A stretch of DNA of 64,000 nt, from positions 1,024,001 through 1,088,000 of the forward strand of contig OZ220090.1 of NCBI GenBank assembly GCA_964291625.2, in the 5' to 3' direction. The notes beneath the pieces are model-generated. The model made no database searches. It saw only the letters and a list, made by a program, of their open reading frames with translations, and was not told the origin of the DNA. Below, in pieces: positions 1 to 64,000 of the stretch. This stretch comes from Candidatus Latescibacterota bacterium. GTDB lineage: Bacteria; Latescibacterota; UBA2968; UBA8231. Every line of letters starts with the position of its first letter. Within the stretch, counting starts at the first letter, position 1. A program made the position numbers and the translations under genes.

Positions 1-632
1 TTCTGGCTGCCGGTGACGACCACGTCGATGCCCCACTCATCCTTCTTCAGCGGCATCGTGCTCAGGGTGCAGACGGCGTCGATGATGGTCAGGGCGCCGT
101 GGTCGCGGGCCAGGGCCACCATCTCCTGCAGATCTCCGGTGAGCACGCCCGAGGAGGTCTCGCCCTGGACCAGGGTCACGGCGTCGAACCGCCCCTTGCC
201 CAGGGCCTCCTCGACCAGGCCGGCGCACACGGGCCGGCCGTCGGGCCCGTCCAGGACCGTCACCTCGGCGCCGACGCCGGCGGCCATCTCGGCGAAGCGT
301 CCGCTGAACAGGCCGTTGCGGCAGACCAGCACCCGCCGGCCGGGCCACAGCAGGTTGCCCACGGCCATCTCCATCGCCGCCGAGGCCGGCCCGGAGACGC
401 CGTAGATGCGCTCGTCCCGGGTCTGGAAGACGTAGCGCGACATCTCGCGGATGTGGCGCACCACCATGGCCATGGTGTCGCCCACATGGTTGATGACCAT
501 GCCGCCGGCGCGCGCCACCTCCGCCGGCACCGGCACCGGGCCGGCCGTCATCAGCAGCAGGGGCTCGGCCGGCAGGACCTGGGTCAGGGGGGGCGGCTGC
601 GGCCGCCGGATGTCCTTGTCCACGGGGGTCAC
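1..632 (-). CDS. Alanine-glyoxylate/serine-pyruvate aminotransferase (PLP class V), 3' end outside window
   Basis: Manual minus-strand translation from GTG at 632: LLMTAGPVPVP...SGPASAAMEMAVGNLL...GETSSGVL...IIDAVCTL...DVVVTGSQ(K), with the PLP lysine at the window edge. Confidence 0.85.
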   Translation of the reverse strand, partial: MTPVDKDIRRPQPPPLTQVLPAEPLLLMTAGPVPVPAEVARAGGMVINHVGDTMAMVVRHIREMSRYVFQTRDERIYGVSGPASAAMEMAVGNLLWPGRRVLVCRNGLFSGRFAEMAAGVGAEVTVLDGPDGRPVCAGLVEEALGKGRFDAVTLVQGETSSGVLTGDLQEMVALARDHGALTIIDAVCTLSTMPLKKDEWGIDVVVTGSQ

Positions 633-644
633 GGCGGGTCCTCG

Positions 645-2048
645 TCAGATGTTGATCGACCGGCCGAAGGCGGCGGCGGCCGCCTCCATCACCCCCTCCG
701 AGAGCGTCGGGTGGGCGTGCACGGTGCCGGCCAGCTCCTCCCAGGTCGCCTCCAGGGTCAGGGCCAGACCCAGCTCGGCGATCAGCTCGGTGGCCTCGGG
801 CCCGACGATGGAGGCTCCCAGCAGGTCGCCGTAGCGGGCCCCGAAGACCAGCTTGATGAGCCCCGCCGTGTCGCCCGAGGCGCGCGCCCGGCCGCTGGCG
901 GTGAGGGGGAAGCGGCCCACCTTCACCTCGATCCCCCGGGCCTCCGCCTGGGCCTGGGTCAGGCCGACGCCGGCCACCTCCGGGTCGCTGTAGATGCACC
1001 GCGGGATCGAGGCCGGGTCCGGTCTTCCCCGCCCCTGGCCGGCCATCGCCTCGGCCGCCGCGGCGCCCTCGGCCGAGGCGGCGTGGGCGAGTTGCGGCGG
1101 CCCGATGAGGTCGCCGATGGCGAAGACCCCCGGCACCGGGGTCTGGTAGTCGTCGTCCACGGGGATCCGGCCGCGGTCGGCGCGCAGGCCGAGGGCGGCC
1201 AGTCCGAGCCCTCCGGCGTTGGCGGTGACGCCCACGGCCATGAGCACACGCTCGCCCTTCACCTCGGCGGCGCCCTCCGGGCCTTCGAAGGTCACGGTGG
1301 CGCGCCGGGCCCTGGACGTGGTCTTCACGCCCGTGACCCGGACCCCGGTGCGCACCTCGACGCCGTCGGCCTCCAGGGCGGCGGTGAGGACGGTTGCCGC
1401 TTCCGGATCCTCCCCCGGCAGGATCTGCGCCTCGGCCTCCAGCAGGATCACCCGGGTGCCGAAGGCGCCGTAGAACGACGCGAACTCCACGCCGATGGCG
1501 CCGGCGCCGATGATCACCAGGGTACCGGGGCGCTCGGGCAGAACCATCGCCTCGCGGCTGGAGATGACGCGCTCGCCGTCGATGTCGACGCCGGGCAGGC
1601 TCACCGGCCGTCCGCCGGTGGCCAGCAACACCCGCTCCGCCCGCAGGCGGACGGGGTCGCCGTCGTCGGGCGCCACCTCGACCTCGCGGGTGGGGGTGAG
1701 CCTCCCGCGGCCGCGCACCACCTCGACCCGGTTCTTCTTCATCAGGGCGGCGACGCCGCCGGACAGCTCCTCGACGATGCGGCGGCTGCGGCCGATGACC
1801 TGTTGCCAGTCGTGGCCGATCTCGCCGGTGGTGAGGCCGAACTCCCCGGCCCGGCGCAGCAGCCGCAGCACCTGGGCCTGGCGCAGCAGGGCCTTGGTGG
1901 GGATGCAGCCCCAGTTGAGGCAAGTGCCTCCGAGACGTTCATCGGCCTCCACCAGCGCGACGCGCAGGCCGAGCTGGGAGGCGCGGATGGCGGCGGCCGA
2001 GCCCCCGGGGCCGCCGCCGATGACTACGAGATCGATAGAGTCGCTCAT
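645..2048 (-). CDS. lpdA: Dihydrolipoyl dehydrogenase (E3)
   Basis: GGGPGG FAD motif, redox-active GGTCLNWGCIP, GAGAIGVE NAD motif, C-terminal HAHPTLSE. Confidence 0.95.
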   Translation of the reverse strand: MSDSIDLVVIGGGPGGSAAAIRASQLGLRVALVEADERLGGTCLNWGCIPTKALLRQAQVLRLLRRAGEFGLTTGEIGHDWQQVIGRSRRIVEELSGGVAALMKKNRVEVVRGRGRLTPTREVEVAPDDGDPVRLRAERVLLATGGRPVSLPGVDIDGERVISSREAMVLPERPGTLVIIGAGAIGVEFASFYGAFGTRVILLEAEAQILPGEDPEAATVLTAALEADGVEVRTGVRVTGVKTTSRARRATVTFEGPEGAAEVKGERVLMAVGVTANAGGLGLAALGLRADRGRIPVDDDYQTPVPGVFAIGDLIGPPQLAHAASAEGAAAAEAMAGQGRGRPDPASIPRCIYSDPEVAGVGLTQAQAEARGIEVKVGRFPLTASGRARASGDTAGLIKLVFGARYGDLLGASIVGPEATELIAELGLALTLEATWEELAGTVHAHPTLSEGVMEAAAAAFGRSINI

Positions 2049-2090
2049 GACGTTGACGGGAAAAGAGGAAAGAATCTAATCTAACGCGCC

Positions 2091-2561
2091 GTGAATCCCG
2101 CCGCCGACCGCCCCCTCGTCATCTACAGCGACGGCGCCTGCTCCGGAAACCCCGGACCGGGCGGCTGGGCCGTGGTGATGCGCTACCCCGACGGCCGCAC
2201 CCTGGAACTGGGCGACGCCGTGCCCGACACGACCAACAACCGCATGGAGATCCAGGCCGCCATCGAGGGCCTGAAGGCCGCGGGCGATGCCGGCGCCGTG
2301 GTCATGGTCACCGACAGCGAGTACCTGCGCAAGGGCATCACCGAGTGGATCCACGGGTGGAAGCGGCGGGGCTGGCGGACGGCGGCGAAGAAGCCGGTCC
2401 TCAACCAGGACCTGTGGCTCGAGCTGGACCGCCTCAACTCCGCCGCCGTGGAGTGGCGCTACACCCGCGCCCACGCCGGGGACCCCGGTAACGAGCGCTG
2501 CGACGAGATCGCCCACGCCTTCTCCCAGGGCTGGGAGCCGCAACTGACCCGGACCGCCTGA
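2091..2561 (+). CDS. rnhA: Ribonuclease HI
   Basis: IYSDGACSGNPGPGGW, TTNNRME, TDSEY, WKRRGW, NQDLW, HAGDPGNERCD. Confidence 0.95.
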   Translation: MNPAADRPLVIYSDGACSGNPGPGGWAVVMRYPDGRTLELGDAVPDTTNNRMEIQAAIEGLKAAGDAGAVVMVTDSEYLRKGITEWIHGWKRRGWRTAAKKPVLNQDLWLELDRLNSAAVEWRYTRAHAGDPGNERCDEIAHAFSQGWEPQLTRTA

Positions 2562-2576
2562 TCGCCGCGCGCCGGG

Positions 2577-3353
2577 TCACAGCCAGCCGCGCAGCCGGTA
2601 GACCACCAGACCCGCGTACTCCTTCACCGCCCGGGTGCTGCCGTCGAGGGCCTCCAGGTCCGGCAGCAGCCGCCAGGGCGAGAACGGCTTGTCCACGACG
2701 CGGAAGTCCGTCGGCGCCGGCACCACGTCGACCCCCGCCTTGCGGAAGACCGCCGCCGCCCGCGGCATGTGGCGGGCCGAGGTCACCAGCAGCACCCGCT
2801 TCAGGCCGCGCTCTTCCAGGAGCCGCGCCGTGTACACGGCGTTCTCGCGGGTGTTGCGCGACCGGCTCTCCAGCAGCAGCTGACCGGGCTCGACGCCGAG
2901 CTCGGCCGCGAGGCGGGCCAGGCGCGCCGCCTCGGGCAGGGTGGAGCCGGTCAGGTAGGGAATGGTCCCGCCGCTGAGGACCAGTCTCGGCGCCCGGCCG
3001 GCGCGCAGCAGCCGCAGGCCGTGGAGCAGCCGGTCGAAGGAGGCGTTCACCTCGACCTCGATGCGGGGCGGCAGCGGCGGCAGGGTGGCACCGCCGAGGA
3101 CGACGATGGCGTCGGCCCGCCGATACTCCTCCACCGGCGCCGGCGGGTGGCGCGACTCCAGGGAGCCGAGGAGCCGGTCGGCGGCCATGGGGTTGCTCGC
3201 CACCAGGACCACGGCGATGCCGGCCAGCAGCGACAGCCGCGCGGCGGCGGTCCGGCCCCGCCAGCGCAGCAGGGCGGCCGCGGCCCACAGACAGGCCGCC
3301 GCCCCCAGGGGGTAGACCAGGGGCGCCAGCAGCTTCGAGAGGAAGAGGAACAC
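2577..3353 (-). CDS. YdcF/ElyC (DUF218) family envelope protein
   Basis: N-terminal TM helices, AIVVLGG, LSGG, ESRSRNTRENA, LVTSARHMPRA, PAPTDF. Confidence 0.9.
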   Translation of the reverse strand: MFLFLSKLLAPLVYPLGAAACLWAAAALLRWRGRTAAARLSLLAGIAVVLVASNPMAADRLLGSLESRHPPAPVEEYRRADAIVVLGGATLPPLPPRIEVEVNASFDRLLHGLRLLRAGRAPRLVLSGGTIPYLTGSTLPEAARLARLAAELGVEPGQLLLESRSRNTRENAVYTARLLEERGLKRVLLVTSARHMPRAAAVFRKAGVDVVPAPTDFRVVDKPFSPWRLLPDLEALDGSTRAVKEYAGLVVYRLRGWL

Positions 3354-3895
3354 TCAGTCCGGCAGGGGCAGGCGCAGGCGCCGGGCCATCTCGCAGGTGA
3401 CCGCCGCCAGCTGCTCGACGCGCTGGCGCACCTCGCCGCTGGAGATCGACTCGCCGTCGAAGTCGTCGGTCAGGGCATAGACCTGGCGGGGCACGATCCA
3501 GGCGCGCAGGTCGAACATCAGGCTCTGCACCACCGACAGCACGCTCATGTAGCCGAAGCGCCCCCCGGCGGTCGCCATGAGGCCCACGACCTTGCCCGCC
3601 ATGGCGGGTCCGCAGTGTTCGATGACCGCCTTCAGGGTGGCGTTCATGTTGAAGTTGTACACCGGGAAGCAGAGGATCACGCCGTGGGCCCCGGCGAGCA
3701 GGTCCCGCATCTTCTCGGCGCCGTCGGAGGCTCCCTCCCCGTAGGGCAGGATGCTCCCCCCTGGGCCTCGAGCATCAGGGCGCTGGCCCCCTGGCCGCGC
3801 AGGGCCTCGCCCATGGACCGGCAGAGCACGGCCGTGAGGCTGGAGGGCGCGGCGCCGGCGTCGACGACGGCGATGCGGGGGGCGGTCTCGGTCAT
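3354..3895 (-). pseudogene. NADPH-dependent FMN reductase (flavodoxin-like), frameshifted at a G6 run (3756-3761)
   Basis: N-terminus MTETAPRIAVVD... (ORF 3677-3895) and C-terminus FPVYNFNMNATLKAVIE...GKVVGLMATAGG (ORF ending 3354) lie in different frames and join at the homopolymer; may be a sequencing error. Confidence 0.75.
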
Positions 3896-3951
3896 GGCGG
3901 GGTCCGGGCGGCGGTGTAATATATGCCGACCACAACCGAGGAGAGATCCCC

Positions 3952-4710
3952 ATGCCCACGCTCCGCCTCACCGCCCTGCTGCTGCTCGCCGCCGCCCCCG
4001 TGCTCTCCGAGCGCGTCCAGGACCCTCCACCCCAGGTGCCGGAGACGGTGATCCCCAGGGCCGCCGGAGCCATCGTCGTCGACGGCGACCCCGGGGACGC
4101 CGCCTGGAGGCAGGCCCCGCCCCTGGAGTTCATCTTCCCCTGGGACGACGTCTCCGGCGGCGGCGCCCAGAGCACGGTGGCGCGCATGCTCTACGACGAC
4201 GACGCCCTGTACCTCCTCTACGAGTGCGTCGACCCCTACCTGGACGCCGAGGTCACCGAGCACGACGGGCCGGTCTACGAGGAGGACGCGGTGGAGATCT
4301 TCGTCACCCCCAACCCGGCGGACGTGAGCGCCTACTTCGGGTACGAGATGAACATCCGGGGGGTGTGGCTGGACTACCTCGCCTTCGGCGGCGGCGAGCA
4401 CGGCACGAAGAGCATCCACTTCGAGTGGCAGGCCGAGGGCGTGCTCATGGGCACCTCCCACGACGGCACCCTCAACGACCACTCCGACACCGACACGGGG
4501 TGGGTGCTGGAGATGGCCATCCCCTTCGACAACTTCCGTCACCTCGGGGGCCGGATCCCGCCCGAGCCCGGCGACGAGTGGCGTCTGAACCTCAACCGCA
4601 CCAAGGGCTACGAGGGGCAGTTCAGCATGTGGTCGGACTCGCACGCCGACGAGGCCTCGTTCCACCACTCGGCGTTCTTCGGGCGGGCCTTCTTCGGCCG
4701 CAGGCCCTGA
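3952..4710 (+). CDS. Secreted carbohydrate-binding family 9-like (DOMON/CBM9) protein
   Basis: Signal peptide, IVVDGDPGDAAW, LYDDDALY, EDAVEIF, WVLEMAIPF, WRLNLNR. Confidence 0.8.
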   Translation: MPTLRLTALLLLAAAPVLSERVQDPPPQVPETVIPRAAGAIVVDGDPGDAAWRQAPPLEFIFPWDDVSGGGAQSTVARMLYDDDALYLLYECVDPYLDAEVTEHDGPVYEEDAVEIFVTPNPADVSAYFGYEMNIRGVWLDYLAFGGGEHGTKSIHFEWQAEGVLMGTSHDGTLNDHSDTDTGWVLEMAIPFDNFRHLGGRIPPEPGDEWRLNLNRTKGYEGQFSMWSDSHADEASFHHSAFFGRAFFGRRP

Positions 4711-4726
4711 GGGAGCGGGAACGGCG

Positions 4727-5470
4727 CTACTCCGTCCAGGTCTCGCCGCCGTCGGAGGAGCGCCGCGTCGTCTGCCTCCACAGGCGGAAGTCCTCGCCCT
4801 TGATGCGGCGGATGTCGGCCACCTCGGCGACGGCCTGCTCGACGCCGACCTCGCCGGAGCCGTCGGGGCGGTTGGTCTCGACGCGCAGGCTCTGGAACTC
4901 CACGTCCTCGCGGAGCAGTTCCCAGACCGCGTGCTGCACCCGCATCTGGCGCCGTTCCAGGGCCTCGCGCTCGAGGTCGCGGACCCGGAAGCGGACCTGC
5001 ACCTGGCCCATGTCCGGATCGAGGCGCATGCCGTAGAAGCGCCCGAAGCCGTCCTCGATGAGGTCGCGCACGTCGTCGAGGCGCAGGGCCAGGGCGGTGC
5101 GCGGCTTGCGCGTCGCCTCGTCGTCGTCCTCTTCCTCCTCGCGGCTCTCGGCGGCCCTCTCCTCCTCCCTCGGCCGGTCGCGGTAGCCCTCGAGGGAGGG
5201 CCCCCAGATCCAGGCCTCGATGCGGAACTTCACCCACTTGCCGTCGCGGGCCACCTCCTCGACCCGGGCGCCTTCGAGGAGGGTGCCGATCTGCCGGCCC
5301 TCGGGGTCGGCGCGGATGTTCTCGGAGGGCTTCTCCACCTCGAAGGTGCGCGAGGCGTAGAGCTGCACGGCGCCGGCGCCGGTGAGGCCGCCGGCCAGCA
5401 GGGCGAGCAGAACGGGCCCGGGCACGAGGAGGCGCCGCCAGGGGCGCCGGGAGCTTTGGTCTGGTTTCAT
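4727..5470 (-). CDS. Exported hypothetical protein with SH3b-like domain
   Basis: Hydrophobic N-terminus; ENIRADPEGRQIGTLLEGARVEEVARDGKWVKFRIEAWIW resembles bacterial SH3. Confidence 0.6.
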   Translation of the reverse strand: MKPDQSSRRPWRRLLVPGPVLLALLAGGLTGAGAVQLYASRTFEVEKPSENIRADPEGRQIGTLLEGARVEEVARDGKWVKFRIEAWIWGPSLEGYRDRPREEERAAESREEEEDDDEATRKPRTALALRLDDVRDLIEDGFGRFYGMRLDPDMGQVQVRFRVRDLEREALERRQMRVQHAVWELLREDVEFQSLRVETNRPDGSGEVGVEQAVAEVADIRRIKGEDFRLWRQTTRRSSDGGETWTE

Positions 5471-5729
5471 GGCAGCGGAGGGGGCCGGTGAGGCCCGCGG
5501 GCGTTCGGAGGGATGTTGCGACGGCGCGGCGTCGGCAGGCTAGCTTACCCGGGGCCCGACGCAGTGTCAAGATGACAGGCCGGCCGCCGCGAATCGTTGA
5601 GCCGGCCGCTGAACTTGCCCATATTCCCGGCCGGCGCCGAGCCGCCCCCCGGGCTCCCTTCCCGCACCCCGGGGTCGGCGGGCTTTGGCACGACGCGCGC
5701 CACCGACTCCCTCACAAGGCCCTTCCACG

Positions 5730-7678
5730 ATGACCGATCCGGCCGCGCGCGGCTCCGGTGTCACCTTGCGATCCCTGCTCACCGGCGTCGTCCTGTCGGT
5801 CTGCATCAGCACCGGCGCGCCGTACGGGAACATGGTGCTGCGCGGGTCGTACATGGCCCTCGACTTCTCCACCGCCGCGGCCATCTTCGTGTTCTTCCTC
5901 CTCGTCTTCCTGGTGCACACCGGGCTCGGGCTGATCGACCGGCGCCTGGCCTTCCGGCCGGAGGAGCTGGTGGTGGTCTACATCATGGCCATCGTCGCCT
6001 GCTCGATCCCGACGATGGGCCTCACCGAGTACCTCCTGCCCATCATCAGCGGCGCCCACTACTACGCCACCCCGGAGAACGAGTGGGCCATCCTCGTCCA
6101 TCCCTGGATCCCGTCGTGGATGGTGCCCCAGGACTTCACCGCCGTGAAGTACTTCTACGAGGGGTCGCCGCGGGGCCTCGGCATCCTCTGGGAGGCCTGG
6201 ATCACCCCCCTGCTGGCCTGGGTGCCCCTGATCCTCGGCATCTACTTCTCCATGGTCTGCCTCATCGTCGTGCTGAGAAAGCAGTGGATCGTGCGCGAGC
6301 GCCTCGCCTTTCCCCTGGTGCAGGTGCCCCTGGCCATGATCGAGGAGGACGGCCGCGGGCGCGCCCTGAAACCGTTCTTCCGCAGCTGGCTCATGTGGAC
6401 GGGGTTCCTCGTCCCCGTCGTCGTCGGCACCATGAAGGCGCTGCACAACTACTACAACTTCATACCCACCGTCGTCACCCAGACCTCGATCCCCCTGTTC
6501 CGCAACACCGCCAGCCTGTCGATCGCCCTGAGCTTCCCCATGCTCGGCTTCAGCTACCTGGTCAACACCGAGATCGCCTTCTCCATCTGGTTCTTCAGCC
6601 TCCTGGCCCGCGCCCAGGAGGGCGTCTTCGGGGTGCTCGGCGTCTCCTCCCCCGAGAGGCTGTGGTACGCCCCGCCCGAGCCTATCGTCGCCCACCAGGG
6701 CATGGGCGCCTTCGTCGTCATGGTCCTCTTCGGCCTGTGGACGGCCCGGGACCACCTGCGGGACGTATTGCGGAAAGCCTTCCGCGGGGACCCCGACGTC
6801 GACGACGGCGACGAGATCCTCTCCTACCGCACCGCCGTCCTCGGGTTCTGCGGCGTCAACGTGCTCACCGGCTGGTGGCTGTGGATGGCGGGCTTGGCCC
6901 TGTGGGCGGTGCCCGTCTACCTCGGGGTGATGTACCTCGTCTTCCTGGCCATCACGCGCATCGTCGCCGAGGGCGGCGTCGCCGCGGCCCGGGCGCCGCT
7001 GATCCCCTCCGACTTCATGCACTCCAGCTTCGGCAACACCGTCCTCGGCCCGCAGAGCCTGACCGCCCTCGGCTTCACCTACGTCTGGGCCGCCGACGTG
7101 CGCACCTTCGTCATGGCCTCGGCGGCCAACGGCCTGCGCCTGGCCGAGGACCAGCTCGCCCGCCGCAAGCGGGCCTTGTTCTGGGCCATCGCCCTGGCGG
7201 TGGTGGCCAGCATCGCCTCGTCGATCTGGGCGGTGATGCACATGAGCTACTCCTACGGCGGCATCAACCTGAACAGCTGGTTCTTCGGCCCCACCGGCGG
7301 GCCCGCCTATCCCTTCAACTTCATCACCCACCAGATGAACAACCCCGACGGCCCCGACGGCGTCGGCTGGCTCTCCACCGGCATCGGCGGCGGCGTCATG
7401 GCCGGCCTGATGTTCGCACGGCACCACTTCCTGTGGTGGCCCCTGCACCCCCTCGGCTTCGCGGTGAGCACCATCTCCATGACCAACTACCTGACCCTGT
7501 CGGTCTTCCTCGCCTGGCTGATCAAGTCGGTGATCCTCAAGTACGCGGCCCCCGCCTGTTCTACCGGGCCCGGCCCTTCTTCCTCGGCCTCATCCTGGGC
7601 CAGTTCTTCATCGCCGGCCTGTGGCTGGTCATCGACTGGGCGGCGGGGATGACGGACAACAACATTTACTGGGTCTAG
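5730..7678 (+). CDS. DUF6785/DUF6784-type multi-pass membrane protein (putative transporter), with a frameshift near 7545
   Basis: Many TM segments, RKQWIVRERLAFPL and WWPLHPLGF motifs; the expected tail (G)GPRLFYRARPFFLGLILG continues in another frame to TAG 7678. Confidence 0.75.
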
Positions 7679-7699
7679 ACGGAGATTCGAGAAATCGGG

Positions 7700-8614
7700 A
7701 TGACCTCGAAAATGGTGATCGACTGCGATCCGGGCGTCGACGACGCCGTCGCCCTGGTCCTGGCCCACCGCCACGCCGAGGTGATCGGCATCACCACCGT
7801 GAGCGGCAACGCGCCCCTGGCCGCGACCACGGCCAACGCCCTCCTCGTGACCGCCCTCCTTGGGGCCGACACCCCCGTGCACGCCGGCGCCGCGGGTCCC
7901 CTGGCCGGCGAGCCGGTCCACGCCTCCGAGGTGCACGGGGAGTCGGGCCTGGGAGGGGTCGCGCCCGTGGAGCACGACCGTACCCCGGCGAGCGACGACG
8001 CCGTCTCCTTCCTCCTCGACGCCGCCGGCGAGGACGTGTGGGTCGTCGCCCTCGGACCGCTGACCAACCTCGCCCTCGCCATCGAGCGCGATCCCTCCTG
8101 GCCGCGGCGGATCGCCGGCCTCTCCCTCATGGGCGGCGGCATTGGTCCGGGCAACTCCTCGGCGGCGGCCGAGTTCAACGTCTTCGCCGATCCCGAGGCC
8201 GCGGCGCGGGTCTTCGACTCCGGCGCCGATCCGGTCATGTGCGGTCTGAACCTCACCCGGCAGCTGCGCACCGACGACGCCTTCACCGCGCGCCTGCGCG
8301 GCCTCGACTCACCCGCGGCGCGGTTCGCGGTTCCGGCCTTCGACTTCCTCCACGGCCGGGTGGTGGCCCTCACCGGCCGCCGCAGCGCCGCCCTGCACGA
8401 CCCGTGCGCCGTCCTGGCGGTGACCCATCCGGAGCTGCTGGAGACGCGGCCCCGGCAGGTCCGGGTGGAGCTGGAGGGCCGGCTGACGCGGGGCATGACC
8501 GTGGTCGACGAGCGCCTCCTGAAGCAGCCCCCCGCGGCCAACGCCAAGGTGGCGTACTCCATCGACGCGGAGCGGGCCCTGGACCTGGTGGTGGAGGCGC
8601 TGGCCGCGGACTGA
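7700..8614 (+). CDS. Inosine/uridine-preferring nucleoside hydrolase
   Basis: DCDPGVDDAVA, VHGESGLG, LGPLTNLA, AEFNVFADPEAA, LHDP. Confidence 0.93.
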   Translation: MTSKMVIDCDPGVDDAVALVLAHRHAEVIGITTVSGNAPLAATTANALLVTALLGADTPVHAGAAGPLAGEPVHASEVHGESGLGGVAPVEHDRTPASDDAVSFLLDAAGEDVWVVALGPLTNLALAIERDPSWPRRIAGLSLMGGGIGPGNSSAAAEFNVFADPEAAARVFDSGADPVMCGLNLTRQLRTDDAFTARLRGLDSPAARFAVPAFDFLHGRVVALTGRRSAALHDPCAVLAVTHPELLETRPRQVRVELEGRLTRGMTVVDERLLKQPPAANAKVAYSIDAERALDLVVEALAAD

Positions 8615-8615
8615 C

Positions 8616-9251
8616 ATGGAAGAAGCCCTGATCTGGGACTGCGACGGCGTCCTCGTCGACAGCGAGGGGCTCAGCACCGCCGCCTGGCAGGCCGTGCTCC
8701 TGCGCCGGGGCGTGCGAGCCACCTCGGCCGACCTGGATCGCTTCACCGGCCGCTCCGACGACGCCGTCCTCGAGCACTACCGCCGGCTCACCGGCGACCT
8801 CCTGGAGGGGATCCTGGAGGAGCGCGAAGCCGAGTTCGAGCGCCAGGCCCGCGGCACCCTGAGAACCTTCCCCGGCCTCCCGGAGCAGCTGAGACGATTG
8901 CACGGCCAGGACCGCAGGATGGCCGTGGCCTCTTCCGGGCGGCTGCCGAGGATCCGGTTCTCCCTGGCGGAAGTCGGGCTGGACCGGTACTTCGAGACCG
9001 TGTGCTCCGCCACCGAGGTGGAGCACGGCAAGCCGGCGCCGGATCTCTTCCTGCTGGCGGCCCGGCGTCTGGCGGTGGCGCCGGGGCGGTGCGTGGTCAT
9101 CGAGGACTCGGTGCCGGGGCTTCAGGCGGCGGCCCGGGCGGGCATGCGCGGCCTGGGGTTCACGTCGAGTCACCCGGCTGGCGTGCTGAGGGAGGCCGGC
9201 GCCGCCGAGACGTTCGATGACTATGGGCGGCTGGAAGGCCTGCTGGGCTGA
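8616..9251 (+). CDS. HAD-superfamily phosphatase (beta-PGM-like)
   Basis: WDCDGVLVDSE, VASSG, GKPAPDLFL, IEDS. Confidence 0.92.
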   Translation: MEEALIWDCDGVLVDSEGLSTAAWQAVLLRRGVRATSADLDRFTGRSDDAVLEHYRRLTGDLLEGILEEREAEFERQARGTLRTFPGLPEQLRRLHGQDRRMAVASSGRLPRIRFSLAEVGLDRYFETVCSATEVEHGKPAPDLFLLAARRLAVAPGRCVVIEDSVPGLQAAARAGMRGLGFTSSHPAGVLREAGAAETFDDYGRLEGLLG

Positions 9252-9343
9252 GGGGCTGGAGAGACGGCGGAGACTCCGCAGGGCGCAGGCCGCGGCCGGC
9301 GACGCTGCAAACGCAATCGAACCGAGCTGGACCGGGGAGCGCG

Positions 9344-10564
9344 TCAGGCCGCCCGGGCGACTCTCCCGGCTCCGTCACGCAGGCGGCGGACCCTCCGGGC
9401 GAGATCGGCGACGAAATCCAGCAACTGGCCGACCTCCCCGGACAGGTCGAGGGACACGACCTCCAGCCGCTTCCCCGAGTGGCGGACCTGGTACTCCGCC
9501 GGCTGCGCCTCTCCCTTCGCGTAGATCAGCAGGCCGCCGGGCAGATCGAGGGCGGTGGCGTAGGCCAGGAGCTGGTAGAGGTCGGCGTTGGGGACTTCTC
9601 GCCCGCCGCTGATGTTCTTGTACTTCGCATCGCCGACGAAGGTGCAGGTCCGGCCCTCCCACCACGACAAGTCGGGCCTGAGCCGGATGTCCCCACCCTC
9701 GTCGAGGGTGACCCGGGGAGTGCGGTCATCGGAGCGGAAGGTATGCTCGGAGGCCCCGAGTTCCTCCCGCAGCGCCCGGGTCACGAAGCCCTGGAAGACC
9801 TTGTTCATGTCCATCAGGAAGCCGGGCGCGCGCAGGCCGCCCCGGTCGGTCTCGAAAGCTGTGTGCCGCAGGATGAGGCGTGACAGGGCCACGACCTCGC
9901 GGTAGTGCTCGTTCAACCGGTCGAACTGGATATCCGGCACCTCCTTCGGTGGGAAAGAGACCCGCGATACGTTGTCGAGCATCGCCGCGACCCAGCGGAG
10001 TCCGCCGCGGGAAGGCGCGTGCCGGATGCGCATCTGCCCGAGCAGCACGGCCGCCGCCTTCACCAACTGGTTCGCCAGGATGTCCTCCGTGAACTCGTCG
10101 TACCGAACCTCTACCGGAAGTGGCCGATCGAACCTGCGCCGGAGCTGCTCGGCGACCAGGATCCGTCCCCGGACCGTGTGCAGCGCCTCCTCCTCGGTCC
10201 GGTACCCGTGGAGCAGCCCGCGCGCGAAGGCCCGCCGGGCGGCGGAGACAAAGGCGGGAGCCAGCGTCTCGGTCAGCGTATCCGCCTCCTCGAAGGCGAA
10301 GCGCTCCTCCCGCAGATCGACCTCTCCCATCGCGTAGGAGGCGAGGAACAGCACCCGCGATATCTCCAGCTTGGGGCGGATGGATACCGAGAGATCGCCG
10401 AGCTCGAGGGCGCCGATGGTGGAGCCGGGTGTCAGGTACCAGGAGTCGTCGCCCGGAGCGGGCTCGATGTTCAGGGACGGTACCACACGGAGGGCGTCGC
10501 GCTCCGGCGGGGACAATGGCTCGGGGCCGCACCTCGTGTGCTCCTGAAGATCAAGCCTCCGCAT
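9344..10564 (-). CDS. mcrC: McrC-family restriction endonuclease subunit
   Basis: GLLHGY, VRGRI, YDEFTEDILANQ, DMNKVFQGFV, PD-(D/E)xK core LRPDL...GDAKYK, DLYQLLAY; ATG 10564 overlaps the end of mcrB. Confidence 0.9.
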   Translation of the reverse strand: MRRLDLQEHTRCGPEPLSPPERDALRVVPSLNIEPAPGDDSWYLTPGSTIGALELGDLSVSIRPKLEISRVLFLASYAMGEVDLREERFAFEEADTLTETLAPAFVSAARRAFARGLLHGYRTEEEALHTVRGRILVAEQLRRRFDRPLPVEVRYDEFTEDILANQLVKAAAVLLGQMRIRHAPSRGGLRWVAAMLDNVSRVSFPPKEVPDIQFDRLNEHYREVVALSRLILRHTAFETDRGGLRAPGFLMDMNKVFQGFVTRALREELGASEHTFRSDDRTPRVTLDEGGDIRLRPDLSWWEGRTCTFVGDAKYKNISGGREVPNADLYQLLAYATALDLPGGLLIYAKGEAQPAEYQVRHSGKRLEVVSLDLSGEVGQLLDFVADLARRVRRLRDGAGRVARAA

Positions 10565-12077
10565 CGTCGGCCCCGGTACTCTCGGAGTCGATCTCCTCGG
10601 GGCCGCCTTCCAGGGCCGCGCGCTCGACTTCACGCCGCAGCCTGTCCAGATCGAACCCGTCGATGCGGTCCTGCTGCCCGAAGAGCTGCTCCTCGATGTA
10701 GGGACGGACGTTGTGCTGCCAGGTCAGGCGGATCATCTCTTCGTCGAGCCCGTTGCGCATGAAGTAGCTCGGACCGATGGCCCCCTGCTGGTCCTCCAGC
10801 TTCTCGTTGGCCCGGTCGACGAGGTCCGCGACCCAACCCATCCCGCTGGCGTTTCTGGCCAACCAGCGCCTGAGAAGCCCCTTGACGGGCGGTTCCTTCG
10901 GGTGGAACTCCACGAAATGGAACCGCCGCCGCAGGGCGAGGTCCACCAGCGCGATGGAGCGGTCGGCGGTGTTCATGGTGCCGATGATGTAGAGATTCCC
11001 AGGGAGGGAGAAGGGCTCGTCGGAGTATTGGAGGCGCATCTCCTCGTCGCGGTACTCCAGCAGGAAGTACAGCTCGCCGAAGACCTTGGCGAGGTTGCCG
11101 CGGTTGATCTCGTCGATGACGAGGAAGTGCCTGGCCTCCGGCTCTTCCCGGGCCCTCTCGGCCATGTCGCGCAGGGGCCCGTTCCTGAGCTCGAAACCTG
11201 CCTGGCCGTCTCTCAGGGTTGGGCGGTAGCCTTGGACGAAGTCCTCGTAGGCATACGACGGGTGGAACTGGACGAGCCGCACCCGCTCGGCCGATCCGGC
11301 CAGGCACGCCGCTATCCTCCGGGCGGCGTAGGTCTTGCCCGTGCCGGGGGGGCCCTGGAAGATGACCTGGCCCTTGTCGTCAAGCAGTTTCTCGATGACC
11401 TGAAGGGAGCCGGTGTCGAACAGGAGTTCGTCCGCCAGGGCTGCCAGGGACGCCGTCGGCTTCGCGGAAGGCCTGGTGGAAGGAGCTGACCACCACCACA
11501 CGATCCCCTGAGCGTCGAGTCGGTTGGCGGGTCTGTCCAATTTCAGCGCCCTGGCTCTGTCCACGAGCCGATCGAGGAATCGAAGGGCATGCTCATAGCT
11601 CGCCACTGTATCGGCGCCCATGGGCGGCTTGTCATAACCTGCCTGGCGATAGGCCTTGTCGAAGGACCTGAATCTGATGGGTGCATACGCTGGGTCCAGT
11701 GCCATCAGCAGGACCGAGACCGGTCTCGGATGGACCCTGGGCTCTCCTGGTGTGGATGCCTTGGCAATGAAAGCCCGCATCCGCTCGCCGGGCGCCGTGT
11801 CGCCTTCTGCCCACAGCGCTCGCAGGGCTTGCAGCGCGTCTTCCGGACGGGACTCGATCCAACTCAGTATGGCGCCTGTCATGAGCTCCGTTGATAGTTT
11901 CTCGAGCCCTTTCTCTACGAGTGAGACCCACTCGCTGTCACCGGAGAGCACCGCCCGGCGTGCCTGGCGAAGGTTCTCGACTATCTCGGGGATGTCCTGC
12001 TGCGCCTGGTCGAGCTTCCCAGATTCGATGAACCGTTGGGCTTCCCTGAGGTAGGCGTCGAATCTCGACTCGCTCAT
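10551..12077 (-). CDS. mcrB: McrB-family AAA+ GTPase with a non-canonical N-terminal domain
   Basis: GPPGTGKT, VQFHPSYAYEDFVQG, IDEINRGN, GTMNTADRSIALVDLALRRRF. Confidence 0.92.
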   Translation of the reverse strand: MSESRFDAYLREAQRFIESGKLDQAQQDIPEIVENLRQARRAVLSGDSEWVSLVEKGLEKLSTELMTGAILSWIESRPEDALQALRALWAEGDTAPGERMRAFIAKASTPGEPRVHPRPVSVLLMALDPAYAPIRFRSFDKAYRQAGYDKPPMGADTVASYEHALRFLDRLVDRARALKLDRPANRLDAQGIVWWWSAPSTRPSAKPTASLAALADELLFDTGSLQVIEKLLDDKGQVIFQGPPGTGKTYAARRIAACLAGSAERVRLVQFHPSYAYEDFVQGYRPTLRDGQAGFELRNGPLRDMAERAREEPEARHFLVIDEINRGNLAKVFGELYFLLEYRDEEMRLQYSDEPFSLPGNLYIIGTMNTADRSIALVDLALRRRFHFVEFHPKEPPVKGLLRRWLARNASGMGWVADLVDRANEKLEDQQGAIGPSYFMRNGLDEEMIRLTWQHNVRPYIEEQLFGQQDRIDGFDLDRLRREVERAALEGGPEEIDSESTGADDAEA

Positions 12078-12457
12078 GCCGCGCCTTGCCGAACCTGCTG
12101 TCCTCCGTTGCCTGGCTGCCATCGTCGCCTTTCCTGTCGGTAACGCGAAGCCACGCCGCCACCCGCCACGACGGCAAGTGCCAACCAGCGGACAACCCCG
12201 CTGCGACACCCGATGCGGCGGGCATAACGGGACCCCACCCGCCGTGTCCAGATCTGTGCATCGAGTACTCGTGCGAGGAGCCGGTCGGATGCGGCCAGCT
12301 CGTCCTGGTCGATCTCATAGGCTCCCGTTTCGATGTCGATGACCGCGAACTTGCCTTCGTCCTCGGATCCGACGTTTGGACTCACTTGCCGGTCGTAGAT
12401 CTCATCGCCGCGACGGGCGAACTCCTCTTTGCTGTACCGCGGACTTGGTGCGCGCAT
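12074..12457 (-). CDS. Small hypothetical protein (DUF5678-like)
   Basis: PRYSKEEFARRGDEIY...GKFAVIDIETGAYEID resembles a small family often paired with clan AA aspartic proteases; stop overlaps the mcrB ATG. Confidence 0.6.
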   Translation of the reverse strand: MRAPSPRYSKEEFARRGDEIYDRQVSPNVGSEDEGKFAVIDIETGAYEIDQDELAASDRLLARVLDAQIWTRRVGSRYARRIGCRSGVVRWLALAVVAGGGVASRYRQERRRWQPGNGGQQVRQGAA

Positions 12458-12458
12458 T

Positions 12459-12833
12459 CTATCCCCTTTCCTGGGAACGAGCCGGCTTGCTGAGGACGAC
12501 CTCGGTCCCCCGCCTCAGCGTCAACCGCAGGTAGTCCTCCGTCGTCTCGAACTCCGGGTCGACACCGTTGTGGGCGCGCATCTGGGGGATGATCTTGTTG
12601 CGCACCCCCATGCCCCGCGCATCGGAGTAGCTGTAGTCCCGCAGCGTCTCGGAGATGAGGAGATTGCGGGGCACCCGCTGGCCGGCCACCATCTTCTCGA
12701 CGGTCATGCCGTTCTGCAGCGCGCCGGGGCTGAGGATCTCGATGCGGTCCGAGTAGCGGACCACCTCGATCTCCTCGTACCGCGTCCAGTCGCGGTGGGT
12801 CAGGGTGCGGACTTCGCGCTCGCCAGTGCTCAC
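12459..12833 (-). pseudogene. C-terminal fragment of an ATP-binding HATPase_c_4 (RecG-C-like) protein
   Basis: THRDW...YSDRIEILSPG...RNLLI...RGMGV; N-terminal part absent. Confidence 0.7.
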
Positions 12834-13698
12834 GTCCGGGAGCTTCCCGGGTCCAGGGCTGTGACCGCGGCCCAACCCTCGTCCGTCAACCGATACTGCT
12901 GGAGCCGGCTCCGGGGCTTGTCGGGAATCGTGTATGCGATTCTCCCGTCAGCAACAAGCAGCCGGATCACCTTGTTGAGCTGACCGGAGATCTTCTTCTG
13001 TCCCAGACGGCTGGACAGCTCCGTCTTCGACATCGGCCCATCCGCCAGTTCCTTGAGCACTCTCAGCACCAGCGACTCTGGCTGTGGCTCTGCTGACTCT
13101 GGCTGCGACTCTGGCTGCGACTCTGGCTGCGACTCTGGCTGCGACTCTGGCTGCGACTCTGCTGACTCTGGCTGTGACTCTGGCTGTGGCTCTGCTGACT
13201 CTGGCTGGTCCGCGGCTTCAGCCTCACCGACTACCCCTGCCTGGGTAGTCTTCGGGGTGGTGGCGCTGCCGGCCTTGGAATCGGCGGCCCGGTACGCGGC
13301 GGAGAACGGGAACCGCAACCACAGACCATCGCCACTCGATTCCACCCTCCACTCCGGTGTGGGGTTGCCAGCCTCCCGGCACATGTCCACGATCCGGCGG
13401 ATGCCCCGCCCCCAGGCTTCGATCATTCCGGCCCGGAAGAAGGCGTAGGCGATCCGCGGGTTGTACGGCTTCGAGGAAAGATCCCCGGCAAGTGGATCGG
13501 CAGTCCATTCCGGCGGCAACTGCACCGCATTCCAGATCGCAATCCGGTCGTCGTACACGCGGATCTGAATCGTGGTGGGGCTGGCGTAATCGCGGTGGAT
13601 GACGGCGTTGATCACCGCTTCCCGCATGGCTTCGCGCGGCACGGGGAAGTCACGTCCCGCCAGGTCTCCTTCCACTCGATGTTCTGACTCTCGCTCAT
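12830..13698 (-). pseudogene. Schlafen/AlbA_2-HATPase_c_4-winged-helix gene with an out-of-frame internal deletion
   Basis: ATG 13698 reads MSESQNIEWKETWRD (AlbA_2-type start), then shifts frame into REAVINAVIHRDY...NPRIAYAFFRAGMIEAWGRG...YTIPDKPRSRLQQYRLT. Confidence 0.75.
13074..13207. repeat. 12-bp minisatellite (GACTCTGGCTGC)n with 9-bp variants, encoding (QPES)n
   Basis: Directly visible tandem units. Confidence 0.9.
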
Positions 13699-13915
13699 GT
13701 CGTCCGTCAGGGCCCCGGGTCCCCGGGGAGGTCGTCGCCCTCACCGCGGTTGGCCCGCGAGTCGAGCCGGCCGGCGATGGCGATGATATTGAAGTATAGT
13801 GAAACCAACTGTCGGTCCGGCCGGGCCAGGCCCGCCACCAATCTCCCTTGACCACGATCACCTTCGCCGTTACCCTCAACTCCGTCAACCACTTACGTCG
13901 CCTGGCCAGGCGCTG

Positions 13916-14590
13916 ATGGACGGTCCCCGGCGCCGGGTGGCGTGGATCCCGGCCCTTCTCATCTTCGCTGCCATCCCCCTCATACCCGATCCGCCGGCGC
14001 CCGTGGAGCGCGTCCCGGCCCTCGACCTGGAGTCCGTGCGCTCCGCCGAGTGCGAGTACCGGGGGATCACCGCCTCCTTCGACGAGATCACCCGGGCCTA
14101 CGCCCTCACCGCCTTCGACAACCCCCGCCTCCAGGGCTGGGAGGCCCGGCCGAACCCGGCCAGCCCCGAGACCGAGGCCCTGGTGACGGCGGCCTTCCTC
14201 GTCGACGGGGTCCGGCCGCCGGAGGACGGCGCGGAGGTCCCGGACCTGCGCCGCCGGGCCGGCGAGACCCTGCGGGTCACGTGGAGGCTGAACAACCTGG
14301 CCGCGGTCCCGGTGAACGCCTTCGACGACTATTCCCGCGACGCCCTCGACAGCTTCCGCCGCACCGTGGACGGGATGCTCGAGCGCATGGTCTACCTCGC
14401 CTGGCCGGCGGGCCTGCGCACCTCCCCCGGAGCCGCCGACAGCACCCGTCTCGAGGCGGCCACCGTGCTCCTGCTGGAGGAGGACCCGGACAGCCTCGGC
14501 GGCGGCTGGACGCGGGTGCGGGTGCCCGCCGACACCACCGCCGGCTGGGTGCGGTCCGACCTGCTGCGCCCGGTCCACGGGAACGACTGA
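13916..14590 (+). CDS. Exported hypothetical protein with a C-terminal SH3-like segment
   Basis: Hydrophobic N-terminus; [21 protein letters not shown]; stop overlaps the next ATG. Confidence 0.55.
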
Positions 14591-15321
14591 TGGCCCCCGC
14601 GGCGTCCCTCATCCAGATGGAGGGGATCACCCGGACCTACGACATGGGCGGCACCCAGGTGCACGCCCTGCGCGGCGTCGACCTGGAGATCGCCGCCAAC
14701 GAGTACGTGGCCGTCATGGGCCCGTCCGGCTCGGGAAAGTCGACGCTGATGAACATCATCGGCTGTCTCGACGTGCCCACCGCCGGGGCCTACCGTCTCA
14801 ACGGCCAGCTGGCCAGCGACATGGACGACGACGAGCTGGCCCGCATCCGCAACGAGGAGATCGGCTTCGTCTTCCAGACCTTCAACCTCCTGCCCCGCTC
14901 CGACGCCCTGCGCAACGTCGAGCTGCCCCTGGTCTACGCCGGGGTCACCGGCGCCGGGCGCCGCGAGCGCGCCGAGCAGGCCCTGGAGGCGGTGGGCCTC
15001 GCCGACCGCATGAGCCACCGGCCCAACGAGCTGTCCGGCGGCCAGCGCCAGCGCGTGGCCATCGCCCGGGCCCTGGCCAACGACCCCTCCATCCTGCTGG
15101 CCGACGAGCCCACGGGGGCCCTGGACTCGCGCACCGGAATCGAGATCATGGAGCTCTTCGGCCGCCTGCAGGAGGCCGGGAACACGATCATCCTCGTCAC
15201 CCACGAAGAGCACATCGCCGCCTGCGCCCGCCGCGTCGTCCGCTTCCTCGACGGCCGGGTGGAGAGCGACGCCGCCGCCGGGAACGCGCCGGCGGCGGCC
15301 CTGCCGGCGGCTGGAGGCTGA
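14590..15321 (+). CDS. ABC transporter ATP-binding protein (MacB/LolD family)
   Basis: [44 protein letters not shown]. Confidence 0.95.
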
Positions 15322-15324
15322 GGC

Positions 15325-16557
15325 GTGGGCCGGGCGGCGAGGCGATGGGTCGGCGCCGGGTGCGTGACGGCCGCGGCCACCGGGGCCGTCCTGGCCGGCA
15401 CCACCTTCCTCGGGGAAGACGCGGGCGCCTCGGTGCCCACGGCCGCCGTCACCCGGGGGGAGTTCCGCCGGACCCACGTGGAGGCCGGGCAGCTGCGCGC
15501 CGCCCGCGACGAGAAGGTCGTCTCCCCCCGGGTGCGGGGCGACCTCAAGATCGTGCACCTGTGGCCCGATGGAGAGCAGGTCGAGGCGGGGGACCTGATC
15601 CTGCAGTTCGACCGCGCCTGGCATGCCCAGGAGATCAAGGACAAGGTCAGCCGGCTGAAGCAGGCCAGGGCCGACCTGGTGAAGTTCGAGGCCGAGCAGA
15701 AGCGGCGGCGCGCCGAGCTGACCATGCAGGTGGCCCAGAAGGAGGCGGCCCTGGAGCTGGCCCGGATCAGCCTGGACAAGGCGGAGTACGGCTCGGCCAT
15801 CGAGCGCGAGGAGGCCCGCATCGGCGTCGGACAGGCCGAGCGCGCCATCAAGGACGCGCGCGCCAACCTCGAGGCCCAGGAGATCGTGGAACGCGTCGAG
15901 CGGTCGAACAGGGAGATCCACATCGGCCACCGGCAGCAGAGCTACGACCGCGCCGTCTCCGACTACGAGCGGCTCAGCGTGCGCGCCACCCGGCCGGGCC
16001 TGGTCGTCCACGAGGTGATCCGCAAGCGCGGCGCCGGCCGCAGGGAAAAGGTGAAGGAGGGGGACGTGGTCTGGAGCGGCATGAGCCTGGTGGCCCTGCC
16101 GGAGCTGGACTCGATGCAGGTCGTCTCCCAGGTGGGCGAGATGGACGTGCACTCGGTGGCGGCGGGACTGCCGGCCCTGATCCGGCTCGAGGCCCTGCCG
16201 GGCCCCGTCTTCCACGGCGCCGTCCGCGAGGTGGCTCCCATGGCCGCCGAGAAGGAGGGCGCCCCCAACGTGCAGGTCTTCGAGATGATCGTCGACATCG
16301 CCGAGCAGGACGACCGCCTCTTCCCGGGGATGTCCGCCTCGGTGGAGGTGATCCTGCAGACCCGGCCGGACGTCCTGACCCTGCCCCTCGACGCCGTCCA
16401 CCCCCGGGGGGAGGGCACCATCGTCTGGCGCCGGGGGTCCGGAGGCTTCGAGGCCGTGGAGGTAACGGCAGGCGAGGCCAACGGCCTCCGGGTCGTCATC
16501 GAGGCGGGCCTGCAGGAGGGCGATGTCGTCGCCCTTCGCGACCCGGGCCTGATATAG
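15325..16557 (+). CDS. Periplasmic adaptor (MacA/HlyD-like) no. 1
   Basis: N-terminal anchor, GEQVEAGDLILQFD lipoyl half, coiled coil, LFPGMSASVEV. Confidence 0.85.
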   Translation: MGRAARRWVGAGCVTAAATGAVLAGTTFLGEDAGASVPTAAVTRGEFRRTHVEAGQLRAARDEKVVSPRVRGDLKIVHLWPDGEQVEAGDLILQFDRAWHAQEIKDKVSRLKQARADLVKFEAEQKRRRAELTMQVAQKEAALELARISLDKAEYGSAIEREEARIGVGQAERAIKDARANLEAQEIVERVERSNREIHIGHRQQSYDRAVSDYERLSVRATRPGLVVHEVIRKRGAGRREKVKEGDVVWSGMSLVALPELDSMQVVSQVGEMDVHSVAAGLPALIRLEALPGPVFHGAVREVAPMAAEKEGAPNVQVFEMIVDIAEQDDRLFPGMSASVEVILQTRPDVLTLPLDAVHPRGEGTIVWRRGSGGFEAVEVTAGEANGLRVVIEAGLQEGDVVALRDPGLI

Positions 16558-16568
16558 GAGAGCCGGAC

Positions 16569-17930
16569 ATGGCCGCCAACCACCGTTTCGCCGCTCCCCG
16601 GACCCTGCTGCTGGCCGCGGGCCTGCTGCTGCTGGTGGCCGCGGGGGTGGCCGCCTCCCGGCTGCTGTTGCAGGAGCAGAGCGCCGCCGTCGCCTCCTTC
16701 CCCGTGCAGCAGGGCGAGTTCGTCATCTCCCTGCAGCTGAAGGACGGCGAGCTGGAGGCGATCAAGTCCGAGCAGATCACCTCGCCGAGGGTGCGCGGCC
16801 AGCTCAAGATCACCCACCTCTTCCCCGAGGGCGAGGTCGTGGAGGTGGGCGACCTGGTGATCGAGTTCGACCGCGTCGAGTTCGAGAAGGAAGTCACCGA
16901 GAAGGAGCAGGAACTCGAAGCGGCCAGGGCCGAGCTGGGCAAGACCCTGGCCAACCAGGGCGTGGAGATGGCCCGCCAGGAGGCGGACATCGAGAACAAG
17001 GAGAACTCCCTGCGCCTGGCCGAGCTGCAGATGGAGAAGATGAAGTTCGAGTCCTTCGTCGACCGCGAGGAGGCCAAGCTCAAGGCCCGGCAGGCGGAGC
17101 TGGCCCTGGAGCAGGCCCGCAAGAAGATCGAGGCCCAGCGCATCGTCGACGAGGCGGAGCGCACCAAGCAGGAGCTGCGCGTGGCCGACGAGGAGCGGGC
17201 CATAGAACGCGCCACCAAGGACCTCGAGGCCCTCTCCATCCACGCCGAGAAGCCCGGCCTCGTGGTCTACCAGAGGATCTGGAAGGGCTCCCGGCCGGAG
17301 AAGATCCGGGTCGGCGACGAGCCCTGGGGGGGCCAGACCCTGATCACCCTGCCCGATCTCTCGCGCATGCGGGTCAAGACCTGGGTCAACGAGGTCGACG
17401 TGGACAAGCTCGAGGTGGGCAACGAGGTCCTGGTCCGCCTCGACGCCCTGCCGGGCCCGGTCTTCCACGGCAAGATCTCGAACATCGCCTCCCTCGGCCA
17501 CGAGAAGGAGGGCGACAAGAACGTGCAGGTCTTCGACATCCTCGTGGAGATCGACGAGGAGGACCCGCGTCTGAAGCCGGGCATGACCGCCGCCTGCGAG
17601 GTCATCGTCGAGACGATCCCGCCTCGTCCCCCGGAGGACGAGGCCGAGATCGAGGAGACCGAGGAGACCGACGCCGTCGAGATCCCCCTCTACATCCCCA
17701 TCGACGCCGTCTTCGAGAAGGGCGGGCGCACCCTCGTCTACCGGATGCAGGGCAGCCAGCCGGTGGAGCAGGAGGTCGCCCTGGGAGCGCGCAACGAGGA
17801 CTACGTCATCGTCGAGGAGGGCCTGGGCAGCAACGACCGGGTGGCCCTGCGCGACCCGACGGTGGTCCTGGAGAAACTCGGCGGCGTCGAGGAGGCCCAG
17901 GCGGCGGCGCCGGCCGCCGCCGTGGAGTAA
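16569..17930 (+). CDS. Periplasmic adaptor (MacA/HlyD-like) no. 2
   Basis: TM anchor, GEVVEVGDLVIEFD, coiled coil, LKPGMTAACEV. Confidence 0.85.
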   Translation: MAANHRFAAPRTLLLAAGLLLLVAAGVAASRLLLQEQSAAVASFPVQQGEFVISLQLKDGELEAIKSEQITSPRVRGQLKITHLFPEGEVVEVGDLVIEFDRVEFEKEVTEKEQELEAARAELGKTLANQGVEMARQEADIENKENSLRLAELQMEKMKFESFVDREEAKLKARQAELALEQARKKIEAQRIVDEAERTKQELRVADEERAIERATKDLEALSIHAEKPGLVVYQRIWKGSRPEKIRVGDEPWGGQTLITLPDLSRMRVKTWVNEVDVDKLEVGNEVLVRLDALPGPVFHGKISNIASLGHEKEGDKNVQVFDILVEIDEEDPRLKPGMTAACEVIVETIPPRPPEDEAEIEETEETDAVEIPLYIPIDAVFEKGGRTLVYRMQGSQPVEQEVALGARNEDYVIVEEGLGSNDRVALRDPTVVLEKLGGVEEAQAAAPAAAVE

Positions 17931-17935
17931 GCCCG

Positions 17936-19183
17936 GTGGACCTGCGCGAGACCTTCGACCTGTCGGTGGCGGGACTGATGTCCCACAAGCTGCGCACCAC
18001 CCTCACGATGCTCGGCATCATCTTCGGCGTCGGCGCCGTCATCGCCATGCTCTCCATCGGCGAGGGGGCCAAGCAGGAGGCCCTGCAGCAGATCAGCCAG
18101 ATGGGGATCCACAACATCATCGTCCAGCACTGGAACCCCGAGGAGGAAGAGGGGGGGGACGAGGAGGGCGGCAGCAGCAATCTGTCTCAGGGGCTGACCC
18201 GGGCCGACGCCCGGGCGGTGCGTGAGATCTGCCCCCTGGCGCGCATCGTCACCCCCCAGCGCGAGCTGAAGGTCAAGGCCCGCTACCAGAGCAACGCCTT
18301 CCAGACGATGCTCGTGGGGACCACTCCCGAGTACATCGAGGTGCTCAACGCCTCGATGAAGGAGGGGGTCTTCCTGACCGAGGAGGACCTGCTGGAGGCT
18401 CGCCGCGTCTGCGTCCTCGGCAGCGACGCCAAGCGCAACCTGTTCTACTTCGAGGAGGCCCTGGGCCGGCAGATCAAGGTCCAGGACCAGTGGTACACGG
18501 TCGTCGGCGTCCTGCGGGACAAGGGCGCGGCGGGCGGCAAGATCGGCGGCGTCCTCGAGGTGCGGAACACCGACGAGGACATCTACATCCCCCTGAACAC
18601 GATCCTCAAGCGGTTCAAGTGGGAGGCCACCGACCCCGAGCTGACGCAGATCACGGTGAAGGTGACCGACCCCGCCCGCCTGCAGGAGGCGGCCAACATC
18701 GTGCGCTCCATCCTGCAGCGGCGGCACCGCGGCGTCGACGACTTCAAGATCGCCATCCCCGAGGAGCTGATGCGCCAGAGCCAGCGCACCCAGGCGATCT
18801 TCAACGTCGTCATGGGCTGCATCGCCGGCATCTCCCTGGTGGTGGGCGGCATCGGCATCATGAACATCATGCTCGCCTCCGTTCTCGAGCGCACCCGGGA
18901 GATCGGCATCCGCCGGGCCCTCGGAGCGCGCCGGCGAGACGTGCTGGCCCAGTTCCTCGTGGAGGCGGTGATGGTGAGCCTCATCGGCGGCATCATCGGC
19001 GTGCTCCTCGGCTACTCCATGACCGAGGTCATCACCCTCTACGCCGAGTGGAAGACGATCGTCCAGCCCTGGACGATCGCCCTCGCCTTCGGGGTGGCCG
19101 CCGCCGTGGGCATCGGCTTCGGCTACTACCCCGCCCGCCAGGCGGCCCTGCTCAACCCGATCGACGCCCTGCGCTACGAGTAG
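17936..19183 (+). CDS. ABC transporter permease (MacB/FtsX family)
   Basis: LTMLGIIFGVGAVI, GGIGIMNIMLASVLERTREIGIRRALGA, PARQAALLNPIDALRYE. Confidence 0.93.
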   Translation: MDLRETFDLSVAGLMSHKLRTTLTMLGIIFGVGAVIAMLSIGEGAKQEALQQISQMGIHNIIVQHWNPEEEEGGDEEGGSSNLSQGLTRADARAVREICPLARIVTPQRELKVKARYQSNAFQTMLVGTTPEYIEVLNASMKEGVFLTEEDLLEARRVCVLGSDAKRNLFYFEEALGRQIKVQDQWYTVVGVLRDKGAAGGKIGGVLEVRNTDEDIYIPLNTILKRFKWEATDPELTQITVKVTDPARLQEAANIVRSILQRRHRGVDDFKIAIPEELMRQSQRTQAIFNVVMGCIAGISLVVGGIGIMNIMLASVLERTREIGIRRALGARRRDVLAQFLVEAVMVSLIGGIIGVLLGYSMTEVITLYAEWKTIVQPWTIALAFGVAAAVGIGFGYYPARQAALLNPIDALRYE

Positions 19184-19187
19184 GGCC

Positions 19188-19988
19188 TCAGACCAGCCGC
19201 ACCAGCTCGATCCCCGTCTCGCCCCGGCGGGCCCGCTCGTGGGGGTAGGCGAGGGGCCGCTGCACGTAGCGGACCCCGTCGATGACGGCGTCCCAGGCGA
19301 TGTGGGTGTGGCCGAACAGGTGCAGCCGCGAGCCGGCGGCGCGCAGCTGCCGGTCGAGCCGCAGGGTGCCGGAGACGCGCGGCAGCTCCTTGAACCGCAG
19401 CCCCTCCAGCGGCGGGATCAGCTCCGGCCGCGGCACGAAGTGGGAGAAGCTCAGCACCCGGCGGCCCGGCGGCGGGCGCAGGACCGGCCGGTTGAGCTGC
19501 TCGAACCAGGCGCAGCGGTCGGCGTCGGTCGACTGCTCCGGCGGCCAGCGGCAGCGGTTGGGGTCGGACCAGTGGCGGGACATTTCGACGTCGGGTGCTC
19601 CCTCCGCGCCGAAACCGGGCTCGTACCAGCCGTGCAGGGGCAGGACCCACCAGTCCGGCCCGGCGGGGCCAGGCTCCATCTGGATGCCGAGGCGGCCGGC
19701 CAGGCGCCGCAGGGCCTCCAGCCGGTCGAGGGAGCTCTCCGGCGCCGCTCCCTCCGGGGCCGGCTCCCCGTTCTCCACCCACAGGTCGTGGTTGCCGGGC
19801 ACCAGGAAGACCCGCTCGAAGCGGTCGGCCAGCAGGCCGAGGGCCTCCTCGGCGCGGTCCAGCCGGTGGCAGATGTCGCCGGCCACCACCAGGGTGTCGG
19901 CGCGGTGGGGCCCCACGGGCAGGGAGGCGACCTGCTCCAGGTTGGGGGCGAAGTCGACGTGGAGGTCGGAGATGCCGAAGATGCGCAC
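19188..19988 (-). CDS. Calcineurin-like metallophosphoesterase
   Basis: ISDLHVD, AGD, PGNHDLW, FSHF, FGHTH. Confidence 0.9.
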   Translation of the reverse strand: MRIFGISDLHVDFAPNLEQVASLPVGPHRADTLVVAGDICHRLDRAEEALGLLADRFERVFLVPGNHDLWVENGEPAPEGAAPESSLDRLEALRRLAGRLGIQMEPGPAGPDWWVLPLHGWYEPGFGAEGAPDVEMSRHWSDPNRCRWPPEQSTDADRCAWFEQLNRPVLRPPPGRRVLSFSHFVPRPELIPPLEGLRFKELPRVSGTLRLDRQLRAAGSRLHLFGHTHIAWDAVIDGVRYVQRPLAYPHERARRGETGIELVRLV

Positions 19989-20014
19989 GGGTCGTCAGCC
20001 GGCGTGGTGGGAGG

Positions 20015-20317
20015 TCAGCCGCCGCGCCCGCGGCGGCGCTGCAACCTGGCCAGCCGGGTCGAGTGCCGCGGGCTGCAGGTACGTGTCCAGGGCCAGCGCC
20101 GGAGGCGGTCCGGCGAGATCGACTCCTCGCAGCCGGGCAGAGCGCAGACGGCCGCCGCGTCGTCTTCGGCGGTCTCGGAGGTCTCCCGGTCGCCGGTCGT
20201 CCCGACGATCCGGACCGTCCACGGCCGGGTCCGGGAAGCCTGCCACATGACGACCAGACTCCACACCAGGATCCCGATGCCGACGCCCGTCACGACCAAC
20301 AAGAGGTCCTCCACCAT
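20015..20317 (-). CDS. Small membrane-anchored protein with a TraR/DksA-like Cys/His motif
   Basis: N-terminal TM; CALPGCEESISPDRLRRWPWTRTCSPRH. Confidence 0.5.
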   Translation of the reverse strand: MVEDLLLVVTGVGIGILVWSLVVMWQASRTRPWTVRIVGTTGDRETSETAEDDAAAVCALPGCEESISPDRLRRWPWTRTCSPRHSTRLARLQRRRGRGG

Positions 20318-20529
20318 GCCGCCGTCCTCCCGGCGCCGAAAGTACCCGGCGCCGTCGGCGAGTCAAACCAGGGACGGCGGAGGCGCGGCCCGGCGGCCGG
20401 CCGCCGGCTGACGGGTCGTGACGCGGCTCCCGGCCCCCCCGGCGGGCGGCCTGTGGACAGGGGCGGCGGCGGCGCTTTCCTTGGCCCCCGTTCCCCCGAC
20501 GTGAGGCCTCGCTTCCAAGGAGAATCCCG

Positions 20530-21642
20530 ATGCCGTACCGCGCCGCCGTGATCGGCCTCGGCCGCATGGGCAGCACCTTCGACGACGAGATCGAGTGGGG
20601 CGGCTCGATCTTCCTGCCCTACTGCCACGGGCCCAGCTACCACGCCCACCCCGAGGTCGAGCTGGTGGCCGGCGCCGACCCCCACGACGAGCAGCGGGCC
20701 ATCTTCGGCGAGCGCTGGGGCCTGGAGTCCGGCCATCTCTACGCCGACTACCGGGAGATGCTCGCCGAGGAGCGGCTCGACCTGGTGAGCGTCTGCACCA
20801 CGGCGCGGGTCCGCCGCCGCATCGTCGTCGACTGCGCCGCCGCCGGGGTGCGGGCGATCTGGGCCGAGAAGCCCCTGGCCCTGACCCTGGCCGAGGCCGA
20901 CGACATGGTCGACGCCTGCCGCCGCCACGGCGCCGCCCTGGCCGTCAACTGCGCCCGCCGCTGGAACCCGTTCTACGCCGAGACCCGCCGGCGCATCGAC
21001 AGCGGCGACCTGGGGCGGGTCCTGCAGGTCACGGCCTACGCCCAGTGCGGCCTCTCCCACAACGGCTCCCACGCCATCGACATCATCCGCTACCTCGCCG
21101 GCGGCCGGGTGAGCTGGGTCTTCGGCGAGATGGAGTCCGACGAGGCCGCCGCCGGCGAGACCGACCTGCAGGGCAACGCCTACCTCGCCTTCGACAACGG
21201 CGTGCGCGCCTACCTGCGGTCCACGGAGGGCGGACTCGCCTCCTGGGAGGTGGACGTGATCGGAACCGGGGGCCGGGTGCGCTCCGGCGCCAACGCCCTC
21301 GACTGGGAGATGTGGCGGCCGGTATCCGGCGGTCCCCGCAACCGCGGCCTGGCGGCGCGGGTGCCCTTCCCCTGGCCGGCGCGCATGCAGGGCATGGGCC
21401 TGACCATCGTCGACGACCTGATCGACTGCATCGAGTCCGGCGGCGATCCGCGCTGCTCCGGCGACGACGGGCGGGCGGCGCTGGAGGTGGCCGTGGCCCT
21501 GCGCGAGTCCCACCGGCGGGGGTGCGTCAAGGTCGAGCTGCCCCTGGCCGACCGCGGCCTCGGCATCCTCTCCTCGGAGATCCGGGAGGACGACGTGCCG
21601 GCGCGGGTGCGCCGGGAGAGGGCGGCGGCTCAGTCCCGCTGA
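20530..21642 (+). CDS. Gfo/Idh/MocA oxidoreductase
   Basis: VIGLGRMG, AEKPLA, HNGSHAID. Confidence 0.9.
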   Translation: MPYRAAVIGLGRMGSTFDDEIEWGGSIFLPYCHGPSYHAHPEVELVAGADPHDEQRAIFGERWGLESGHLYADYREMLAEERLDLVSVCTTARVRRRIVVDCAAAGVRAIWAEKPLALTLAEADDMVDACRRHGAALAVNCARRWNPFYAETRRRIDSGDLGRVLQVTAYAQCGLSHNGSHAIDIIRYLAGGRVSWVFGEMESDEAAAGETDLQGNAYLAFDNGVRAYLRSTEGGLASWEVDVIGTGGRVRSGANALDWEMWRPVSGGPRNRGLAARVPFPWPARMQGMGLTIVDDLIDCIESGGDPRCSGDDGRAALEVAVALRESHRRGCVKVELPLADRGLGILSSEIREDDVPARVRRERAAAQSR

Positions 21643-22388
21643 GGCAGCAGCCGGCGGGCGTTGCCGCCGAGGATCGCCCCCGCCTCGGGCGGCTCCAGGT
21701 CCAGCACCACGCGGGCGAGGCCGGCCAGGGGCACGAAGAACGGGGCGTGGGTGCCGAAGAGCAGGCGCGGCGTGAGGCCCGCGTCCACCATGCGCAGCAG
21801 GCTGTCCATGCCGTCGGCCTGGGAGACGTCGGCGTAGAGCCGTTCCAGGGAGAGGATCCGGGGAGCCAGGTCGAGGATCGCACTCCAGGGGGCCCCGCCG
21901 ATGACCACCGGCACCCGGGGATTCCGCCGCGCCAGATCCGCTATCTCCTGCGGATCCACGTCGTGGACCACCGCCCGGGGATGCTGCCGCCGGGGATCCT
22001 CCAGCCGGGCCTGCACGGACAGGACCAGTCCGGCCTCGCCCACGGCCGCGGCGCACTCGTCGGCGTCCCCCAGGTCGAATCCGCCGTAGGCCGGCAGCCA
22101 GCGCACCGCGGGCGCTCCCCTGTCCACGGCCAGGGTCAGCTCCTCGCCCCAGGTGGCCAGGCCCGGGTCGAGGACGGGGACGGGCCGCACCGACGGGAAA
22201 CGCTCCGCCGCCTCGTAGACGTCGGCGTTGGCCAGGTGCGGGTTGTGGGCGAAGGCGGCGTCCAGGGGCGACAGCAGCACGCTCCCGACGCCCACCTCCT
22301 CCAGCGAGGCCACCACCCGGTCCGCCGATCCAGGCAGCCGCAGCGACGCCCAGTGGCCGGTCCAGGCGCAGACGTCGACGATCTCCAC
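21630..22388 (-). CDS. Amidohydrolase-2 family protein (degenerate metal site)
   Basis: TIM-barrel motifs ending RLLFGTHAPF...ILGGNARRL. Confidence 0.75.
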   Translation of the reverse strand: MEIVDVCAWTGHWASLRLPGSADRVVASLEEVGVGSVLLSPLDAAFAHNPHLANADVYEAAERFPSVRPVPVLDPGLATWGEELTLAVDRGAPAVRWLPAYGGFDLGDADECAAAVGEAGLVLSVQARLEDPRRQHPRAVVHDVDPQEIADLARRNPRVPVVIGGAPWSAILDLAPRILSLERLYADVSQADGMDSLLRMVDAGLTPRLLFGTHAPFFVPLAGLARVVLDLEPPEAGAILGGNARRLLPQRD

Positions 22389-22394
22389 GCTCCC

Positions 22395-23228
22395 TCAGTC
22401 CCCCAGGCCGGCCCGCGCCGGCAGCAGCCCCCGCAGGTTGTCCCACAGGATGCGGCGCCTGTCCGCCGCCGCCAGGTCCGCCCCGAGGACCTTGGCCAGG
22501 GTGACGCCGAAGTGGCGGATCGGCGCGTCCGACCCGTAGACCACGCGCCCCGCCCCCAGGCGCCGCACGGCCAGCTCCACCATGCCGCTCTCCGGGTCGC
22601 CTCCCGAGGTGTCCACGAAGACGTTGGCGCAGTCCCGGACATCCTCGACGCCCCGGGGGTTGCAGCCGTTGAGGTGGGCCATGACGATCCGCGCCTCCGG
22701 GTGGCGGCGGGCCAGGTGGGCCACGTCGGCCGGGAAGGACTCCCCCGCCAGGTTGCCCGTGGTCTTGCGCCAGGCGTGCTGCAGCACGGGCACGTCCAGC
22801 TCGACCGCGCGGCTCAGGATCGGGTCGAGGCCGGCCTCGCAGGCGCGCCGGGCGACCCACAGCTTGACGCCCACCATGCCCTCGCCGGCGACGCAGCGGT
22901 CGATCTCGGCCGCCGCCTCCTGCGGGTGCGCCGGCGAGACGTAGCAGAAGGGCAGGAAGAACCCCTCCGAGACGTCGCGCATGGCCAGGGCGTAGTCGTT
23001 GGCCTGGCGGCACTGGTCCGGCGTCGGCTCCCGGGGCGTGCTCGAGTGCAGGGAGAACAGGACCGCCCGGGTGATCCCGGCCCGGCGGGCGGCCTCGCCC
23101 AGCCGGCGCGCGTCCTCGGCCGGTCCCGACAGGGGGAAGCCGCCGAAGTTGTCCAGCGGGTGGACGTGGGCGTCGATGACGGGCCCGCCCGGGTCGAGGC
23201 GGCGGCGCAGGTCGGCGAGAGAGGTCAC
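22395..23228 (-). CDS. Amidohydrolase-2 family metal-dependent hydrolase
   Basis: IDAHVH, PVLQH, IVMAHL, VDTSG, VVYGSDAP. Confidence 0.88.
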   Translation of the reverse strand: MTSLADLRRRLDPGGPVIDAHVHPLDNFGGFPLSGPAEDARRLGEAARRAGITRAVLFSLHSSTPREPTPDQCRQANDYALAMRDVSEGFFLPFCYVSPAHPQEAAAEIDRCVAGEGMVGVKLWVARRACEAGLDPILSRAVELDVPVLQHAWRKTTGNLAGESFPADVAHLARRHPEARIVMAHLNGCNPRGVEDVRDCANVFVDTSGGDPESGMVELAVRRLGAGRVVYGSDAPIRHFGVTLAKVLGADLAAADRRRILWDNLRGLLPARAGLGD

Positions 23229-23251
23229 GCGGGAAGGACGGCCGCCGAGCC

Positions 23252-24007
23252 TCAGCCGGCGGCGCGGACGTAGCGCGGACGCAGGTGCATGCGGCGGAAG
23301 CCGCGGCGGCGATAGACGCTCTCGGCCTCGCTGTCGGGCTCGGTCTCCAGCGTCGTCCAGCGGTTGCCCAGGGCCGCCGAGTCGGCCGCGGCGCGCGCCA
23401 CCAGGGCCGAGGCCACTCCCCGGCGGCGGTGCCCGGGCAGGGTCCCCACCAGGTCGACGTAGCCCATGCCGTGATCCGAGTAGAGCAGGGCCGTGCCCGC
23501 CGGCTCGCCGCGGCGGCGGGCCAGGTAGAGTTGCACCCTGGGGGTGTCGAGGACGCTGCGGCCCAGCTCTCCGGCCCCGGGCGGGAGGTCGAAGCTCCGG
23601 CACCACACCTGCGACCAGAGACCGTACTCCCCGGCCCCGGGAACGACGACCTCCACCTCCGGGGCCCGCAGCGGCTCGGCGGGACGGTCGCAGAGCATGG
23701 CGGTGGCCCGGATCGCGAGGTCGAACCCGCGCTGCAGCAGCCGCTCGCCGAGGTCGGCGGGCCGGTCCAGCGGCGTCAGGGTGAAGGCGCAGTCGAAGGC
23801 CTGGCGGCGGAAGTGGTCCAGGGCCGCGTCGATGAGCCGGTCGGCGTCGCCCGGTGCCGCGTCGACCTGCACCACCCGGTGCAGCATGGGGATCTTCACG
23901 TCTTCGTGGTGGAAGGCCCGCGCCCCGCCGAGGTCGCGGGAGACGCACCAGCGCGCCCGGAACTCGACCCAGAGCTGCTCGAAGACCCGGGTGAGGTCGT
24001 TCGTCAC
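23252..24007 (-). CDS. GNAT N-acetyltransferase
   Basis: VGTLPGHRRRGVASAL, VYRRRGF. Confidence 0.85.
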   Translation of the reverse strand: MTNDLTRVFEQLWVEFRARWCVSRDLGGARAFHHEDVKIPMLHRVVQVDAAPGDADRLIDAALDHFRRQAFDCAFTLTPLDRPADLGERLLQRGFDLAIRATAMLCDRPAEPLRAPEVEVVVPGAGEYGLWSQVWCRSFDLPPGAGELGRSVLDTPRVQLYLARRRGEPAGTALLYSDHGMGYVDLVGTLPGHRRRGVASALVARAAADSAALGNRWTTLETEPDSEAESVYRRRGFRRMHLRPRYVRAAG

Positions 24008-24046
24008 CGGCGCGGCTCCGCCCCTCGGCAGGCCGGCCCCGGGAGG

Positions 24047-24919
24047 CTACTCCGCGCCATTGAGGATCCGGCCCATGCGCGCGTTGAAGGCGTCGATGCG
24101 CCCCTGCAGGAAAGCCAGCACCTCGCGCAGCTCCTGCTGTCTCGCCTTCAGGCGCTGCGACTCCAGCAGCAGAGGCGCCTCGGCGGGAGGCGCCACCGCG
24201 CCGTCCGGCGGCGTGTCGCCCACCTGCTGCCGCTGCGCGGCCGTGCCGCCGCGGGGGGCCAGGGCCGCCTCGCCGGGGCCGAACTGCTGCAGCAGCAGCA
24301 ACTTCCGCTCGATGGCGTCGAGGCGGTGGGAGACGCGGTGCCAGTCCTCCCGGGCCCGGGCCGCCATGTACTGGGCCAGCTCCTTCTTCTGGCGGATCTC
24401 CTCCGGGCCGTCCGCCTCGTTGAGGGCCAGCTCGTGCTCGTCGTCGAGGCGGTAGTGGCCCTGGCCGATGCTGTAGCCCAGCAGCCGGCGTTCCTCCTGG
24501 AAGACCTCCAGCTGCCGGTAGAGTCCGGCGTCCCAGCCGCCGTCCTCCAGGAGGCGGATCAGCTGGCTGATCTCCCAGTCGTAGGCGGCGCGCAGCTCCT
24601 CGTTCAGGGCTTCCATCTCGGCGGCGGCGCTGTCGAGGCGGACCTCCACGTTCAGCAGCCGCTGCAGAAGCTGCCGGGACTGGAGCTGCAGGCGCCCCAG
24701 CTCCGGCAGACCCGGGGCGCGGCTGCGGAGGCTGTCGATCCGGGAGGAGAGGGAGTCCCGGCGCGCCATGAAGCGGCTGCGGATCTTCTGCAGCGACTGC
24801 GAGACCCGGTCGATGCGCTCCCGCGAGGCCTTGAGATCGGCCAGCTCGTCCAGCTGGCCTCCCGCAGGCAGGAGCGTGCCCATGAGGGTCAGGAGCGTCA
24901 GGGGAAGGGATCGATTCAT
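24047..24919 (-). CDS. Exported coiled-coil hypothetical protein
   Basis: Signal-like MNRSLPLTLLTLMGTLLPAGG, heptad-rich; start overlaps the regulator stop. Confidence 0.65.
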   Translation of the reverse strand: MNRSLPLTLLTLMGTLLPAGGQLDELADLKASRERIDRVSQSLQKIRSRFMARRDSLSSRIDSLRSRAPGLPELGRLQLQSRQLLQRLLNVEVRLDSAAAEMEALNEELRAAYDWEISQLIRLLEDGGWDAGLYRQLEVFQEERRLLGYSIGQGHYRLDDEHELALNEADGPEEIRQKKELAQYMAARAREDWHRVSHRLDAIERKLLLLQQFGPGEAALAPRGGTAAQRQQVGDTPPDGAVAPPAEAPLLLESQRLKARQQELREVLAFLQGRIDAFNARMGRILNGAE

Positions 24920-26310
24920 GCCGGCTCGGCGTAGCTGACGCCGTGCTTCTTGAGTTTGTAGTCGAGGGTGGGGGTCTTCAAGCCGAGGATCTGCGCCGCC
25001 CGGGTCTTCACCCCCCGCGCTTCCTCCATGGCCCGGGTGATCAGCTCGCGCTCCAGCCGTTCCATCTGCTCGTTCAGGTGCCCGCCGCCGCCGTCGCCGT
25101 CGCCGGTCTCCACCGCCTCCCCCGTCCGGCCCATCGTCTCCAGGGGCAGGTCGGAGGGCTCGATCGCCTCGCCGTCGCTGAGGACGATGGTGCGCTCGAT
25201 GACGTTCTCCAGCTCGCGGACGTTGCCGGGCCAGCCGTAGTCGCAGAGGATCTCCAGGGCTTCGCCGGTCAGACGCCTGAGGGGCCGGTTGATTTCCCGC
25301 GACTTCTTCCTCAGGTAGTGGTCGACCAGCAGGGGGATGTCCTCCCGGCACTCGCGCAGGGGCGGCAGCTGGAGGGGGATCACCTCCAGCCGGTAGAACA
25401 GATCCTCGCGGAAGGTCTTCTGCTCGACCATCTCCTTCAGGGGGCGGTTGGTGGCCGCCACGACGCGCACGTCGGCGCGCAGGGTGCGCTCGCCGCCGAC
25501 GCGGTCGAACTCCCGGGCCTGGAGCACGCGCAGCAGACTCACCTGCAGCTCCGGCGACAGGTCGGCCACCTCGTCGAGGAAGATCGTCCCGCCCTCGGCC
25601 AGCTCGAACTTGCCCTTCTTCGTGCGCACGGCGCCGGTGAAGGCGCCGCGTTCGTGGCCGAAGAGCTCGCTCTCGGCCAGCTCCCGGGGCAGGGCGCCGC
25701 AGTTGACGCGCACGAAGGGCCCCTCCCGGCGCCGGCTGCCGCGGTGCAGGGCGCGGGCCACCAGTTCCTTGCCGGTGCCGCTCTCCCCGTAGATCATCAC
25801 CGAGGAGTCGGTGGCCCCCACGCGCTCCACCGCCGCCATCACCTGCCGCATCCGCCGCGAGTCGCCGACGATCTTCTCGTAGCGGTCGCCGATCTCCTCG
25901 CGCAGGTACTCGTTCTCCTCCTCCAGGCGGTCCCGCTCCCGGCGCGCCCGCCGGTTCTCCAGGACCGTGCCGACCTTCACGGGCAGCACCTTGTCGAGGT
26001 TGTCCTTGACCACGAAGTCGGCCGCCCCCCTCTGCATCGCCTGCACCGCCACCTCGATGCTGCCGTGGCCTGTGACCATGATCACGTCGGTCTCGGGGTA
26101 GAGCTCCTTCACCTTCGCCAGCAGCTCCAGCCCGTCCATGCCCTCCATGCGGTAGTCGGTGATCACCAGGTCGGCCTCGGACCGGCGCAGGCTCTCCAGG
26201 GCCTCGGCGCCGCTGCCGGCGGTGGCGGCCTCGTGGCCCATGCGGCCCAGGCGCAGGGCCCAGCCCTCGCGCAGGGGCTCGTAGTCGTCGACGAAGAGGA
26301 TGCGGTTCAC
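24916..26310 (-). CDS. Sigma-54-dependent response regulator (NtrC/ZraR family)
   Basis: Receiver (FVDD, ITDYRM), GESGTGKE, ELFGHERGAFTGA, WPGNVRELEN, Fis-type HTH. Confidence 0.95.
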   Translation of the reverse strand: MNRILFVDDYEPLREGWALRLGRMGHEAATAGSGAEALESLRRSEADLVITDYRMEGMDGLELLAKVKELYPETDVIMVTGHGSIEVAVQAMQRGAADFVVKDNLDKVLPVKVGTVLENRRARRERDRLEEENEYLREEIGDRYEKIVGDSRRMRQVMAAVERVGATDSSVMIYGESGTGKELVARALHRGSRRREGPFVRVNCGALPRELAESELFGHERGAFTGAVRTKKGKFELAEGGTIFLDEVADLSPELQVSLLRVLQAREFDRVGGERTLRADVRVVAATNRPLKEMVEQKTFREDLFYRLEVIPLQLPPLRECREDIPLLVDHYLRKKSREINRPLRRLTGEALEILCDYGWPGNVRELENVIERTIVLSDGEAIEPSDLPLETMGRTGEAVETGDGDGGGGHLNEQMERLERELITRAMEEARGVKTRAAQILGLKTPTLDYKLKKHGVSYAEPA

Positions 26311-27788
26311 GCGCCCACCTCCTCGGTCTCGGCCACGGGCACCGCCCCGGCGGCCGGCAGGACCAGGCGGAAGACCGAGCCGCGGCCGGGAGCGGACTCG
26401 ACCTCGACCCGGCCGGCGTTGGTCTCCGCCGCCTGCTGCACGATGGCCAGACCCAGGCCGGAGCCCTTCTCGCGGGTGGTGAAGAAGGGCTCGAAGAGGC
26501 GCTGCCGGACCTCCTCGGCCATCCCCGGGCCGGTGTCCTCCACCTCCAGGGCGACCTCGCCGGAGGCGCCCACGGCACGCACCGTCAGGGCCCCGCCCCC
26601 GGCCATGGCCTGCACCGCGTTCTTCATGAGGTTCACGACGGCGCGCTTCACCTGCTCGGGGTCGGCGTAGACCCGCGCCTCGGGAGAGACCTCGGTGCGG
26701 AAGGTGACGCCGGCGGCCTCCATCTCCGGCGACAGCAGGAAGCGGGCGTCGTCCACCAGCTGCGACAGCACCACCTCCCCGGGTTGGGGCGAGGGCGGCC
26801 GCGCGAAGTGGAGGAACTCGGAGATCACCAGGTTCATGGCGTGGACCTGGGCGATGACCTTGTGGATGTGCTCCCGCCGCGGGTCCTCGCCCGGCAGCTC
26901 GTCGGCGATGAGGCCGGCGTAGATCTCGATACCGCTCAAGGGGTTGCGGACCTCGTGGGCGACGCCGGCCAGCATCTGGCGCAGCTGGGCGTCGCGCTCC
27001 AGCAGCTTGCGGCGCATCTCCTCCATCGTCTGCCCGAGGTACCCGATCTCGTCGTGGGCCTCCACCTTCACCGCCCGGCGGAGGTTGCCGCGGCCGATCT
27101 CGCGCGCCGCCGTCACCAGGGTGTGGATGGGGCCGGTGATGTGACGGGCCACGGCGAGGCCCGCCAGGAAGGTCAGCAGGGTGCCGAAGCCGGCGAGGAG
27201 ATAGATGGAGCGCTTGAAGCCGAGGATGGAATCCATGTACCCGGCGCCGATGTCCACCCCCACGCCGGCGACGATCTTCCCCTTCCGGTCGTGGATCGGC
27301 GCGTAGCCCGTCATGTAGTGATCGCCCGTGCTCTCGTCGGTGAAGCGCGGCGTGTTCGCCGGCTCGCCCTCCCACATGGCCGCCACCTGGGGCTTGTGAA
27401 AGGCGAGGAGGTGGATCTCGCGGCCGATGCGCTTGCCCTCCTCCGTGTCGAGGAGGCTGCGGCCGCTGCGGTCGAAGACGTAGATGCGGCGCGCCCCCAG
27501 GGCCTCCCGGGTCTCGCCCATGCGCCTCCGGAGCAGCTGGTGCAGGAAGGTCCCCTCCATGCCCGGCTTCAGCTTGGTCACCTGGCCCCTCGCCAGCTCG
27601 GCGGCGATCATCTGCGACTCCACCTTCAGGTGCGAGGCGAGCTGGTTCTCGAGGCTGTCGAGGGCCTGCCGGTAGAGGACCCAGCCACTGCCTCCGAGGC
27701 CCGCCAGGGCCAGGGTGACGAAGATGAAGACCAGCCGCCGGCCGAGGGAGCCCTGGCCCCGGCGCGGATCCCCGGGCCCGCCCCTCAC
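26307..27788 (-). CDS. HAMP-domain sensor histidine kinase
   Basis: Two TMs, HAMP, VAHEVRNPL, NLMKNAVQA, DTGPG, GSGLGL. Confidence 0.93.
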   Translation of the reverse strand: MRGGPGDPRRGQGSLGRRLVFIFVTLALAGLGGSGWVLYRQALDSLENQLASHLKVESQMIAAELARGQVTKLKPGMEGTFLHQLLRRRMGETREALGARRIYVFDRSGRSLLDTEEGKRIGREIHLLAFHKPQVAAMWEGEPANTPRFTDESTGDHYMTGYAPIHDRKGKIVAGVGVDIGAGYMDSILGFKRSIYLLAGFGTLLTFLAGLAVARHITGPIHTLVTAAREIGRGNLRRAVKVEAHDEIGYLGQTMEEMRRKLLERDAQLRQMLAGVAHEVRNPLSGIEIYAGLIADELPGEDPRREHIHKVIAQVHAMNLVISEFLHFARPPSPQPGEVVLSQLVDDARFLLSPEMEAAGVTFRTEVSPEARVYADPEQVKRAVVNLMKNAVQAMAGGGALTVRAVGASGEVALEVEDTGPGMAEEVRQRLFEPFFTTREKGSGLGLAIVQQAAETNAGRVEVESAPGRGSVFRLVLPAAGAVPVAETEEVGA

Positions 27789-29560
27789 AGTCCGATCCTC
27801 GACCGGAACTCCGGCCGGCCCGCGAGTCCGGGGCGCAGCCGGAAGAGGGCGCCGGCGCCCGGGCCTTCCGCCTCCCGGTCGTGGCCGCCGGCGGTGGTCA
27901 CGTAGAGCTCGTCGAGAGCGGGTCCCCCGAAGCCGGCGCTCGACACCTTGCGCGCCGGCAGCTCGATCCGCCGGTCCTCGCCGCCGTCGGGCCGGTAGCG
28001 GACCAGGCGGCCGCCGTTCCACAGGGCGCACCAGACCCCGCCCTCGGCGTCGACGGCGAGGCCGTCGGGGGCGCCATCGCCGCCGGAGAGGTCGGCGAAG
28101 ACGCCGCGGTCGGACAGCTCCCCGGTGGCGCGGTCGTAGGCGAACCTCCAGATGATGCCGGCCCTGGAGTCGACGAAGTACATCCGGCGCCCGTCGGGCG
28201 AGAACCCCATGCCGTTGGGCAGCCCCACGCCGTCGAGCAGCTCCGTCAGGGTGCCGTCGCGGTCGAGCCGGTAGAGCCGGCCGCCGCCGGCCGGGCCCGG
28301 CATGGTGCCGCAGAACACGCGCCCCTCGGGATCGGCGATGACGTCGTTGAAGCGTGAGCCGCGCTCCACGGGGATCTCCTCGACGACCGGGGACAGGGGC
28401 TGGTCCCGGCGCCAGACGGCGATGGCGCCGCGGGCCATGAACAGCAGCAGCGAGCCGTCGGCCTGCACCGTGAAGCCGCCGATGGGCTCGCCCTGAAAGA
28501 GCTGCTCGTGCGCCCCCGAGGCGGGATCGCAGCGGTAGAGGCGCCCCTCGGGGATGTCGACCCAGTAGAGGCGCTGCTCGTCTTCGTGCCAGAGAGGCCC
28601 CTCCCCCGTGCGGCAGCGGGTGTCGGCCACCCTCTCGGGTACGATGGCCGGGGCGGACGCCGGCGCCGGCAGCCGGCGCCTCTCCTCCTCCCAGGCCCGC
28701 CAGTAGCCCCGCAGGCGGCGGCGCAGGTGCTTCGGCCGCTCGGCGTAGACGCGCATCCCCAGGACGCGGGCCTCCTCCTGCAGCTCGTGGCGCCGTTGCG
28801 AGATCGGCCCGAGAAGCGCCTCCGCCTCCGGCTGGCCCTCCTCGCGCAGCACCCCGGCGAGGACGGCCAGGTCGTGATCGTCCCCCAGCAGCTCGCCGAG
28901 GCGGTCCAACTCGCCCCGCCAGGCGGACATCGCCGCCGGCCACAGCGGCTGCAGCAGGCGGCTGTGGTACCACAGGTACTTCACGCGCTTGCGCCACTCG
29001 TGGAGGCTCTCCACCGACGGGCGCCAGCTCGCCTCGCCGCCCTCGCGGCGGCCGCGGCGGTAGACGGCCAGCAGCCCGCCCCCCAGGCCGCTCCAGCCGG
29101 CGCCCTCCAGGGGCCAGTCGTCGACGCGCCCGCGGGCCTGGCGCAGGACCCCGGCACAGGCGCCGAGGACGGGCCCCCGCTCGCCGGCCCCGTAGGCCCG
29201 CCCCCGGCGGGCGGCCAGCCGCTCGCGGAGGGGGGTGTAGTGGGCCGCCCCGCCGTTGACGGGGCCCACCACCCGGTCGAGGGTGGCCACGAGCACGGTG
29301 GCGTCGCGCAGGCCGGCCAGCCGGCGGGCGGTGTCGCGGTAGGTCTCGTTCTCGCGCCGGTAGACCTCGCCGCCGAGGTCGGTGCGCACGAGTCGCACCA
29401 GGCCGCGCATGCACTTCATCGACTTGCGCGCCGAATGCACGTCGCCGTCGCGGTCGTCGGTGCCTTCGGTGAGTCGGAGGATGGACTGGTCGAGCTGCTC
29501 GCGGGCGATCCGCCGCACCCCGTCGGGGACGGATTCAGCCGGATCGAGACGGAAGGCCAT
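27785..29560 (-). CDS. CHAD domain fused to SMP-30/gluconolactonase
   Basis: CHAD motifs VHSARK, LHEWRKRVKYLWY, LGDDHDL; then GEGPLW, RFND, PNGMGFS, PDGLAVD. Confidence 0.85.
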   Translation of the reverse strand: MAFRLDPAESVPDGVRRIAREQLDQSILRLTEGTDDRDGDVHSARKSMKCMRGLVRLVRTDLGGEVYRRENETYRDTARRLAGLRDATVLVATLDRVVGPVNGGAAHYTPLRERLAARRGRAYGAGERGPVLGACAGVLRQARGRVDDWPLEGAGWSGLGGGLLAVYRRGRREGGEASWRPSVESLHEWRKRVKYLWYHSRLLQPLWPAAMSAWRGELDRLGELLGDDHDLAVLAGVLREEGQPEAEALLGPISQRRHELQEEARVLGMRVYAERPKHLRRRLRGYWRAWEEERRRLPAPASAPAIVPERVADTRCRTGEGPLWHEDEQRLYWVDIPEGRLYRCDPASGAHEQLFQGEPIGGFTVQADGSLLLFMARGAIAVWRRDQPLSPVVEEIPVERGSRFNDVIADPEGRVFCGTMPGPAGGGRLYRLDRDGTLTELLDGVGLPNGMGFSPDGRRMYFVDSRAGIIWRFAYDRATGELSDRGVFADLSGGDGAPDGLAVDAEGGVWCALWNGGRLVRYRPDGGEDRRIELPARKVSSAGFGGPALDELYVTTAGGHDREAEGPGAGALFRLRPGLAGRPEFRSRIGL

Positions 29561-29665
29561 GGCGCTGTCGAAGGTACCGGGGCCCTCTCGGAATGTCCAG
29601 CAGGGGACGATCCGCCGCAGGGGGGCCGACAGCGGTCGACCGAGTCCGCGGCCAGGGCGCCGTGC

Positions 29666-30958
29666 CTACCGGCCCGGGATCAGCTCCAGCAGGCGCCCGT
29701 CGCCGTCGGAGAGGATCAGCTTCAGCTCGCCGCCGGTCAGGTCGAGGGGCCTCACGGACCCGTCCGCACGCGACCGGTCGACCTCGGCCACGGCGACGCC
29801 CTCGGCAAAGGTGAGGGTCAGCTCGGCGGCCTTCATCGGGTCGCGGTTCACCACCATCAGGAAGCGGCGGCCGTCGGGCCCGTCGAAGAAGCCGAGCACC
29901 GCCGGCGCCCCCAGGCAACTGGTCAGACCGCCGTGGCCGTCGTGGATCCACGTCGTGCCCCGCGGCTGCGGGGAGGTGTGGAAGACCGCGGTGGAGGTCA
30001 GGGAGAGCAGGAGACGGCCCATGCCCTGGATCTCGCGGTTGATCCGCCTCGCCGTCTCGTACCAGGGGCCGCGGTTCCCCTTGCCGTCGATGAGGCCGTT
30101 CTCGCCCTCGGCCGGTCCGTAGGTGAAGTACTGCAACCCGCGGGCGCCGTAGGCCAGGCAGGAGTAGAGCTGGAAGCGCAGGTGTCCCTCGGTCGGCGTC
30201 GGGTAGGAGAACACGGGTGTGCTCAGCGTGAAGGCCCAGAACGGCACGCCGTGCTTCAGGGCCGCGGCGCGGATGATCTCCAGGTTCTCGTAGTACTCGG
30301 GGCGCACGCGGATGGCGTAGTCGGCCTCGCGGAACCGGTAGCCCTCGATACAGTAGTGGTCGTACATGAGGACCTCGGGCCGGAAGACCTCCATGTAGAG
30401 GTCGACGTACTCCTGGTAGTCGCGGGTGCCGATGTAGTTCTCCCGCTCGTTCACCGGCGCGTAGTTGGGGAAGAGGTTGACGTAGGCCCAGTGGCCGGGG
30501 TCCATGCGCGCCAGGAGCCGGCGGCTGTGGGCCAGGGCCGGGAAGCTGACCGCGTGGGGCTCGTCCTTGAGGACGTAGGCCGCGAAGGCGGGCTCCGCCG
30601 AGTAGAGGGCCGTGCGCTCCTTCAGACTCTCCACCAGCTCGTCCGCCTTCTCCGGCTTCTCCCCCCACTCCCAGTTCACCAGGCCGCCCAACAGCAGGCC
30701 GATGCCGTACCTCTCACCCAGGTCGAGGGTGCGCCGATACTCCTCGGCTGTTCCGTGGAAGGAGGGCAGGCACAGGTTGAACCCGGCCTCGGCGACGTCC
30801 CTCCAGACCTCGTCGGTGAGCAGCCCGCGGCCCGGGCCGTACCACGCAACCAGGGGGAAGGGCCGGTCGTCGGGCGGCTGCCACTTCCACCCCGGGACCG
30901 CCTCGCCGGCGGCGGCCGACGCGGCCAGCATCGACATCAGGACGGCGGCCCCCCGCAC
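29666..30958 (-). CDS. Exported glycoside-hydrolase-like TIM-barrel protein
   Basis: Signal peptide; AEAGFN, YVLKDEP, YVNLFPNY, YDHY, LAYGARGLQYFTY. Confidence 0.6.
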   Translation of the reverse strand: MRGAAVLMSMLAASAAAGEAVPGWKWQPPDDRPFPLVAWYGPGRGLLTDEVWRDVAEAGFNLCLPSFHGTAEEYRRTLDLGERYGIGLLLGGLVNWEWGEKPEKADELVESLKERTALYSAEPAFAAYVLKDEPHAVSFPALAHSRRLLARMDPGHWAYVNLFPNYAPVNERENYIGTRDYQEYVDLYMEVFRPEVLMYDHYCIEGYRFREADYAIRVRPEYYENLEIIRAAALKHGVPFWAFTLSTPVFSYPTPTEGHLRFQLYSCLAYGARGLQYFTYGPAEGENGLIDGKGNRGPWYETARRINREIQGMGRLLLSLTSTAVFHTSPQPRGTTWIHDGHGGLTSCLGAPAVLGFFDGPDGRRFLMVVNRDPMKAAELTLTFAEGVAVAEVDRSRADGSVRPLDLTGGELKLILSDGDGRLLELIPGR

Positions 30959-30960
30959 CG

Positions 30961-32097
30961 TCAGCGGCTCGGACCCGCCGCCTCGGCCGCCCACGTATCC
31001 GCGACCTCGCCGCCGTCGACGACGGCATAGGAGCGCGCCAGGTTGGCCACCGGGCAGGAGTGGTTGGGCACGATCCGCAGGCGGCTGCCGAGGGGCAGGT
31101 AGGAGGAGCCGCGGGGGACGAAGCCGTGCTCCTCCGACAGCTTGGCCACGGTGAGGGGGCTCCTGCGGCCGGGGAAGTCGGCCAGGGTGTAGGCGGTGCC
31201 GTAGCCGGGGGCCCCTTGCAGGCCGTGGGCCCCCTGGTCGGAGGTCAGGCTCTTGGAGCCGGCGTCGGTGATGAAGTACTCGTCGTTGCGGCTGATGATG
31301 GTGGCCAGGACGGTGAGGGCCACCTGCTCGGGCTCGATCAGCCCCAGGCGCAGGGGCGTGTGGTCCATGAAGACGTAGTTGCCCGGCCGGATCTCGGTGA
31401 GGCCGGAGTACTCCTCCGCCGCCAGCACCGTGGGGGTGGAGCCCACGGAGAGCTCGGGTACGGGAAGCCCCTGCTGCACGAGGCGGTCGCGCACGGCCAG
31501 CAGGATGCGGCGCTCCTCCTCGGCGATGCGGACGACCTCCGCGGCGTCGGCGGCGCCGTAGGCGTGCCCGGCGTGCGAAAGCAGGCCGCACCAGCGCAGG
31601 TCCGGTCCGGCGTCGATGCGGCCGGCGAGGGCGGCGACGTCGGGGTCGTCCTCCCCCAGGCCGCAGCGGTGCAGGCCGACGTCGATCTTGACGAAGACCC
31701 CCGGCTCCCTGCGGTGCTCCCGGGCCCGGGACTCCAGCAGGTCCAGCCCCTCGCGGCTGTCGACGATCAGGCGCAGGTCCACCCCGAGGTCCCGGCACCC
31801 GGTCAGCAGGCGGTCGAGCTTGGCCGGCGTCATCAGCGGTTGCGCCAGGGTCACCGACGGGAAGCCGCCCCGGGCGAAGACCAGGGCCTCGTCGACCCGC
31901 GCCGCCGTGATCCCGCAGGCCCCCGCCGCCATCTGCAGCCGGCCGATCTCCAGGGACTTGTGGGTCTTGACGTGGGGCCTCAGACGCAGCCCGTGGCGCC
32001 GGGCCTTCTCCTGTACGGCATCGATGTTGGCCTGCAGGACCCCCCGGTCGAGAAGGACGGCCGGGGTTTCGAGGTCGGCGAAGGGAGGTTGGGGCAT
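30961..32097 (-). CDS. D-threonine aldolase/DSD1-like PLP enzyme (alanine racemase fold)
   Basis: LRPHVKTHK, HRCG, HAGHAY, GSTPT, EIRPGNY, DAGSK, LSEEHG, PNHSC. Confidence 0.9.
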   Translation of the reverse strand: MPQPPFADLETPAVLLDRGVLQANIDAVQEKARRHGLRLRPHVKTHKSLEIGRLQMAAGACGITAARVDEALVFARGGFPSVTLAQPLMTPAKLDRLLTGCRDLGVDLRLIVDSREGLDLLESRAREHRREPGVFVKIDVGLHRCGLGEDDPDVAALAGRIDAGPDLRWCGLLSHAGHAYGAADAAEVVRIAEEERRILLAVRDRLVQQGLPVPELSVGSTPTVLAAEEYSGLTEIRPGNYVFMDHTPLRLGLIEPEQVALTVLATIISRNDEYFITDAGSKSLTSDQGAHGLQGAPGYGTAYTLADFPGRRSPLTVAKLSEEHGFVPRGSSYLPLGSRLRIVPNHSCPVANLARSYAVVDGGEVADTWAAEAAGPSR

Positions 32098-32250
32098 GGG
32101 GCTCTCGCGGGAGGGGCGGGGGGCGTCGAAGGTATCCAGGCGTTTCGTGGATGTCCAGCGGTGCGACCGTCAGTCGCGGCGGTCCCGTCGATCGCCGCAA
32201 GCGCCAGCGAAGAGGCGTTGCCGTCAGGCGCTCCCGCGATCCCGGGGCCT

Positions 32251-32271
32251 GGCGGATCCTCGGGATCCGCC
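32251..32271. other. Perfect GC hairpin in a divergent intergenic region
   Basis: GGCGGATCC-TCG-GGATCCGCC. Confidence 0.5.
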
Positions 32272-32430
32272 TGACAGGCGCAGCGCAGCGGGGCCGGGCA
32301 CGGAACCACCGGCGGCACCGGCCGGGACTTTGACAGCCGCCCTCCACCGTGCGACGATCTGCGGGCGGTTGCAGGAACGACGATCCTGCCGCCCTCGGAG
32401 TCCCCCGTTCCTCGTGAGAGGAGTAGCCAG

Positions 32431-33819
32431 ATGACACCCTGGATCTTCGTGCACAACCCGCTCGAGCGCTGGCTCGACGACTACCCGCGCATCTTCGACG
32501 CCTGGGAGGAGGGCGGCGTGCGCGGCATCGTCGTCGGCCGCCTGTGGTTCGTCCAGGAAGACGGCGACGGCATGCCCCTGTGGGGGGATACGCTGACCCC
32601 CGCCTTCCCCGCCGACCCGAAGGGCTACGCCTCCCTGGGGATCAACCCGCCGCCCCAGACGCCGCGCAACCTGGAGAAGGAGAAGAAGCTCCACGCCCTG
32701 CTCGACGATGCCGCCGGCCGCGGCTGGAAGATCCTGGTCTTCGATTCGCGAGACGGACTCCGCCTGCTCTACCAGCGCGGCCAGGGCACGGTCTCGGGCC
32801 TGCCCCCGGAGCGGGACCCGGTTGGCGCGGTGGAGATCGCCGCCGGCGTGCAGGACATCATGGGCGCCTTCCCCCAGGCCCACGGCGTCGTCCTCGACCA
32901 GCCGGGGGAGCACGACTACGAGCTGGAGCTGCACCGCGGCACCGAGCTCTTCAAGCTGCACGGCCTGCAGCGCCACCGCTTCGAGATGCAGGGGGCGGAC
33001 CTGCCCCGCATCGAGCGCGCCATCGCCCGCCTGCGGCGGCGCTTCCACGAGCTGACCCCGGACCTCGTGCGCTACCACGCACCGGGGGGGCTGCTGGGCG
33101 CCCTGGAGCTGTTCGACCTGGAGGAGGACGGCCTCTACTGGCTGCGGGTGCGGCGGCAGACCGCCCTCGACTTCATGGCCGCCATGCGCGCACGGATCGA
33201 CGAACTGGACTGCACGCTGGAGCTTGGCGGCATCCCGCGCACCGCCGCCTTCTCAGGCCTCACCGGCCAGGACTTCGGGCAGATGGCGCGCTACTTCGAC
33301 CTCGTCTTCCCCAAGCACTACTTCTGGCACCGCGGCAACGACGGCCTCTACGGGACCGCGGCCCGCTGGGTGCAGCAGGTCGGCGCCTGGAACCCCGCCC
33401 TGACCGAGGCGGACTGCTTCGCGGTCGTCAAGGCGTGGATGGGGCTGGAGCTTCCGGGAGTGGAGACGCTGGCGGACATGGAGCTCGGGTTTCCGGAGGA
33501 GTTCTTCGAGGGGCTGGTCCACGACGAGACGAGGCGCGCCCTGGAAGCCGTGGGGGAGGAAAAGGCGATCCCCTGGGTCTCCACGGGGCGGCACCCCCAC
33601 GGCGGCGAGGCGATGCCCGCCCGGGATCTGCACGGCATCCTCACCGCCTCGAAGCGGGCCGGGGCCCGGCGCTTCCTCTTTCAGCCGGACCCGGACCTGG
33701 GGGCCTCGGAGTGGAGCGTGATCTCCGGTCTGTGCGGCACCCGGTGGCGCCAGTCCCCGGAAGGGTACTGGCCGGCCGATTCGACGCGGCCCGATGTGTT
33801 TGGGGCGGAGTCCGGGTGA
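32431..33819 (+). CDS. Hypothetical protein (possible TIM barrel)
   Basis: 462-aa ORF with host-like codon usage and a GAGGAG RBS. Confidence 0.7.
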   Translation: MTPWIFVHNPLERWLDDYPRIFDAWEEGGVRGIVVGRLWFVQEDGDGMPLWGDTLTPAFPADPKGYASLGINPPPQTPRNLEKEKKLHALLDDAAGRGWKILVFDSRDGLRLLYQRGQGTVSGLPPERDPVGAVEIAAGVQDIMGAFPQAHGVVLDQPGEHDYELELHRGTELFKLHGLQRHRFEMQGADLPRIERAIARLRRRFHELTPDLVRYHAPGGLLGALELFDLEEDGLYWLRVRRQTALDFMAAMRARIDELDCTLELGGIPRTAAFSGLTGQDFGQMARYFDLVFPKHYFWHRGNDGLYGTAARWVQQVGAWNPALTEADCFAVVKAWMGLELPGVETLADMELGFPEEFFEGLVHDETRRALEAVGEEKAIPWVSTGRHPHGGEAMPARDLHGILTASKRAGARRFLFQPDPDLGASEWSVISGLCGTRWRQSPEGYWPADSTRPDVFGAESG

Positions 33820-33820
33820 G

Positions 33821-34141
33821 TCAGCCGCCGGGGGTGCGGTACGACACGCTCTTGCTCACCGCCTCGTCCACGGTCTCCGGCGTCACCAGGACCGTCACCT
33901 CCACGTCGAGGGCGCCCGCGGCGGCGACCCGGAGGGAGACGGCGGTGGCCGCGGCGTCGTCGGGAAGCTCCGTGATCAGGTAGAGGTCGCAGGGACCGAA
34001 GGCGTAGTAGAAGCCCTCGAGGGTGCCCCCCATCCCCTCGATCGTCTGCCTGAGGGCCTCGCGCCTGCCGGTGCCCCCTTCTCTGAGGAGACCCTCCAGG
34101 CCTGCCTTCGTGTAGCTGGTGCGGAACATGTACTTGGCCAT
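33821..34141 (-). CDS. GYD-domain protein
   Basis: SYTKAGLEGLLREGGTGR...GGTLEGFYYAFGPCD. Confidence 0.85.
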   Translation of the reverse strand: MAKYMFRTSYTKAGLEGLLREGGTGRREALRQTIEGMGGTLEGFYYAFGPCDLYLITELPDDAAATAVSLRVAAAGALDVEVTVLVTPETVDEAVSKSVSYRTPGG

Positions 34142-34269
34142 GGCTCTGCCCTCCTTCAGGGTGGTTGCTTTCGGCCTGGCGCCCGGTGCGGCGATGGCGC
34201 CGCGCGGGGCGCTCGAAGTCTATGGGGCCACCTTTCCCGGGGAAACCCCGGAGGCGCCGCTGGCACCGG

Positions 34270-37200
34270 TCATGGGCGGCCGGGTCCCCCCGAGAGATAG
34301 GGCGCCATGTCCCAGAGCAGAATCGTGCCGTCCCAACTCCCGGTGGCCAGGATGGCGCTATCGGGGGTGAACGCCAGGTGAAGGACCTGGTCGGAATGCC
34401 CCGCAAAGAAGGCCTTGAGCTGACCGAGGGCCACGTCCCAAAGCAGAACCGGGTCGTGGCCCCAACCACTACTGGCCAGGACGGATCCATCGGGCGAGAA
34501 GACCAGCGAACGCACGGCGGAGGTATGCCCCTCGAGAGTGGCCCTCCGCTGGCCGCCGGCGACATCCCACAGGCGGACCGTCCCGTCCCTGCTTCCACTT
34601 GCCAAGGTGGTTCCATCAGGCGAGAAGGCCAACTCCATCACGTCCTGGGGAGCCTGCCATAGCGTGGCCTTGATCTGGCCGCTGGCCACGTCCCACAGGA
34701 GAATCCTCTTCTCGAATGAGCTGGCGCTGGCCAAGGTCGCCCCGTCCGGTGAGAACGCCAGCCGATCGACTCTATCTGTATGCTCCTCGATGATGGCCTT
34801 CGGTTGGCCGTCGGCCGGGTTCCATAGCCGAATCGACGGGTCCAGAGGACCCCCACCACTTGCCAGGGTGGCACCATCCGGAGAAATCGCGAGGGAAACA
34901 ATGAGACTCTGTGCTTTGAGAGTTGCCCGAGGAAGGCGGCTGGGTACATCCCACAGGTAGACTGTGCTGTCCGGCCAGGATCCAACACTGATCAGAGTGG
35001 ATCCATCCGGCGAGAAGGCCAACCTCTCGACCGTTGAAACATGGCTTTCGAGGACGGCCTCCGGTTGACCGCTGGCCGCATCCCAAAGCCGGATCGTCAG
35101 GCCGTCAGAGCTGGCCAAGGTGCCTCCGTCCGGCGAGAACGCTACCGAGGTGGCATGCTCATCGGTTGGCAGGGAAGCCTTCAGTTGACCACTCGCTACT
35201 TCCCACAGGCGGATCTCGCGCCACTCGGCATTGGCGACGGTGGACCCGTCCGGGGAAACAGCCAGAGAGCGGATCCCGGAGGAATGCGCCAAGCCTGTCC
35301 GAACGGAGCCATCGGCCACATCCCACAGGCGAACGATGTTGTCAGCGCTGGCAGTGGCCAGATCGGTCCCCTTCGGCGAGAACGCCACCGAAGTGCCTTT
35401 GTATGCGCGGCCTCCAAGGGGAAGGGTCCTCATGAGCTCGCCACTGGAGGAAGTCCATAGATGCACCGCTTTCTCGTAACTGCTGCAACTGGCGAGTATC
35501 ATCCCATCCGCAGAGAATGCCACCGCGTTTACCGGGTATATCGGGGGTGAGGGCCAGTAAGCGAACTGGCTGGAGTCCCAGTCCGTGCGACCCGTCAGAG
35601 TGGCCCTCCAGTGCCCGGCGGTCACGTCCCACAACCCGACCGAATTCGATTCTCCGGCAGCGGCCAAAGTGGCTCCATCCGGGGAGAACGCCACCGAAAA
35701 GACGCTGTTGTAGACCCCCTCTTGGAGGGCCTTGGGTCTTCCGCTGGGTACATCCCACACCTGAAGCATCGATCCTTCCCGGAATTCTCGCGACCCGGCA
35801 CTGGCGCCGACAAGGGTGGCACCATCCGGCGAGAACGCCACCGAACGGGGAACCTTATTGGCCTGCAGGGTAGCCTTTGTCTGGCCGCTGGCCACGTCCC
35901 ACAGCCGGAACGTACGCTCCCCGCCGGCACTGGCCAGTGTAGCCCCCTCTGGCGAGAATGCCACCGAGGCAATCGGTCCCTGATGTCCTTCCAGAGTGGC
36001 CTGGAGTTGACCGGCAACCACGTCCCACAGCCGAAGAGTGGCGTCCTGGCTGCCACTGGCCAGGGTAGCTCCATCGGGCGAGAACGCCACCGAGGTCACG
36101 GGCCTCACATGTCCGGTGAACAAGTCGACTTCCGCGCCGGTGCCCCCATCGTAGAGCCAGATGCCAATGCTGCTGGCCACCGCCAGCCGGTCGCCGTCGG
36201 GGGAATAGGCGACAGCCCGGTCGCTATCGCCGATCCACCCCTTGCCCAGACGGGCGAGAGCGCCTTCGGGCAGTTCCCAGAATTGGTAGGCCGGCCGCTC
36301 AGGGAAACCTCCCCTGTCCACCACAGGGCTACCATCAAGCAGGGCCAGCGCCACCGGGGTGGCCAGACCCGTGCTAACCAGGAGCTCCACGCCCGTTCCA
36401 TCCAGATTGCTGCGCTGGATCCGGTCGCGGCCCGAGTCGGTCCAGTAGAGCTTGCCCTCCTCGACGTCCACCGCCAGCCCCCGGGGAGTGACCAGACCCG
36501 CAGTGATCAGGTCTTCCACCTCGGAGCCGTCCAGGTTGGACCGTTGAATCCGGTCGGTGCCGTAGTCGGTCCAGTAGAGCTTGCCGCCAACCGGATCTAC
36601 CGCCAGTCCAATGGGAGTGACCAGGCCGGCCGTCACCAGATCCTCGATCCGAGAGCCGTCGAGGTTGGACCGCTGAATCCGGTCGGTGCCCGCGTCGGCC
36701 CAGTAGAGCTTGCCCCCCGCCGGGTCCAACGCGAGCCCGGTGGGAGTGACCAGGCCGGTGGTGACCAGATCCTCCACCTGGGAGCCGTCCAGGTTGCATC
36801 GCTGGATCTTGTCCGTGCCCGAGTCGGCCCAGTAGAGCTTGCCCGCCCCCCCGTCCACTACCAGTCCCCGCGGGCCTGCGAGCCCCGTGGTGACCAAGTC
36901 CTCGATCCGGGAGCCGTCCAGGTTGGACCGCTGAACCCTGTCGGTTCCCGCGTCGGTCCAGTAGAGCTTGCCCCCTGACCCGTCTACCGTCACGCCGCTG
37001 GGCGTGATCAGACCGGTGACCACGTCCTCCACGTTGGAGCCGTCGCGGTTGGACCGCTGGATCCGGTCCGTGGTCCAGTCCGCCCAGTAGATCTTGCTCC
37101 CCACGTACGGCGGCTTCGGGGCCACCGGCGACCCGATGTCGGCGGGCAACAGCGGATGGGAGGGATCGACGCTGTGGATCATCAGCAGCCAGGCGTCGGT

Positions 37201-38082
37201 GATGTCCACCTGGCCGTCGGCGTTCACATCGCCCAGGGCGATGTCGCCCTCGTTCGGCATGACCGTAGAGGGGTCGATGCTGTACAAAGCCACCAGAAGG
37301 GCATCGGTCACGTCCACCCGGCCGTTGTTGTCCACGTCTCCCAGGAGGGGCTCGGCAGCCGAGGAAGCCCTCTTCGCCACAGGGGGTCCGCGCGACGCCT
37401 GGACGGCGATGTCCAACACCGCCCCTTCGGCCGGCACCTGAAAGGCTGGCTCGACGTAGGGAGTCAGCCCTGCGCCCGACACGACCAGGCCATATGCAGG
37501 CAGCGGCGCCAGCCGGCCGGGCTCCACAACCCCTGAGGCCACCCCCGCCGCCACTCCCGCCTGGCCGTCCACCAGCACCATGCGCCCCGTCAGGGAGACG
37601 CCCTCCCCGCGCAGCCGGTAGAGGTAGATGCCCGCCGCCACCGCCCGGCCGGCCGCGTCCGTGGCCTGCCACCGAGCCGTGTGGTACCCGGCCGGATGCG
37701 GACCGTCTACCAGGGTGGCGATGCGCTGACCCACCAAGTTGAACACCTCCAGCCGCACGTGACCCGGGGTGGGCAGCTCGTAGGGGATGATCGTGGCGGG
37801 GTTGAACGGGTTGGGGTAGTTCGGCCCCAGGTGGATTCGCCGAGGCAGCGCGCGGACGGAGGAGGAGGACGAAGCCCCGGCGGGAAGGGTGAAGCGGCCC
37901 GATGCGTCCGTGGTCGCGCCGGCGGGAGGGAGGCGGAGATCGGCCAGGTCGAAGAGGAGCAACCGGGCGCCGGCGGCGGGTTCGCCGGAGGCCAGCCGCA
38001 CCCGGCCCTCGAGGGCGGGCTCCGCGGCGGCCTGCGAGACCAGCAGGGCAAGGGCCAAGAGGCCGACGAACGTGCGATTCAT
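34270..38082 (-). CDS. Large secreted protein: FlgD-Ig/T9SS-CTD-like domain, dockerin-like pair, six LDLR class B (YWTD) repeats and ~14-15 WD40 repeats
   Basis: Signal peptide; NYPNPFNPAT...VFNLVGQRIATL...GIYLYRL; GDVDNNGRVDVTDA and GDVNADGQVDITDA; six K(L/I)YW(T/A)D repeats; AFSPDG...LWD repeats. Confidence 0.88.
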   Translation of the reverse strand: MNRTFVGLLALALLVSQAAAEPALEGRVRLASGEPAAGARLLLFDLADLRLPPAGATTDASGRFTLPAGASSSSSVRALPRRIHLGPNYPNPFNPATIIPYELPTPGHVRLEVFNLVGQRIATLVDGPHPAGYHTARWQATDAAGRAVAAGIYLYRLRGEGVSLTGRMVLVDGQAGVAAGVASGVVEPGRLAPLPAYGLVVSGAGLTPYVEPAFQVPAEGAVLDIAVQASRGPPVAKRASSAAEPLLGDVDNNGRVDVTDALLVALYSIDPSTVMPNEGDIALGDVNADGQVDITDAWLLMIHSVDPSHPLLPADIGSPVAPKPPYVGSKIYWADWTTDRIQRSNRDGSNVEDVVTGLITPSGVTVDGSGGKLYWTDAGTDRVQRSNLDGSRIEDLVTTGLAGPRGLVVDGGAGKLYWADSGTDKIQRCNLDGSQVEDLVTTGLVTPTGLALDPAGGKLYWADAGTDRIQRSNLDGSRIEDLVTAGLVTPIGLAVDPVGGKLYWTDYGTDRIQRSNLDGSEVEDLITAGLVTPRGLAVDVEEGKLYWTDSGRDRIQRSNLDGTGVELLVSTGLATPVALALLDGSPVVDRGGFPERPAYQFWELPEGALARLGKGWIGDSDRAVAYSPDGDRLAVASSIGIWLYDGGTGAEVDLFTGHVRPVTSVAFSPDGATLASGSQDATLRLWDVVAGQLQATLEGHQGPIASVAFSPEGATLASAGGERTFRLWDVASGQTKATLQANKVPRSVAFSPDGATLVGASAGSREFREGSMLQVWDVPSGRPKALQEGVYNSVFSVAFSPDGATLAAAGESNSVGLWDVTAGHWRATLTGRTDWDSSQFAYWPSPPIYPVNAVAFSADGMILASCSSYEKAVHLWTSSSGELMRTLPLGGRAYKGTSVAFSPKGTDLATASADNIVRLWDVADGSVRTGLAHSSGIRSLAVSPDGSTVANAEWREIRLWEVASGQLKASLPTDEHATSVAFSPDGGTLASSDGLTIRLWDAASGQPEAVLESHVSTVERLAFSPDGSTLISVGSWPDSTVYLWDVPSRLPRATLKAQSLIVSLAISPDGATLASGGGPLDPSIRLWNPADGQPKAIIEEHTDRVDRLAFSPDGATLASASSFEKRILLWDVASGQIKATLWQAPQDVMELAFSPDGTTLASGSRDGTVRLWDVAGGQRRATLEGHTSAVRSLVFSPDGSVLASSGWGHDPVLLWDVALGQLKAFFAGHSDQVLHLAFTPDSAILATGSWDGTILLWDMAPYLSGGPGRP
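36400..37100 (-). repeat. Six intragenic ~129-bp tandem repeats (YWTD propeller)
   Basis: CCAGTAGA motif recurs at 36442, 36571, 36700, 36829, 36958 and 37084. Confidence 0.9.
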
Positions 38083-38150
38083 GCCACCCACTCCCTCAAA
38101 AAGAGCCAGGAGAGAACTAGCACACCTGCTCCCCAGGAATCCAAGGGAAT

Positions 38151-38176
38151 AGCCAGGGGCAGCCCAGCCCCTGGCT
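38151..38176. other. 10-bp-stem hairpin upstream of the large repeat protein gene
   Basis: AGCCAGGGGC-AGCCCA-GCCCCTGGCT. Confidence 0.45.
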
Positions 38177-38391
38177 GCTCAGGCCAAGTCGCCGACGAAC
38201 CATGCCCTCGGAGGGTTGCGTCCGCCATAGCGGCCGCCATGGGCTGCCCTATCTTTCGCCGACCGGACCGCTCAGGCTCGGCCGGCGATCCACCGCGATG
38301 CCGGCCTTCCCCACCATCTCTGCAACTGGATCATGATTCGACCCGTGACAGACCAACTCGCGGCGGCCGAGGCCCGGCCGGCCCCGCTCCC

Positions 38392-39975
38392 ATGACCGGC
38401 GCCGAGAGCGTCGTCCAGGCCCTGACCGCCGCCGGCGTCCGCCACCTCTCCGCCCTCTCCGGCAACCAGAACCTCCCCATCTTCGACGCCTGCATCGGCA
38501 GCGGCCTGCGGCTCATCCACACCCGCCACGAGGCCGCGGCCGTGCACATGGCCGACGGCTGGGGCCGCCTCACCGGCGAGCCGGGGGTGGCCCTGCTCAC
38601 CGCCGGGCCCGGCCACTGCAACGGCGTCACCGGCCTGTTCGTGGCCCGGGCCGCCGAGTCGCCCCTGGTGATGATCAGCGGCCACAGCCCGCGCTCGCAG
38701 GCCGGCATGGGCGCCTTCCAGGAGCTGGACCAGGCGGCCATGGCGGCGCCCGCCGCCAAGTGGTCCCACACGGCCGACGGGTCCGGGCCGCTGGCGGAAC
38801 TCGTCGCCCGGGCGCTGAGGACCGCGGTCGGCGGCCGCCCCGGGCCCGTGCACCTCAGCCTGCCCATGGACCTGCTGCAGACGGAGGAGGCCCTGGGTCC
38901 ACCATCGAGGGCGGAAGGGCTTCCAGAGGAGGAGGCCCGGCTGAGCGAGAGCGAGGCCGGGGAGATCCTCGACCACCTGCAGAGCGCCGCCCGCCCCCTG
39001 ATCCTGGCCGGTCCCGCCATGTCCCGCGGCGGCCACTGGCAGGCGGTGCAGGCCCTGCAGTCGGCCTCCGGCGTCCCGGCCCTGCCGTGCGAGAGTCCGC
39101 GGGGCGTGGACGACCCCTGGCTGCGCGGCGCCACTCACTGTCTGGCCGAGGCCGATCTCGTGCTGCTCCTGGGAAAGAGACTGGACCACTCCCTGCGCTT
39201 CGGAGAGCCCCCCGCCTTCTCGGAGTCGGTCCGCTTCCTCGCGGTCGACGCCGAAGAAGCGCTCAACCCCTCCCGCCTCGACGGCTGCTTCCGGGCCGAC
39301 CCCGCCGAGGCCGCGGCCACCCTCACCGACGCCGCGGCGCAGCGGCCATGGCAGGACAGCCCGTGGGGCCGGCAGGTCCGCGAGGCGCGCGCCGAGCCCC
39401 CGGAGTGGCCGGCCCACCGCGACAGCGCCGCATCGCCCATCCACCCCCTGGCGCTGTGCGAGAGGCTTCAGCCCTTCCTGGACCGGGACGGCGTCTTCGT
39501 CTGCGACGGCGGCGAGTTCGGGCAGTGGATGCAGGGCGGGCTCAGCGCCGGGGTGCGGCTGATCAACGGCCCTTCCGGCTCGATCGGCAGCTCCCTGCCC
39601 ATGGGCATGGCCGCCAAGGTGCGCCACCCGGAGCGGCCGGTCTTCGTCTTCCAGGGGGACGGCACCTTCGGCTTCCACGCCCTCGAGATCGACACCTGCC
39701 TGCGCTACGGCCTGCCCGTGGTCGTCATCGTCGGCAACGACGCCCGCTGGAACGCCGAGGTGCAGTTGCAGATCCGCCAGTACGGGCCGGACCGCACCAT
39801 CGGCTGCGACCTCCTGCCGACCCGCTACGACCGGGTCGCCGAGGCCCTGGGCGGGTTCGGCGAGCGGGTCGAGGATCCCGGCGAGCTGGCGCCCGCCGTC
39901 GAGCGCGCCCTGGCCAGCGGCCTGCCCGCGGTGATCGACGTCACCATCGACGGACTGCCGGCCCCGGTCTTCTGA
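38392..39975 (+). CDS. Thiamine-pyrophosphate-dependent enzyme (acetolactate synthase-like)
   Basis: TRHEAAAVHMADGW, TAGPG, GRPGPVHL, GDGTFGF...N. Confidence 0.9.
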   Translation: MTGAESVVQALTAAGVRHLSALSGNQNLPIFDACIGSGLRLIHTRHEAAAVHMADGWGRLTGEPGVALLTAGPGHCNGVTGLFVARAAESPLVMISGHSPRSQAGMGAFQELDQAAMAAPAAKWSHTADGSGPLAELVARALRTAVGGRPGPVHLSLPMDLLQTEEALGPPSRAEGLPEEEARLSESEAGEILDHLQSAARPLILAGPAMSRGGHWQAVQALQSASGVPALPCESPRGVDDPWLRGATHCLAEADLVLLLGKRLDHSLRFGEPPAFSESVRFLAVDAEEALNPSRLDGCFRADPAEAAATLTDAAAQRPWQDSPWGRQVREARAEPPEWPAHRDSAASPIHPLALCERLQPFLDRDGVFVCDGGEFGQWMQGGLSAGVRLINGPSGSIGSSLPMGMAAKVRHPERPVFVFQGDGTFGFHALEIDTCLRYGLPVVVIVGNDARWNAEVQLQIRQYGPDRTIGCDLLPTRYDRVAEALGGFGERVEDPGELAPAVERALASGLPAVIDVTIDGLPAPVF

Positions 39976-39985
39976 GGGGCCGCCC

Positions 39986-41392
39986 TCAGTGGCGACGCCT
40001 CGCGGCTGACCACGGGGAGCGCGAAGCCTGCTCTACCTTGCGGGAAACGGTCCACGGCTTGCTGGTGAGCCGGAGGCCCAGCCCACGTTTGATCTCACGC
40101 CACTTCTTCTCTTCTTCGGGCATGATGAAGGTCACCGCCTCTCCGGAGCGCCCCATGCGGCCCGTTCGTCCGACCCGGTGGGTGAACAGATGCTCCGAGT
40201 CCGGCAGGTCGAAGTTGATCACCTGTCCGACTCCCTCGATATCCAACCCTCGGGCGGCCACGTTCGTGGCCACCAGGATCGGTGTGGCGCCCGACCGGAA
40301 GTTCACCAACGCCCGTTCCCGCGCGTTCTGGCTGAGGTTCCCCTGCAGGGCGCCTACAGCGTATCCCAGGGCGTCCAGCTGTTTCGCCAGCCGCCTGACC
40401 CCGTGCTTGGTCCTGCCGAAGACCAGGACCGGAGCGTCCGGCCGCTGGTCCAGCAGCGTCTGCAGGGCGCCGATCTTGTCGCTCTTCTCGATGGTATAGA
40501 CCAGATGCTCCACCGTCGGCAGCGCCTGCAGTTCCTCATCGACTTTCACCGTTACGGGGCTCCGAAGGTGCTTGGAGGCTGTCTTCGCCACCCACTCGGG
40601 CATGGTCGCCGAGAAGAGCGCCGTCTGACAGGCCGGGGGCGCGTAGCCGAGGATCGCCTCGACGTCCCGCGCGAACCCCTTGTCCAGCATCTCGTCCGCC
40701 TCGTCCAGAACCAGGAAACGCACCGATCCCAGGTCGAGACTGCCTTGCCGCAGGTGGTCCAGCGTCCGTCCCGGAGTGCCGACGATGATCTGGGCGCCGC
40801 CCTTCACCGCGCTGCGTTCGGGCCCCAGCCCCCGGCCGCCGTAGAGCAGGGTCACGCGCAGCCCGTGGGCCGAGGCGATCGCCTCCGTGACCCCCGCCAC
40901 CTGGATGGCCAACTCGCGCGTCGGCACGAGCACGAGGGCCTGGACTCGCCGAATCGACGAATCGCACCGCTCGACCAGGGGCACGGCAAAGGCCAGGGTC
41001 TTCCCGGACCCGGTGCGCGCCTGGCCGATCACGTCCCGTCCCGCCAGAAGCTCGGGAATGGCTTTCTCCTGGATGGGGGTGGGCTCGGAGATTTCCATCC
41101 GGGAGATCGCCGCCCGGGTCTCGGAACTCAGCGCCATGCTGCCGAAGGACGAACCCGCAACCGGGCCGCGGGCGGGGGTTTCACGGGGAGGGGGCGCCTC
41201 CTTTGCGGGCGCGACGGCTCGCGAGCCGACATCCTTGCGGGTGGCCTGGAAGCACGGCGAGCAGTAGACCGGCCTGTCGTGGGTTGGCCGGAAGGGAACC
41301 GTCGTGGAACAGCCGCAACTGGCGCAGACGGCCTTGTGCCGTTGCCTGCGGCTGGTGTTGAGTGGGCGGGTCGATGGGCGTTCGAGATGCAT
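39986..41392 (-). CDS. DEAD-box RNA helicase with an N-terminal CxxC-x17-CxxC zinc ribbon
   Basis: CASCG...VPFRP..RPVYCSPC; PTPIQ, TGSGKT, PTRELA, TPGR, DEAD, SAT, HRVGRTGR. Confidence 0.92.
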   Translation of the reverse strand: MHLERPSTRPLNTSRRQRHKAVCASCGCSTTVPFRPTHDRPVYCSPCFQATRKDVGSRAVAPAKEAPPPRETPARGPVAGSSFGSMALSSETRAAISRMEISEPTPIQEKAIPELLAGRDVIGQARTGSGKTLAFAVPLVERCDSSIRRVQALVLVPTRELAIQVAGVTEAIASAHGLRVTLLYGGRGLGPERSAVKGGAQIIVGTPGRTLDHLRQGSLDLGSVRFLVLDEADEMLDKGFARDVEAILGYAPPACQTALFSATMPEWVAKTASKHLRSPVTVKVDEELQALPTVEHLVYTIEKSDKIGALQTLLDQRPDAPVLVFGRTKHGVRRLAKQLDALGYAVGALQGNLSQNARERALVNFRSGATPILVATNVAARGLDIEGVGQVINFDLPDSEHLFTHRVGRTGRMGRSGEAVTFIMPEEEKKWREIKRGLGLRLTSKPWTVSRKVEQASRSPWSAARRRH

Positions 41393-41674
41393 GCGGAAGC
41401 AGACTCCTTGGTCTGTGCGAGTGACGCGGGGGTGAAGAGAGAAGAGAGATCGTGGACCGTGGGTGGATGGAACCGGAAGCGCGCCAGGTCAGGCGCACCC
41501 GCCCACCACACCCGGACCGTACGGCAAGATGCCGTTCGTCCTGATCCTGCCTGCTCTGAAAGGGTGTCTCAAGAAAGGAAGCGCTGAAGCAGGCCAGTTG
41601 GTCATCCCGGCGAGTCAAGAGCCTGCCGGTGGCCTGTTTCAAGTGGGTTCACAGAGTATACGGGAGATTGAGCC

Positions 41675-42787
41675 TTGGTCAACCCCCGAGATGAACGGCC
41701 GCCGACCCGAGTCGCCGTGGCCGGCTGCGGGAGCATCGCCGTGAGCGGCCACCTGCCGGCCTGCCGGGCCGCGGCCGAATCCGGACTCTGCGAGCTGGTG
41801 GGGGTCTGCGACATCGTCCCCGAACGGGCGCGGTCAGCGTCACGCGAGTACGGCGCCCCCTCCTTCGATACGGTGGCGCAGATGCTGGCGGAGACGCAGC
41901 CGGAAGTCCTGAGCATCACCACATTTCCGGACTCTCATCGAGAACTGGCACTCCAGGCCTTCGCCGCCGGATGTCATGTCCTGTGTGAGAAACCGGTGGC
42001 CATGAACGCCGCGGAAGCGGCGCAGATGGTGACGGCCGCACGAGGAGCCGGCCGCCTCCTGGGCGTCTGCTTCCAGTACCGGCACTGGGACGAATCGCGA
42101 TGGCTCAAGGAACGCATCGCCGCCGGCGCCCTGGGCCACGTCCACTCGGTCCGCACCTGGGGCGGCGGCGTCCACGGCTTCGCCACCAACCCCGACTATC
42201 ACCGGGTGGCCCGCGCCGGGGGCGGCGTCCTCGCCCACTGGACGATCCACAACATGGACCTGGCCCTCTGGCTGCTGGACCATCCCGAGCCCGTCACCGC
42301 CAGCGCCTTCTGCCACCAGCGGCTGTCCACCTCCCCCGAGGCCCTCGGGCCTTCCCTCGATGTCGTCGATCCCGCGGCGGTGGAGCCGGGGATCGAGGAC
42401 TTCGCCATGGCCCTCGTGCGGCTGGAGGGCGGCACCGTGATCACCGTCGAGGCGGACTGGCTGCAGCCGCCCTCGGAGCGCCACGAAGGGTGGGAGATCC
42501 TCGGCGAGCGCGGCGCCGCCTCCCTCTCGCCGCTCCGCTTCCGCGTCGTGAAGGACGGCTCCTGGATCGACGCCGGGCCTCCCCCGGGAGCGCTGGCCCC
42601 CGGCGGCTACGGCATGGAACGGCTCTACACCGCCTTCCTCGAGGCCGTCCGCAGCGGCGGCCCCGCGCCCGTGTCGGGGGCCGAGATCCTGCGCATCCAG
42701 CGCCTGATGGACGCCCTCTACGAGTCCGCCGCCCGGGGGCGCGAGGTGAGCCTGGCGGAGGCTTCCCCATGCGAGGAGGAGAGATGA
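41675..42787 (+). CDS. Gfo/Idh/MocA oxidoreductase
   Basis: VAGCGSIA, HVLCEKP, AGGGVL. Confidence 0.9.
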   Translation: MVNPRDERPPTRVAVAGCGSIAVSGHLPACRAAAESGLCELVGVCDIVPERARSASREYGAPSFDTVAQMLAETQPEVLSITTFPDSHRELALQAFAAGCHVLCEKPVAMNAAEAAQMVTAARGAGRLLGVCFQYRHWDESRWLKERIAAGALGHVHSVRTWGGGVHGFATNPDYHRVARAGGGVLAHWTIHNMDLALWLLDHPEPVTASAFCHQRLSTSPEALGPSLDVVDPAAVEPGIEDFAMALVRLEGGTVITVEADWLQPPSERHEGWEILGERGAASLSPLRFRVVKDGSWIDAGPPPGALAPGGYGMERLYTAFLEAVRSGGPAPVSGAEILRIQRLMDALYESAARGREVSLAEASPCEEER

Positions 42788-43395
42788 GTCTGATCTACAT
42801 CGAGTACTTCAGCCGCCGCCCCGGGGTCGACCTGGACACCTTCCGGGCGGGGGTCGCCGAGGGCCAACAGGGCTGGGACAGCGGTTACGACGCCGACCGT
42901 CTCGTGCTCAACGTGGGGCGGACCTGGCGGCTCGGTCCCGAGCCCGAGTACTTCACCGCCTGGCACTGCCCCCGCGCCGGCTTCGACCGCCTCGACGACT
43001 GGGACCGCATCTTCCGCGGCGGCGAGGCCGATCACCTGGAGGGGGCCTTCTTCCGGGTGGCCCGCATCGACGTGGCCGGCTGCTACACGCCCCTCATCGA
43101 GCCCGTCCCCACCCGGGGCGGCACATACTACGTCGAGCTCTTCCGCCCCCGGGCCGACGGGGATTCGATCTCCGCCTTCTACGGGGAACGCGCCGCCCGG
43201 CACCCCCGCCTGCGGCTGAACCTGCTCCTGCACCGCATCGGCCGGCTCGCTCCGGAGCCGGGCGGACTCGCCGTCTGGGTGCTGCCGGAGTTCGCCGCCC
43301 TGGAGGAGATCGCCCGGGAGCTGGACGGGGCCGATCAGCCGGTGGAGCTGGTCACGGCCGGGACCTACGCCGACTTCGGGCGCGAGATCCTGTAG
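42784..43395 (+). CDS. Hypothetical protein (NIPSNAP-like dimeric alpha/beta)
   Basis: Coupled ATG; two similar halves (IYIEYF.../TYYVELF...). Confidence 0.6.
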   Translation: MSLIYIEYFSRRPGVDLDTFRAGVAEGQQGWDSGYDADRLVLNVGRTWRLGPEPEYFTAWHCPRAGFDRLDDWDRIFRGGEADHLEGAFFRVARIDVAGCYTPLIEPVPTRGGTYYVELFRPRADGDSISAFYGERAARHPRLRLNLLLHRIGRLAPEPGGLAVWVLPEFAALEEIARELDGADQPVELVTAGTYADFGREIL

Positions 43396-43425
43396 CACGG
43401 GAGGATTGCGCGCTGGCGCGTGCAG

Positions 43426-43465
43426 ATCATTCACAGCGTGAATGATATCTATTCACGCCATGAAT
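43426..43465. promoter_or_regulatory. Tandem palindromic operator-like sites ATTCAC-N3-RTGAAT
   Basis: 43429-43443 ATTCACAGCGTGAAT and 43451-43465 ATTCACGCCATGAAT, 22 bp apart, in an AT-rich patch. Confidence 0.45.
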
Positions 43466-43591
43466 TGATCGCACCCGCCGATGCGGGGCCCCCCAAGGGC
43501 CGGTCCCCTCAGGGAGCCGGGCCGCGCTTGGGGCCGGGGCGCATCGATCACACTGGAAGAGACGGGTTGCGCCGCTCCGAAGGCGGCTCCG

Positions 43592-44263
43592 TCAGGGAAC
43601 CCGATCCTTCGGAAACCAGGTGACCCTCGGCGGCCCGGTCGAGGTGCTGCGCCGTGCGTCCATCATCTCCCGGAGGGTCTCCCGGGCGCCGCCGACGATG
43701 GGGTCGCCGTGCCCGGGCAGGAGGCTCTCGAAGTCGAGGTCGAGCAGGTGGGCCAGGCTCTCCCAGGGCCGGGGATGGCCGTTGGGGTGGCCGCCGAGGG
43801 GGATGCCTCCCGGCGCCCACTTGGCGGTGGTGCCCAGGGCGTCGCCCACGAACAGGAGACCCCCGTGCCGCGGGGAGAGCAGGGCCTGCTCGCCGCGGGT
43901 GAGGCCGGGGACGCCGACGGCCCGCAGGCCGCAGGGCAGCTCGTCGCCGTCGCCGTAGGGCTCCCAGCGGTCCAGGTCCTCGACCATGCAGGCGTCCTCG
44001 GCGGGCAGGTAGATCGGGGCCCCGGTGCGGGCGGCGAAGAGCCGGGCCGAGCGCTCGTGCCAGCCCACGGTGAGCACGATGGCCCGCACGTCCCCGGCCT
44101 CGGCAATCGGTTGGAGGGCGCTCCACTCGACCGGATCGATGAGGACGCTGCCGGCCTCCGTGCGCAGCCACCAGGACTCGAGGGACCAGACCTCCGGCCA
44201 GACGACCCGCCACTGGAACAGGCCGGGCAGGACCTCCTCCATCGCCTCCCCCCCGGTCAGCAT
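43592..44263 (-). CDS. Metallo-beta-lactamase-fold protein
   Basis: VLIDP, LTVGWHER, LFVGDAL, LLPGHGDP. Confidence 0.75.
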   Translation of the reverse strand: MLTGGEAMEEVLPGLFQWRVVWPEVWSLESWWLRTEAGSVLIDPVEWSALQPIAEAGDVRAIVLTVGWHERSARLFAARTGAPIYLPAEDACMVEDLDRWEPYGDGDELPCGLRAVGVPGLTRGEQALLSPRHGGLLFVGDALGTTAKWAPGGIPLGGHPNGHPRPWESLAHLLDLDFESLLPGHGDPIVGGARETLREMMDARRSTSTGPPRVTWFPKDRVP

Positions 44264-44269
44264 GAGCCC

Positions 44270-45493
44270 TCAGGCCGGTCGGCGCTCGGCCGCCAGCTCC
44301 CCCAGGGCCCCCAGGAGCAGGTCGATCTCGTCCTCGAGGTGGAAGAAGCAGACGCTGGCCCGCAGGCCCTCCACGGTGTGGGGGAGAGGCTTGATGACGA
44401 GGTTCCAGCGCTCCTGCAGGGCCGCCGTGAGGGCCTCCCCCGTCCAGCCGCGCAGGCCGAAGCTGACCAGGGCCGCCGAGTCCTCCGCCCTCCGGGGCGT
44501 GTACAGCTCGGCGCCGTCGATGCGGGCCAGTCCCGCCTTGAGCCGGCCCGTCAGCTCGCGGATGCGCGACCAGACCGCCCCGGGTCCGATCTCCTGGAGC
44601 CAGTCGGCGGCCGCCGCCCAGGCGTGGACCAGCGGCCACGACCAGGGGCCGTACTGGAAGCGCTGGGCCGTGTCGGGCAGCTCGAAGGTGTCGCTCTCGA
44701 AGTCGAGCCACTTCTCGGCGCGGCAGCCGGCGTAGGTGACCTCGATGTCGTGGAGCTTCTCGCGGCGGACCCACAGGGCGCCGGCGGCGTAGGGCGAGAA
44801 CATCCACTTGTAGGAGAGCAGGCCGGCGAAGTCGCAGCCCAGGTCGCGGAGCCGGTAGGGCACGGCGCCGCACGAGTGGGCCAGGTCGAGGAAGGAGGGG
44901 ATGCCGCGCTCCCGGGCCAGGGCGCACAGGGGCTCGACGGGAAAGCGGAAGCCGAAGTCGGTGGTCACGTGGCTCAGGGCCAGGAGCCGGGTCCTCGGGG
45001 TCAGGGCGGCGTCAGCGGCGGCCATCAGCTCCTCCCGGTCCTCGGCCAGGGGCAGCTTCACCACCTCGACGCCGAGGCGTTCCCGCAGGTGCAGGCTGGG
45101 CAGCAGCAGGGCCGCCTCCTCGTTGTCGGAGATGACGATGCGGTCGCCCGCCTCCCACGAGAGGCCGCGGAGCACCGTGTGGAAGGCCTCGCTCACGCCG
45201 CGCATGACGGCCAGCTCGTCGGCGTCGGCGTCGAAGTACCGGGCCAGGCGCTCCATGGAGCGGCGGCGGCGGGGGTACTCCTCTTCCGGGTAGATGATGT
45301 GCATGGGGCCGCGGGCCAGCAGCTCCTCCATGAGCTGCATGTGCTCGCGGGCGACGGGCTCCGGCGTGATGGAGACGCCGCCGTTCTGGAACCAGACGTA
45401 GTTGCGCAGGGCCGGGAACTGGGCCCGCACCGCGGCCACGTCGATCGCGGCCGTGGCGGGCGCGGAGGCGGCCGGCGCGGCGGATGTGCTCAA
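44270..45493 (-). CDS. Class V aminotransferase (cysteine desulfurase/isopenicillin N epimerase-like)
   Basis: VRAQFPAL, LSHV, LDLAHSCG, SYKWMFSP, LRAS. Confidence 0.85.
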   Translation of the reverse strand: MSTSAAPAASAPATAAIDVAAVRAQFPALRNYVWFQNGGVSITPEPVAREHMQLMEELLARGPMHIIYPEEEYPRRRRSMERLARYFDADADELAVMRGVSEAFHTVLRGLSWEAGDRIVISDNEEAALLLPSLHLRERLGVEVVKLPLAEDREELMAAADAALTPRTRLLALSHVTTDFGFRFPVEPLCALARERGIPSFLDLAHSCGAVPYRLRDLGCDFAGLLSYKWMFSPYAAGALWVRREKLHDIEVTYAGCRAEKWLDFESDTFELPDTAQRFQYGPWSWPLVHAWAAAADWLQEIGPGAVWSRIRELTGRLKAGLARIDGAELYTPRRAEDSAALVSFGLRGWTGEALTAALQERWNLVIKPLPHTVEGLRASVCFFHLEDEIDLLLGALGELAAERRPA

Positions 45494-46248
45494 GAGTCCA
45501 GGCCCCAGAGCCGTCGGCGCTCCTCGGGCCAGTCCTCCCATCCCGGGTGCAGCTGCATCACCGCCTTCACGTCGCGCTTGCGGCCCCCCGGCGGGAAGTA
45601 GTTCCAGCCCATGGCCCGCCGCGGACCGGCGCCGGTCTTGAGGCCGGTGGCGTGCCAGCAGGAGGGCGTCCAGATCAGGGTCCAGCGGGGGTCGAGGACG
45701 ACCTCCACCTCCTGCGGGTGGCGGGCGTAGCAGTGCTCGGGGGGCTCCTCGTGGTTGCCGGTGGCCAGCTCGAGCTGCATCAGCTCGGCCGCCACCTCCT
45801 CGCGGGAGCGGTGCTGGCTGCCGGGCAGCACCCGCAGGGGCGCGTTGCTGGCGTCGTGGCGGTCGAGGGCGGTGCGGAAAGAGACCTGGCGCACGTCGGG
45901 GCCGCCGTCGACGTGCCAGTAGACCTGGCGGATCGGCCGCCCCTCGGAGGCGTCGCCGATGCCGCAGGCGCCCACGTGCACGTCCTCGGCGCCGAGGATG
46001 CGCCGCGCCGCCTCCACCAGGATCGGGCTCTCCACCATCTTCAGCAGGGGCTCGCCGATCATCAGGAACTGGCAGGCCAGGCGGTTGCATCCCGGGAACT
46101 CGGTCTGCGCCCACACCGGCTCCACCTCCTGCTGGCGGGCGTCGACCTCGCGCATGCCCTCGGCGCCGATCGGATTGGGGACGAAGAAGAAGCCGTGGCG
46201 CTCGAAGTGGGCCAGCTGCGCGTCGGTGATGCCGATCTCTGCGCCCAT
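45490..46248 (-). CDS. Phytanoyl-CoA dioxygenase (PhyH) family 2OG-Fe(II) oxygenase
   Basis: FERHGFF, WHVD, VLPGSQH, WHATG. Confidence 0.85.
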   Translation of the reverse strand: MGAEIGITDAQLAHFERHGFFFVPNPIGAEGMREVDARQQEVEPVWAQTEFPGCNRLACQFLMIGEPLLKMVESPILVEAARRILGAEDVHVGACGIGDASEGRPIRQVYWHVDGGPDVRQVSFRTALDRHDASNAPLRVLPGSQHRSREEVAAELMQLELATGNHEEPPEHCYARHPQEVEVVLDPRWTLIWTPSCWHATGLKTGAGPRRAMGWNYFPPGGRKRDVKAVMQLHPGWEDWPEERRRLWGLDS

Positions 46249-46251
46249 CCT

Positions 46252-47328
46252 TCAGGCCCTCCCCACGGCCAGCTCGTCGAGCTTGGCCTCGTCCAGCTCG
46301 ACGCCGAGGCCCGGCCCCTCGAAGGGGGTCAGGTAGCTGCCCTCGGCCTTCACCCGCTCCTTCGCCGGCGAGGCCATGTAGAGGACGGGGCCCATGGGGT
46401 CGCAGGGCAGCTGCACCTGGGGCGAGCTGACGCCCACGGAGACCTGGGCGCTGACGCCGAGGGTCGACTCCTGGTCGGTGCCGATGAGGCACTTCAGGCC
46501 CATCGCCTCGGCCACGGACATGATGCGCTTGATGTGGGTCGGCCCGCCGGAGACGCAGGCGAGGTTGAAGGCGGTGCAGGCGCCGCTGTCGGCCGCCTCC
46601 CAGGCCTGGCGCAGGGAGCCGATGTGCCAGGTCACGGGCAGGTCGACGCGTTTGGTGAACTCGGCGCTGGCCCGCATGTCCCAGCTCGGCTGCTCGAAGT
46701 GGAAGGGGTCGTGGCGGCGCAGGCGGTCGCCGTAGCGCAGGACCTCCTGCCAGTCGGTGAACCGGCCCGAGAAGTCGAGGGACTTGAGGCGGATGGCGTC
46801 GCCGTGCCTCGACTTCATCTCGGTGAGGAAGCGGTCGTCGAGCTCGGAGTCGCCGGAGACGTAGAACCGGAAGAGGTGGTGGCCGAGGTCGACGAGGCGC
46901 TGCAGGTAGGAGCCGGCCTGCTCGAAGTCCTCCTGCACCTGGCGGCCCCAGATCGGGTAGCAGCAGTAGAGGCGGTCGCGCACCTTGCCGCCGAGCATCT
47001 GGTACGCGGGCACGCCCTGCACCTTGCCGTTGAGGTCGTAGAGGGCCAGGTCGACGGCGGAGGCCACGTGGGCGTTGGAGACGGTGGAGCCCCACGGGCG
47101 GCCGCGCATGAAGTCGTTGATCTCGTTGATGCGGCGCGCGTCCAGGCCCTTGAGCTGCTCGTTGAGCTGCCCCGCCAGGGCCGGCAGGTCGGCGCACTTG
47201 CTGTCCGAGGCCTCCCCGAGTCCGACGGGACCGTCGTCGACGTGGAGCTTGAGGATCACGTGCCCCGAGATCATCCCGTGGTAACGGGGCGTCTCGATCT
47301 GGATGAGCTCGATCTTCTGAATCTTCAC
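46252..47328 (-). CDS. Mandelate racemase/muconate lactonizing enzyme family
   Basis: GLGEA, AVDLALYDLNGK...LGGKVRD, FEQP, GPGLGVELD. Confidence 0.9.
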   Translation of the reverse strand: MKIQKIELIQIETPRYHGMISGHVILKLHVDDGPVGLGEASDSKCADLPALAGQLNEQLKGLDARRINEINDFMRGRPWGSTVSNAHVASAVDLALYDLNGKVQGVPAYQMLGGKVRDRLYCCYPIWGRQVQEDFEQAGSYLQRLVDLGHHLFRFYVSGDSELDDRFLTEMKSRHGDAIRLKSLDFSGRFTDWQEVLRYGDRLRRHDPFHFEQPSWDMRASAEFTKRVDLPVTWHIGSLRQAWEAADSGACTAFNLACVSGGPTHIKRIMSVAEAMGLKCLIGTDQESTLGVSAQVSVGVSSPQVQLPCDPMGPVLYMASPAKERVKAEGSYLTPFEGPGLGVELDEAKLDELAVGRA

Positions 47329-47336
47329 GGTCTCTC

Positions 47337-48530
47337 CTATCCCTTCTCGATGTTGGGCGGAGGCGCGGCGGCCTCCCACCCGGGGCCGGCCAGGGCCGTG
47401 GCCAGGGTGCGGGCCACGCTCACGGCGTGGGCGCAGGTCGCCTCCTCGGTGACGCAGTAGACCTGGTAGCAGTACGCGAGGGTGCCGAAGCGCTCGGCCA
47501 GGTTGGTGAAGCCGCCGGCGCCGCTCAAGGGCGTGGCGCGCTCGATGGCGGTGACCCGCCAGTCGGCGTTCAGCGACAGCAGCGCCGCGTCCACCCGCTC
47601 CGCCAGCTCCCGGCGGCCGGGGTCGGCGAACCACTCCGCCGCCATGGGGTTCAGCTTGTGGGCGCGCACGTCCTGGTAGTGGGTGTGCAGCTCCAGGTAG
47701 GACAGCGGCCCCAGGGCCTCGGCGTACTCCCACAGGGCGCGGGTCTCGGCCGGAGCGGCCTGGCCCGCCAGCAGGCGGCCGAAGCTGAACATGGGCACCT
47801 CGCCGTCGCCGTTGGTGCACGACCGCCCGCCGGCGGTGCCGTCGGGGTTGGGCAGGGGCACGAAGGCGAAGCGGAAGCGCTCGAGGAGCCGCCGCGTCAG
47901 GGCGCTGCCGTCGGTGAGCCAGTGGGCGATGGCGAGCACCGGACGCGCCGCCGGCTCGGCGGGCTGCATCGTCGCCCCGATGAGGATGGTGTCGGCCGCG
48001 GCGGCCGTCGACTCCAGCGCCAGGATCGGACGGCCCTGGCAGGTGCGGCCGATCTCGCGGACCTCGAAGGGACCGGAGGCGGCCAGCGTCCCCATGTCGT
48101 CGCAGATCTCGCGGACACTGGCGTAGGGCTTGTTGGCAACCCTCACCTCCTCGCCCGGCGCCAGGCGGATCTTCAGGTCCACGTGGGAACCTTCGGCGTG
48201 CTCGGTGTCGCGGGCCGGGACCGGCCGCCAGCGGCCGCGCCGGAAGAGCCAGTACGGCGGCGCCATGTAGGCGGCGCCGCTGGTCTCGGTGAACCGGAAC
48301 CGCAGCCGCACGGTGCGGTGCTGGTCCACGTGGGAGACCAGGCGCACGTGGCAGGCGTACTCGCGGGGCACCCCGGCGCCGCCGAAGTGCTCCTCCAGGG
48401 CTTCGCGGAACCAGTCCGGCACGGGCTCGGGCAGGGGCAGGGCCTCGAAGGCGTCCTGGCCCGCGACCCGGATCTCGCCGGCGCTGCCGCCCTCGAAGCC
48501 GGCGTCGACGCGGATGGAGGTGTCGCTCAT
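47337..48530 (-). CDS. M14 zinc carboxypeptidase-like protein
   Basis: IGRTCQGRPI, MQPAE, VPLPNPDG, LELH. Confidence 0.75.
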   Translation of the reverse strand: MSDTSIRVDAGFEGGSAGEIRVAGQDAFEALPLPEPVPDWFREALEEHFGGAGVPREYACHVRLVSHVDQHRTVRLRFRFTETSGAAYMAPPYWLFRRGRWRPVPARDTEHAEGSHVDLKIRLAPGEEVRVANKPYASVREICDDMGTLAASGPFEVREIGRTCQGRPILALESTAAAADTILIGATMQPAEPAARPVLAIAHWLTDGSALTRRLLERFRFAFVPLPNPDGTAGGRSCTNGDGEVPMFSFGRLLAGQAAPAETRALWEYAEALGPLSYLELHTHYQDVRAHKLNPMAAEWFADPGRRELAERVDAALLSLNADWRVTAIERATPLSGAGGFTNLAERFGTLAYCYQVYCVTEEATCAHAVSVARTLATALAGPGWEAAAPPPNIEKG

Positions 48531-48645
48531 GGAGCCGAAAGATTGGTGAATCACCCGGCCGGCTCAAGGCGGGGCGCCGCTGGACGGCGCCGCCCGGGCG
48601 CGGCTGATTCCTCCTCCCCTTCACCGCTGGCCGATGGAGATCCCC

Positions 48646-51222
48646 ATGGAACCCGGTTACCCCTTCCTTCGCGAGTACCGCGGCGAGCAGCTCCTCAAGG
48701 TGGCCATGCCCCTGGGCGGCATCGGCACGGGCACCGTCTCCCTCGGCGGCCGCGGCGACCTGCGCGACTGGGAGCTGATGAACCGGCCGTCGAAGGGCTT
48801 CGTGCCGAAGCAGGGCGACTCCTGGATCGCCCCAGGGCCCTCGGTCGTGCTGCACACCCGCGAGGCGTCCTCCGGCCGCCGGCAGACCCGCCTGCTGGAA
48901 GGCCCGCTGGATCCCGTCCAGTACGACGGCCAGGCCGGCTGCGCGGTGAACAACCACAACCTGCCGCGCATGGAGGCGGCCGTCTTCCGCGCCGCCTATC
49001 CCCTGGCCGAGATCGACTTCTCCTGCCGCGACCTGCCGCTGCGGGTCCGCCTGCAGGCCTTCAACCCCCTGGTCCCGTGCGAGGTCGGCGACTCGAGCCT
49101 CCCCGCGGCGGTGCTGCGCTACCGCCTCCGCAACCCGGCGGCCGAACCGGTGGAGGCCTCCATCGCCTTCTCGCTGCCGAACTTCATCGGCGCCGACCGC
49201 TCCCCCCACGAGCCGACCTGCTACGCCACGGCCCACGCCTACGGCCCGCGGCGCAACGTCAACGAATTCCGCGGCGGCGACGGCCTGCGGGGCCTCTTCC
49301 TGCGCTCCGACGGCGTGCCCGCCAACCACCCGGCCTGGGGCACGATGGCGCTCACCACCACGGCGGCGGACTGCTCCCACCGCACCGCCTGGGCCGATCT
49401 GTCCTGGGGCAACACCCTCCTCGACTACTGGGACGACCTGACCGCGGACGGCGCCGTCGACGAGCGGTCCTCGGGCCGGGACGACCCCATGGCCACCCTG
49501 TGTCCGCGGGTCACGGTCGCCGGCGGCGGTGAGGCCGAGATCCTCTTCCTGCTCACCTGGCACTTCCCGAACCGCCTGGCCTGGGAGGCGGCGGACCACG
49601 TCGACGCGGCGGCCGGCGGCGGTTGCTGCGACGGCGACTGCGCCCCGGAGCCGCACCCCGAGTTCGTCGGCAACCACTACTGCACGGTCTACGACGACGC
49701 CTGGGACGCGGCCGAGCGCGAGATCGGACGGCTCGACGACCTGGAGGCGCGCACCGTGGGCTTCGTCTCCGACTTCCTGGCCGCCGACGTGCCCGGCGTG
49801 ATCCGCGAGGCGGCGCTCTTCAACCTGTCGACCCTGCGCACCCAGACCTGCCTGCGCACCGCCGACGGCCACTTCTTCGGCTGGGAGGGTTGCCACGACA
49901 CGCAGGGCTGCTGCCGCGGCTCCTGCACCCATGTGTGGAACTACGAGCAGGGCCTCGGCTTCGTCTTCGGCGAGCTGTCGCGGAACATGCGCCACGTCGA
50001 GTTCGCCCACGCCACCACCGACCGCGGTCAGGTGCAGACGCGCATCGCCCTGCCCCTCCAACGGCCCCCGGAGCGTCCCTTCCTCGCCGCCGCCGACGGC
50101 CAGCTCGGCGTGATCATGCGGTTCTACCGCGACTGGCAGCTCAGCGGCTCCCGGGAGCTGTTCGACGCCCACTGGCCGCGGGTCCGCTCGGCCCTCGAGT
50201 TCTGCTGGATCGAGCACGGCTGGGACGCCGACCAGGACGGGGTCATGGAGGGCTGCCAGCACAACACGATGGACGTGGAGTACTTCGGCCCCAACCCGCA
50301 GATGGGGTTCTGGTACCTCGGGGCCCTGCGCGCCGGCGAGGAGATGGCCGGCCATGCCGGCGACGCCGCCCTGGCCGAACGCTGCCGGGCGCTGTTCGAG
50401 TCCGGCAAGGCCTGGATCGAGGCGCACCTGTTCAACGGCGAGTACTTCGAGCACCGCGTCGTCCCCCCCGGCGCCGGCGCCGCCATCGATCCCGGGATCA
50501 TCGGCAACCCGGAGCGCGGCGACCTCGACGACCCGGCCCTGCAGCTCGGTCCCGCCTGCCTCGTGGACCAGCTCGTGGGACAGTACATGGCCCACGTCTG
50601 CGGCCTCGGGGACCTGGTCGATCCCAGCCTCGCCCGCACCACCCTGCGCAGCATCAAGGCCCACAACTGGCGCGACTCCTTCCTCGGCCACTTCAACCAC
50701 TTCCGCAGCTACGCCGTCGGCGACGAGAAGGGGCTGCTCATGGCCAGCTACCCCCGCGGCGACCGCCCCCGGCAGCCCTTCCCGTACTGCAACGAGCTGA
50801 TGACGGGGTTCGAGTACAGCACCGCCGTGCACATGCTCTACGCCGGCCTGGAGGAGGAGGGCCTGGAGTGCTTCGCCGCCGTCCGCGACCGCTACGACGG
50901 CCGCCGCCGCAACCCCTTCGACGAGGCCGAGTGCGGCCACCACTACGCCCGCGCCCTGGCCAGCTGGGGCGGGCTTCTGGCGTGGTCGGGGTTCGGCTAC
51001 TCCGCCGTCACCGGCGCCCTGCGCCTGGGCCGGGAGGGGACCTTCTTCTTCTCCACGGGAAACGCCTGGGGCACCTATACCCTCGAGGGGGGCCGCCTGA
51101 GCCTCACCGTGAAGGGCGGGCAACTGCGCCTGACGAGCGTGGCCATCGACGGCGGCCCCGAGGTCCCGGTCCCCGAGCCGGTGGTGCTCACCGAGGGCCG
51201 GGACGTGTCGGTCCCGGTGTGA
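48646..51222 (+). CDS. GH116 glycoside hydrolase (GBA2-like)
   Basis: MPLGGIGTG, GWEG...GSCTHVWNY, QHNTMDVE, DQLVGQY, RRRNPFDEAECGHHYAR. Confidence 0.92.
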   Translation: MEPGYPFLREYRGEQLLKVAMPLGGIGTGTVSLGGRGDLRDWELMNRPSKGFVPKQGDSWIAPGPSVVLHTREASSGRRQTRLLEGPLDPVQYDGQAGCAVNNHNLPRMEAAVFRAAYPLAEIDFSCRDLPLRVRLQAFNPLVPCEVGDSSLPAAVLRYRLRNPAAEPVEASIAFSLPNFIGADRSPHEPTCYATAHAYGPRRNVNEFRGGDGLRGLFLRSDGVPANHPAWGTMALTTTAADCSHRTAWADLSWGNTLLDYWDDLTADGAVDERSSGRDDPMATLCPRVTVAGGGEAEILFLLTWHFPNRLAWEAADHVDAAAGGGCCDGDCAPEPHPEFVGNHYCTVYDDAWDAAEREIGRLDDLEARTVGFVSDFLAADVPGVIREAALFNLSTLRTQTCLRTADGHFFGWEGCHDTQGCCRGSCTHVWNYEQGLGFVFGELSRNMRHVEFAHATTDRGQVQTRIALPLQRPPERPFLAAADGQLGVIMRFYRDWQLSGSRELFDAHWPRVRSALEFCWIEHGWDADQDGVMEGCQHNTMDVEYFGPNPQMGFWYLGALRAGEEMAGHAGDAALAERCRALFESGKAWIEAHLFNGEYFEHRVVPPGAGAAIDPGIIGNPERGDLDDPALQLGPACLVDQLVGQYMAHVCGLGDLVDPSLARTTLRSIKAHNWRDSFLGHFNHFRSYAVGDEKGLLMASYPRGDRPRQPFPYCNELMTGFEYSTAVHMLYAGLEEEGLECFAAVRDRYDGRRRNPFDEAECGHHYARALASWGGLLAWSGFGYSAVTGALRLGREGTFFFSTGNAWGTYTLEGGRLSLTVKGGQLRLTSVAIDGGPEVPVPEPVVLTEGRDVSVPV

Positions 51223-51275
51223 TCCCGCCTATCCCCTCTCGATGCGGGGCGGCGGCGCCACGGATGGGGAGTCGG

Positions 51276-52250
51276 TCACGCCTGCGTCAATTCGAGGCTC
51301 TGCGGTGCAATCGCTTCGGACATGTAGAGCGATCCTGCCGCGTACTCCTCAAGCAGATCCTGAACCTCGGCGATCTCGGACAGGCGATCGAATCGCACAC
51401 GTCCCTCCTCGATGGCGGCGACGAGAATATCCTGCGGCTCGAACTGGCTGATGAGAACGGGCGAGTGGGTGGCGAGGAACACCTGCTTGTTCCACTGTCC
51501 GACGGCTTCCTTGACGGCCTTCGCGAAGACGGCGATAGCCCACGGATGCAGTGACGTTTCCGGCTCGTCGAACAACAGGACCGATTCCCTCTCTCCTTCC
51601 GAGAAGAGCGCGATGAGCAGAAGCAGCAATTGCAGGTGCCCATCGCTCACCTCGGACGCGAGTATCCCCTCACGGCGCCCTTGCTCAAGGAAGCTGGCGT
51701 AGACCGAACTTGGTCCGGTCTGTTCCAGCGCGATGCCGTCGAAGGTGGGGAATGCCTCGCTCATGCACCGCATGATCGTGCCGTGGCGAGGGTCGATTCT
51801 CTGTTTGTCCTGGAGGTTCCTGAGCACGGACCAGGCGTTGCTTCCAGGGTCCGAGAGCAGGGTCTCGCGGCTGCTTTCGGATCCGCTCTTCTTGAGGCGC
51901 GAAAGGCGGAAGGATCTGGAACGATACCGACGAACATGGTGCAGCAGGCGATCCAGAGACCCGGCCTCGGCATCTCCTGGATTGAAGGTGACGCCGCCGG
52001 CCGTCAGCTCGACCTCGATATCCTGATCGGCGTCTGCTCTGTCCCGCAGAGTCTCAATGCTGTGCCCCCGCTCGGAAGACGCAGATTCGACACCCTGGAT
52101 CGCGCAGTCCCTGAAGAAGCAGAGTGTGTCGAGCAAGGTGGATTTTCCGGCGCCGTTCGGACCGCAGACGACGTTGATCTGACCCAGGTCGAGATCGACG
52201 TCAGCGAGAGCGCGGTAGTTCCTGACGCGAATCCTCGTCAGGCCGCTCAA
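51276..52250 (-). CDS. ABC-type AAA ATPase (AAA_21/AAA_15-like), orphan, possibly internally shortened
   Basis: RVRNYRAL, GPNGAGKST, VSDG, FDEPETSLHP, LATHSP; lower GC3 than neighbours. Confidence 0.8.
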   Translation of the reverse strand: MSGLTRIRVRNYRALADVDLDLGQINVVCGPNGAGKSTLLDTLCFFRDCAIQGVESASSERGHSIETLRDRADADQDIEVELTAGGVTFNPGDAEAGSLDRLLHHVRRYRSRSFRLSRLKKSGSESSRETLLSDPGSNAWSVLRNLQDKQRIDPRHGTIMRCMSEAFPTFDGIALEQTGPSSVYASFLEQGRREGILASEVSDGHLQLLLLLIALFSEGERESVLLFDEPETSLHPWAIAVFAKAVKEAVGQWNKQVFLATHSPVLISQFEPQDILVAAIEEGRVRFDRLSEIAEVQDLLEEYAAGSLYMSEAIAPQSLELTQA

Positions 52251-54160
52251 GAAGAGACCTCCACGGAGCTCACCGCCCCGGCCCGTCCCATGGCGTTGAC
52301 GGCGCGCGCCTCCAGGCGGTTCTCGCCGGTGTGCAGAGGCCAGGCGAAGGAGGCGGGGCGCGCCTCCCAGCCGCCGGCGTCGACGCGCACCTCGAAGCGC
52401 TCGAAGTTGGGACAGACGGCCTCCAGATCGACGCGCAGCTCCGGCCCGCCGCCGGCCTGCAGGTGGATGCGGGTGCGGTCCACGTCCCAGTAGAGGTCGG
52501 CCTCGCGGTCGGTGTGTCGGCTGAACCAGGGCAGGGCCGGGGTCTTGTCGTCCTCCCAGAACAGGTAGCCGTCGTAGTGGTAGGAGCCGGCGCCGTGCTC
52601 GGGCTCGCCCGGGCTCAGGGTGGCGGGCTCGTCGTTGCGGCGGTTGATCATGAACCGCATCCACAGGTGGATCCGGTTCTCCACGTTGAAGCGCTCGCCC
52701 GTGGCCTCCGGGGGCGGCGGGCTGACGCGGATGTCGTCGAGGTCGTCGTTCACCCAGGCCGTGTGGGCCTCCAGGGCGGTCAAGGGGACTCCGTGGCGCT
52801 CGAAGTGGTAGGTGAACTTGGTGGCGTCGTTGCTGTCGCCGCCGGGATCCATGGTCACCCACTTGCCGTAGTCGTTCGACCAGACCTCGGTGATGCAGTG
52901 GGAGCGCATGATCTGGGTGCGCGCCGTGAACCCGAGGGCGGCGCAGCACTGGGTGAAGACGGAGGCGTAGTGGGTGCACATGCCGAGGGCCAGCTGCTGG
53001 CCGGCCAGCTCGAGGATGACCAGGGCGTCCCAGGGCGGGCAGTAGTTCAGGCCCCCCATGTTCCAGCCGTCCTCCCACTGCTCGCGGACCCACTGGCGCA
53101 GGCGCGTCAGGGCCTCGAACTCGGTCTTGGCCGGGCCCACCACCTGGTCGAGCTTCCAGCGCTCGCGCAGGAGCTTCGCCCGGGGCTCGTCGGCGCCCAT
53201 GTACGAGAACCGCCAGGAGCTGTACGCCAGGGGGCGGTTGTCCGCTTCCGCCAGCCGGACGGCGGCGGACTCCCGCGCCTCGACCCGTGCCGACAGGCGG
53301 GCCCCGGTCAGGGTCGGGGTCACCGCCGGGTCGGCGGTCGACAGCAGGGCCCGCCACTGGAAGAACCGGGCGCCCTCCGGCACCTGTGCCTCCCCCTCCA
53401 GCGGCGCCCAGGCGCTCCAGGCCGCGGGCTCGTACGCCGGCGTCGGACCGGCCCGCCACTCGAGGCGGCGGCTCGTGCCCTCGGGCTCGCGCCCCTCCAG
53501 CTCGACGCGCACGCCGAGGGCGGCGCCGTCCATGGCGATCCCCCCCTCCTCGCGGCCGAGCAGGTCCACCGCCTCGGAGCAGATCTCGCCGGCGGCCATG
53601 TGCTGGTCGAGCCACAGGCGCACCACGTACTCGCCGTCGGCGCGGTCGTTCACGCCGAGCTCGTCGGAGCGCCAGGTCTGTCCGCCGTCGTCGCTGACCT
53701 CGCTGCGGTCGGGCTGCACGCTCTCCTCGACGAGCACCGTCCACTCGGCGTCGCCCACGGCGCGCAGCACGACCTCGTTCTCCCCCTCCCGCAGCCACGC
53801 GGGATCGATCTCCACGGCGCGCCAGCGGTCGACCCAGTACTCGCGCTTCTCCTCCCACGCGAAGCGGGTCGCGTGCCCGTTGACCAGCGCCTCCAGCTCG
53901 CCGCCGGTCCGGTCGCAGGAGAGGTAGCCGATCAGCTTCGCCCCGGAGGCCGACACCGGGCCGAGGACCAGGCCCTTGCGGATCCACCGCCCCCCGGCGA
54001 TGCGCTCCAGGTCGCGGTTGTTGCAGCGCGCCGCCTCGTCGGCGGCCATCTCGCCGCGGCGCAACTGCAGGCCGCCGTCGCGGCGGACCACGTTGCGGCG
54101 GGTGCAGCGGTCGAGGGCCTCGGGGCCTTCCCATGCTCTCGTGGTCGTCGTCTCGGACAT
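52247..54160 (-). CDS. Transglutaminase-like domain protein
   Basis: Cys-His-Asp triad GMCTHYA...SHCITEVW...WVTMDP. Confidence 0.78.
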   Translation of the reverse strand: MSETTTTRAWEGPEALDRCTRRNVVRRDGGLQLRRGEMAADEAARCNNRDLERIAGGRWIRKGLVLGPVSASGAKLIGYLSCDRTGGELEALVNGHATRFAWEEKREYWVDRWRAVEIDPAWLREGENEVVLRAVGDAEWTVLVEESVQPDRSEVSDDGGQTWRSDELGVNDRADGEYVVRLWLDQHMAAGEICSEAVDLLGREEGGIAMDGAALGVRVELEGREPEGTSRRLEWRAGPTPAYEPAAWSAWAPLEGEAQVPEGARFFQWRALLSTADPAVTPTLTGARLSARVEARESAAVRLAEADNRPLAYSSWRFSYMGADEPRAKLLRERWKLDQVVGPAKTEFEALTRLRQWVREQWEDGWNMGGLNYCPPWDALVILELAGQQLALGMCTHYASVFTQCCAALGFTARTQIMRSHCITEVWSNDYGKWVTMDPGGDSNDATKFTYHFERHGVPLTALEAHTAWVNDDLDDIRVSPPPPEATGERFNVENRIHLWMRFMINRRNDEPATLSPGEPEHGAGSYHYDGYLFWEDDKTPALPWFSRHTDREADLYWDVDRTRIHLQAGGGPELRVDLEAVCPNFERFEVRVDAGGWEARPASFAWPLHTGENRLEARAVNAMGRAGAVSSVEVSS

Positions 54161-54173
54161 CGTCTCCTCCCTT

Positions 54174-55526
54174 TCAGCGCACGAGCCGGCGGAAGGACTC
54201 CTCCACCAGCTCGCACTCGATCAGCTCGTCCAGCCGCTCCCGCCGCAACCCGTCGGCGATGACGGCGAAGCTCCCGCGGACCGCCTCCTCTGTGCGATCG
54301 AGGGCCTCCTCGTCGTCGTGGGCGGTGTTGAAGAAGAACCCCTGCGACAGGATCACGCCGCGGCGGGCGTTCTCCTGCACGAAGAGGGTGGCCACCTTCG
54401 GCATCAGCTCGGCGGGCACGTCGAAGCGGATCCCCGGGTGGGCGGAGACGCCCACGCACCTGGCCGGCGCCCCGGTCTCGGCGGCGGCGGCCTCGACGCG
54501 CCGGCGGAAGTCGCTGCCGAGGCGCTCGAAGAGGGCGGGCGCGTCGAGCCGCTCCAGCTCCCGCACCGTGGCCAGGGCGGCGGCGGTGCCCACGTTGTCG
54601 TCCCAGTAGGCGCTGGAGATGAACATCCGCGCCATCGGCTCCATCACCTCCCGGCGGCCGACGACGGCGGCCATGGGGTAGCCGTTGGAGATCGCCTTGG
54701 CGAAGACGGTCATGTCCGGGGTCACGCCCACGACCTCCTGCACGCCGCCGAGCCCGATGCGCCAGCCGCAGGAGACCTCGTCGAAGATGAGCACCGCGCC
54801 GTACTGGTCGGCCAGCCGGCGGACCCCCTCCAGGTAGCCCTCCGGCGGCAGCTCGGTGCGCATCGGCTCCATGATGATGCAGGCCACCTCGTCGCCGTGG
54901 GCCTTCAGCAGGTCCTCGAGCTGGTCGAGGTCCCCGTAGGCGAAGGGCACCGACGAGCCCTCGAGGGCCCGGGGCACGCCGATCGGCTCGATGCCGTTGA
55001 AGAGGTGCCCGTCGAGGCGCTCGGAGCCGAGGTTGGCCGCCAGGTACCAGTCGTGCCACCCGTGGTAGCCGCTGAAGAGGACCTTGTCGCGGCCGGTGAC
55101 GCCGCGGGCGATGCGCACCGCCACGGTGCAGGCCTCGCCGCCGCCCTTGGCGTAGCGCACCATCTCCGCCGACGGCACGAGGCGCACCAGCAACTCGGCC
55201 AGCTCCACGGCCGACTCGTGGACGATGGAGTAGATGGAGCCGCGCTCGATCTGCTCCTTCACGGCGGCGTCGACCACGTCGTTGGCGTAGCCGAGCACGA
55301 TCGGCCCCACGGCGCTGAACCAGTCGACGTACTCGTTGCCGTCCACGTCCCAGATGCGGCAGCCCTTGGCGCGCTCGGCGTAGATCGGGCTGACGCCTAG
55401 GGCGGCCCTCGTGGGCCGGCGGCTGATCAGCTGGGTGGCGCCGGGGATCACCCGGCGGGCTCGTTCGTAGATCTCGAGGGACCGCCCCACCTGGGGCGGC
55501 GCTTCGACTGCGGGATGGGTCGTCAT
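54174..55526 (-). CDS. Class III aminotransferase (glutamate-1-semialdehyde aminomutase-like)
   Basis: WDVDGNEYVD, YHGWHDW, IIMEP, LIFDEV, FAKAISNGYP. Confidence 0.9.
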   Translation of the reverse strand: MTTHPAVEAPPQVGRSLEIYERARRVIPGATQLISRRPTRAALGVSPIYAERAKGCRIWDVDGNEYVDWFSAVGPIVLGYANDVVDAAVKEQIERGSIYSIVHESAVELAELLVRLVPSAEMVRYAKGGGEACTVAVRIARGVTGRDKVLFSGYHGWHDWYLAANLGSERLDGHLFNGIEPIGVPRALEGSSVPFAYGDLDQLEDLLKAHGDEVACIIMEPMRTELPPEGYLEGVRRLADQYGAVLIFDEVSCGWRIGLGGVQEVVGVTPDMTVFAKAISNGYPMAAVVGRREVMEPMARMFISSAYWDDNVGTAAALATVRELERLDAPALFERLGSDFRRRVEAAAAETGAPARCVGVSAHPGIRFDVPAELMPKVATLFVQENARRGVILSQGFFFNTAHDDEEALDRTEEAVRGSFAVIADGLRRERLDELIECELVEESFRRLVR

Positions 55527-56620
55527 ATCGAGTAGCGCTCCAGCTTCTCCTCGTCCACGTCGACGCCGAGACCGGGCCCGTCGGGCACGGCGATCCGGCC
55601 CTGCCGGAAGACCAGCGGCTCGGCGAGCACGTCGTCCACCAGGCCGTGGTAGCAGGTGTCGCTGGGTCCGGAGAAGTTCGGCGTCGACGCGGCCAGGTGG
55701 GTGATGGCCACGGTCTTGAGCCCCAGGTCGTGGGAGCAGTGCATCAGGCAGGGCACGCCGAAGCCCTCGGCCACGCGCGCCACCTTCTGCACCGGCAGCA
55801 CGCCGCCGGCGGCGGGGGTGTCCGGCATCAGGTAGTCGCCGGCGCCGGAATGGAGCAGGGGCACGGCGCTCTCGGGGCCGGTCACGCCCTGGTTGACGAG
55901 GATCTCCATGCCCGCCTCCTCGCGGCAGCGCACCAGGACCTCGGCGTGCTCGCCGTCGCAGGGATCCTCGAAGCGGTTGACCCCCACCGCCTTCATCTTC
56001 TCCATCACCTCGAAGGCGCCTTCGGGGCCGTAGCCGCCGTTGGCGTCGGGCCGCAGCTCGGCTTCGCCGTCGATCTCCCGGACCACCGCCTCGGCGATGG
56101 GCAGGTCCTGGCCGGGGTCGTTGCCGGCCTTGGTCTTGAGAGAGGTGAAGCCCCAGCGGTCGACGTACTCGCGGGCCGTGGCCGCCGACTCGGAGGGCTC
56201 CTTCAGGCCCATGCAGGCCGTGAACTCCGCCTCCTCGCGCAGGCGCCCCCCGAGGAGGCTGCACAGGGGCAGGCCGGCGCGCTTGCCGAGCAGGTCCCAC
56301 AGGGCCATCTCCACTCCGGAGGCGGGACCGGCTCCGACTCCCGCCGCCTTCATGGCCGCCAGGGCGCCCTCCACGTCGTCGGCGCGGCGCCCGGTCAGCA
56401 GGTCAACGGCGGCCGGCTCCAGGCGGGCGGTGCCCTCCCCCCAGCCGGTGAGGCCGTCGTCGGTGTCGACGCGCACGATGAGGGCCGTGCCGCCCAGGGT
56501 GCCGCCCCCTCCCCCGCGGCCGACGTAGGGACCGACGGGCGGCGCGTAGGGGATGTGGACGGTCCAGCTCTTCAGGGCCCGGATCTTCACGCTCTCCTCC
56601 TCGGCATGCGGGGAATCCAT
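55523..56620 (-). CDS. Mandelate racemase/muconate lactonizing enzyme family
   Basis: GWGE, EMALWDLLGK, LKTKAG, DANG, FEDP, GPGLGVDVD. Confidence 0.9.
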   Translation of the reverse strand: MDSPHAEEESVKIRALKSWTVHIPYAPPVGPYVGRGGGGGTLGGTALIVRVDTDDGLTGWGEGTARLEPAAVDLLTGRRADDVEGALAAMKAAGVGAGPASGVEMALWDLLGKRAGLPLCSLLGGRLREEAEFTACMGLKEPSESAATAREYVDRWGFTSLKTKAGNDPGQDLPIAEAVVREIDGEAELRPDANGGYGPEGAFEVMEKMKAVGVNRFEDPCDGEHAEVLVRCREEAGMEILVNQGVTGPESAVPLLHSGAGDYLMPDTPAAGGVLPVQKVARVAEGFGVPCLMHCSHDLGLKTVAITHLAASTPNFSGPSDTCYHGLVDDVLAEPLVFRQGRIAVPDGPGLGVDVDEEKLERYSI

Positions 56621-56622
56621 GC

Positions 56623-57708
56623 TCAATCGATGGGCTCGTACTTCGGCTGCCTCGGGGCGCGTTCGCGCTCGAGGCGGTAGGGACGGCCGGCCTGCAGGGG
56701 CAGTTCCACGCGGGCGCCGCCGCACACGTGGGACTCGATGAAGGCGAAGATCAGCTCCGTGTTGGTGCGCGCCAGGCGCGCGCCTCCCCGGGGGGGCTCC
56801 CCGGTGTCGAGACTGTGCACGAGATCCTCGATCAGGCACACGGTCGAGCTCTTGCGCTGGTACTCCGGGAAGGGGCTGCGGCCCAGCACCGGGCGCCCCC
56901 GGTGGTCCTTCCCCTTGGGCTCCCGGATCTCCCACTCCTCGCCGTTCTGCATCGCCGTGGCCACGCCGCCGCTGCAGATTGCCTCGATCTCGGAGCCGCG
57001 GCCGCTGTTCAGGGCGTAGGCGGTGACCCCGTCCTCGAACTGCAGGATCCCGTGGCCGACGGGGTCCTCGCTCAGCCGATCGCCGTCGATGACGCCGTCG
57101 CCCTCGGGCAGGTGGGCCTGCACCCAGGCCACGGGGCGGTCCGAGTGCAGGCGCAGGATCAGGTCGAAGCCGTGGCTGGCGCTGTTGAAGAGAGTGCCCG
57201 TCGAGTGCAGCACCAGCGACTTCAGCCGGCCGATGCGGCCCCCGTCGATGACCTCCTTCATGCGGTCGTACCCCGGGTCCCAGCGCCGGTTGGTCCCCAT
57301 GTTGAGGACCGCGCCGTGGGCCTCGCAGGCCTCGACCATGGCGTCCGCGTCGGCCAGGGAGGCGGAGAATGCCTTCTCGGCGTAGATGGCGCGGACCCCG
57401 TGGGCGGCGGCGAAGACGACGACCTCGCGGCGCTGCTCGGGCTGGGTGGCGACGCTGAGGATCTCGGGCTTCTCGGCCTCGATCATCCGCCGGTAGTCGG
57501 TGTACTGCCGGTCGGCGGGCACCCCGTAGCGGCGCCCCACCTGCTCCATCACCTCCGGGCGCAGGTCCGAGCAGGCGACCATGTCGGTGCGCTCGCAGGC
57601 TTCGTACCCGGCGGCGTGCGAGTACGGCCGGCGGGCCGGCGGCACCTCGTTGTCGATGAAGGCCCCCATGCGGCTGCAGCCGACGAGGGCGGCGCGGTAG
57701 CGATGCAT
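56623..57708 (-). CDS. Gfo/Idh/MocA oxidoreductase
   Basis: LVGCSRMG, IYAEKA, NRRW; paralogous to 20530-21642. Confidence 0.88.
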   Translation of the reverse strand: MHRYRAALVGCSRMGAFIDNEVPPARRPYSHAAGYEACERTDMVACSDLRPEVMEQVGRRYGVPADRQYTDYRRMIEAEKPEILSVATQPEQRREVVVFAAAHGVRAIYAEKAFSASLADADAMVEACEAHGAVLNMGTNRRWDPGYDRMKEVIDGGRIGRLKSLVLHSTGTLFNSASHGFDLILRLHSDRPVAWVQAHLPEGDGVIDGDRLSEDPVGHGILQFEDGVTAYALNSGRGSEIEAICSGGVATAMQNGEEWEIREPKGKDHRGRPVLGRSPFPEYQRKSSTVCLIEDLVHSLDTGEPPRGGARLARTNTELIFAFIESHVCGGARVELPLQAGRPYRLERERAPRQPKYEPID

Positions 57709-57712
57709 TTGC

Positions 57713-59227
57713 TCAGCTCCCGGGAGAGGTCGGTGCGCCGGAGTCGAAGAGGGACTCGTCGAACCGCCCCTCCTCGTCGAGGGGAAAGACGCGGCGCCCC
57801 AGGTTGCGGAAGGTCACCGCCTGGGGGGAGTGAACCGAGGACTCCCCCACGAGGTGAACGGCCCCGGCCCACGACTCGAAGCCGGCGCGGAAGTGGGCGG
57901 CGGACTTGACCCCCACCCAGCGCATGCTCCGCGGGTCGAGGCCGAGGGTGCGGGCGAAGGCGGTGTCGAAGGGCTGCTCGCGCTCGGTCACCAGCAGCAC
58001 GTGCACTCCGTCCTGCTCGATGTGGGCCGAGGGCCCCATGCTCGCCTCGAGGCCGGCGAAGATCGGCCCGTCGTAGTGGAAGGCGCCGTCGCTGACGGCG
58101 ATCACGCGGGCCTTCATGGGCACCGGCTCGCCCTGCAGGGGATGGGACTTGCCGCCCACCCGCAGGTCGAGGGCGGCGCCGGCCCCGGCGCCATGGCAGG
58201 CGGCCACCGACTCCGGGTCGACGATGTAGAGGACGCAGGCCTGGCGCAGGCCGGCCTCGACAAAGGCCCGCAGCATGCCGGTGCTGTCCCCGGGGGACCC
58301 GCCGCCGGTGTTGTCGTCACGGTCGGCGATGACGGCCGGGAAGAGCCCGTCGGCCTCGACCTGCCGCAGGACCTCCTCCGTCGACCGGCGGGGCTCGTGC
58401 CAGTCGCGGCGGCGCTCCCAGATCCAGCCGCCCAGCTCGTCGGCGCAGGCCTGGGCCAGCTCCTCGTCGCCGTCGGCCACCACCGTCACCGAGGCGCCCA
58501 TGCAGGGCACGTCGGCCAGGGGGAAGCAGGTGCAGACCGAGGCGCAGACCACCCCCGGCCGGGCCTCGATCCCGTGGAGCCGCTCGATCGTCTCCCGCAT
58601 CGGCGGGTGGGCGGTGACCTGGTGCATGCCCCACATCATCGGCACCGGGTGGAAGGCCATCACCGGCCGCAGGCCCTCGCGGACGATGCGCACCAGCACG
58701 TCGGCGCACTCGCGGCCCCGCTCGGCCATGTCCACCTCCGGGTAGCTCTCGCGCCCGATGAGCACGTCGGCGGCGGCGACCATCTCGGCCGACATGTTGG
58801 TGTGGATGTCGTGGGCGGCGCAGACCGGCACCGAGGGGCCCACGACCTCGCGGACCCGGCTGAGGATGTGGCCGTCGGCGTCGTCGAGGCCCTCGGCCGC
58901 CATCGACCCGTGCAGCTCGAGGAGGACGCCGTCGATCTCGCCGGCGGCCCGGAGGCCGTCGAGCAACTCGGTCAGGATCTCGTCGAAGAGAGCCCGGGGC
59001 GTGGGCGCGCTCGGATGGGGCTCGGCGTGGATCGTGGGCACCAGCTCGAAGCCGTGGTCCTCAGCGCCCTCGATGAAGCCGCCCATGGGGCTGTTGGTGC
59101 CGCGGAAGGTGCGGATCAGCTCCTCGCCGCGCAGGTAGCCGAAGCGGGCCTCGTAGCTGTGGCGGCCGGTGGGCACCGGCGTGAAGGTGCTCGACTCGTG
59201 GCTGATGGTGCCGGTGGCGACGCGCAT
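57713..59227 (-). CDS. M81 metallopeptidase (MlrC family)
   Basis: HESSTF, LELHGSM, DIHTN, YPEVD, DNTGGG, VGVKSAAHFRAGF. Confidence 0.9.
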   Translation of the reverse strand: MRVATGTISHESSTFTPVPTGRHSYEARFGYLRGEELIRTFRGTNSPMGGFIEGAEDHGFELVPTIHAEPHPSAPTPRALFDEILTELLDGLRAAGEIDGVLLELHGSMAAEGLDDADGHILSRVREVVGPSVPVCAAHDIHTNMSAEMVAAADVLIGRESYPEVDMAERGRECADVLVRIVREGLRPVMAFHPVPMMWGMHQVTAHPPMRETIERLHGIEARPGVVCASVCTCFPLADVPCMGASVTVVADGDEELAQACADELGGWIWERRRDWHEPRRSTEEVLRQVEADGLFPAVIADRDDNTGGGSPGDSTGMLRAFVEAGLRQACVLYIVDPESVAACHGAGAGAALDLRVGGKSHPLQGEPVPMKARVIAVSDGAFHYDGPIFAGLEASMGPSAHIEQDGVHVLLVTEREQPFDTAFARTLGLDPRSMRWVGVKSAAHFRAGFESWAGAVHLVGESSVHSPQAVTFRNLGRRVFPLDEEGRFDESLFDSGAPTSPGS

Positions 59228-59342
59228 GGGGGCTCTTCCGGCCTTCGGGGAGCGGGTGCGGAGGCCGAAGTATAGGTCCTTGGCCGGAGGCCGGGCGAGG
59301 GTTGCTCCGGTGCCGCGGTCTTCGCGCCGCGGCACCAGTCCG

Positions 59343-60182
59343 TCAGCGTGAGAAGGGGTGCTTGATCCGCCCCCATCCCGCGGGGGACGCCTGGGTGTCC
59401 GTTGGCCTCAGGCCGACCAGCACCGCCTGCGCGAAACCGCTGGCGTCCTCCTGCAGACCCCTGGCTCCGCCAGGCGGAGCGGGATAGGTGATGACACTGT
59501 AGCAGTTCGAACGTCCAACGCCATTGTTGTCGGCGGCGAGCACGGCCAGGGTGATGGTATCACCGATCCTCAGGTCGGAGCGTACGCTCTCCCCGGGGCC
59601 CGCGTCGCTCACCACGTCGAAGACCGTGAGCGACAACTCGACGCGCGTCACCTTCTCATCCGGGTCCAGGGCACCCACCCCGTGGATGAACTCCGCGGAG
59701 TTCCGCCACTCGCCTACGGCTCCGGTGTAGCGGATCGAGGGGCCGTCCTCGGCGAAGGGAAGCACCTCGACTCGCTGCGCCGTGGCCGCGTCCGAGGCGA
59801 CTTCCTGGGGCGCCACCTCGACCATGAACTCGAACTGGCCGTCGCGCCAGATGTCGAAGGGCCGATCGGAGATCTCATGATCGATTCGCTCGAAGGCGAC
59901 GAGCACGCGATCCGGCGGCAGCACGGCAATCCAGATCTCGATCCAGAAAGTACCCGGGCAGTACCCATGGGCGGATTCGCTGGGGTCCGCCCACGTATCG
60001 ATTTCCTTCAGCATCGGCGGACCGATGATCTGCCGCCAGTCCGTCAGGTCACCGTCCACCTGTATGGCATGGGCGTCCGTCAGCACAGGGATCTCGAGCG
60101 GCAGCAGGACCGGAGGCTCCCCGGCCGAGCAGATCCCTGGCAGCGCAGCGAACAGCAGGACAAGGGCTGGCGCTCTCAGCAT
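59343..60182 (-). CDS. Array copy U1: secreted DOMON/CBM9-like protein (279 aa), tail GWGRIK
   Basis: Signal peptide ending CSA, IQVDGDLTDW, WRDGQFEF. Confidence 0.85.
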   Translation of the reverse strand: MLRAPALVLLFAALPGICSAGEPPVLLPLEIPVLTDAHAIQVDGDLTDWRQIIGPPMLKEIDTWADPSESAHGYCPGTFWIEIWIAVLPPDRVLVAFERIDHEISDRPFDIWRDGQFEFMVEVAPQEVASDAATAQRVEVLPFAEDGPSIRYTGAVGEWRNSAEFIHGVGALDPDEKVTRVELSLTVFDVVSDAGPGESVRSDLRIGDTITLAVLAADNNGVGRSNCYSVITYPAPPGGARGLQEDASGFAQAVLVGLRPTDTQASPAGWGRIKHPFSR

Positions 60183-60228
60183 GGCATGCCTCGTTGCGGC
60201 CTGCTACGTGTCCAGCGACGCCCGACCG

Positions 60229-61065
60229 CTACCATCTCAAGAGCCGCTTGAGCGAGCCCCAGCCCGAGGGCAGCACCACCGTCGGAGGCGGTTCCAGGCC
60301 GACCAGCACCGCCTGTGCGAAACCGCTGGCGTCTTCCTGCAGCCCCCTGGCTCCGCCAGGAGGAGCGGAATAGTAGATGACCTGGTAGCAGTTTCCATCG
60401 TCATTTTCGTTGGCGGCGATCACGGCCAGGGTGATGGTGTCACCGATCTTCAAGTCGGAACGAACGCTCTCCCCGGGGCCCGCGTCGCTCACCACGTCAA
60501 AGACCGTGAGCGACAACTCGACGCGCGTCACCTTCTCATCCGGGTCCAGAGCAGCCACTCCGTGGATGAACTCCGCCGTGTTCCGCCATCGGCCCACAGC
60601 TCCGGCGTAGCGGATCGAGAGGCCGCCCTCGGCAAAGGGAAGCACCTCGACCCGCTGCGCCGTGGCCGCGTCCGAGGCGACTTCCTGGGGCGCCACCTCG
60701 ATCATGAACTCGAACTGGCCGTCGCGCCAGATGTCTCTGACACTATCTGAGATCGAATGGTCCCATCGGTCGAAGGCGACGAGCACGCGATCCGGCGGCA
60801 CCACGGCAATCCAGATCTCGATCCTGAAAAGCTGCTGGTGGCAGAACGCATAGTCGGATTCGGTGGGGTCCGCCCATACGTCACGTTCCGTGAGCATGGG
60901 CGCACCGATCACCTGCCGCCAGTCCCCCAGGTCACCGTCCACCTGAATGGCATCGGCGTCCGTCAGCACCGGGATCTCGAGCGGCAGCAGGACCGGAGGG
61001 TCCCCAGCCGAGCAGATCCCTGGAAGGGCGGCGAACAGCAGCACAAGGGCTATCGCTCTCAGCAT
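60229..61065 (-). CDS. Array copy U2 (278 aa), tail GWGSLKRLLRW
   Basis: ATG after GAGG RBS; paralog of U1. Confidence 0.85.
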   Translation of the reverse strand: MLRAIALVLLFAALPGICSAGDPPVLLPLEIPVLTDADAIQVDGDLGDWRQVIGAPMLTERDVWADPTESDYAFCHQQLFRIEIWIAVVPPDRVLVAFDRWDHSISDSVRDIWRDGQFEFMIEVAPQEVASDAATAQRVEVLPFAEGGLSIRYAGAVGRWRNTAEFIHGVAALDPDEKVTRVELSLTVFDVVSDAGPGESVRSDLKIGDTITLAVIAANENDDGNCYQVIYYSAPPGGARGLQEDASGFAQAVLVGLEPPPTVVLPSGWGSLKRLLRW

Positions 61066-61111
61066 GGCACGCCTCGCTGCGGCCTGCTGCGTGGCCAACG
61101 ACGCTTGGCCG

Positions 61112-61939
61112 CTACCATCTCAAGAGCCGCTTGAGCGAGCCCCAGCCCGAGGGCAGCACCACCGTCGGAGGCGGCTCCAGGCCGACGAGCACCGCCGGCG
61201 CGAAGCCGCTGGCGTCTTCCTGCAGCCCCCTGGCTCCGCCAGGAGGAGCGGAATAGTAGATGACCTGGTAGCAGTTTCCATCGTCATTTTCGTTGGCGGC
61301 GATCACGGCCAGGGTGATGGTGTCACCGATCTTCAAGTCGGAACGAACGCTCTCCCCGGGGCCCGCGTCGCTCACCACGTCAAAGACCGTGAGCGACAAC
61401 TCGACGCGCGTCACCTTCTCATCCGGGTCCAGAGCAGCCACTCCGTGGATGAACTCCGCCGTGTTCCGCCATCGGCCCACAGCTCCGGCGTAGCGGACCG
61501 AGAGGCCACCCTCGGCAAAGGGCAGCACCTCGACTCTCTGCGCCGTGGCGGCGTCCGAGGCGACCTCCTGGGGCGCCACCTCGATCATGAACTCGAACTG
61601 GCCGTCGCGCCAGATGTCTCTGACGTTACCTGAGATCGAACGATCCCATCGGTCGAAGGCGACGAGCACGCGATCCGGCGGCAGCACGGAAATCCAGATC
61701 TCGATCCAGAAAGTCGACGGACAGTACGCGGATTCGCTGGGGTCCCCCCACATGTCGATCATCGCGAGCGTCGGAGGACCGATGACCTGCCGCCAGTCCG
61801 CCAAGTCACCATCCACCTGTATGGCATCCTCATTCGTCAGCACCGGGATCTCGAGCGGCGGCAGGACCGGAGGGTCCCCGGCCGAGCAGATCCCCGGCAG
61901 CGCGGCGAACAGCAGCACAAGGGATATCGCTCTCAGCAA
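61112..61939 (-). CDS. Array copy U3 (275 aa)
   Basis: TTG at the position of the U1/U2 ATG; paralog. Confidence 0.85.
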   Translation of the reverse strand: MLRAISLVLLFAALPGICSAGDPPVLPPLEIPVLTNEDAIQVDGDLADWRQVIGPPTLAMIDMWGDPSESAYCPSTFWIEIWISVLPPDRVLVAFDRWDRSISGNVRDIWRDGQFEFMIEVAPQEVASDAATAQRVEVLPFAEGGLSVRYAGAVGRWRNTAEFIHGVAALDPDEKVTRVELSLTVFDVVSDAGPGESVRSDLKIGDTITLAVIAANENDDGNCYQVIYYSAPPGGARGLQEDASGFAPAVLVGLEPPPTVVLPSGWGSLKRLLRW

Positions 61940-61985
61940 GGCGAGCCTCGCTGTGGCCTGCTCCGTGGCCAACGACGCCCGACCG

Positions 61986-62825
61986 CTACCATCTCAAGAG
62001 CCGCTTGAGCGAGCCCCATCCCGAAGGCGACACAACCGTACGACGCGGTTCCAAGCCGACCAGCACCGCCTGCGCGAAACCGCTGGCATCCTCCCGCAGA
62101 ATCCTGGCAGGAGGGAATGGATAGGTGACGACCGCGACGCACCAGTCACAAGGATCGACATCGACGCCTATCACCCCCAAGGTGATGGCATCACCGACCT
62201 TCAGGTCCGACCGAACGCTCTCCTGGAGCCCCACGTCGCTGACCACGTCGAACACCGTGAGCGACACCTCCACGCGCGTCTCGATCTCGTGATTGGCCTT
62301 GGGTGGGTCCGAGTCGGTCACCCCGTGGAGGTACTCGCTCGTGTTCCGCCACGCGCCCAAGGCTCCGGCGTAGCGGACCGAGAGGCCGCCTTCGGCAAAG
62401 GGCAGCACCTCGACTCTCTGCGCCGTGGCCGCATCCGAGGCCACCTCCTGAGGCGCCACCTCCACCATGAACTCGAACTGGCCCTCGCGCCATCCATCGA
62501 CTACCTGGTCGCTGACCTCCGTGTCTCGTCTCTCGAAGGCGAGGAGCACACGGTCCGGCGGCAGCACGGCAATCCAGACATCAAGGTGATAATCCAACAA
62601 ATCTCTCATGGGGTCGCCCTCGGTGACGTCCCCCCACATGTCGATCGGCGCGAGCGTCGGCGGACCGATGACCTGCCGCCAGTCCGCCAGGTCACCGTCC
62701 ACCTGTATGGCATGGGCGTCCGTCAGCACAGGGATCTCGAGCGGCGGCAGGACCGGAGGCTCCCCGGCCGAGCAGACCCCTGGAAGGGCGGCCAACAGGA
62801 CCACGGCCGTCATGCTTCTCAGCAT
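61986..62825 (-). CDS. Array copy U4 (279 aa), the most divergent
   Basis: ATG start; paralog with distinct variable segments. Confidence 0.85.
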   Translation of the reverse strand: MLRSMTAVVLLAALPGVCSAGEPPVLPPLEIPVLTDAHAIQVDGDLADWRQVIGPPTLAPIDMWGDVTEGDPMRDLLDYHLDVWIAVLPPDRVLLAFERRDTEVSDQVVDGWREGQFEFMVEVAPQEVASDAATAQRVEVLPFAEGGLSVRYAGALGAWRNTSEYLHGVTDSDPPKANHEIETRVEVSLTVFDVVSDVGLQESVRSDLKVGDAITLGVIGVDVDPCDWCVAVVTYPFPPARILREDASGFAQAVLVGLEPRRTVVSPSGWGSLKRLLRW

Positions 62826-62878
62826 GGGACCCCTGTCAGATGGGCGATCAGCAAAGCAGGTGGAACGCCAGCCGGCCG

Positions 62879-63712
62879 CTACCATCGCCAGAGACGCTTG
62901 AGCGAGCCCCATCCCGAGGGCCGGACCACCGTAGGAGGCGGCTCCAGACCCACCAGCACCGCAGGCGCGAAGCCGCTGGCGTCCTCCTGCAGACGCCTGG
63001 CTCCGGCAGGGGGATAGTCGATGACACTGTAGCAGCTCGAACGTCCATCGCCATTGTTGTCAGCGGCGATCACGGCCAGGGTGATGGCATCACCGATCCT
63101 CAGGTCGGAGCGCACGCTCTCCCCGGGGCCCGCATCGCTCACCACGTCGAAGACCGTGAGCGACAACTCGACGCGCGTCACCTTCTCATCCAAGTCCAGA
63201 GTACCCACCCCATGGATGAACTCCGCCGTGTTCCGCCATTGGCCCACAGCACCGGTGTAGCGGATCGAGAGGCCGCCCTCGGCGAAGGGAAGCACCTCGA
63301 CCCGTTGCGCCGTGGCCGCGTCCGAGGCGACTTCCTGGGGCGCCACCTCGATCATGAACTCGAACTGGCCGTCCCGCCAGATGTCGAAGGGCCGATCGGA
63401 GATCTCATGATCGATTCGCTCGAAGGCGACGAGCACGCGATCCGGCGGCACCACGGCAATCCATATCTCGATCCAGAAAGTACCCGGGCAGAACGCATAA
63501 TCGGACTCTGTGGGGTCCGTCCATACGTCACGTACCGTGAGCAAGGGCGCACCGGTGACCTGCCGCCAGTCCGTCAGGTCACCGTCCACCTGCATGGCAG
63601 CGGCGTCCGCCAGCACCGGGATCTCGAGCGGCGGCAGGACCGGAGGGTCCCCGGCCGAGCAGATCCCCGGCAGCGCGGCGAACAGCAGGACAAGGGATAT
63701 CGCTCTCAGCAA
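62879..63712 (-). CDS. Array copy U5 (277 aa)
   Basis: TTG start; paralog. Confidence 0.85.
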   Translation of the reverse strand: MLRAISLVLLFAALPGICSAGDPPVLPPLEIPVLADAAAMQVDGDLTDWRQVTGAPLLTVRDVWTDPTESDYAFCPGTFWIEIWIAVVPPDRVLVAFERIDHEISDRPFDIWRDGQFEFMIEVAPQEVASDAATAQRVEVLPFAEGGLSIRYTGAVGQWRNTAEFIHGVGTLDLDEKVTRVELSLTVFDVVSDAGPGESVRSDLRIGDAITLAVIAADNNGDGRSSCYSVIDYPPAGARRLQEDASGFAPAVLVGLEPPPTVVRPSGWGSLKRLWRW

Positions 63713-63758
63713 GGCGAGCCTCGCTGTGGCCTGCTCCGTGGCGAGCGACGCCCGGGCA

Positions 63759-64000
63759 CTACCATCTCAAGAGCCGCTTGAGCGAGCCCCAGCGCGAGGG
63801 CAGCACCACCGTCGGAGGCGGTTCCAGACCCACCAGCACCGCCGGCGCGAAACCGCTGGCGTCTTCCTGCAGACGCCTGGCCCCAGCGGAACCGTAGCCG
63901 GTGACCCTGTAGCAGTGTGAATCGCTTCCATCGCCATTGTTGTCGGCGGCGAGCACGGCCACGGTGATGGTATCACCGATCCTCAGGTCGGAGCGCACGC
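63759..64000 (-). CDS. Array copy U6 (C-terminal part only)
   Basis: VRSDLRIGDTITVAVL...QEDASGFAPAVLVG...RWGSLKRLLRW. Confidence 0.85.
   Translation of the reverse strand, partial: VRSDLRIGDTITVAVLAADNNGDGSDSHCYRVTGYGSAGARRLQEDASGFAPAVLVGLEPPPTVVLPSRWGSLKRLLRW

Follow-up and report, generated by a model that had tools for sequence, protein, structure and literature searches.

We found that six intact minus-strand paralogs encoding proteins of 275–279 aa are arranged head-to-tail from position 59343 of the analyzed window (i.e., the whole stretch of 64,000 nt) to a point just past its end (equivalent to position 64595), and on balance they probably constitute an operon-like, co-transcribed battery of exported and surface-retained binders of ligands, likely glycans, whose loops have diverged among the copies. 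According to this reading, each gene encodes a predicted signal peptide and, between it and a short C-terminal tail, a single divergent CBM9/DOMON-fold beta-sandwich (~235 residues). The products, once exported, would probably stay on the cell surface or close to it and act as noncatalytic modules that bind ligands, most likely glycans, either those of the sponge matrix or those of other cells. A binding core comprising the equivalents of Trp71 and Gln96 of Thermotoga CBM9-2 and the strand DAATAQRVEVLPF appears to be retained, with loops VR1, VR2, and VR4 varying around it, and this diversity may be of adaptive value. The array may have originated from an old pair of genes, one of type A and one of type B, and may have grown by tandem duplication, accompanied by point substitutions and indels in the loops and by segmental gene conversion or unequal crossing-over.

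The ORF listing and a six-way alignment agree with the original prediction of tandem paralogs of 275–279 aa with a period of ~880 bp and establish six copies (Table 1). Specifically, the gene coordinates give a period of ~883 nt, start-to-start distances of 874–887 nt, and spacers of 46–53 nt. The sixth copy, previously described as partial, is cut by the end of the window, which holds its C-terminal 80 codons only (63759–64000), but it ends 595 nt further on and is complete in the genome, where the whole array spans C2:1083346-1088595 of G000 (the genome of this window). Since this genome contains exactly six strong matches to the array proteins, the array ends at c6, which gives the copy count that had been asked for. 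Identity to c1 across the six copies is 67–82%, 134 alignment columns are invariant, and the leaders and tails are conserved in all copies. The framework motifs reported as nearly invariant are all present, but c6 deviates from some of them (GQFQFMIEVTSQDVAP and SITIFDVVSD); similarly, every VR1, VR2, and VR4 string quoted was recovered, but c2 and c3 have the same VR4.

Table 1. Genes and spacers of the array (window positions)
Feature	Position	Strand	Description
c1	59343..60182	(−)	279 aa; type A; last array gene; tail AGWGRIKHPFSR
c2	60229..61065	(−)	278 aa; type A; aa 132–233 identical to c3 at every polymorphic site
c3	61112..61939	(−)	275 aa; type A; TTG start inferred from register with the other copies
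c4	61986..62825	(−)	279 aa; sole type-B copy of the array
c5	62879..63712	(−)	277 aa; type A; TTG start
c6	63759..64595	(−)	278 aa; first array gene; end given as window-equivalent position; G000:C2:1087759-1088595
Intergenic spacers	span 60183..63758	(−)	five: 46, 46, 46, 53, and 46 nt

The layout of the array is operon-like. No consensus promoter was found in the span of the spacers, and the single terminator-like match lies outside that span, inside c1 (59955–59967), and is within chance expectation. Upstream of c6, a spacer of ~100 nt, lower in GC and containing a Shine-Dalgarno-like site (GAGGAG), separates the array from a divergent HpcH-aldolase-like gene. Tandem Repeats Finder reported nothing, but the longest period it handles is 500, so this result is uninformative for the array. 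The genes around the array have metabolic functions (an M81 peptidase, an oxidoreductase, a racemase, an aminotransferase, and an aldolase), none of them related to glycan use or secretion, which counts against the glycan-binder reading.

The array proteins are predicted to adopt a CBM9/DOMON-type beta-sandwich fold, as proposed from the initial inspection: an AlphaFold (AF2) model (pLDDT, 77.9; pTM, 0.77; confidence lowest at VR1 and VR4, 62–71) had the CBM9 structures 7nwn, 7nwo, and 1i82 as its best Foldseek matches (E about 1e-7). VIA-align gave Z scores of 18.2 to 1i82_A (Thermotoga CBM9-2; 183 of 189 residues aligned, rmsd 2.9 Å) and 17.1 to 4jpq (197 residues aligned), and lower scores to the DOMON-type structures 2ivf_C (12.2), 7b04_C (10.7), 4qi3_B (7.1), and 4zel_B (6.0), with the CBM9 scores well above unrelated ones. 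At the level of sequence models, no Pfam or NCBIfam entry matched the array proteins at E ≤ 1 (Pfam scan of five of the six, c1–c5), and none reached the gathering score of CBM9_1 (PF06452). Wider relatives, however, show sub-threshold CBM9_1 matches on the corresponding domain (17–18 bits vs a cut-off of 23.4), the nearest Atlas clusters carry CBM9_1, and in a profile search against PDB sequences, 1i82 was the sole match below E 0.01 (E = 0.0015).

According to PMC8280721, TmCBM9-2 holds its ligand with an aromatic clamp (Trp71 and Trp175) and polar contacts from Gln96 and Asn172, while the clamp of CBM9.3 consists of Tyr and Trp. In the profile alignment to 1i82, which is built on two HMM segments that are both weak (independent E-values of 11 and 3.3), W112 corresponds to index 72 (Trp71) and Q136 to Gln96, both conserved in the array, whereas Q244 (Gln or Arg in the array) corresponds to Trp175 and R241 to Asn172, neither of which is conserved. 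On this alignment, sugar clamping of the canonical CBM9 type would thus not be preserved, with Gln/Arg at one of the two clamp positions and Arg in place of Asn172. The array proteins share the noncatalytic beta-sandwich of CBM9-2 from Thermotoga maritima xylanase 10A (PDB 1I82/1I8U) and Caldicellulosiruptor CBM9.3 (7NWN), but identity is about 12%, and the array proteins have a shortened DENNH/DGDH loop; moreover, they form a tandem multigene family and stand alone, with their own signal peptide and C-terminal tag and no enzyme domain, rather than being appended to a glycoside hydrolase. BACUNI_03838 of Bacteroides uniformis (PDB 4JPQ), an uncharacterized putative carbohydrate-binding protein, is likewise stand-alone, CBM9-like, and similar in size, but it is 9% identical to the array proteins and is not known to have a tandem diversified array or a W-G-x-I/L-K tail. 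The earlier statement that no characterized system matches is true of the family but not of the fold.

Variation among the copies is focused, with 48 of the 60 most variable positions falling within four blocks (88 of the 240 mature residues), which bears out the claim that variation, including in-frame indels, is concentrated in discrete blocks. VR2 and VR4 flank the two CBM9 clamp positions; along with the Cys covariation between VR1 and VR4 (see below), this hints indirectly at the canonical CBM9 ligand site. In the dN/dS comparison that had been recommended, block-wide ML omega is ~3-fold higher in the blocks (0.67–0.80) than in the framework (0.25), but it stays below 1, and the Nei-Gojobori bootstrap confidence intervals of the VR blocks (type-A subset) include 1. 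Relaxed constraint would account for these figures just as well. VR3, listed earlier as a variable block, behaves like the framework (omega, 0.25–0.32). Among orthologs of the terminal type-A copy (c1, with counterparts in G002, G006, and G007), pN/pS was 0.87–1.59 in the VRs vs 0.28–0.37 in the framework. Since framework pN/pS is 0.04–0.3 while pS is 0.2–0.3 (for aa 126–145, 0.04–0.1 at a pS of about 0.25), framework conservation does not reflect homogenization only, and the constant framework originally described is under purifying selection.

The array family comprises two deep subtypes, types A and B, and in type B the “variable” blocks are as constrained as the framework. Of 82 family proteins, 58 could be parsed for cysteines: 32 have one in VR1 and one in VR4, and 20 have none and two, respectively, and this covariation predicts a VR1–VR4 disulfide in type A. 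In the type-B copy c4, VR1 has no Cys, VR4 contains a CxxC, and strand 7 is followed by a 4-residue insert (PPKANH). Overall, the original interpretation is partly supported, namely in the fold, the leader, the constant framework, and the focusing of variation in blocks. Its “antibody-like” and “hypervariable” wording is not supported, given the omega below 1, the limited set of variants (see below), the conserved type-B loops, and the framework-like VR3.

The array is mosaic. Segmental gene conversion was detected in 45 of 171 pairs, which exceeded all 300 permutations, and trees of the N-terminal and C-terminal halves are incongruent; over aa 132–233, the nucleotides of c2 and c3 agree at all 148 polymorphic sites. 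The blocks represent a limited set of variants that is common to several species and reshuffled by gene conversion. For example, the VR2 string RIDHEISDRPFDIW occurs in six copies in four genomes, and c5 and its close ortholog p4 of G002 (pS 0.04) differ by one nonsynonymous change in 72 block codons. Surface families diversified by segmental gene conversion include Neisseria pilE/pilS, Borrelia vlsE, and Anaplasma msp2, which, like the array, have variable blocks in a constant framework and mosaic exchange among tandem or nearby copies. In the array, however, every copy is complete (leader, start, and tail) and stands in one operon-like row; with six full-length copies and neither a single expression site nor promoterless partial cassettes, we rejected an antigenic-variation cassette system, and no evidence of within-strain switching was found at the array. 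Targets of DGRs are also ligand-binding scaffolds with variation focused on the binding surface, but variation in the array includes indels and is inherited between species. A DGR was rejected as well: the only RVT_1 match in the genome (C2:85064-85699) is ~1 Mb away, and no RT was found among the 14 neighboring ORFs. The array is an uncharacterized yet not unprecedented kind of gene-family expansion.

The array subfamily is present in 5 of 10 genomes of one genus, including that of the window. The comparison across genomes that had been called for revealed syntenic arrays in the four others at a single locus (2–8 copies overall), with two copies in G006, three in G007, six in G000, and seven to eight in G002, one of which is frameshifted. 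The array proteins are 60–88% identical between genomes vs 85–97% for the flanking genes. Run labels and matching contigs indicate a sponge-associated habitat. The array is confined to one genus and forms a derived branch within a large family of ~300-aa proteins (1181 clusters found by the profile at E ≤ 1e-3), whose canonical members occur in Latescibacterota, Gemmatimonadota, and Poribacteria-type bacteria; 20 further members are encoded in the same genome, some likewise in tandem. Canonical relatives are homologous to the array proteins, with architecture, tail, and variable loops in common; their predicted mature N-terminus has a conserved His (H-I/V-G), and they also carry DGDH(S/T)GG and an SW(G/A)RIKASF tail. 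Both the N-terminal His motif and the DGDHSGG loop have been lost from the array subfamily, as has the second clamp Trp in comparison with some of these relatives.

Neutral redundancy, in which the copies are equivalent (maybe serving dosage) and the loops merely tolerant, without meaning for specificity, is fairly unlikely as an explanation of the array. It would account for block omega below 1 and type-A intervals that include 1, for the drift of copy number among close species, and for the frameshifted G002 copy; moreover, the same loops vary in the unrelated canonical paralog clusters of this genome, as would be expected if these loops are generally permissive. What speaks against it is the retention of block variants across species (c5/p4 and the shared VR2 string), the VR1–VR4 cysteine covariation, the intactness of all six copies with their leaders and tails, and purifying selection on the type-B blocks. 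We regard it as distinctly unlikely that these are abundant exposed surface proteins whose diversified loops, instead of binding a ligand, serve to evade phage receptor-binding proteins or to avoid being recognized by sponge cells. The exported architecture with a common C-terminal tag, the mosaic reshuffling of loops, as in surface-antigen families, the faster evolution of the array than of its flanks, and the sponge-associated habitat are consistent with such a coat, but all copies are complete and alike in arrangement, without an expression site and silent cassettes, and no invertase or recombinase was found among the 14 neighboring ORFs scanned. In addition, the most conserved stretch falls on the strand that contacts the ligand in CBM9, a point in favor of binding having been kept as a function.

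We give little credence to a heme- or metal-binding role in extracytoplasmic electron transfer or metal handling, as DOMON-type gamma subunits have in ethylbenzene dehydrogenase and nitrite oxidoreductase. The fold matches to 2ivf_C, 7b04_C, and cellobiose dehydrogenase cytochrome domains (Z about 7), the conserved His and DGDH(S/T)GG motifs of canonical relatives, and Met120 and His167, invariant in all six copies, would fit this role. However, the CBM9 matches are clearly stronger (Z 17–18), the His-bearing motifs of these relatives are absent from the array subfamily, no redox partner gene adjoins the array, and a fixed cofactor role is hard to square with six diversified copies. An assembly artefact is very unlikely; syntenic arrays exist in the four other genomes, one of which is a chromosome assembled as one contig. 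The chance that the array consists of strain variants of only one or two genes, collapsed or expanded and misjoined in tandem, is close to negligible: short-read contigs cover the array piecewise with none spanning it, and a few join distant copies, as expected of repeats in short-read graphs, but the same subtype order and flanks recur in the four other assemblies (one a single 5.5-Mb contig), the copies differ by 18–33% in protein, far beyond strain variation, and exact pieces from run X1 cover 28 of 30 bins. Contigs from an RNA library of a sponge metatranscriptome match c1, the c2/c3 junction, c4, and c5, which gives a weak hint of expression, as they may derive from DNA in the library.

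No sponge symbionts of the Latescibacterota/Gemmatimonadota type are in culture, and their attachment, feeding, and tolerance by the host have largely been inferred from “eukaryote-like” repeat proteins. If the array is a battery of ligand binders, the locus offers a compact, testable case: its small secreted proteins consist of one domain with a known binding fold, in which the pocket is conserved and the periphery varies naturally; the change in copy number between sister species at a fixed locus would represent a natural experiment on the diversification of specificity by duplication and gene conversion, and the proteins may provide a scaffold for engineered binders. Should the loops prove to be only permissive, this would be an ordinary lineage-specific expansion.

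The predicted secretion is in line with the N-terminal signal-peptide-like leader, as read from the sequence. The C-terminal tails of the array proteins take the form GWGxLKRLLRW or GWGRIKHPFSR, and a W-G/A-x-I/L-K tail is common to ~40 exported proteins of this genome, also on Cache, LTD, LRR, and Temptin_C proteins (42 of 60 occurrences of the motif in the genome lie ≤15 aa from a C-terminus). T9SS C-terminal domains and PEP-CTERM/exosortase tags are likewise short conserved C-terminal elements on many unrelated exported proteins, but the array tail (~12–20 residues) is far shorter than a T9SS domain, has no transmembrane helix, and gave no match to any Pfam or NCBIfam model. It is unlikely, although conceivable, that the array is cargo of an undescribed export or sorting pathway and serves as a germline-encoded repertoire of surface binders for life in sponges, recombined by gene conversion. 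In that case, the tag (T/S)-x-V-x(2-4)-(S/G/T)-W-(G/A)-x-(I/L)-K-x(2-8)-COOH would mark ~40 ligand-binding proteins (CBM9-like, Cache, LRR, LTD, and Temptin-like), including the canonical CBM9-like carriers that are genetically paired with an A24-type peptidase (see below), and loop variants would be recombined among co-expressed paralogs. The tag and the peptidase pairing may outweigh the array in importance because they point to an undescribed route by which a large group of uncultured bacteria would sort the proteins they export.

The five array proteins scanned against Pfam gave no match to Por_Secre_tail or FlgD_ig, the domains expected of T9SS cargo. The genome itself encodes SprA and contains at least 10 above-cut-off matches to the T9SS CTD; in long family members, this domain takes the place of the W-G/A-x-I/L-K tail. 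Unlike the array, canonical family members are adjacent to a gene for an A24-like peptidase, and this pairing is conserved; the paired A24-type intramembrane aspartyl peptidase retains both catalytic motifs, and the pairing recurs across genera.

The array is most likely a lineage-specific, operon-like expansion of secreted binding proteins of the CBM9 fold that share a conserved pocket core and have a putative function and ligand. As originally predicted, it is a tandem set of paralogs: six minus-strand ORFs (c1, the last gene, to c6, the first) stand in a row, c6 being complete beyond the window, which spans C2:1024001-1088000, and the whole source genome (G000) holds exactly six strong matches. 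The period from start to start is 874 to 887 nt with spacers of 46 to 53 nt, and TTG is the start of c3 and c5 if these are put in register with the other copies. Identity to c1 ranged from 67% to 82%, with 134 invariant columns in the six-way alignment, which contained every motif and variable string quoted in that prediction.

Coordinates of the array and of associated features.
Feature	Location	Strand	Length or remark
c1	window 59343-60182	minus	279 aa
c2	window 60229-61065	minus	278 aa
c3	window 61112-61939	minus	275 aa
c4	window 61986-62825	minus	279 aa
c5	window 62879-63712	minus	277 aa
c6	window 63759-64595 = C2:1087759-1088595	minus	278 aa, complete in genome
C-terminal tail, example	window 59343-59390		
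Sponge metatranscriptome contig	window 58707-59445		746 nt
DDE_3 transposase and fn3/cadherin-repeat protein	L034:9288-10361, 10391-11971; G000:C2:1097288-1099971		
Canonical paralog clusters	C1:3471493-3491438; C1:3545439-3548220		9 paralogs in all
Peptidase_A24 copies	G000:C1:3472924-3473973, 3484410-3484958, 3486790-3487848		
Frameshifted slot, G002	L032:8788-9635		
Extra ORF, G002	L032:14097-15251		385 aa

Upstream of c6 lies a lower-GC spacer of ~100 nt with a GAGGAG site, followed by a divergent HpcH-type aldolase gene, while an M81/MlrC-type peptidase gene follows c1 on the same strand. A scan of 14 neighboring ORFs assigned the c1 side to M81/MlrC, GFO_IDH_MocA, MR_MLE, Aminotran_3 and Transglut_core and the c6 side to HpcH_HpaI, Ldh_2, a 3-hydroxyisobutyrate-dehydrogenase type, isochorismatase and creatininase; no recombinase, secretion gene or reverse transcriptase was found among these 14, and the sole RVT_1 match in the genome is ~1 Mb from the array. 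On the c6 side, at 9 to 11 kb beyond the array, come an IS630-type DDE_3 transposase and a large protein with fn3/cadherin repeats. Tandem Repeats Finder gave no match, which is uninformative because its longest period is 500, and consensus promoter and terminator scans, uninformative for this phylum, returned nothing above shuffles.

Pfam returned no match at E ≤ 1 for c1 to c5, nor NCBIfam for c1 and c4, and two canonical paralogs (members of the wider ~300-aa family with a DGDH(S/T)GG motif and a C-terminal tail) gave no usable match in either collection. An AlphaFold2 model built from a 30-sequence alignment (the array copies together with 18 homologs from databases and six distant paralogs) was an 11-strand sandwich (mean pLDDT 77.9, pTM 0.77), with disorder at residues 1-23 and 262-279 and its lowest in-domain confidence at 61-80 and 221-230. 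The top three Foldseek matches in the PDB were CBM9 structures (E about 1e-7). A second structural search, independent of Foldseek and covering 48,161 chains, ranked highest Thermotoga CBM9-2 (1i82_A; Z 18.2, rmsd 2.9 Å over 183 aligned residues), a stand-alone Bacteroides protein (4jpq_B; Z 17.1), ethylbenzene dehydrogenase gamma (2ivf_C; Z 12.2) and nitrite oxidoreductase gamma (7b04_C; Z 10.7), all other rows having Z ≤ 8.5. Since CBM9/DOMON chains top both searches, the CBM9/DOMON fold proposed from the sequence was correct.

When the profile of the same alignment was compared with PDB sequences, 1i82 alone fell below E 0.01 (E 0.0015). In this alignment, both segments of which are individually weak, W112 falls on Trp71, Q136 on Gln96, R241 on Asn172 and Q244 on Trp175 (index-to-residue offset of one for 1i82, from the chain range 0-188). 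In Thermotoga CBM9-2, the sugar clamp consists of Trp71 and Trp175, and Gln96 and Asn172 provide hydrogen bonds to glucose (PMC8280721). With these residue roles, the alignment suggests that half of the canonical CBM9 site is kept in the array family and half replaced; the second Trp is retained in some distant paralogs (ATWRYAERF). A placement of variable blocks VR1, VR2 and VR4 at one end of the sandwich by strand alternation was dropped, because this reasoning would also separate the two CBM9 clamp positions to opposite ends, against the solved structure.

We compared 19 intact copies from five genomes, leaving out two pieces from the relative G002 and an end piece from G004 (partial or frameshifted). 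These copies fall into two deep types: type A carries a single Cys in each of VR1 and VR4, while type B has no VR1 Cys, a VR4 with CxxC and, after strand 7, an insert of 3-4 residues. Every array genome carries at least one copy of each, and type A is the expanded type. Among the six copies of G000, pairwise Nei-Gojobori dN/dS was 0.36 to 0.61. In 15-codon windows, pN/pS at aa 126-145 was 0.04 to 0.10 despite a pS of about 0.25 to 0.29, which argues that the framework is kept by protein-level selection and not by homogenization alone, and VR4 windows peaked at 1.27 to 1.36. Across the 19 copies, pN/pS was 1.11 for VR1 (bootstrap interval 0.53 to 2.06), 0.87 for VR4 (0.63 to 1.25), 0.64 for VR2, 0.48 for VR3 and 0.26 to 0.53 for the framework blocks.

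Maximum-likelihood codon models gave an omega of 0.67 to 0.80 for 72 block codons, 0.25 to 0.32 for VR3 and 0.25 for 143 framework codons. Orthologs of the terminal type-A copy differed between blocks (0.87 to 1.59) and framework (0.28 to 0.37), whereas in type-B orthologs the blocks (0.34 to 0.54) equaled the framework (0.31 to 0.39); c5 and its G002 ortholog are separated by one non-synonymous block change. In sum, the blocks of type A change at about three times the framework rate. The original prediction of antibody-like hypervariable loops is only partly supported: the loop blocks of type A are faster, the block omega shows no excess over neutrality, and type B does not share the acceleration. 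Of the 60 mature positions with the highest entropy across 65 family proteins, 48 lie within residues 57-81, 100-111, 156-178 and 215-242, and 19 fall in predicted strands, compared with 96 of 240 residues overall.

Cysteines could be counted in the 58 of 82 family proteins that the patterns could parse. The combination of one in VR1 and one in VR4 occurred in 32 proteins and that of none and two in 20, the remainder having three and one (n = 2), one and two (n = 1), three and two (n = 1) or none and three (n = 2). This covariation is the best evidence that VR1 and VR4 may touch. In the same 58 proteins there are 47 different strings for VR1 and 49 for VR4, all variations on a few themes. A GENECONV-like test compared each pair's longest stretch of matching polymorphic sites with 300 permutations of the site order, and in 45 of 171 copy pairs the observed stretch was longer than in any permutation. 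Specifically, c3 equals c2 at all 148 polymorphic sites in aa 132-233, and G002 copy p5 has aa 10-161 in common with p1 and aa 62-233 in common with p2, so that p5 is a chimera in which VR1 recombined with a different VR4; trees of the N-terminal and C-terminal halves were incongruent. Peripheral loops would, in the mechanism that we propose, be diversified, reshuffled by gene conversion and disulfide-linked, and the proteins would be exported with a C-terminal tag.

Across 41 genomes (G000 and 40 relatives), strong tandem matches were found in only five of the 10 own-genus genomes, with six copies in G000, eight slots (one frameshifted) in G002, three copies in G007, two in G006 and at least three, at a contig end, in G004. 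G001 and G009 gave weak single matches only, G003, G005 and G008 gave none (these genomes are 76-87% complete), and other genera of the taxonomic family had only 25-36% paralogs. The same genes flank the array in G002, G006 and G007, and their translations are 85-97% identical compared with 60-88% for array copies. The G002 frameshift splits its slot into two overlapping frames. G002 also has an extra ORF between array and aldolase gene, absent at that place in G000, with a zinc-protease-like motif (HELGHALGIDH) and a C-terminus that resembles a T9SS sorting domain.

A word-indexed search returned 82 proteins with identities of 45% or more; every one of them derives from a metagenome or MAG, and none has a recorded Pfam domain; two database family proteins (P0070 and P0082) are garbled read-throughs of neighboring copies. 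An exhaustive profile search extended the family, to 1,181 representative clusters with a cut-off of E ≤ 1e-3, 628 with ≤ 1e-10 and 198 with ≤ 1e-30, mostly of about 300 aa. Domains were scanned in 20 of the best 150 of these 1,181 representatives, several of which had sub-threshold CBM9_1 matches on the same domain. In the 13 long ones (over 600 aa) among the 20, the family domain is N-terminal or internal, and 10 of the 13 terminate in FlgD_ig/Por_Secre_tail, the T9SS sorting domain. The nearest Atlas clusters have CBM9_1 in 13-94% of members and occur most often in Candidatus Latescibacterota, Gemmatimonadota and Candidatus Poribacteria. Phylum labels of one GTDB genus disagree, two public records being Gemmatimonadaceae and two Candidatus Latescibacterota (loci L020-L023).

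Compared with its canonical relatives, the array subfamily has lost the His that they conserve at their predicted mature N-terminus (..A-H-A | H-I/V-G-D-E-I-Y), DGDH(S/T)GG and the ~17 residues after it. Two near-tandem canonical clusters of G000 keep both features (AHA|H-I/V-G-D-E at the N-terminus), and the loop positions variable in both clusters are those variable in the array. Judged from sequence, the N-terminal His and DGDH(S/T)GG of canonical paralogs may make up a metal site. Literature searches on CBM9 or DOMON with sponge symbionts returned no account of the family; a sponge metaproteome paper lists CBM9-annotated proteins (PMC6081418), and the main text of a sponge Latescibacterota study gives CAZyme and repeat-protein classes only (PMC12993501).

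All six array proteins end in (T/S)xV-x(2-4)-(S/G/T)-W-(G/A)-x-(I/L)-K followed by 2-8 residues. The narrower motif (W/F)G-x-(I/L)-K has 60 occurrences in the 26,431 stop-to-stop frames of 100 aa or longer, and 42 of these lie no more than 15 residues from the end. The variant W(G/A)-x-(I/L)-K marks 46 tail ORFs in G000, 26 of which match the family profile (the six array copies and 20 others, those of the two canonical clusters among them). After three chance-looking ORFs were dropped from the 20 outside the profile, 17 were scanned: seven had a Pfam match (Cache, 2; LTD, 1; Temptin_C, 1; LRR, 2; Lipocalin_4, 1, below cut-off) and 10 had none. Among the matches listed, (W/F)G-x-(I/L)-K lies at most 22 residues from the C-terminus in 57 of 147 non-array representatives, and SWARIKASF is the visible C-terminus of many others. 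CBM9-like proteins scanned whole, tails included, gave no Pfam or NCBIfam model for the tail, and WGRIK, WGxIK and SWGRIKA did not occur among the papers listed by a literature search that says little, as it returned only unrelated words. Because G000 further encodes a T9SS (SprA, and CTD matches over cut-off numbering at least 10), the tail is an element separate from it and may serve as a tag for sorting or anchoring of an undescribed kind.

Peptidase_A24 is represented in G000 by only two full copies and one truncated copy, 83-86% alike and all inside a canonical cluster beside tail genes. This A24-like peptidase keeps DLRFQRVPN and PGDAK, which resemble the pair of Asp motifs that are catalytic in the A24 family. 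At E ≤ 1e-10, a search of the 41 genomes recovered the peptidase from the five array-bearing members of the genus and from G019 and G039, with five copies in G019. A tail-bearing family member lies within 1.5 kb in 12 of 15 peptidase loci (including L035, L036, L038, L045 and L049) from seven genomes, another genus included, although these are kin and not independent. The array itself has no adjoining A24-like peptidase gene, and the putative pairing of peptidase and canonical family is a lead from gene neighborhoods.

Finally, one sequencing run contains 0.76 of the sampled words and about twenty others, from 14 studies, contain 0.13 to 0.32; several of these others are labeled sponge metagenome and two are sponge metatranscriptomes, which shows that close relatives of this bacterium are present in sponge samples. 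Run contigs, in pieces of 100 to 750 nt of which none crosses the whole array, covered 28 (X1), 30 (X2), 21 (X12, an RNA library) and 19 (X6) of 30 window bins, the uncovered parts in X12 and X6 carrying no meaning. RNA-library contigs lie on c1, c4 and c5 and from the start of c2 over the spacer into c3, a weak hint of array transcription. One sponge metatranscriptome contig joins the 5′ part of the M81/MlrC-like gene to the 3′ end of c1, with 14 mismatches. It hints at possible read-through from the array into the metabolic genes downstream, although DNA carried over into the RNA library may also account for it.

Follow-up and report, generated by a model that had tools for sequence, protein, structure and literature searches.

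A lineage of Latescibacterota, sponge symbionts among its members, probably carries a chromosomal 'gene accordion' of intact paralogs for small secreted proteins with a CBM9/DOMON fold. The window, which is the whole 64,000-nucleotide stretch of DNA analysed, contains six tandem copies in units of about 880 bp, arranged head-to-tail on one strand at a single locus (Table 1). All six are full-length open reading frames, each with its own start and hydrophobic N-terminus. The full U6 protein is P0038 (278 residues), which has the same C-terminal sequence as U6 and an N-terminus of the first-in-array type; therefore, the array probably comprises six genes. In U2, a signal peptide called by sequence inspection without a predictor (residues ~1–20) is followed by a CBM9-like domain (~27–256) and a C-terminal WG-x-[LI]-K helix. 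Class A proteins have Cys75 plus Cys226, and class B proteins have a CxxC motif within VR4; U4 carries this motif, a VR1 lacking the cysteine, and an insertion in VR3. Aldolase and dehydrogenase genes lie upstream of the array in related loci. No toxin or secretion-system gene flanks the array, and no sigma-70-like promoter was found in positions 59000–64000.

Table 1 Array genes, variable regions, shared tracts and flanking gene, in positions of the window.
Feature	Positions	Strand	Description
MlrC/M81 metallopeptidase gene	57713..59227	-	Downstream flank; syntenic anchor in all related loci; outside the shuffling
U1	59343..60182	-	Class A, 279 aa; last array gene, private array-terminal C-terminus
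U2	60229..61065	-	Class A, 278 aa; reference for residue numbering
U3	61112..61939	-	Class A, 275 aa; TTG start
U4	61986..62825	-	Class B (the only one in the window), 279 aa
U5	62879..63712	-	Class A, 277 aa; TTG start; 97% identical to L001 copy 4
U6	63759..64000	-	3′ part in the window
VR1	60820..60897	-	U2 residues 57–82; VR1a common to both classes, VR1b class-specific, Cys75 in class A
VR2	60730..60771	-	U2 residues 99–112; loop directly before invariant Trp113
VR3	60529..60606	-	U2 residues 154–179; varies mainly between classes
VR4	60343..60420	-	U2 residues 216–241; hairpin and loop, invariant Cys226
292-bp tract, U2 side	60323..60614	-	VR3-FR4-VR4; identical to 61206–61497
292-bp tract, U3 partner	61206..61497	-	Identical to 60323–60614
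U1 VR1b-FR2-VR2 tract	59845..59961	-	Two mismatches to U5 63375–63491; exact match to L001 copy 4 over 117 bp
U5 partner of the U1 tract	63375..63491	-	117 bp compared
U3 leader and 5′ coding tract	61838..61969	-	Common to U5 63611–63742; exact runs of 53 and 78 bp; TTG start
U3 FR1-VR1a tract	61746..61801	-	Common to class-B U4 62632–62687 (GENECONV-like scan, Bonferroni p = 0.005)

An earlier note on this DNA had proposed that variable blocks are shuffled between the copies. The stretch of about 292 bp that it had judged identical in U2 and U3 is exactly 292 bp long, and the bases flanking it differ. Of the polymorphic columns, the two copies disagree at none of the 92 within the tract and at 66 of the 211 outside it (Fisher p = 1.4e-12, with the boundaries taken from the same data). 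The tract looks like a recent homogenisation or duplication private to this genome, and the leader and TTG start shared by U3 and U5, which had also been noticed before, likewise look recent. Exactly two mismatches, the number counted earlier by eye, separate U1 from U5 over their 117-bp tract (59921/63451 and 59934/63464). The tract common to U3 and U4 is, judged by its sequence, an exchange between the classes 5′ of VR1b. In alignment columns 199–284, the best tree pairs U2 with U5 and U3 with U4 (AU p = 0.97; 13 of 15 trees rejected), in agreement with the observation that U5 resembles U2 on the 5′ side of the VR1 cysteine and that U3 and U4 share sequence there. A single tree that fits throughout, the outcome that the note had set against its own proposal, was not found: none of the 15 possible five-taxon trees survives all six segments, which were picked by eye. 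PHI, which needs no choice of breakpoints, gives p = 5e-5 for U1–U5 (92 informative sites; 20,000 permutations). U6 has just its 3′ 242 bp inside the window and for that reason did not enter the PHI and tree tests. When single-tree evolution was simulated with the observed clustered rates, the PHI p value fell below 0.05 in 2 of 100 data sets, and no exact run exceeded 146 bp (the median of the longest runs being 83 bp), compared with the 292 bp observed. By these tests, U1–U5 really are mosaics of the kind that homologous recombination among intact copies would make.

Chimeric consensus of a metagenomic repeat, produced in assembly or polishing, is a very improbable source of the mosaics. The contig is of metagenome type and the 292-bp tract is known from the assembly alone; the exact combination of U3 has a cluster of one (P0004); and L001, the related genome with the most copies, is short-read by its contig name, so that repeat collapse could account for the long tracts within its array. 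However, the combination of U5 recurs in L001 copy 4 (97%) and in the 12-member cluster P0010 on a 6.0-Mb contig, the VR2 variant of U3, which differs from that of U2, recurs in P0006 on another contig, and recombined loop alleles are present on dozens of independent contigs. The recurrence in L001 copy 4 also bears on the age of the switch in U5 from U1-like to U2-like sequence. The junction described in the earlier note exists; however, it did not arise recently in this genome, because residues 23–241 of U5 match L001 copy 4 in one piece, with 12 mismatches in 676 columns. Of all VR2 alleles in the family, the one that U1 and U5 have in common is the most frequent (20 of 42 class-A proteins).

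The window, L001 as an independent genome, and 67 homologs, among which loop alleles are mosaic, all support the proposal that homologous recombination reshuffles blocks among intact copies. Painting of the copies located 76 breakpoints, spread over all 11 regions, and every copy is a mosaic with no single recipient. The breakpoints are not confined to the conserved framework, as had been supposed, since 28 of the 76 lie inside VR1–VR4, and their density is highest in FR1. The 42 class-A proteins contain 21 distinct combinations of VR1a, VR2 and VR4. Among 12 class-A copies from five genomes, site incompatibility rises from 0.15 at 1–10 bp to ~0.45–0.5 beyond 50 bp. The correlation between VR2 and VR4 falls from 0.36 to 0.13 once one subclass is removed.

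Gene conversion, the process named in the earlier note, is plausible; however, it is too narrow as the only one. At the same locus, whose flanks in related Latescibacterota are 92–95% identical to those in the window, the array has six copies in the window, seven in L001 (Latescibacterota UBA8231 from the sponge Coscinoderma matthewsi, according to Table S1 of PMC8163846), two in L002, three in L003 and at least three in L004/L005, and gene order differs as well. The first-type N-terminus is on the first gene in all four arrays that have that end, and the last-type C-terminus is on all four translated last genes, including those of L001, L002 and L003. Among 82 homologs, 19 have a first-type end, 22 a last-type end, and three have both, these three being proteins whose genomic context was not seen. 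The variation in copy number, together with the ends joined in three proteins, points to crossovers. Exact tracts within the array of L001 extend over 504, 312 and 284 bp.

Exchange between the two classes is rare. Only one of 69 proteins typed at VR1b and VR4 is an A/B hybrid, compared with 32 expected under free association, a figure that is a ceiling and not a proper null because database proteins are not independent. FR3, which lies between VR1b and VR4, is 89% identical across the classes and partly homogenised (pS 0.25, compared with 0.41 in FR4). The separation is probably due in part to selection against mismatched loops or cysteines; it could instead reflect shorter homology.

Homogenisation within genomes is weak overall. 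Genome-private shared alleles number 35 against 22 expected (p = 0.13), framework pS is 0.140 within and 0.156 between genomes (p = 0.13), and 24% of painted donors come from the same genome, with 21% expected. Therefore, much of the mosaicism may be old or may derive from exchange between strains. Seen in assembled sequences, the mosaicism need not mean that shuffling happens on ecological time scales.

The likeness to antigenic-variation loci drawn in the earlier note did not hold. A programmed system of the vlsE, pilE or msp2 type, in which silent donors feed one expressed copy or a site-specific inversion operates, would fit a protein that is secreted and has conserved blocks separating four variable loops, its segmental mosaics, and the host association of its relatives. 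Nevertheless, it is very improbable here: the six intact genes are accompanied by no truncated donors, neither donor fragments nor other array-like DNA occur elsewhere in the 64-kb window, all copies have a single orientation, exchange touches every copy, and there is no apparent single expression site and no support for diversifying selection. Recombinase, invertase and reverse transcriptase domains are absent from the matches listed (top five families per frame) for 83 open reading frames, mostly of at least 200 residues. A site-specific shufflon or invertible locus was rejected on the lack of a recombinase domain among those matches, breakpoints in 11 of 11 regions, and the use of one strand throughout. 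The loops might also be targets of a diversity-generating retroelement, mutagenised at adenines by a reverse transcriptase copying a template repeat. They are variable loops on a binding-type fold, and VR columns with a majority of A are polymorphic at a frequency of 0.60, compared with 0.54 for C, 0.38 for G and 0.39 for T. This explanation is largely refuted and retains almost no probability, as 45 of 96 polymorphic VR columns contain no A allele (in 10 of the 12 class-A copies), indels occur in the loops, the 83 frames show no reverse transcriptase among the matches listed, and the window has no template-like repeat outside the array.

The array protein is predicted to be a β-sandwich of the CBM9/DOMON-like fold (AF2 pLDDT 88). 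The best Foldseek matches are to CBM9 (E 2.5e-7), VIA-align superposes 183 residues on 1i82 (Z 18.4, rmsd 2.7), and the ESM Atlas gives 0.97 to a cluster from Latescibacterota, 37% of whose members carry CBM9_1. U1–U5 match no Pfam family, the CBM9 model PF06452 included, and the protein family has no NCBIfam match; five of 61 remote homologs match CBM9_1 at E ≤ 0.01, two of them above the curated cut-off. The invariant Trp113 lies at or beside the position of Trp71 of TmCBM9-2, with the register uncertain by about one residue, and the sequence alignment to 1i82 is weak (E = 0.0026 overall, with just 3.8 bits in the W71 segment). The position of Trp175 is occupied by Gln or Arg and is directly preceded by VR4. 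The two-aromatic sugar clamp (W71/W175) is thus incomplete, and DGD, a calcium-site motif that remote relatives have, is missing from the array proteins; sugar binding is therefore uncertain. In the model, VR2 and VR4 map to the flanks of the CBM9 clamp positions, that is, to the predicted rim of the pocket, a placement derived from structure and sequence comparison and from section 14 of PMC8280721.

The ratio dN/dS is ~0.9 in the loops, which were selected for their variability, and 0.28 in the framework. By class, the loop values are 0.94 for A (95% interval 0.61–1.48) and 0.54 for B (0.33–0.88). Being near and not above 1, they leave positive or diversifying selection unsupported. These ratios favour a neutral by-product, which is quite possible though not the reading we prefer: any tandem array of ~85% identity recombines, the loops would vary as unconstrained parts of the surface, dosage or drift would keep the array, and the combinations would be meaningless. 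Consistent with it, arrays go down to two copies and probably one, one of the seven L001 copies has a 4-bp deletion, and accordion events at csa1 of S. aureus arise in vitro without selection, according to PMC7360770. By contrast, loop alleles persist across genomes whose flanks are 5–8% apart, both classes are present in all five genomes examined, VR2 and VR4 lie at the predicted pocket rim, A/B hybrids are nearly absent, and some VR2-VR4 pairs hold together over ~300 bp (6/6 and 4/4), though L001 copy 1 breaks one pairing. The neutral by-product has the same recombination mechanism as the gene accordion and differs from it on purpose only.

In the gene accordion, general RecA-type homologous recombination between neighbours that are 75–95% identical would suffice without a dedicated enzyme, with RecA as the presumed agent. 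Unequal crossovers and deletions would alter copy number and produce fusions whose 5′ and 3′ parts come from different genes, and single loops would be moved by double crossovers or by conversion over short tracts, from tens to a few hundred bp in length. Both processes would take their loop alleles from an old pool common to related species. The products would be exported by the predicted Sec signal peptide and might then be retained by the C-terminal WG-x-[LI]-K helix; they may bind a ligand in the putative CBM9 pocket, a glycan being the likeliest. Shuffling of VR1, VR2 and VR4 would create variant pockets, and the loop sets of the two classes would stay largely separate. A bolder and rather unlikely extension is that an uncultured symbiont of sponges has a combinatorial repertoire resembling that of antibodies, with an Ig-like CBM9 scaffold, old trans-species pocket-rim alleles under balancing selection and two disulfide-defined 'isotypes', which would give each strain its own specificities for glycans of the host or community, or evasion of sponge immune receptors or phages.

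Mosaicism itself is unsurprising, because the mechanism is established for lpl, esaG and csa1. The novelty lies in the carrier, an unnamed family with shuffled blocks at the rim of a predicted CBM9-type pocket and classes that almost never mix. The family, found in the searches made only within one Latescibacterota lineage, and its two seldom-mixing loop sets appear to be undescribed. If the loop variants bind different ligands, the array is a concrete, expressible candidate for the way in which sponge symbionts, whose host lacks adaptive immunity, diversify recognition of the host or of glycans, and it also offers a small natural scaffold for binders in which loops can be exchanged; if they do not, it is an ordinary recombining array.

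The lpl genes of S. aureus are likewise intact tandem paralogs of exported proteins with variable regions recombined through conserved blocks, and unequal crossing-over produces deletion, duplication and apparent conversion there, with exchange between strains possible (Tsuru & Kobayashi 2008, PMC2568036). However, in lpl two variable halves surround a single conserved block at the centre, whereas the array has four to five variable blocks with breakpoints throughout, another fold, another phylum and two rarely hybridising loop classes; its proteins are not clear lipoproteins, as a cysteine after the signal peptide is not conserved. Staphylococcal esaG and streptococcal tipC share homology blocks, variable regions, and gain and loss of genes by recombination at a fixed locus; unlike the array, esaG encodes a cytoplasmic antitoxin beside the T7SS locus (Garrett et al. 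2022, PMC9484751). The csa1 'gene accordion' also consists of tandem similar surface-protein genes, with RecA-linked expansion and contraction. It was demonstrated experimentally, with up to ~200 copies, whereas the one to seven copies of the array are deduced by comparing genomes (PMC7360770). Wolbachia wsp resembles the array in belonging to an invertebrate symbiont and in its four variable loops, conserved fold and shared motif pool; by contrast, it is a β-barrel protein of the outer membrane whose shuffling takes place between strains and for which diversifying selection is reported, and the array is tandem and multi-copy and encodes a soluble β-sandwich with omega >1 unsupported (Baldo et al. 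2010, PMC2843615). TmCBM9-2 (1i82) and CkCBM9.3 (7nwo) have the same fold over residues 27–256 and an invariant Trp near W71; the array protein is only 11–12% identical to CBM9, lacks the W175 aromatic and the DGD motif, and stands alone with a C-terminal amphipathic helix instead of being part of a xylanase (PMC8280721). The vlsE, pilE/pilS and msp2 systems form segmental mosaics through conserved sequence as the array does, with silent donors, a single expression site and directionality that the array apparently lacks; the tandem full copies of Ehrlichia are nearer to it in layout (PMC4534519).

The six tandem copies of the secreted-protein gene (U1–U6; U6 is first and U1 last in transcription order) lie head-to-tail at the right end of the window, with a spacing of 874–893 bp. 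The pairwise identity of U1–U5 is 74–92%, and no array-like DNA is present in the rest of the window. The array can be described with high confidence as a recombining accordion.

Genes of the tandem array, in window positions
Gene	Position	Strand	Description
U1	59343-60182	-	array gene
U2	60229-61065	-	array gene
U3	61112-61939	-	array gene
U4	61986-62825	-	array gene
U5	62879-63712	-	array gene
U6, 3' end	63759-64000	-	array gene

The relatedness of the copies changes along the gene, and the shared tracts that the earlier note had read by eye were recovered. U2 and U3 are identical over exactly the 292 bp claimed (60323-60614 and 61206-61497), and the U1 and U5 tracts, also with exact coordinates (59845-59961 and 63375-63491), have 2 mismatches in 117 bp. 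Across the leader and TTG start, U3 and U5 match exactly over stretches of 53 and 78 bp, and U3 and U4 have a tract in common (61746-61801 and 62632-62687). Within the U2/U3 tract none of 92 polymorphic columns differ, versus 66 of 211 outside it; the corresponding values for U1/U5 are 2 of 56 and 107 of 247. None of the 15 possible trees survives in all six segments; because these segments were picked by eye, the unbiased test is PHI, which gave p = 5e-5 with 92 informative sites. Simulation on a single tree with clustered rates (100 replicates) produced a PHI p-value below 0.05 twice and no exact run longer than 146 bp. The array is a real, well-supported mosaic.

The switch of U5 from U2-like to U1-like sequence is a real junction, but not one formed in the window genome. 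U5 is 97% identical to copy 4 of the related locus L001, and painting derives its residues 23–241 from that copy in one piece, with 12 mismatches in 676 columns; only the U5 leader derives from U3. Because the junction is present in L001 copy 4, it predates the window genome and is no assembly chimera. The probability that the mosaic is an artefact is low. By comparison, among the 19 units aligned (the partial copies U6, L004 copy 3, and L005 were set aside), only those of the window genome have the U2/U3 tract and the U3/U5 leader, which look recent. Exact tracts of 504, 312, and 284 bp occur within the array of L001, which is a short-read assembly. The longest exact tracts of the two arrays (292 bp at ~60323 and 61206 in the window; 504 bp in L001 copies 2 and 5) end at the same column, 861, which may reflect only a common polymorphic site.

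Site incompatibility saturates past ~50 bp. There are 35 genome-private alleles versus 22 expected, an enrichment that is not significant (p = 0.13), and 24% of painted bases have a donor in the same genome versus 21% expected. Concerted evolution at the level of the genome did not reach significance (p = 0.13 and 0.065). The weak private enrichment and low same-genome donor share point to an old pool of loop alleles that related species would have in common, through inheritance or exchange between strains. In the framework block FR2 (residues 83–98; window 59845-59935 and equivalents), pS among class A copies is 0.013 versus 0.15–0.25 in other framework blocks; FR2 is possibly the block most frequently homogenised.

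A protein search gave 82 homologs, almost all with 59–100% identity over the matched parts, and a genome scan six loci, five of which are real; the sixth, L006, was dismissed as a spurious match of only 27 residues (E = 5e-4). In all related loci the array lies directly upstream of an MlrC/M81 gene, and the flanks are 92–95% identical to the window. The copy number is seven in L001, two in L002, three in L003, and at least three in L004 and L005. L002 and L003 are labelled Latescibacterota, and Table S1 of PMC8163846 gives L001 as a Latescibacterota UBA8231 genome of the sponge Coscinoderma matthewsi; these relatives suggest that the window organism also lives in a sponge.

Four of four arrays begin with a gene that has a distinct N-terminus, and the four translated last genes all have a C-terminus of their own. 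The homolog P0038, which matches U6, carries the first-type N-terminus; therefore, the window array probably consists of six genes. The 82 homologs include 19 of the first type, 22 of the last type, and three of both, as expected if arrays occasionally collapsed to a single gene by crossover. One of the seven L001 copies (copy 6, ~13545-14377) is frame-broken by a 4-bp deletion in the variable block VR1a, and is either a pseudogene or an assembly error; codon analyses were performed without it. The last copy of L005 (486-782) seems to begin at about residue 180, 20 bp past the preceding stop, through an internal deletion or a mis-join; the locus contains 10 Ns.

Pfam and NCBIfam contain no family for U1–U5, and a PDB sequence search with a profile of close homologs gave no matches; bridging through the protein P0090 returned only the PKD and TolB domains of that protein. 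No longer fused forms were found in 8000 candidates, which is weak evidence. A profile search gave 107 representatives, mostly proteins of ~300 residues in which a signal peptide is combined with a WG-x-[LI]-K motif at the C-terminus. In the ESM Atlas the protein is placed, with a score of 0.97, beside a Latescibacterota cluster in which 37% of members carry CBM9_1. The AF2 model built with close homologs only (pLDDT 35) was discarded, and that from a deeper alignment (pLDDT 88) matches CBM9 with a Foldseek E of 2.5e-7 and 1i82 with a Z of 18.4 and rmsd of 2.7 over 183 residues.

In TmCBM9-2, W71 and W175 are described as clamping the sugar (PMC8280721). In the profile alignment, which is weak for the first segment, and in alignment A2, VR2 directly precedes the invariant Trp113, near the W71 position, and the hairpin and loop of VR4 end up directly ahead of that of W175. 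VR1 would correspond, by order only, to the region shaping the end of the CBM9 pocket. However, the W175 position is Gln or Arg in the array protein, which has also lost the DGD motif that remote relatives carry. Therefore, the array protein resembles a binder on a CBM9 scaffold, and this is probably how it works, with sugar binding itself putative. Remote relatives have FlgD_ig or Por_Secre_tail C-terminal domains in place of the WG-x-[LI]-K helix, which suggests that the helix takes their place as a signal for sorting or anchoring. A lipobox was rejected on inspection, as conservation of its Cys does not extend to first-type leaders. L001 alone has an inserted M10-peptidase and FlgD_ig gene immediately upstream of the array (7923-9068, plus strand).

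Class A proteins have Cys75 in VR1 and Cys226 in VR4, whereas class B proteins, including U4, have a CxxC in VR4 and no VR1 Cys. Of 67 near-full-length homologs, 42 are class A (37 with one Cys in each of VR1 and VR4) and 25 class B (22 with two VR4 Cys and none in VR1); the loops of P0065 and P0068 are of a third and more divergent type, in which VR2 has an insertion of 9 residues and VR4 has three Cys. The dN/dS of class A is 0.94 (0.61–1.48) over VR1, VR2, and VR4 and 0.28 (0.19–0.42) in the framework; the class B values are 0.54 and 0.24. Positive selection on the loops is unsupported by dN/dS in either class; the framework is kept conserved, and selection on the loops is relaxed or mixed. 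The signal, FR1, VR1a, and tail are common to both classes, whereas VR1b, VR2, VR3, FR4, and VR4 are class-locked: typing of 69 proteins at both VR1b and VR4 gave a single hybrid, two further truncated VR1b/VR2 hybrids exist, and every hybrid joins an A-type 5' part to a B-type 3' part. FR3, between VR1b and VR4, is 89% identical across classes and partly homogenised. Shorter homology or non-independent sampling of the proteins could also yield such a lock; the preferred reading is selection against mismatched loops or cysteines. Within class A, 42 proteins display 21 VR1a-VR2-VR4 combinations, and epistasis between VR2 and VR4 was not supported (weakened to r = 0.09, p = 0.07 with one subclass removed and the intervening region controlled). 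That the mixing of loops is functional is held with moderate confidence.

The window also contains, on the minus strand, a 1273-residue WD40-repeat ORF (34270-38091), a eukaryote-like repeat type reported from sponge symbionts (PMC8163846). A McrBC-type restriction pair in a lower-GC stretch (McrC, 9344-10633; AAA_5 ATPase, 10551-12209) adjoins a RecG-C/Fic-like ORF (12830-14578), and together they form a small defence island (9344-14578, minus strand). An AAA_21/AAA_15 ATPase lies in another lower-GC region (~51276-52300, minus strand), with low-GC sequence downstream; L002 has such an ATPase paired with DUF4276 (17923-19865), and L003 has none at the same position. This region is a variable defence-like insert.

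The 76 painted breakpoints are spread over each of the 11 regions; FR1 has the highest density (19), and 28 lie within VR1–VR4. None of 83 ORFs (72 from the window and 11 from related loci) had a domain of a recombinase, invertase, or reverse transcriptase. In 10 class A copies, 45 of 96 polymorphic loop columns have no adenine allele; a diversity-generating retroelement, to which variable loops in a conserved framework might be ascribed, has a low probability. Phage genomes gave no match, Rfam none in 56000-64000, and a promoter and terminator scan no signal above chance. The missing enzyme domains, the lack of array-like DNA elsewhere, and the adenine-free columns leave general homologous recombination as the process by which the copies would be reshuffled, presumably dependent on RecA. 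The literature search, in which subscription journals were outside coverage, found no description of the family, the array, or the motif; the mechanism of the array is a known one, whereas for the protein family this search gave no description.

The earlier note had proposed that homologous recombination mixes loops among the copies, which stands, and had likened the locus to antigenic variation, which does not. Silent-cassette systems require unexpressed donors and one recipient (PMC4534519); neither silent donors nor a single recipient is seen in the array, and programmed antigenic variation is given a low probability despite the shuffled loops. General homologous recombination is the model already proposed for the lpl (PMC2568036), esaG (PMC9484751), and csa1 (PMC7360770) clusters of S. 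aureus, and the array would share this mechanism with them.
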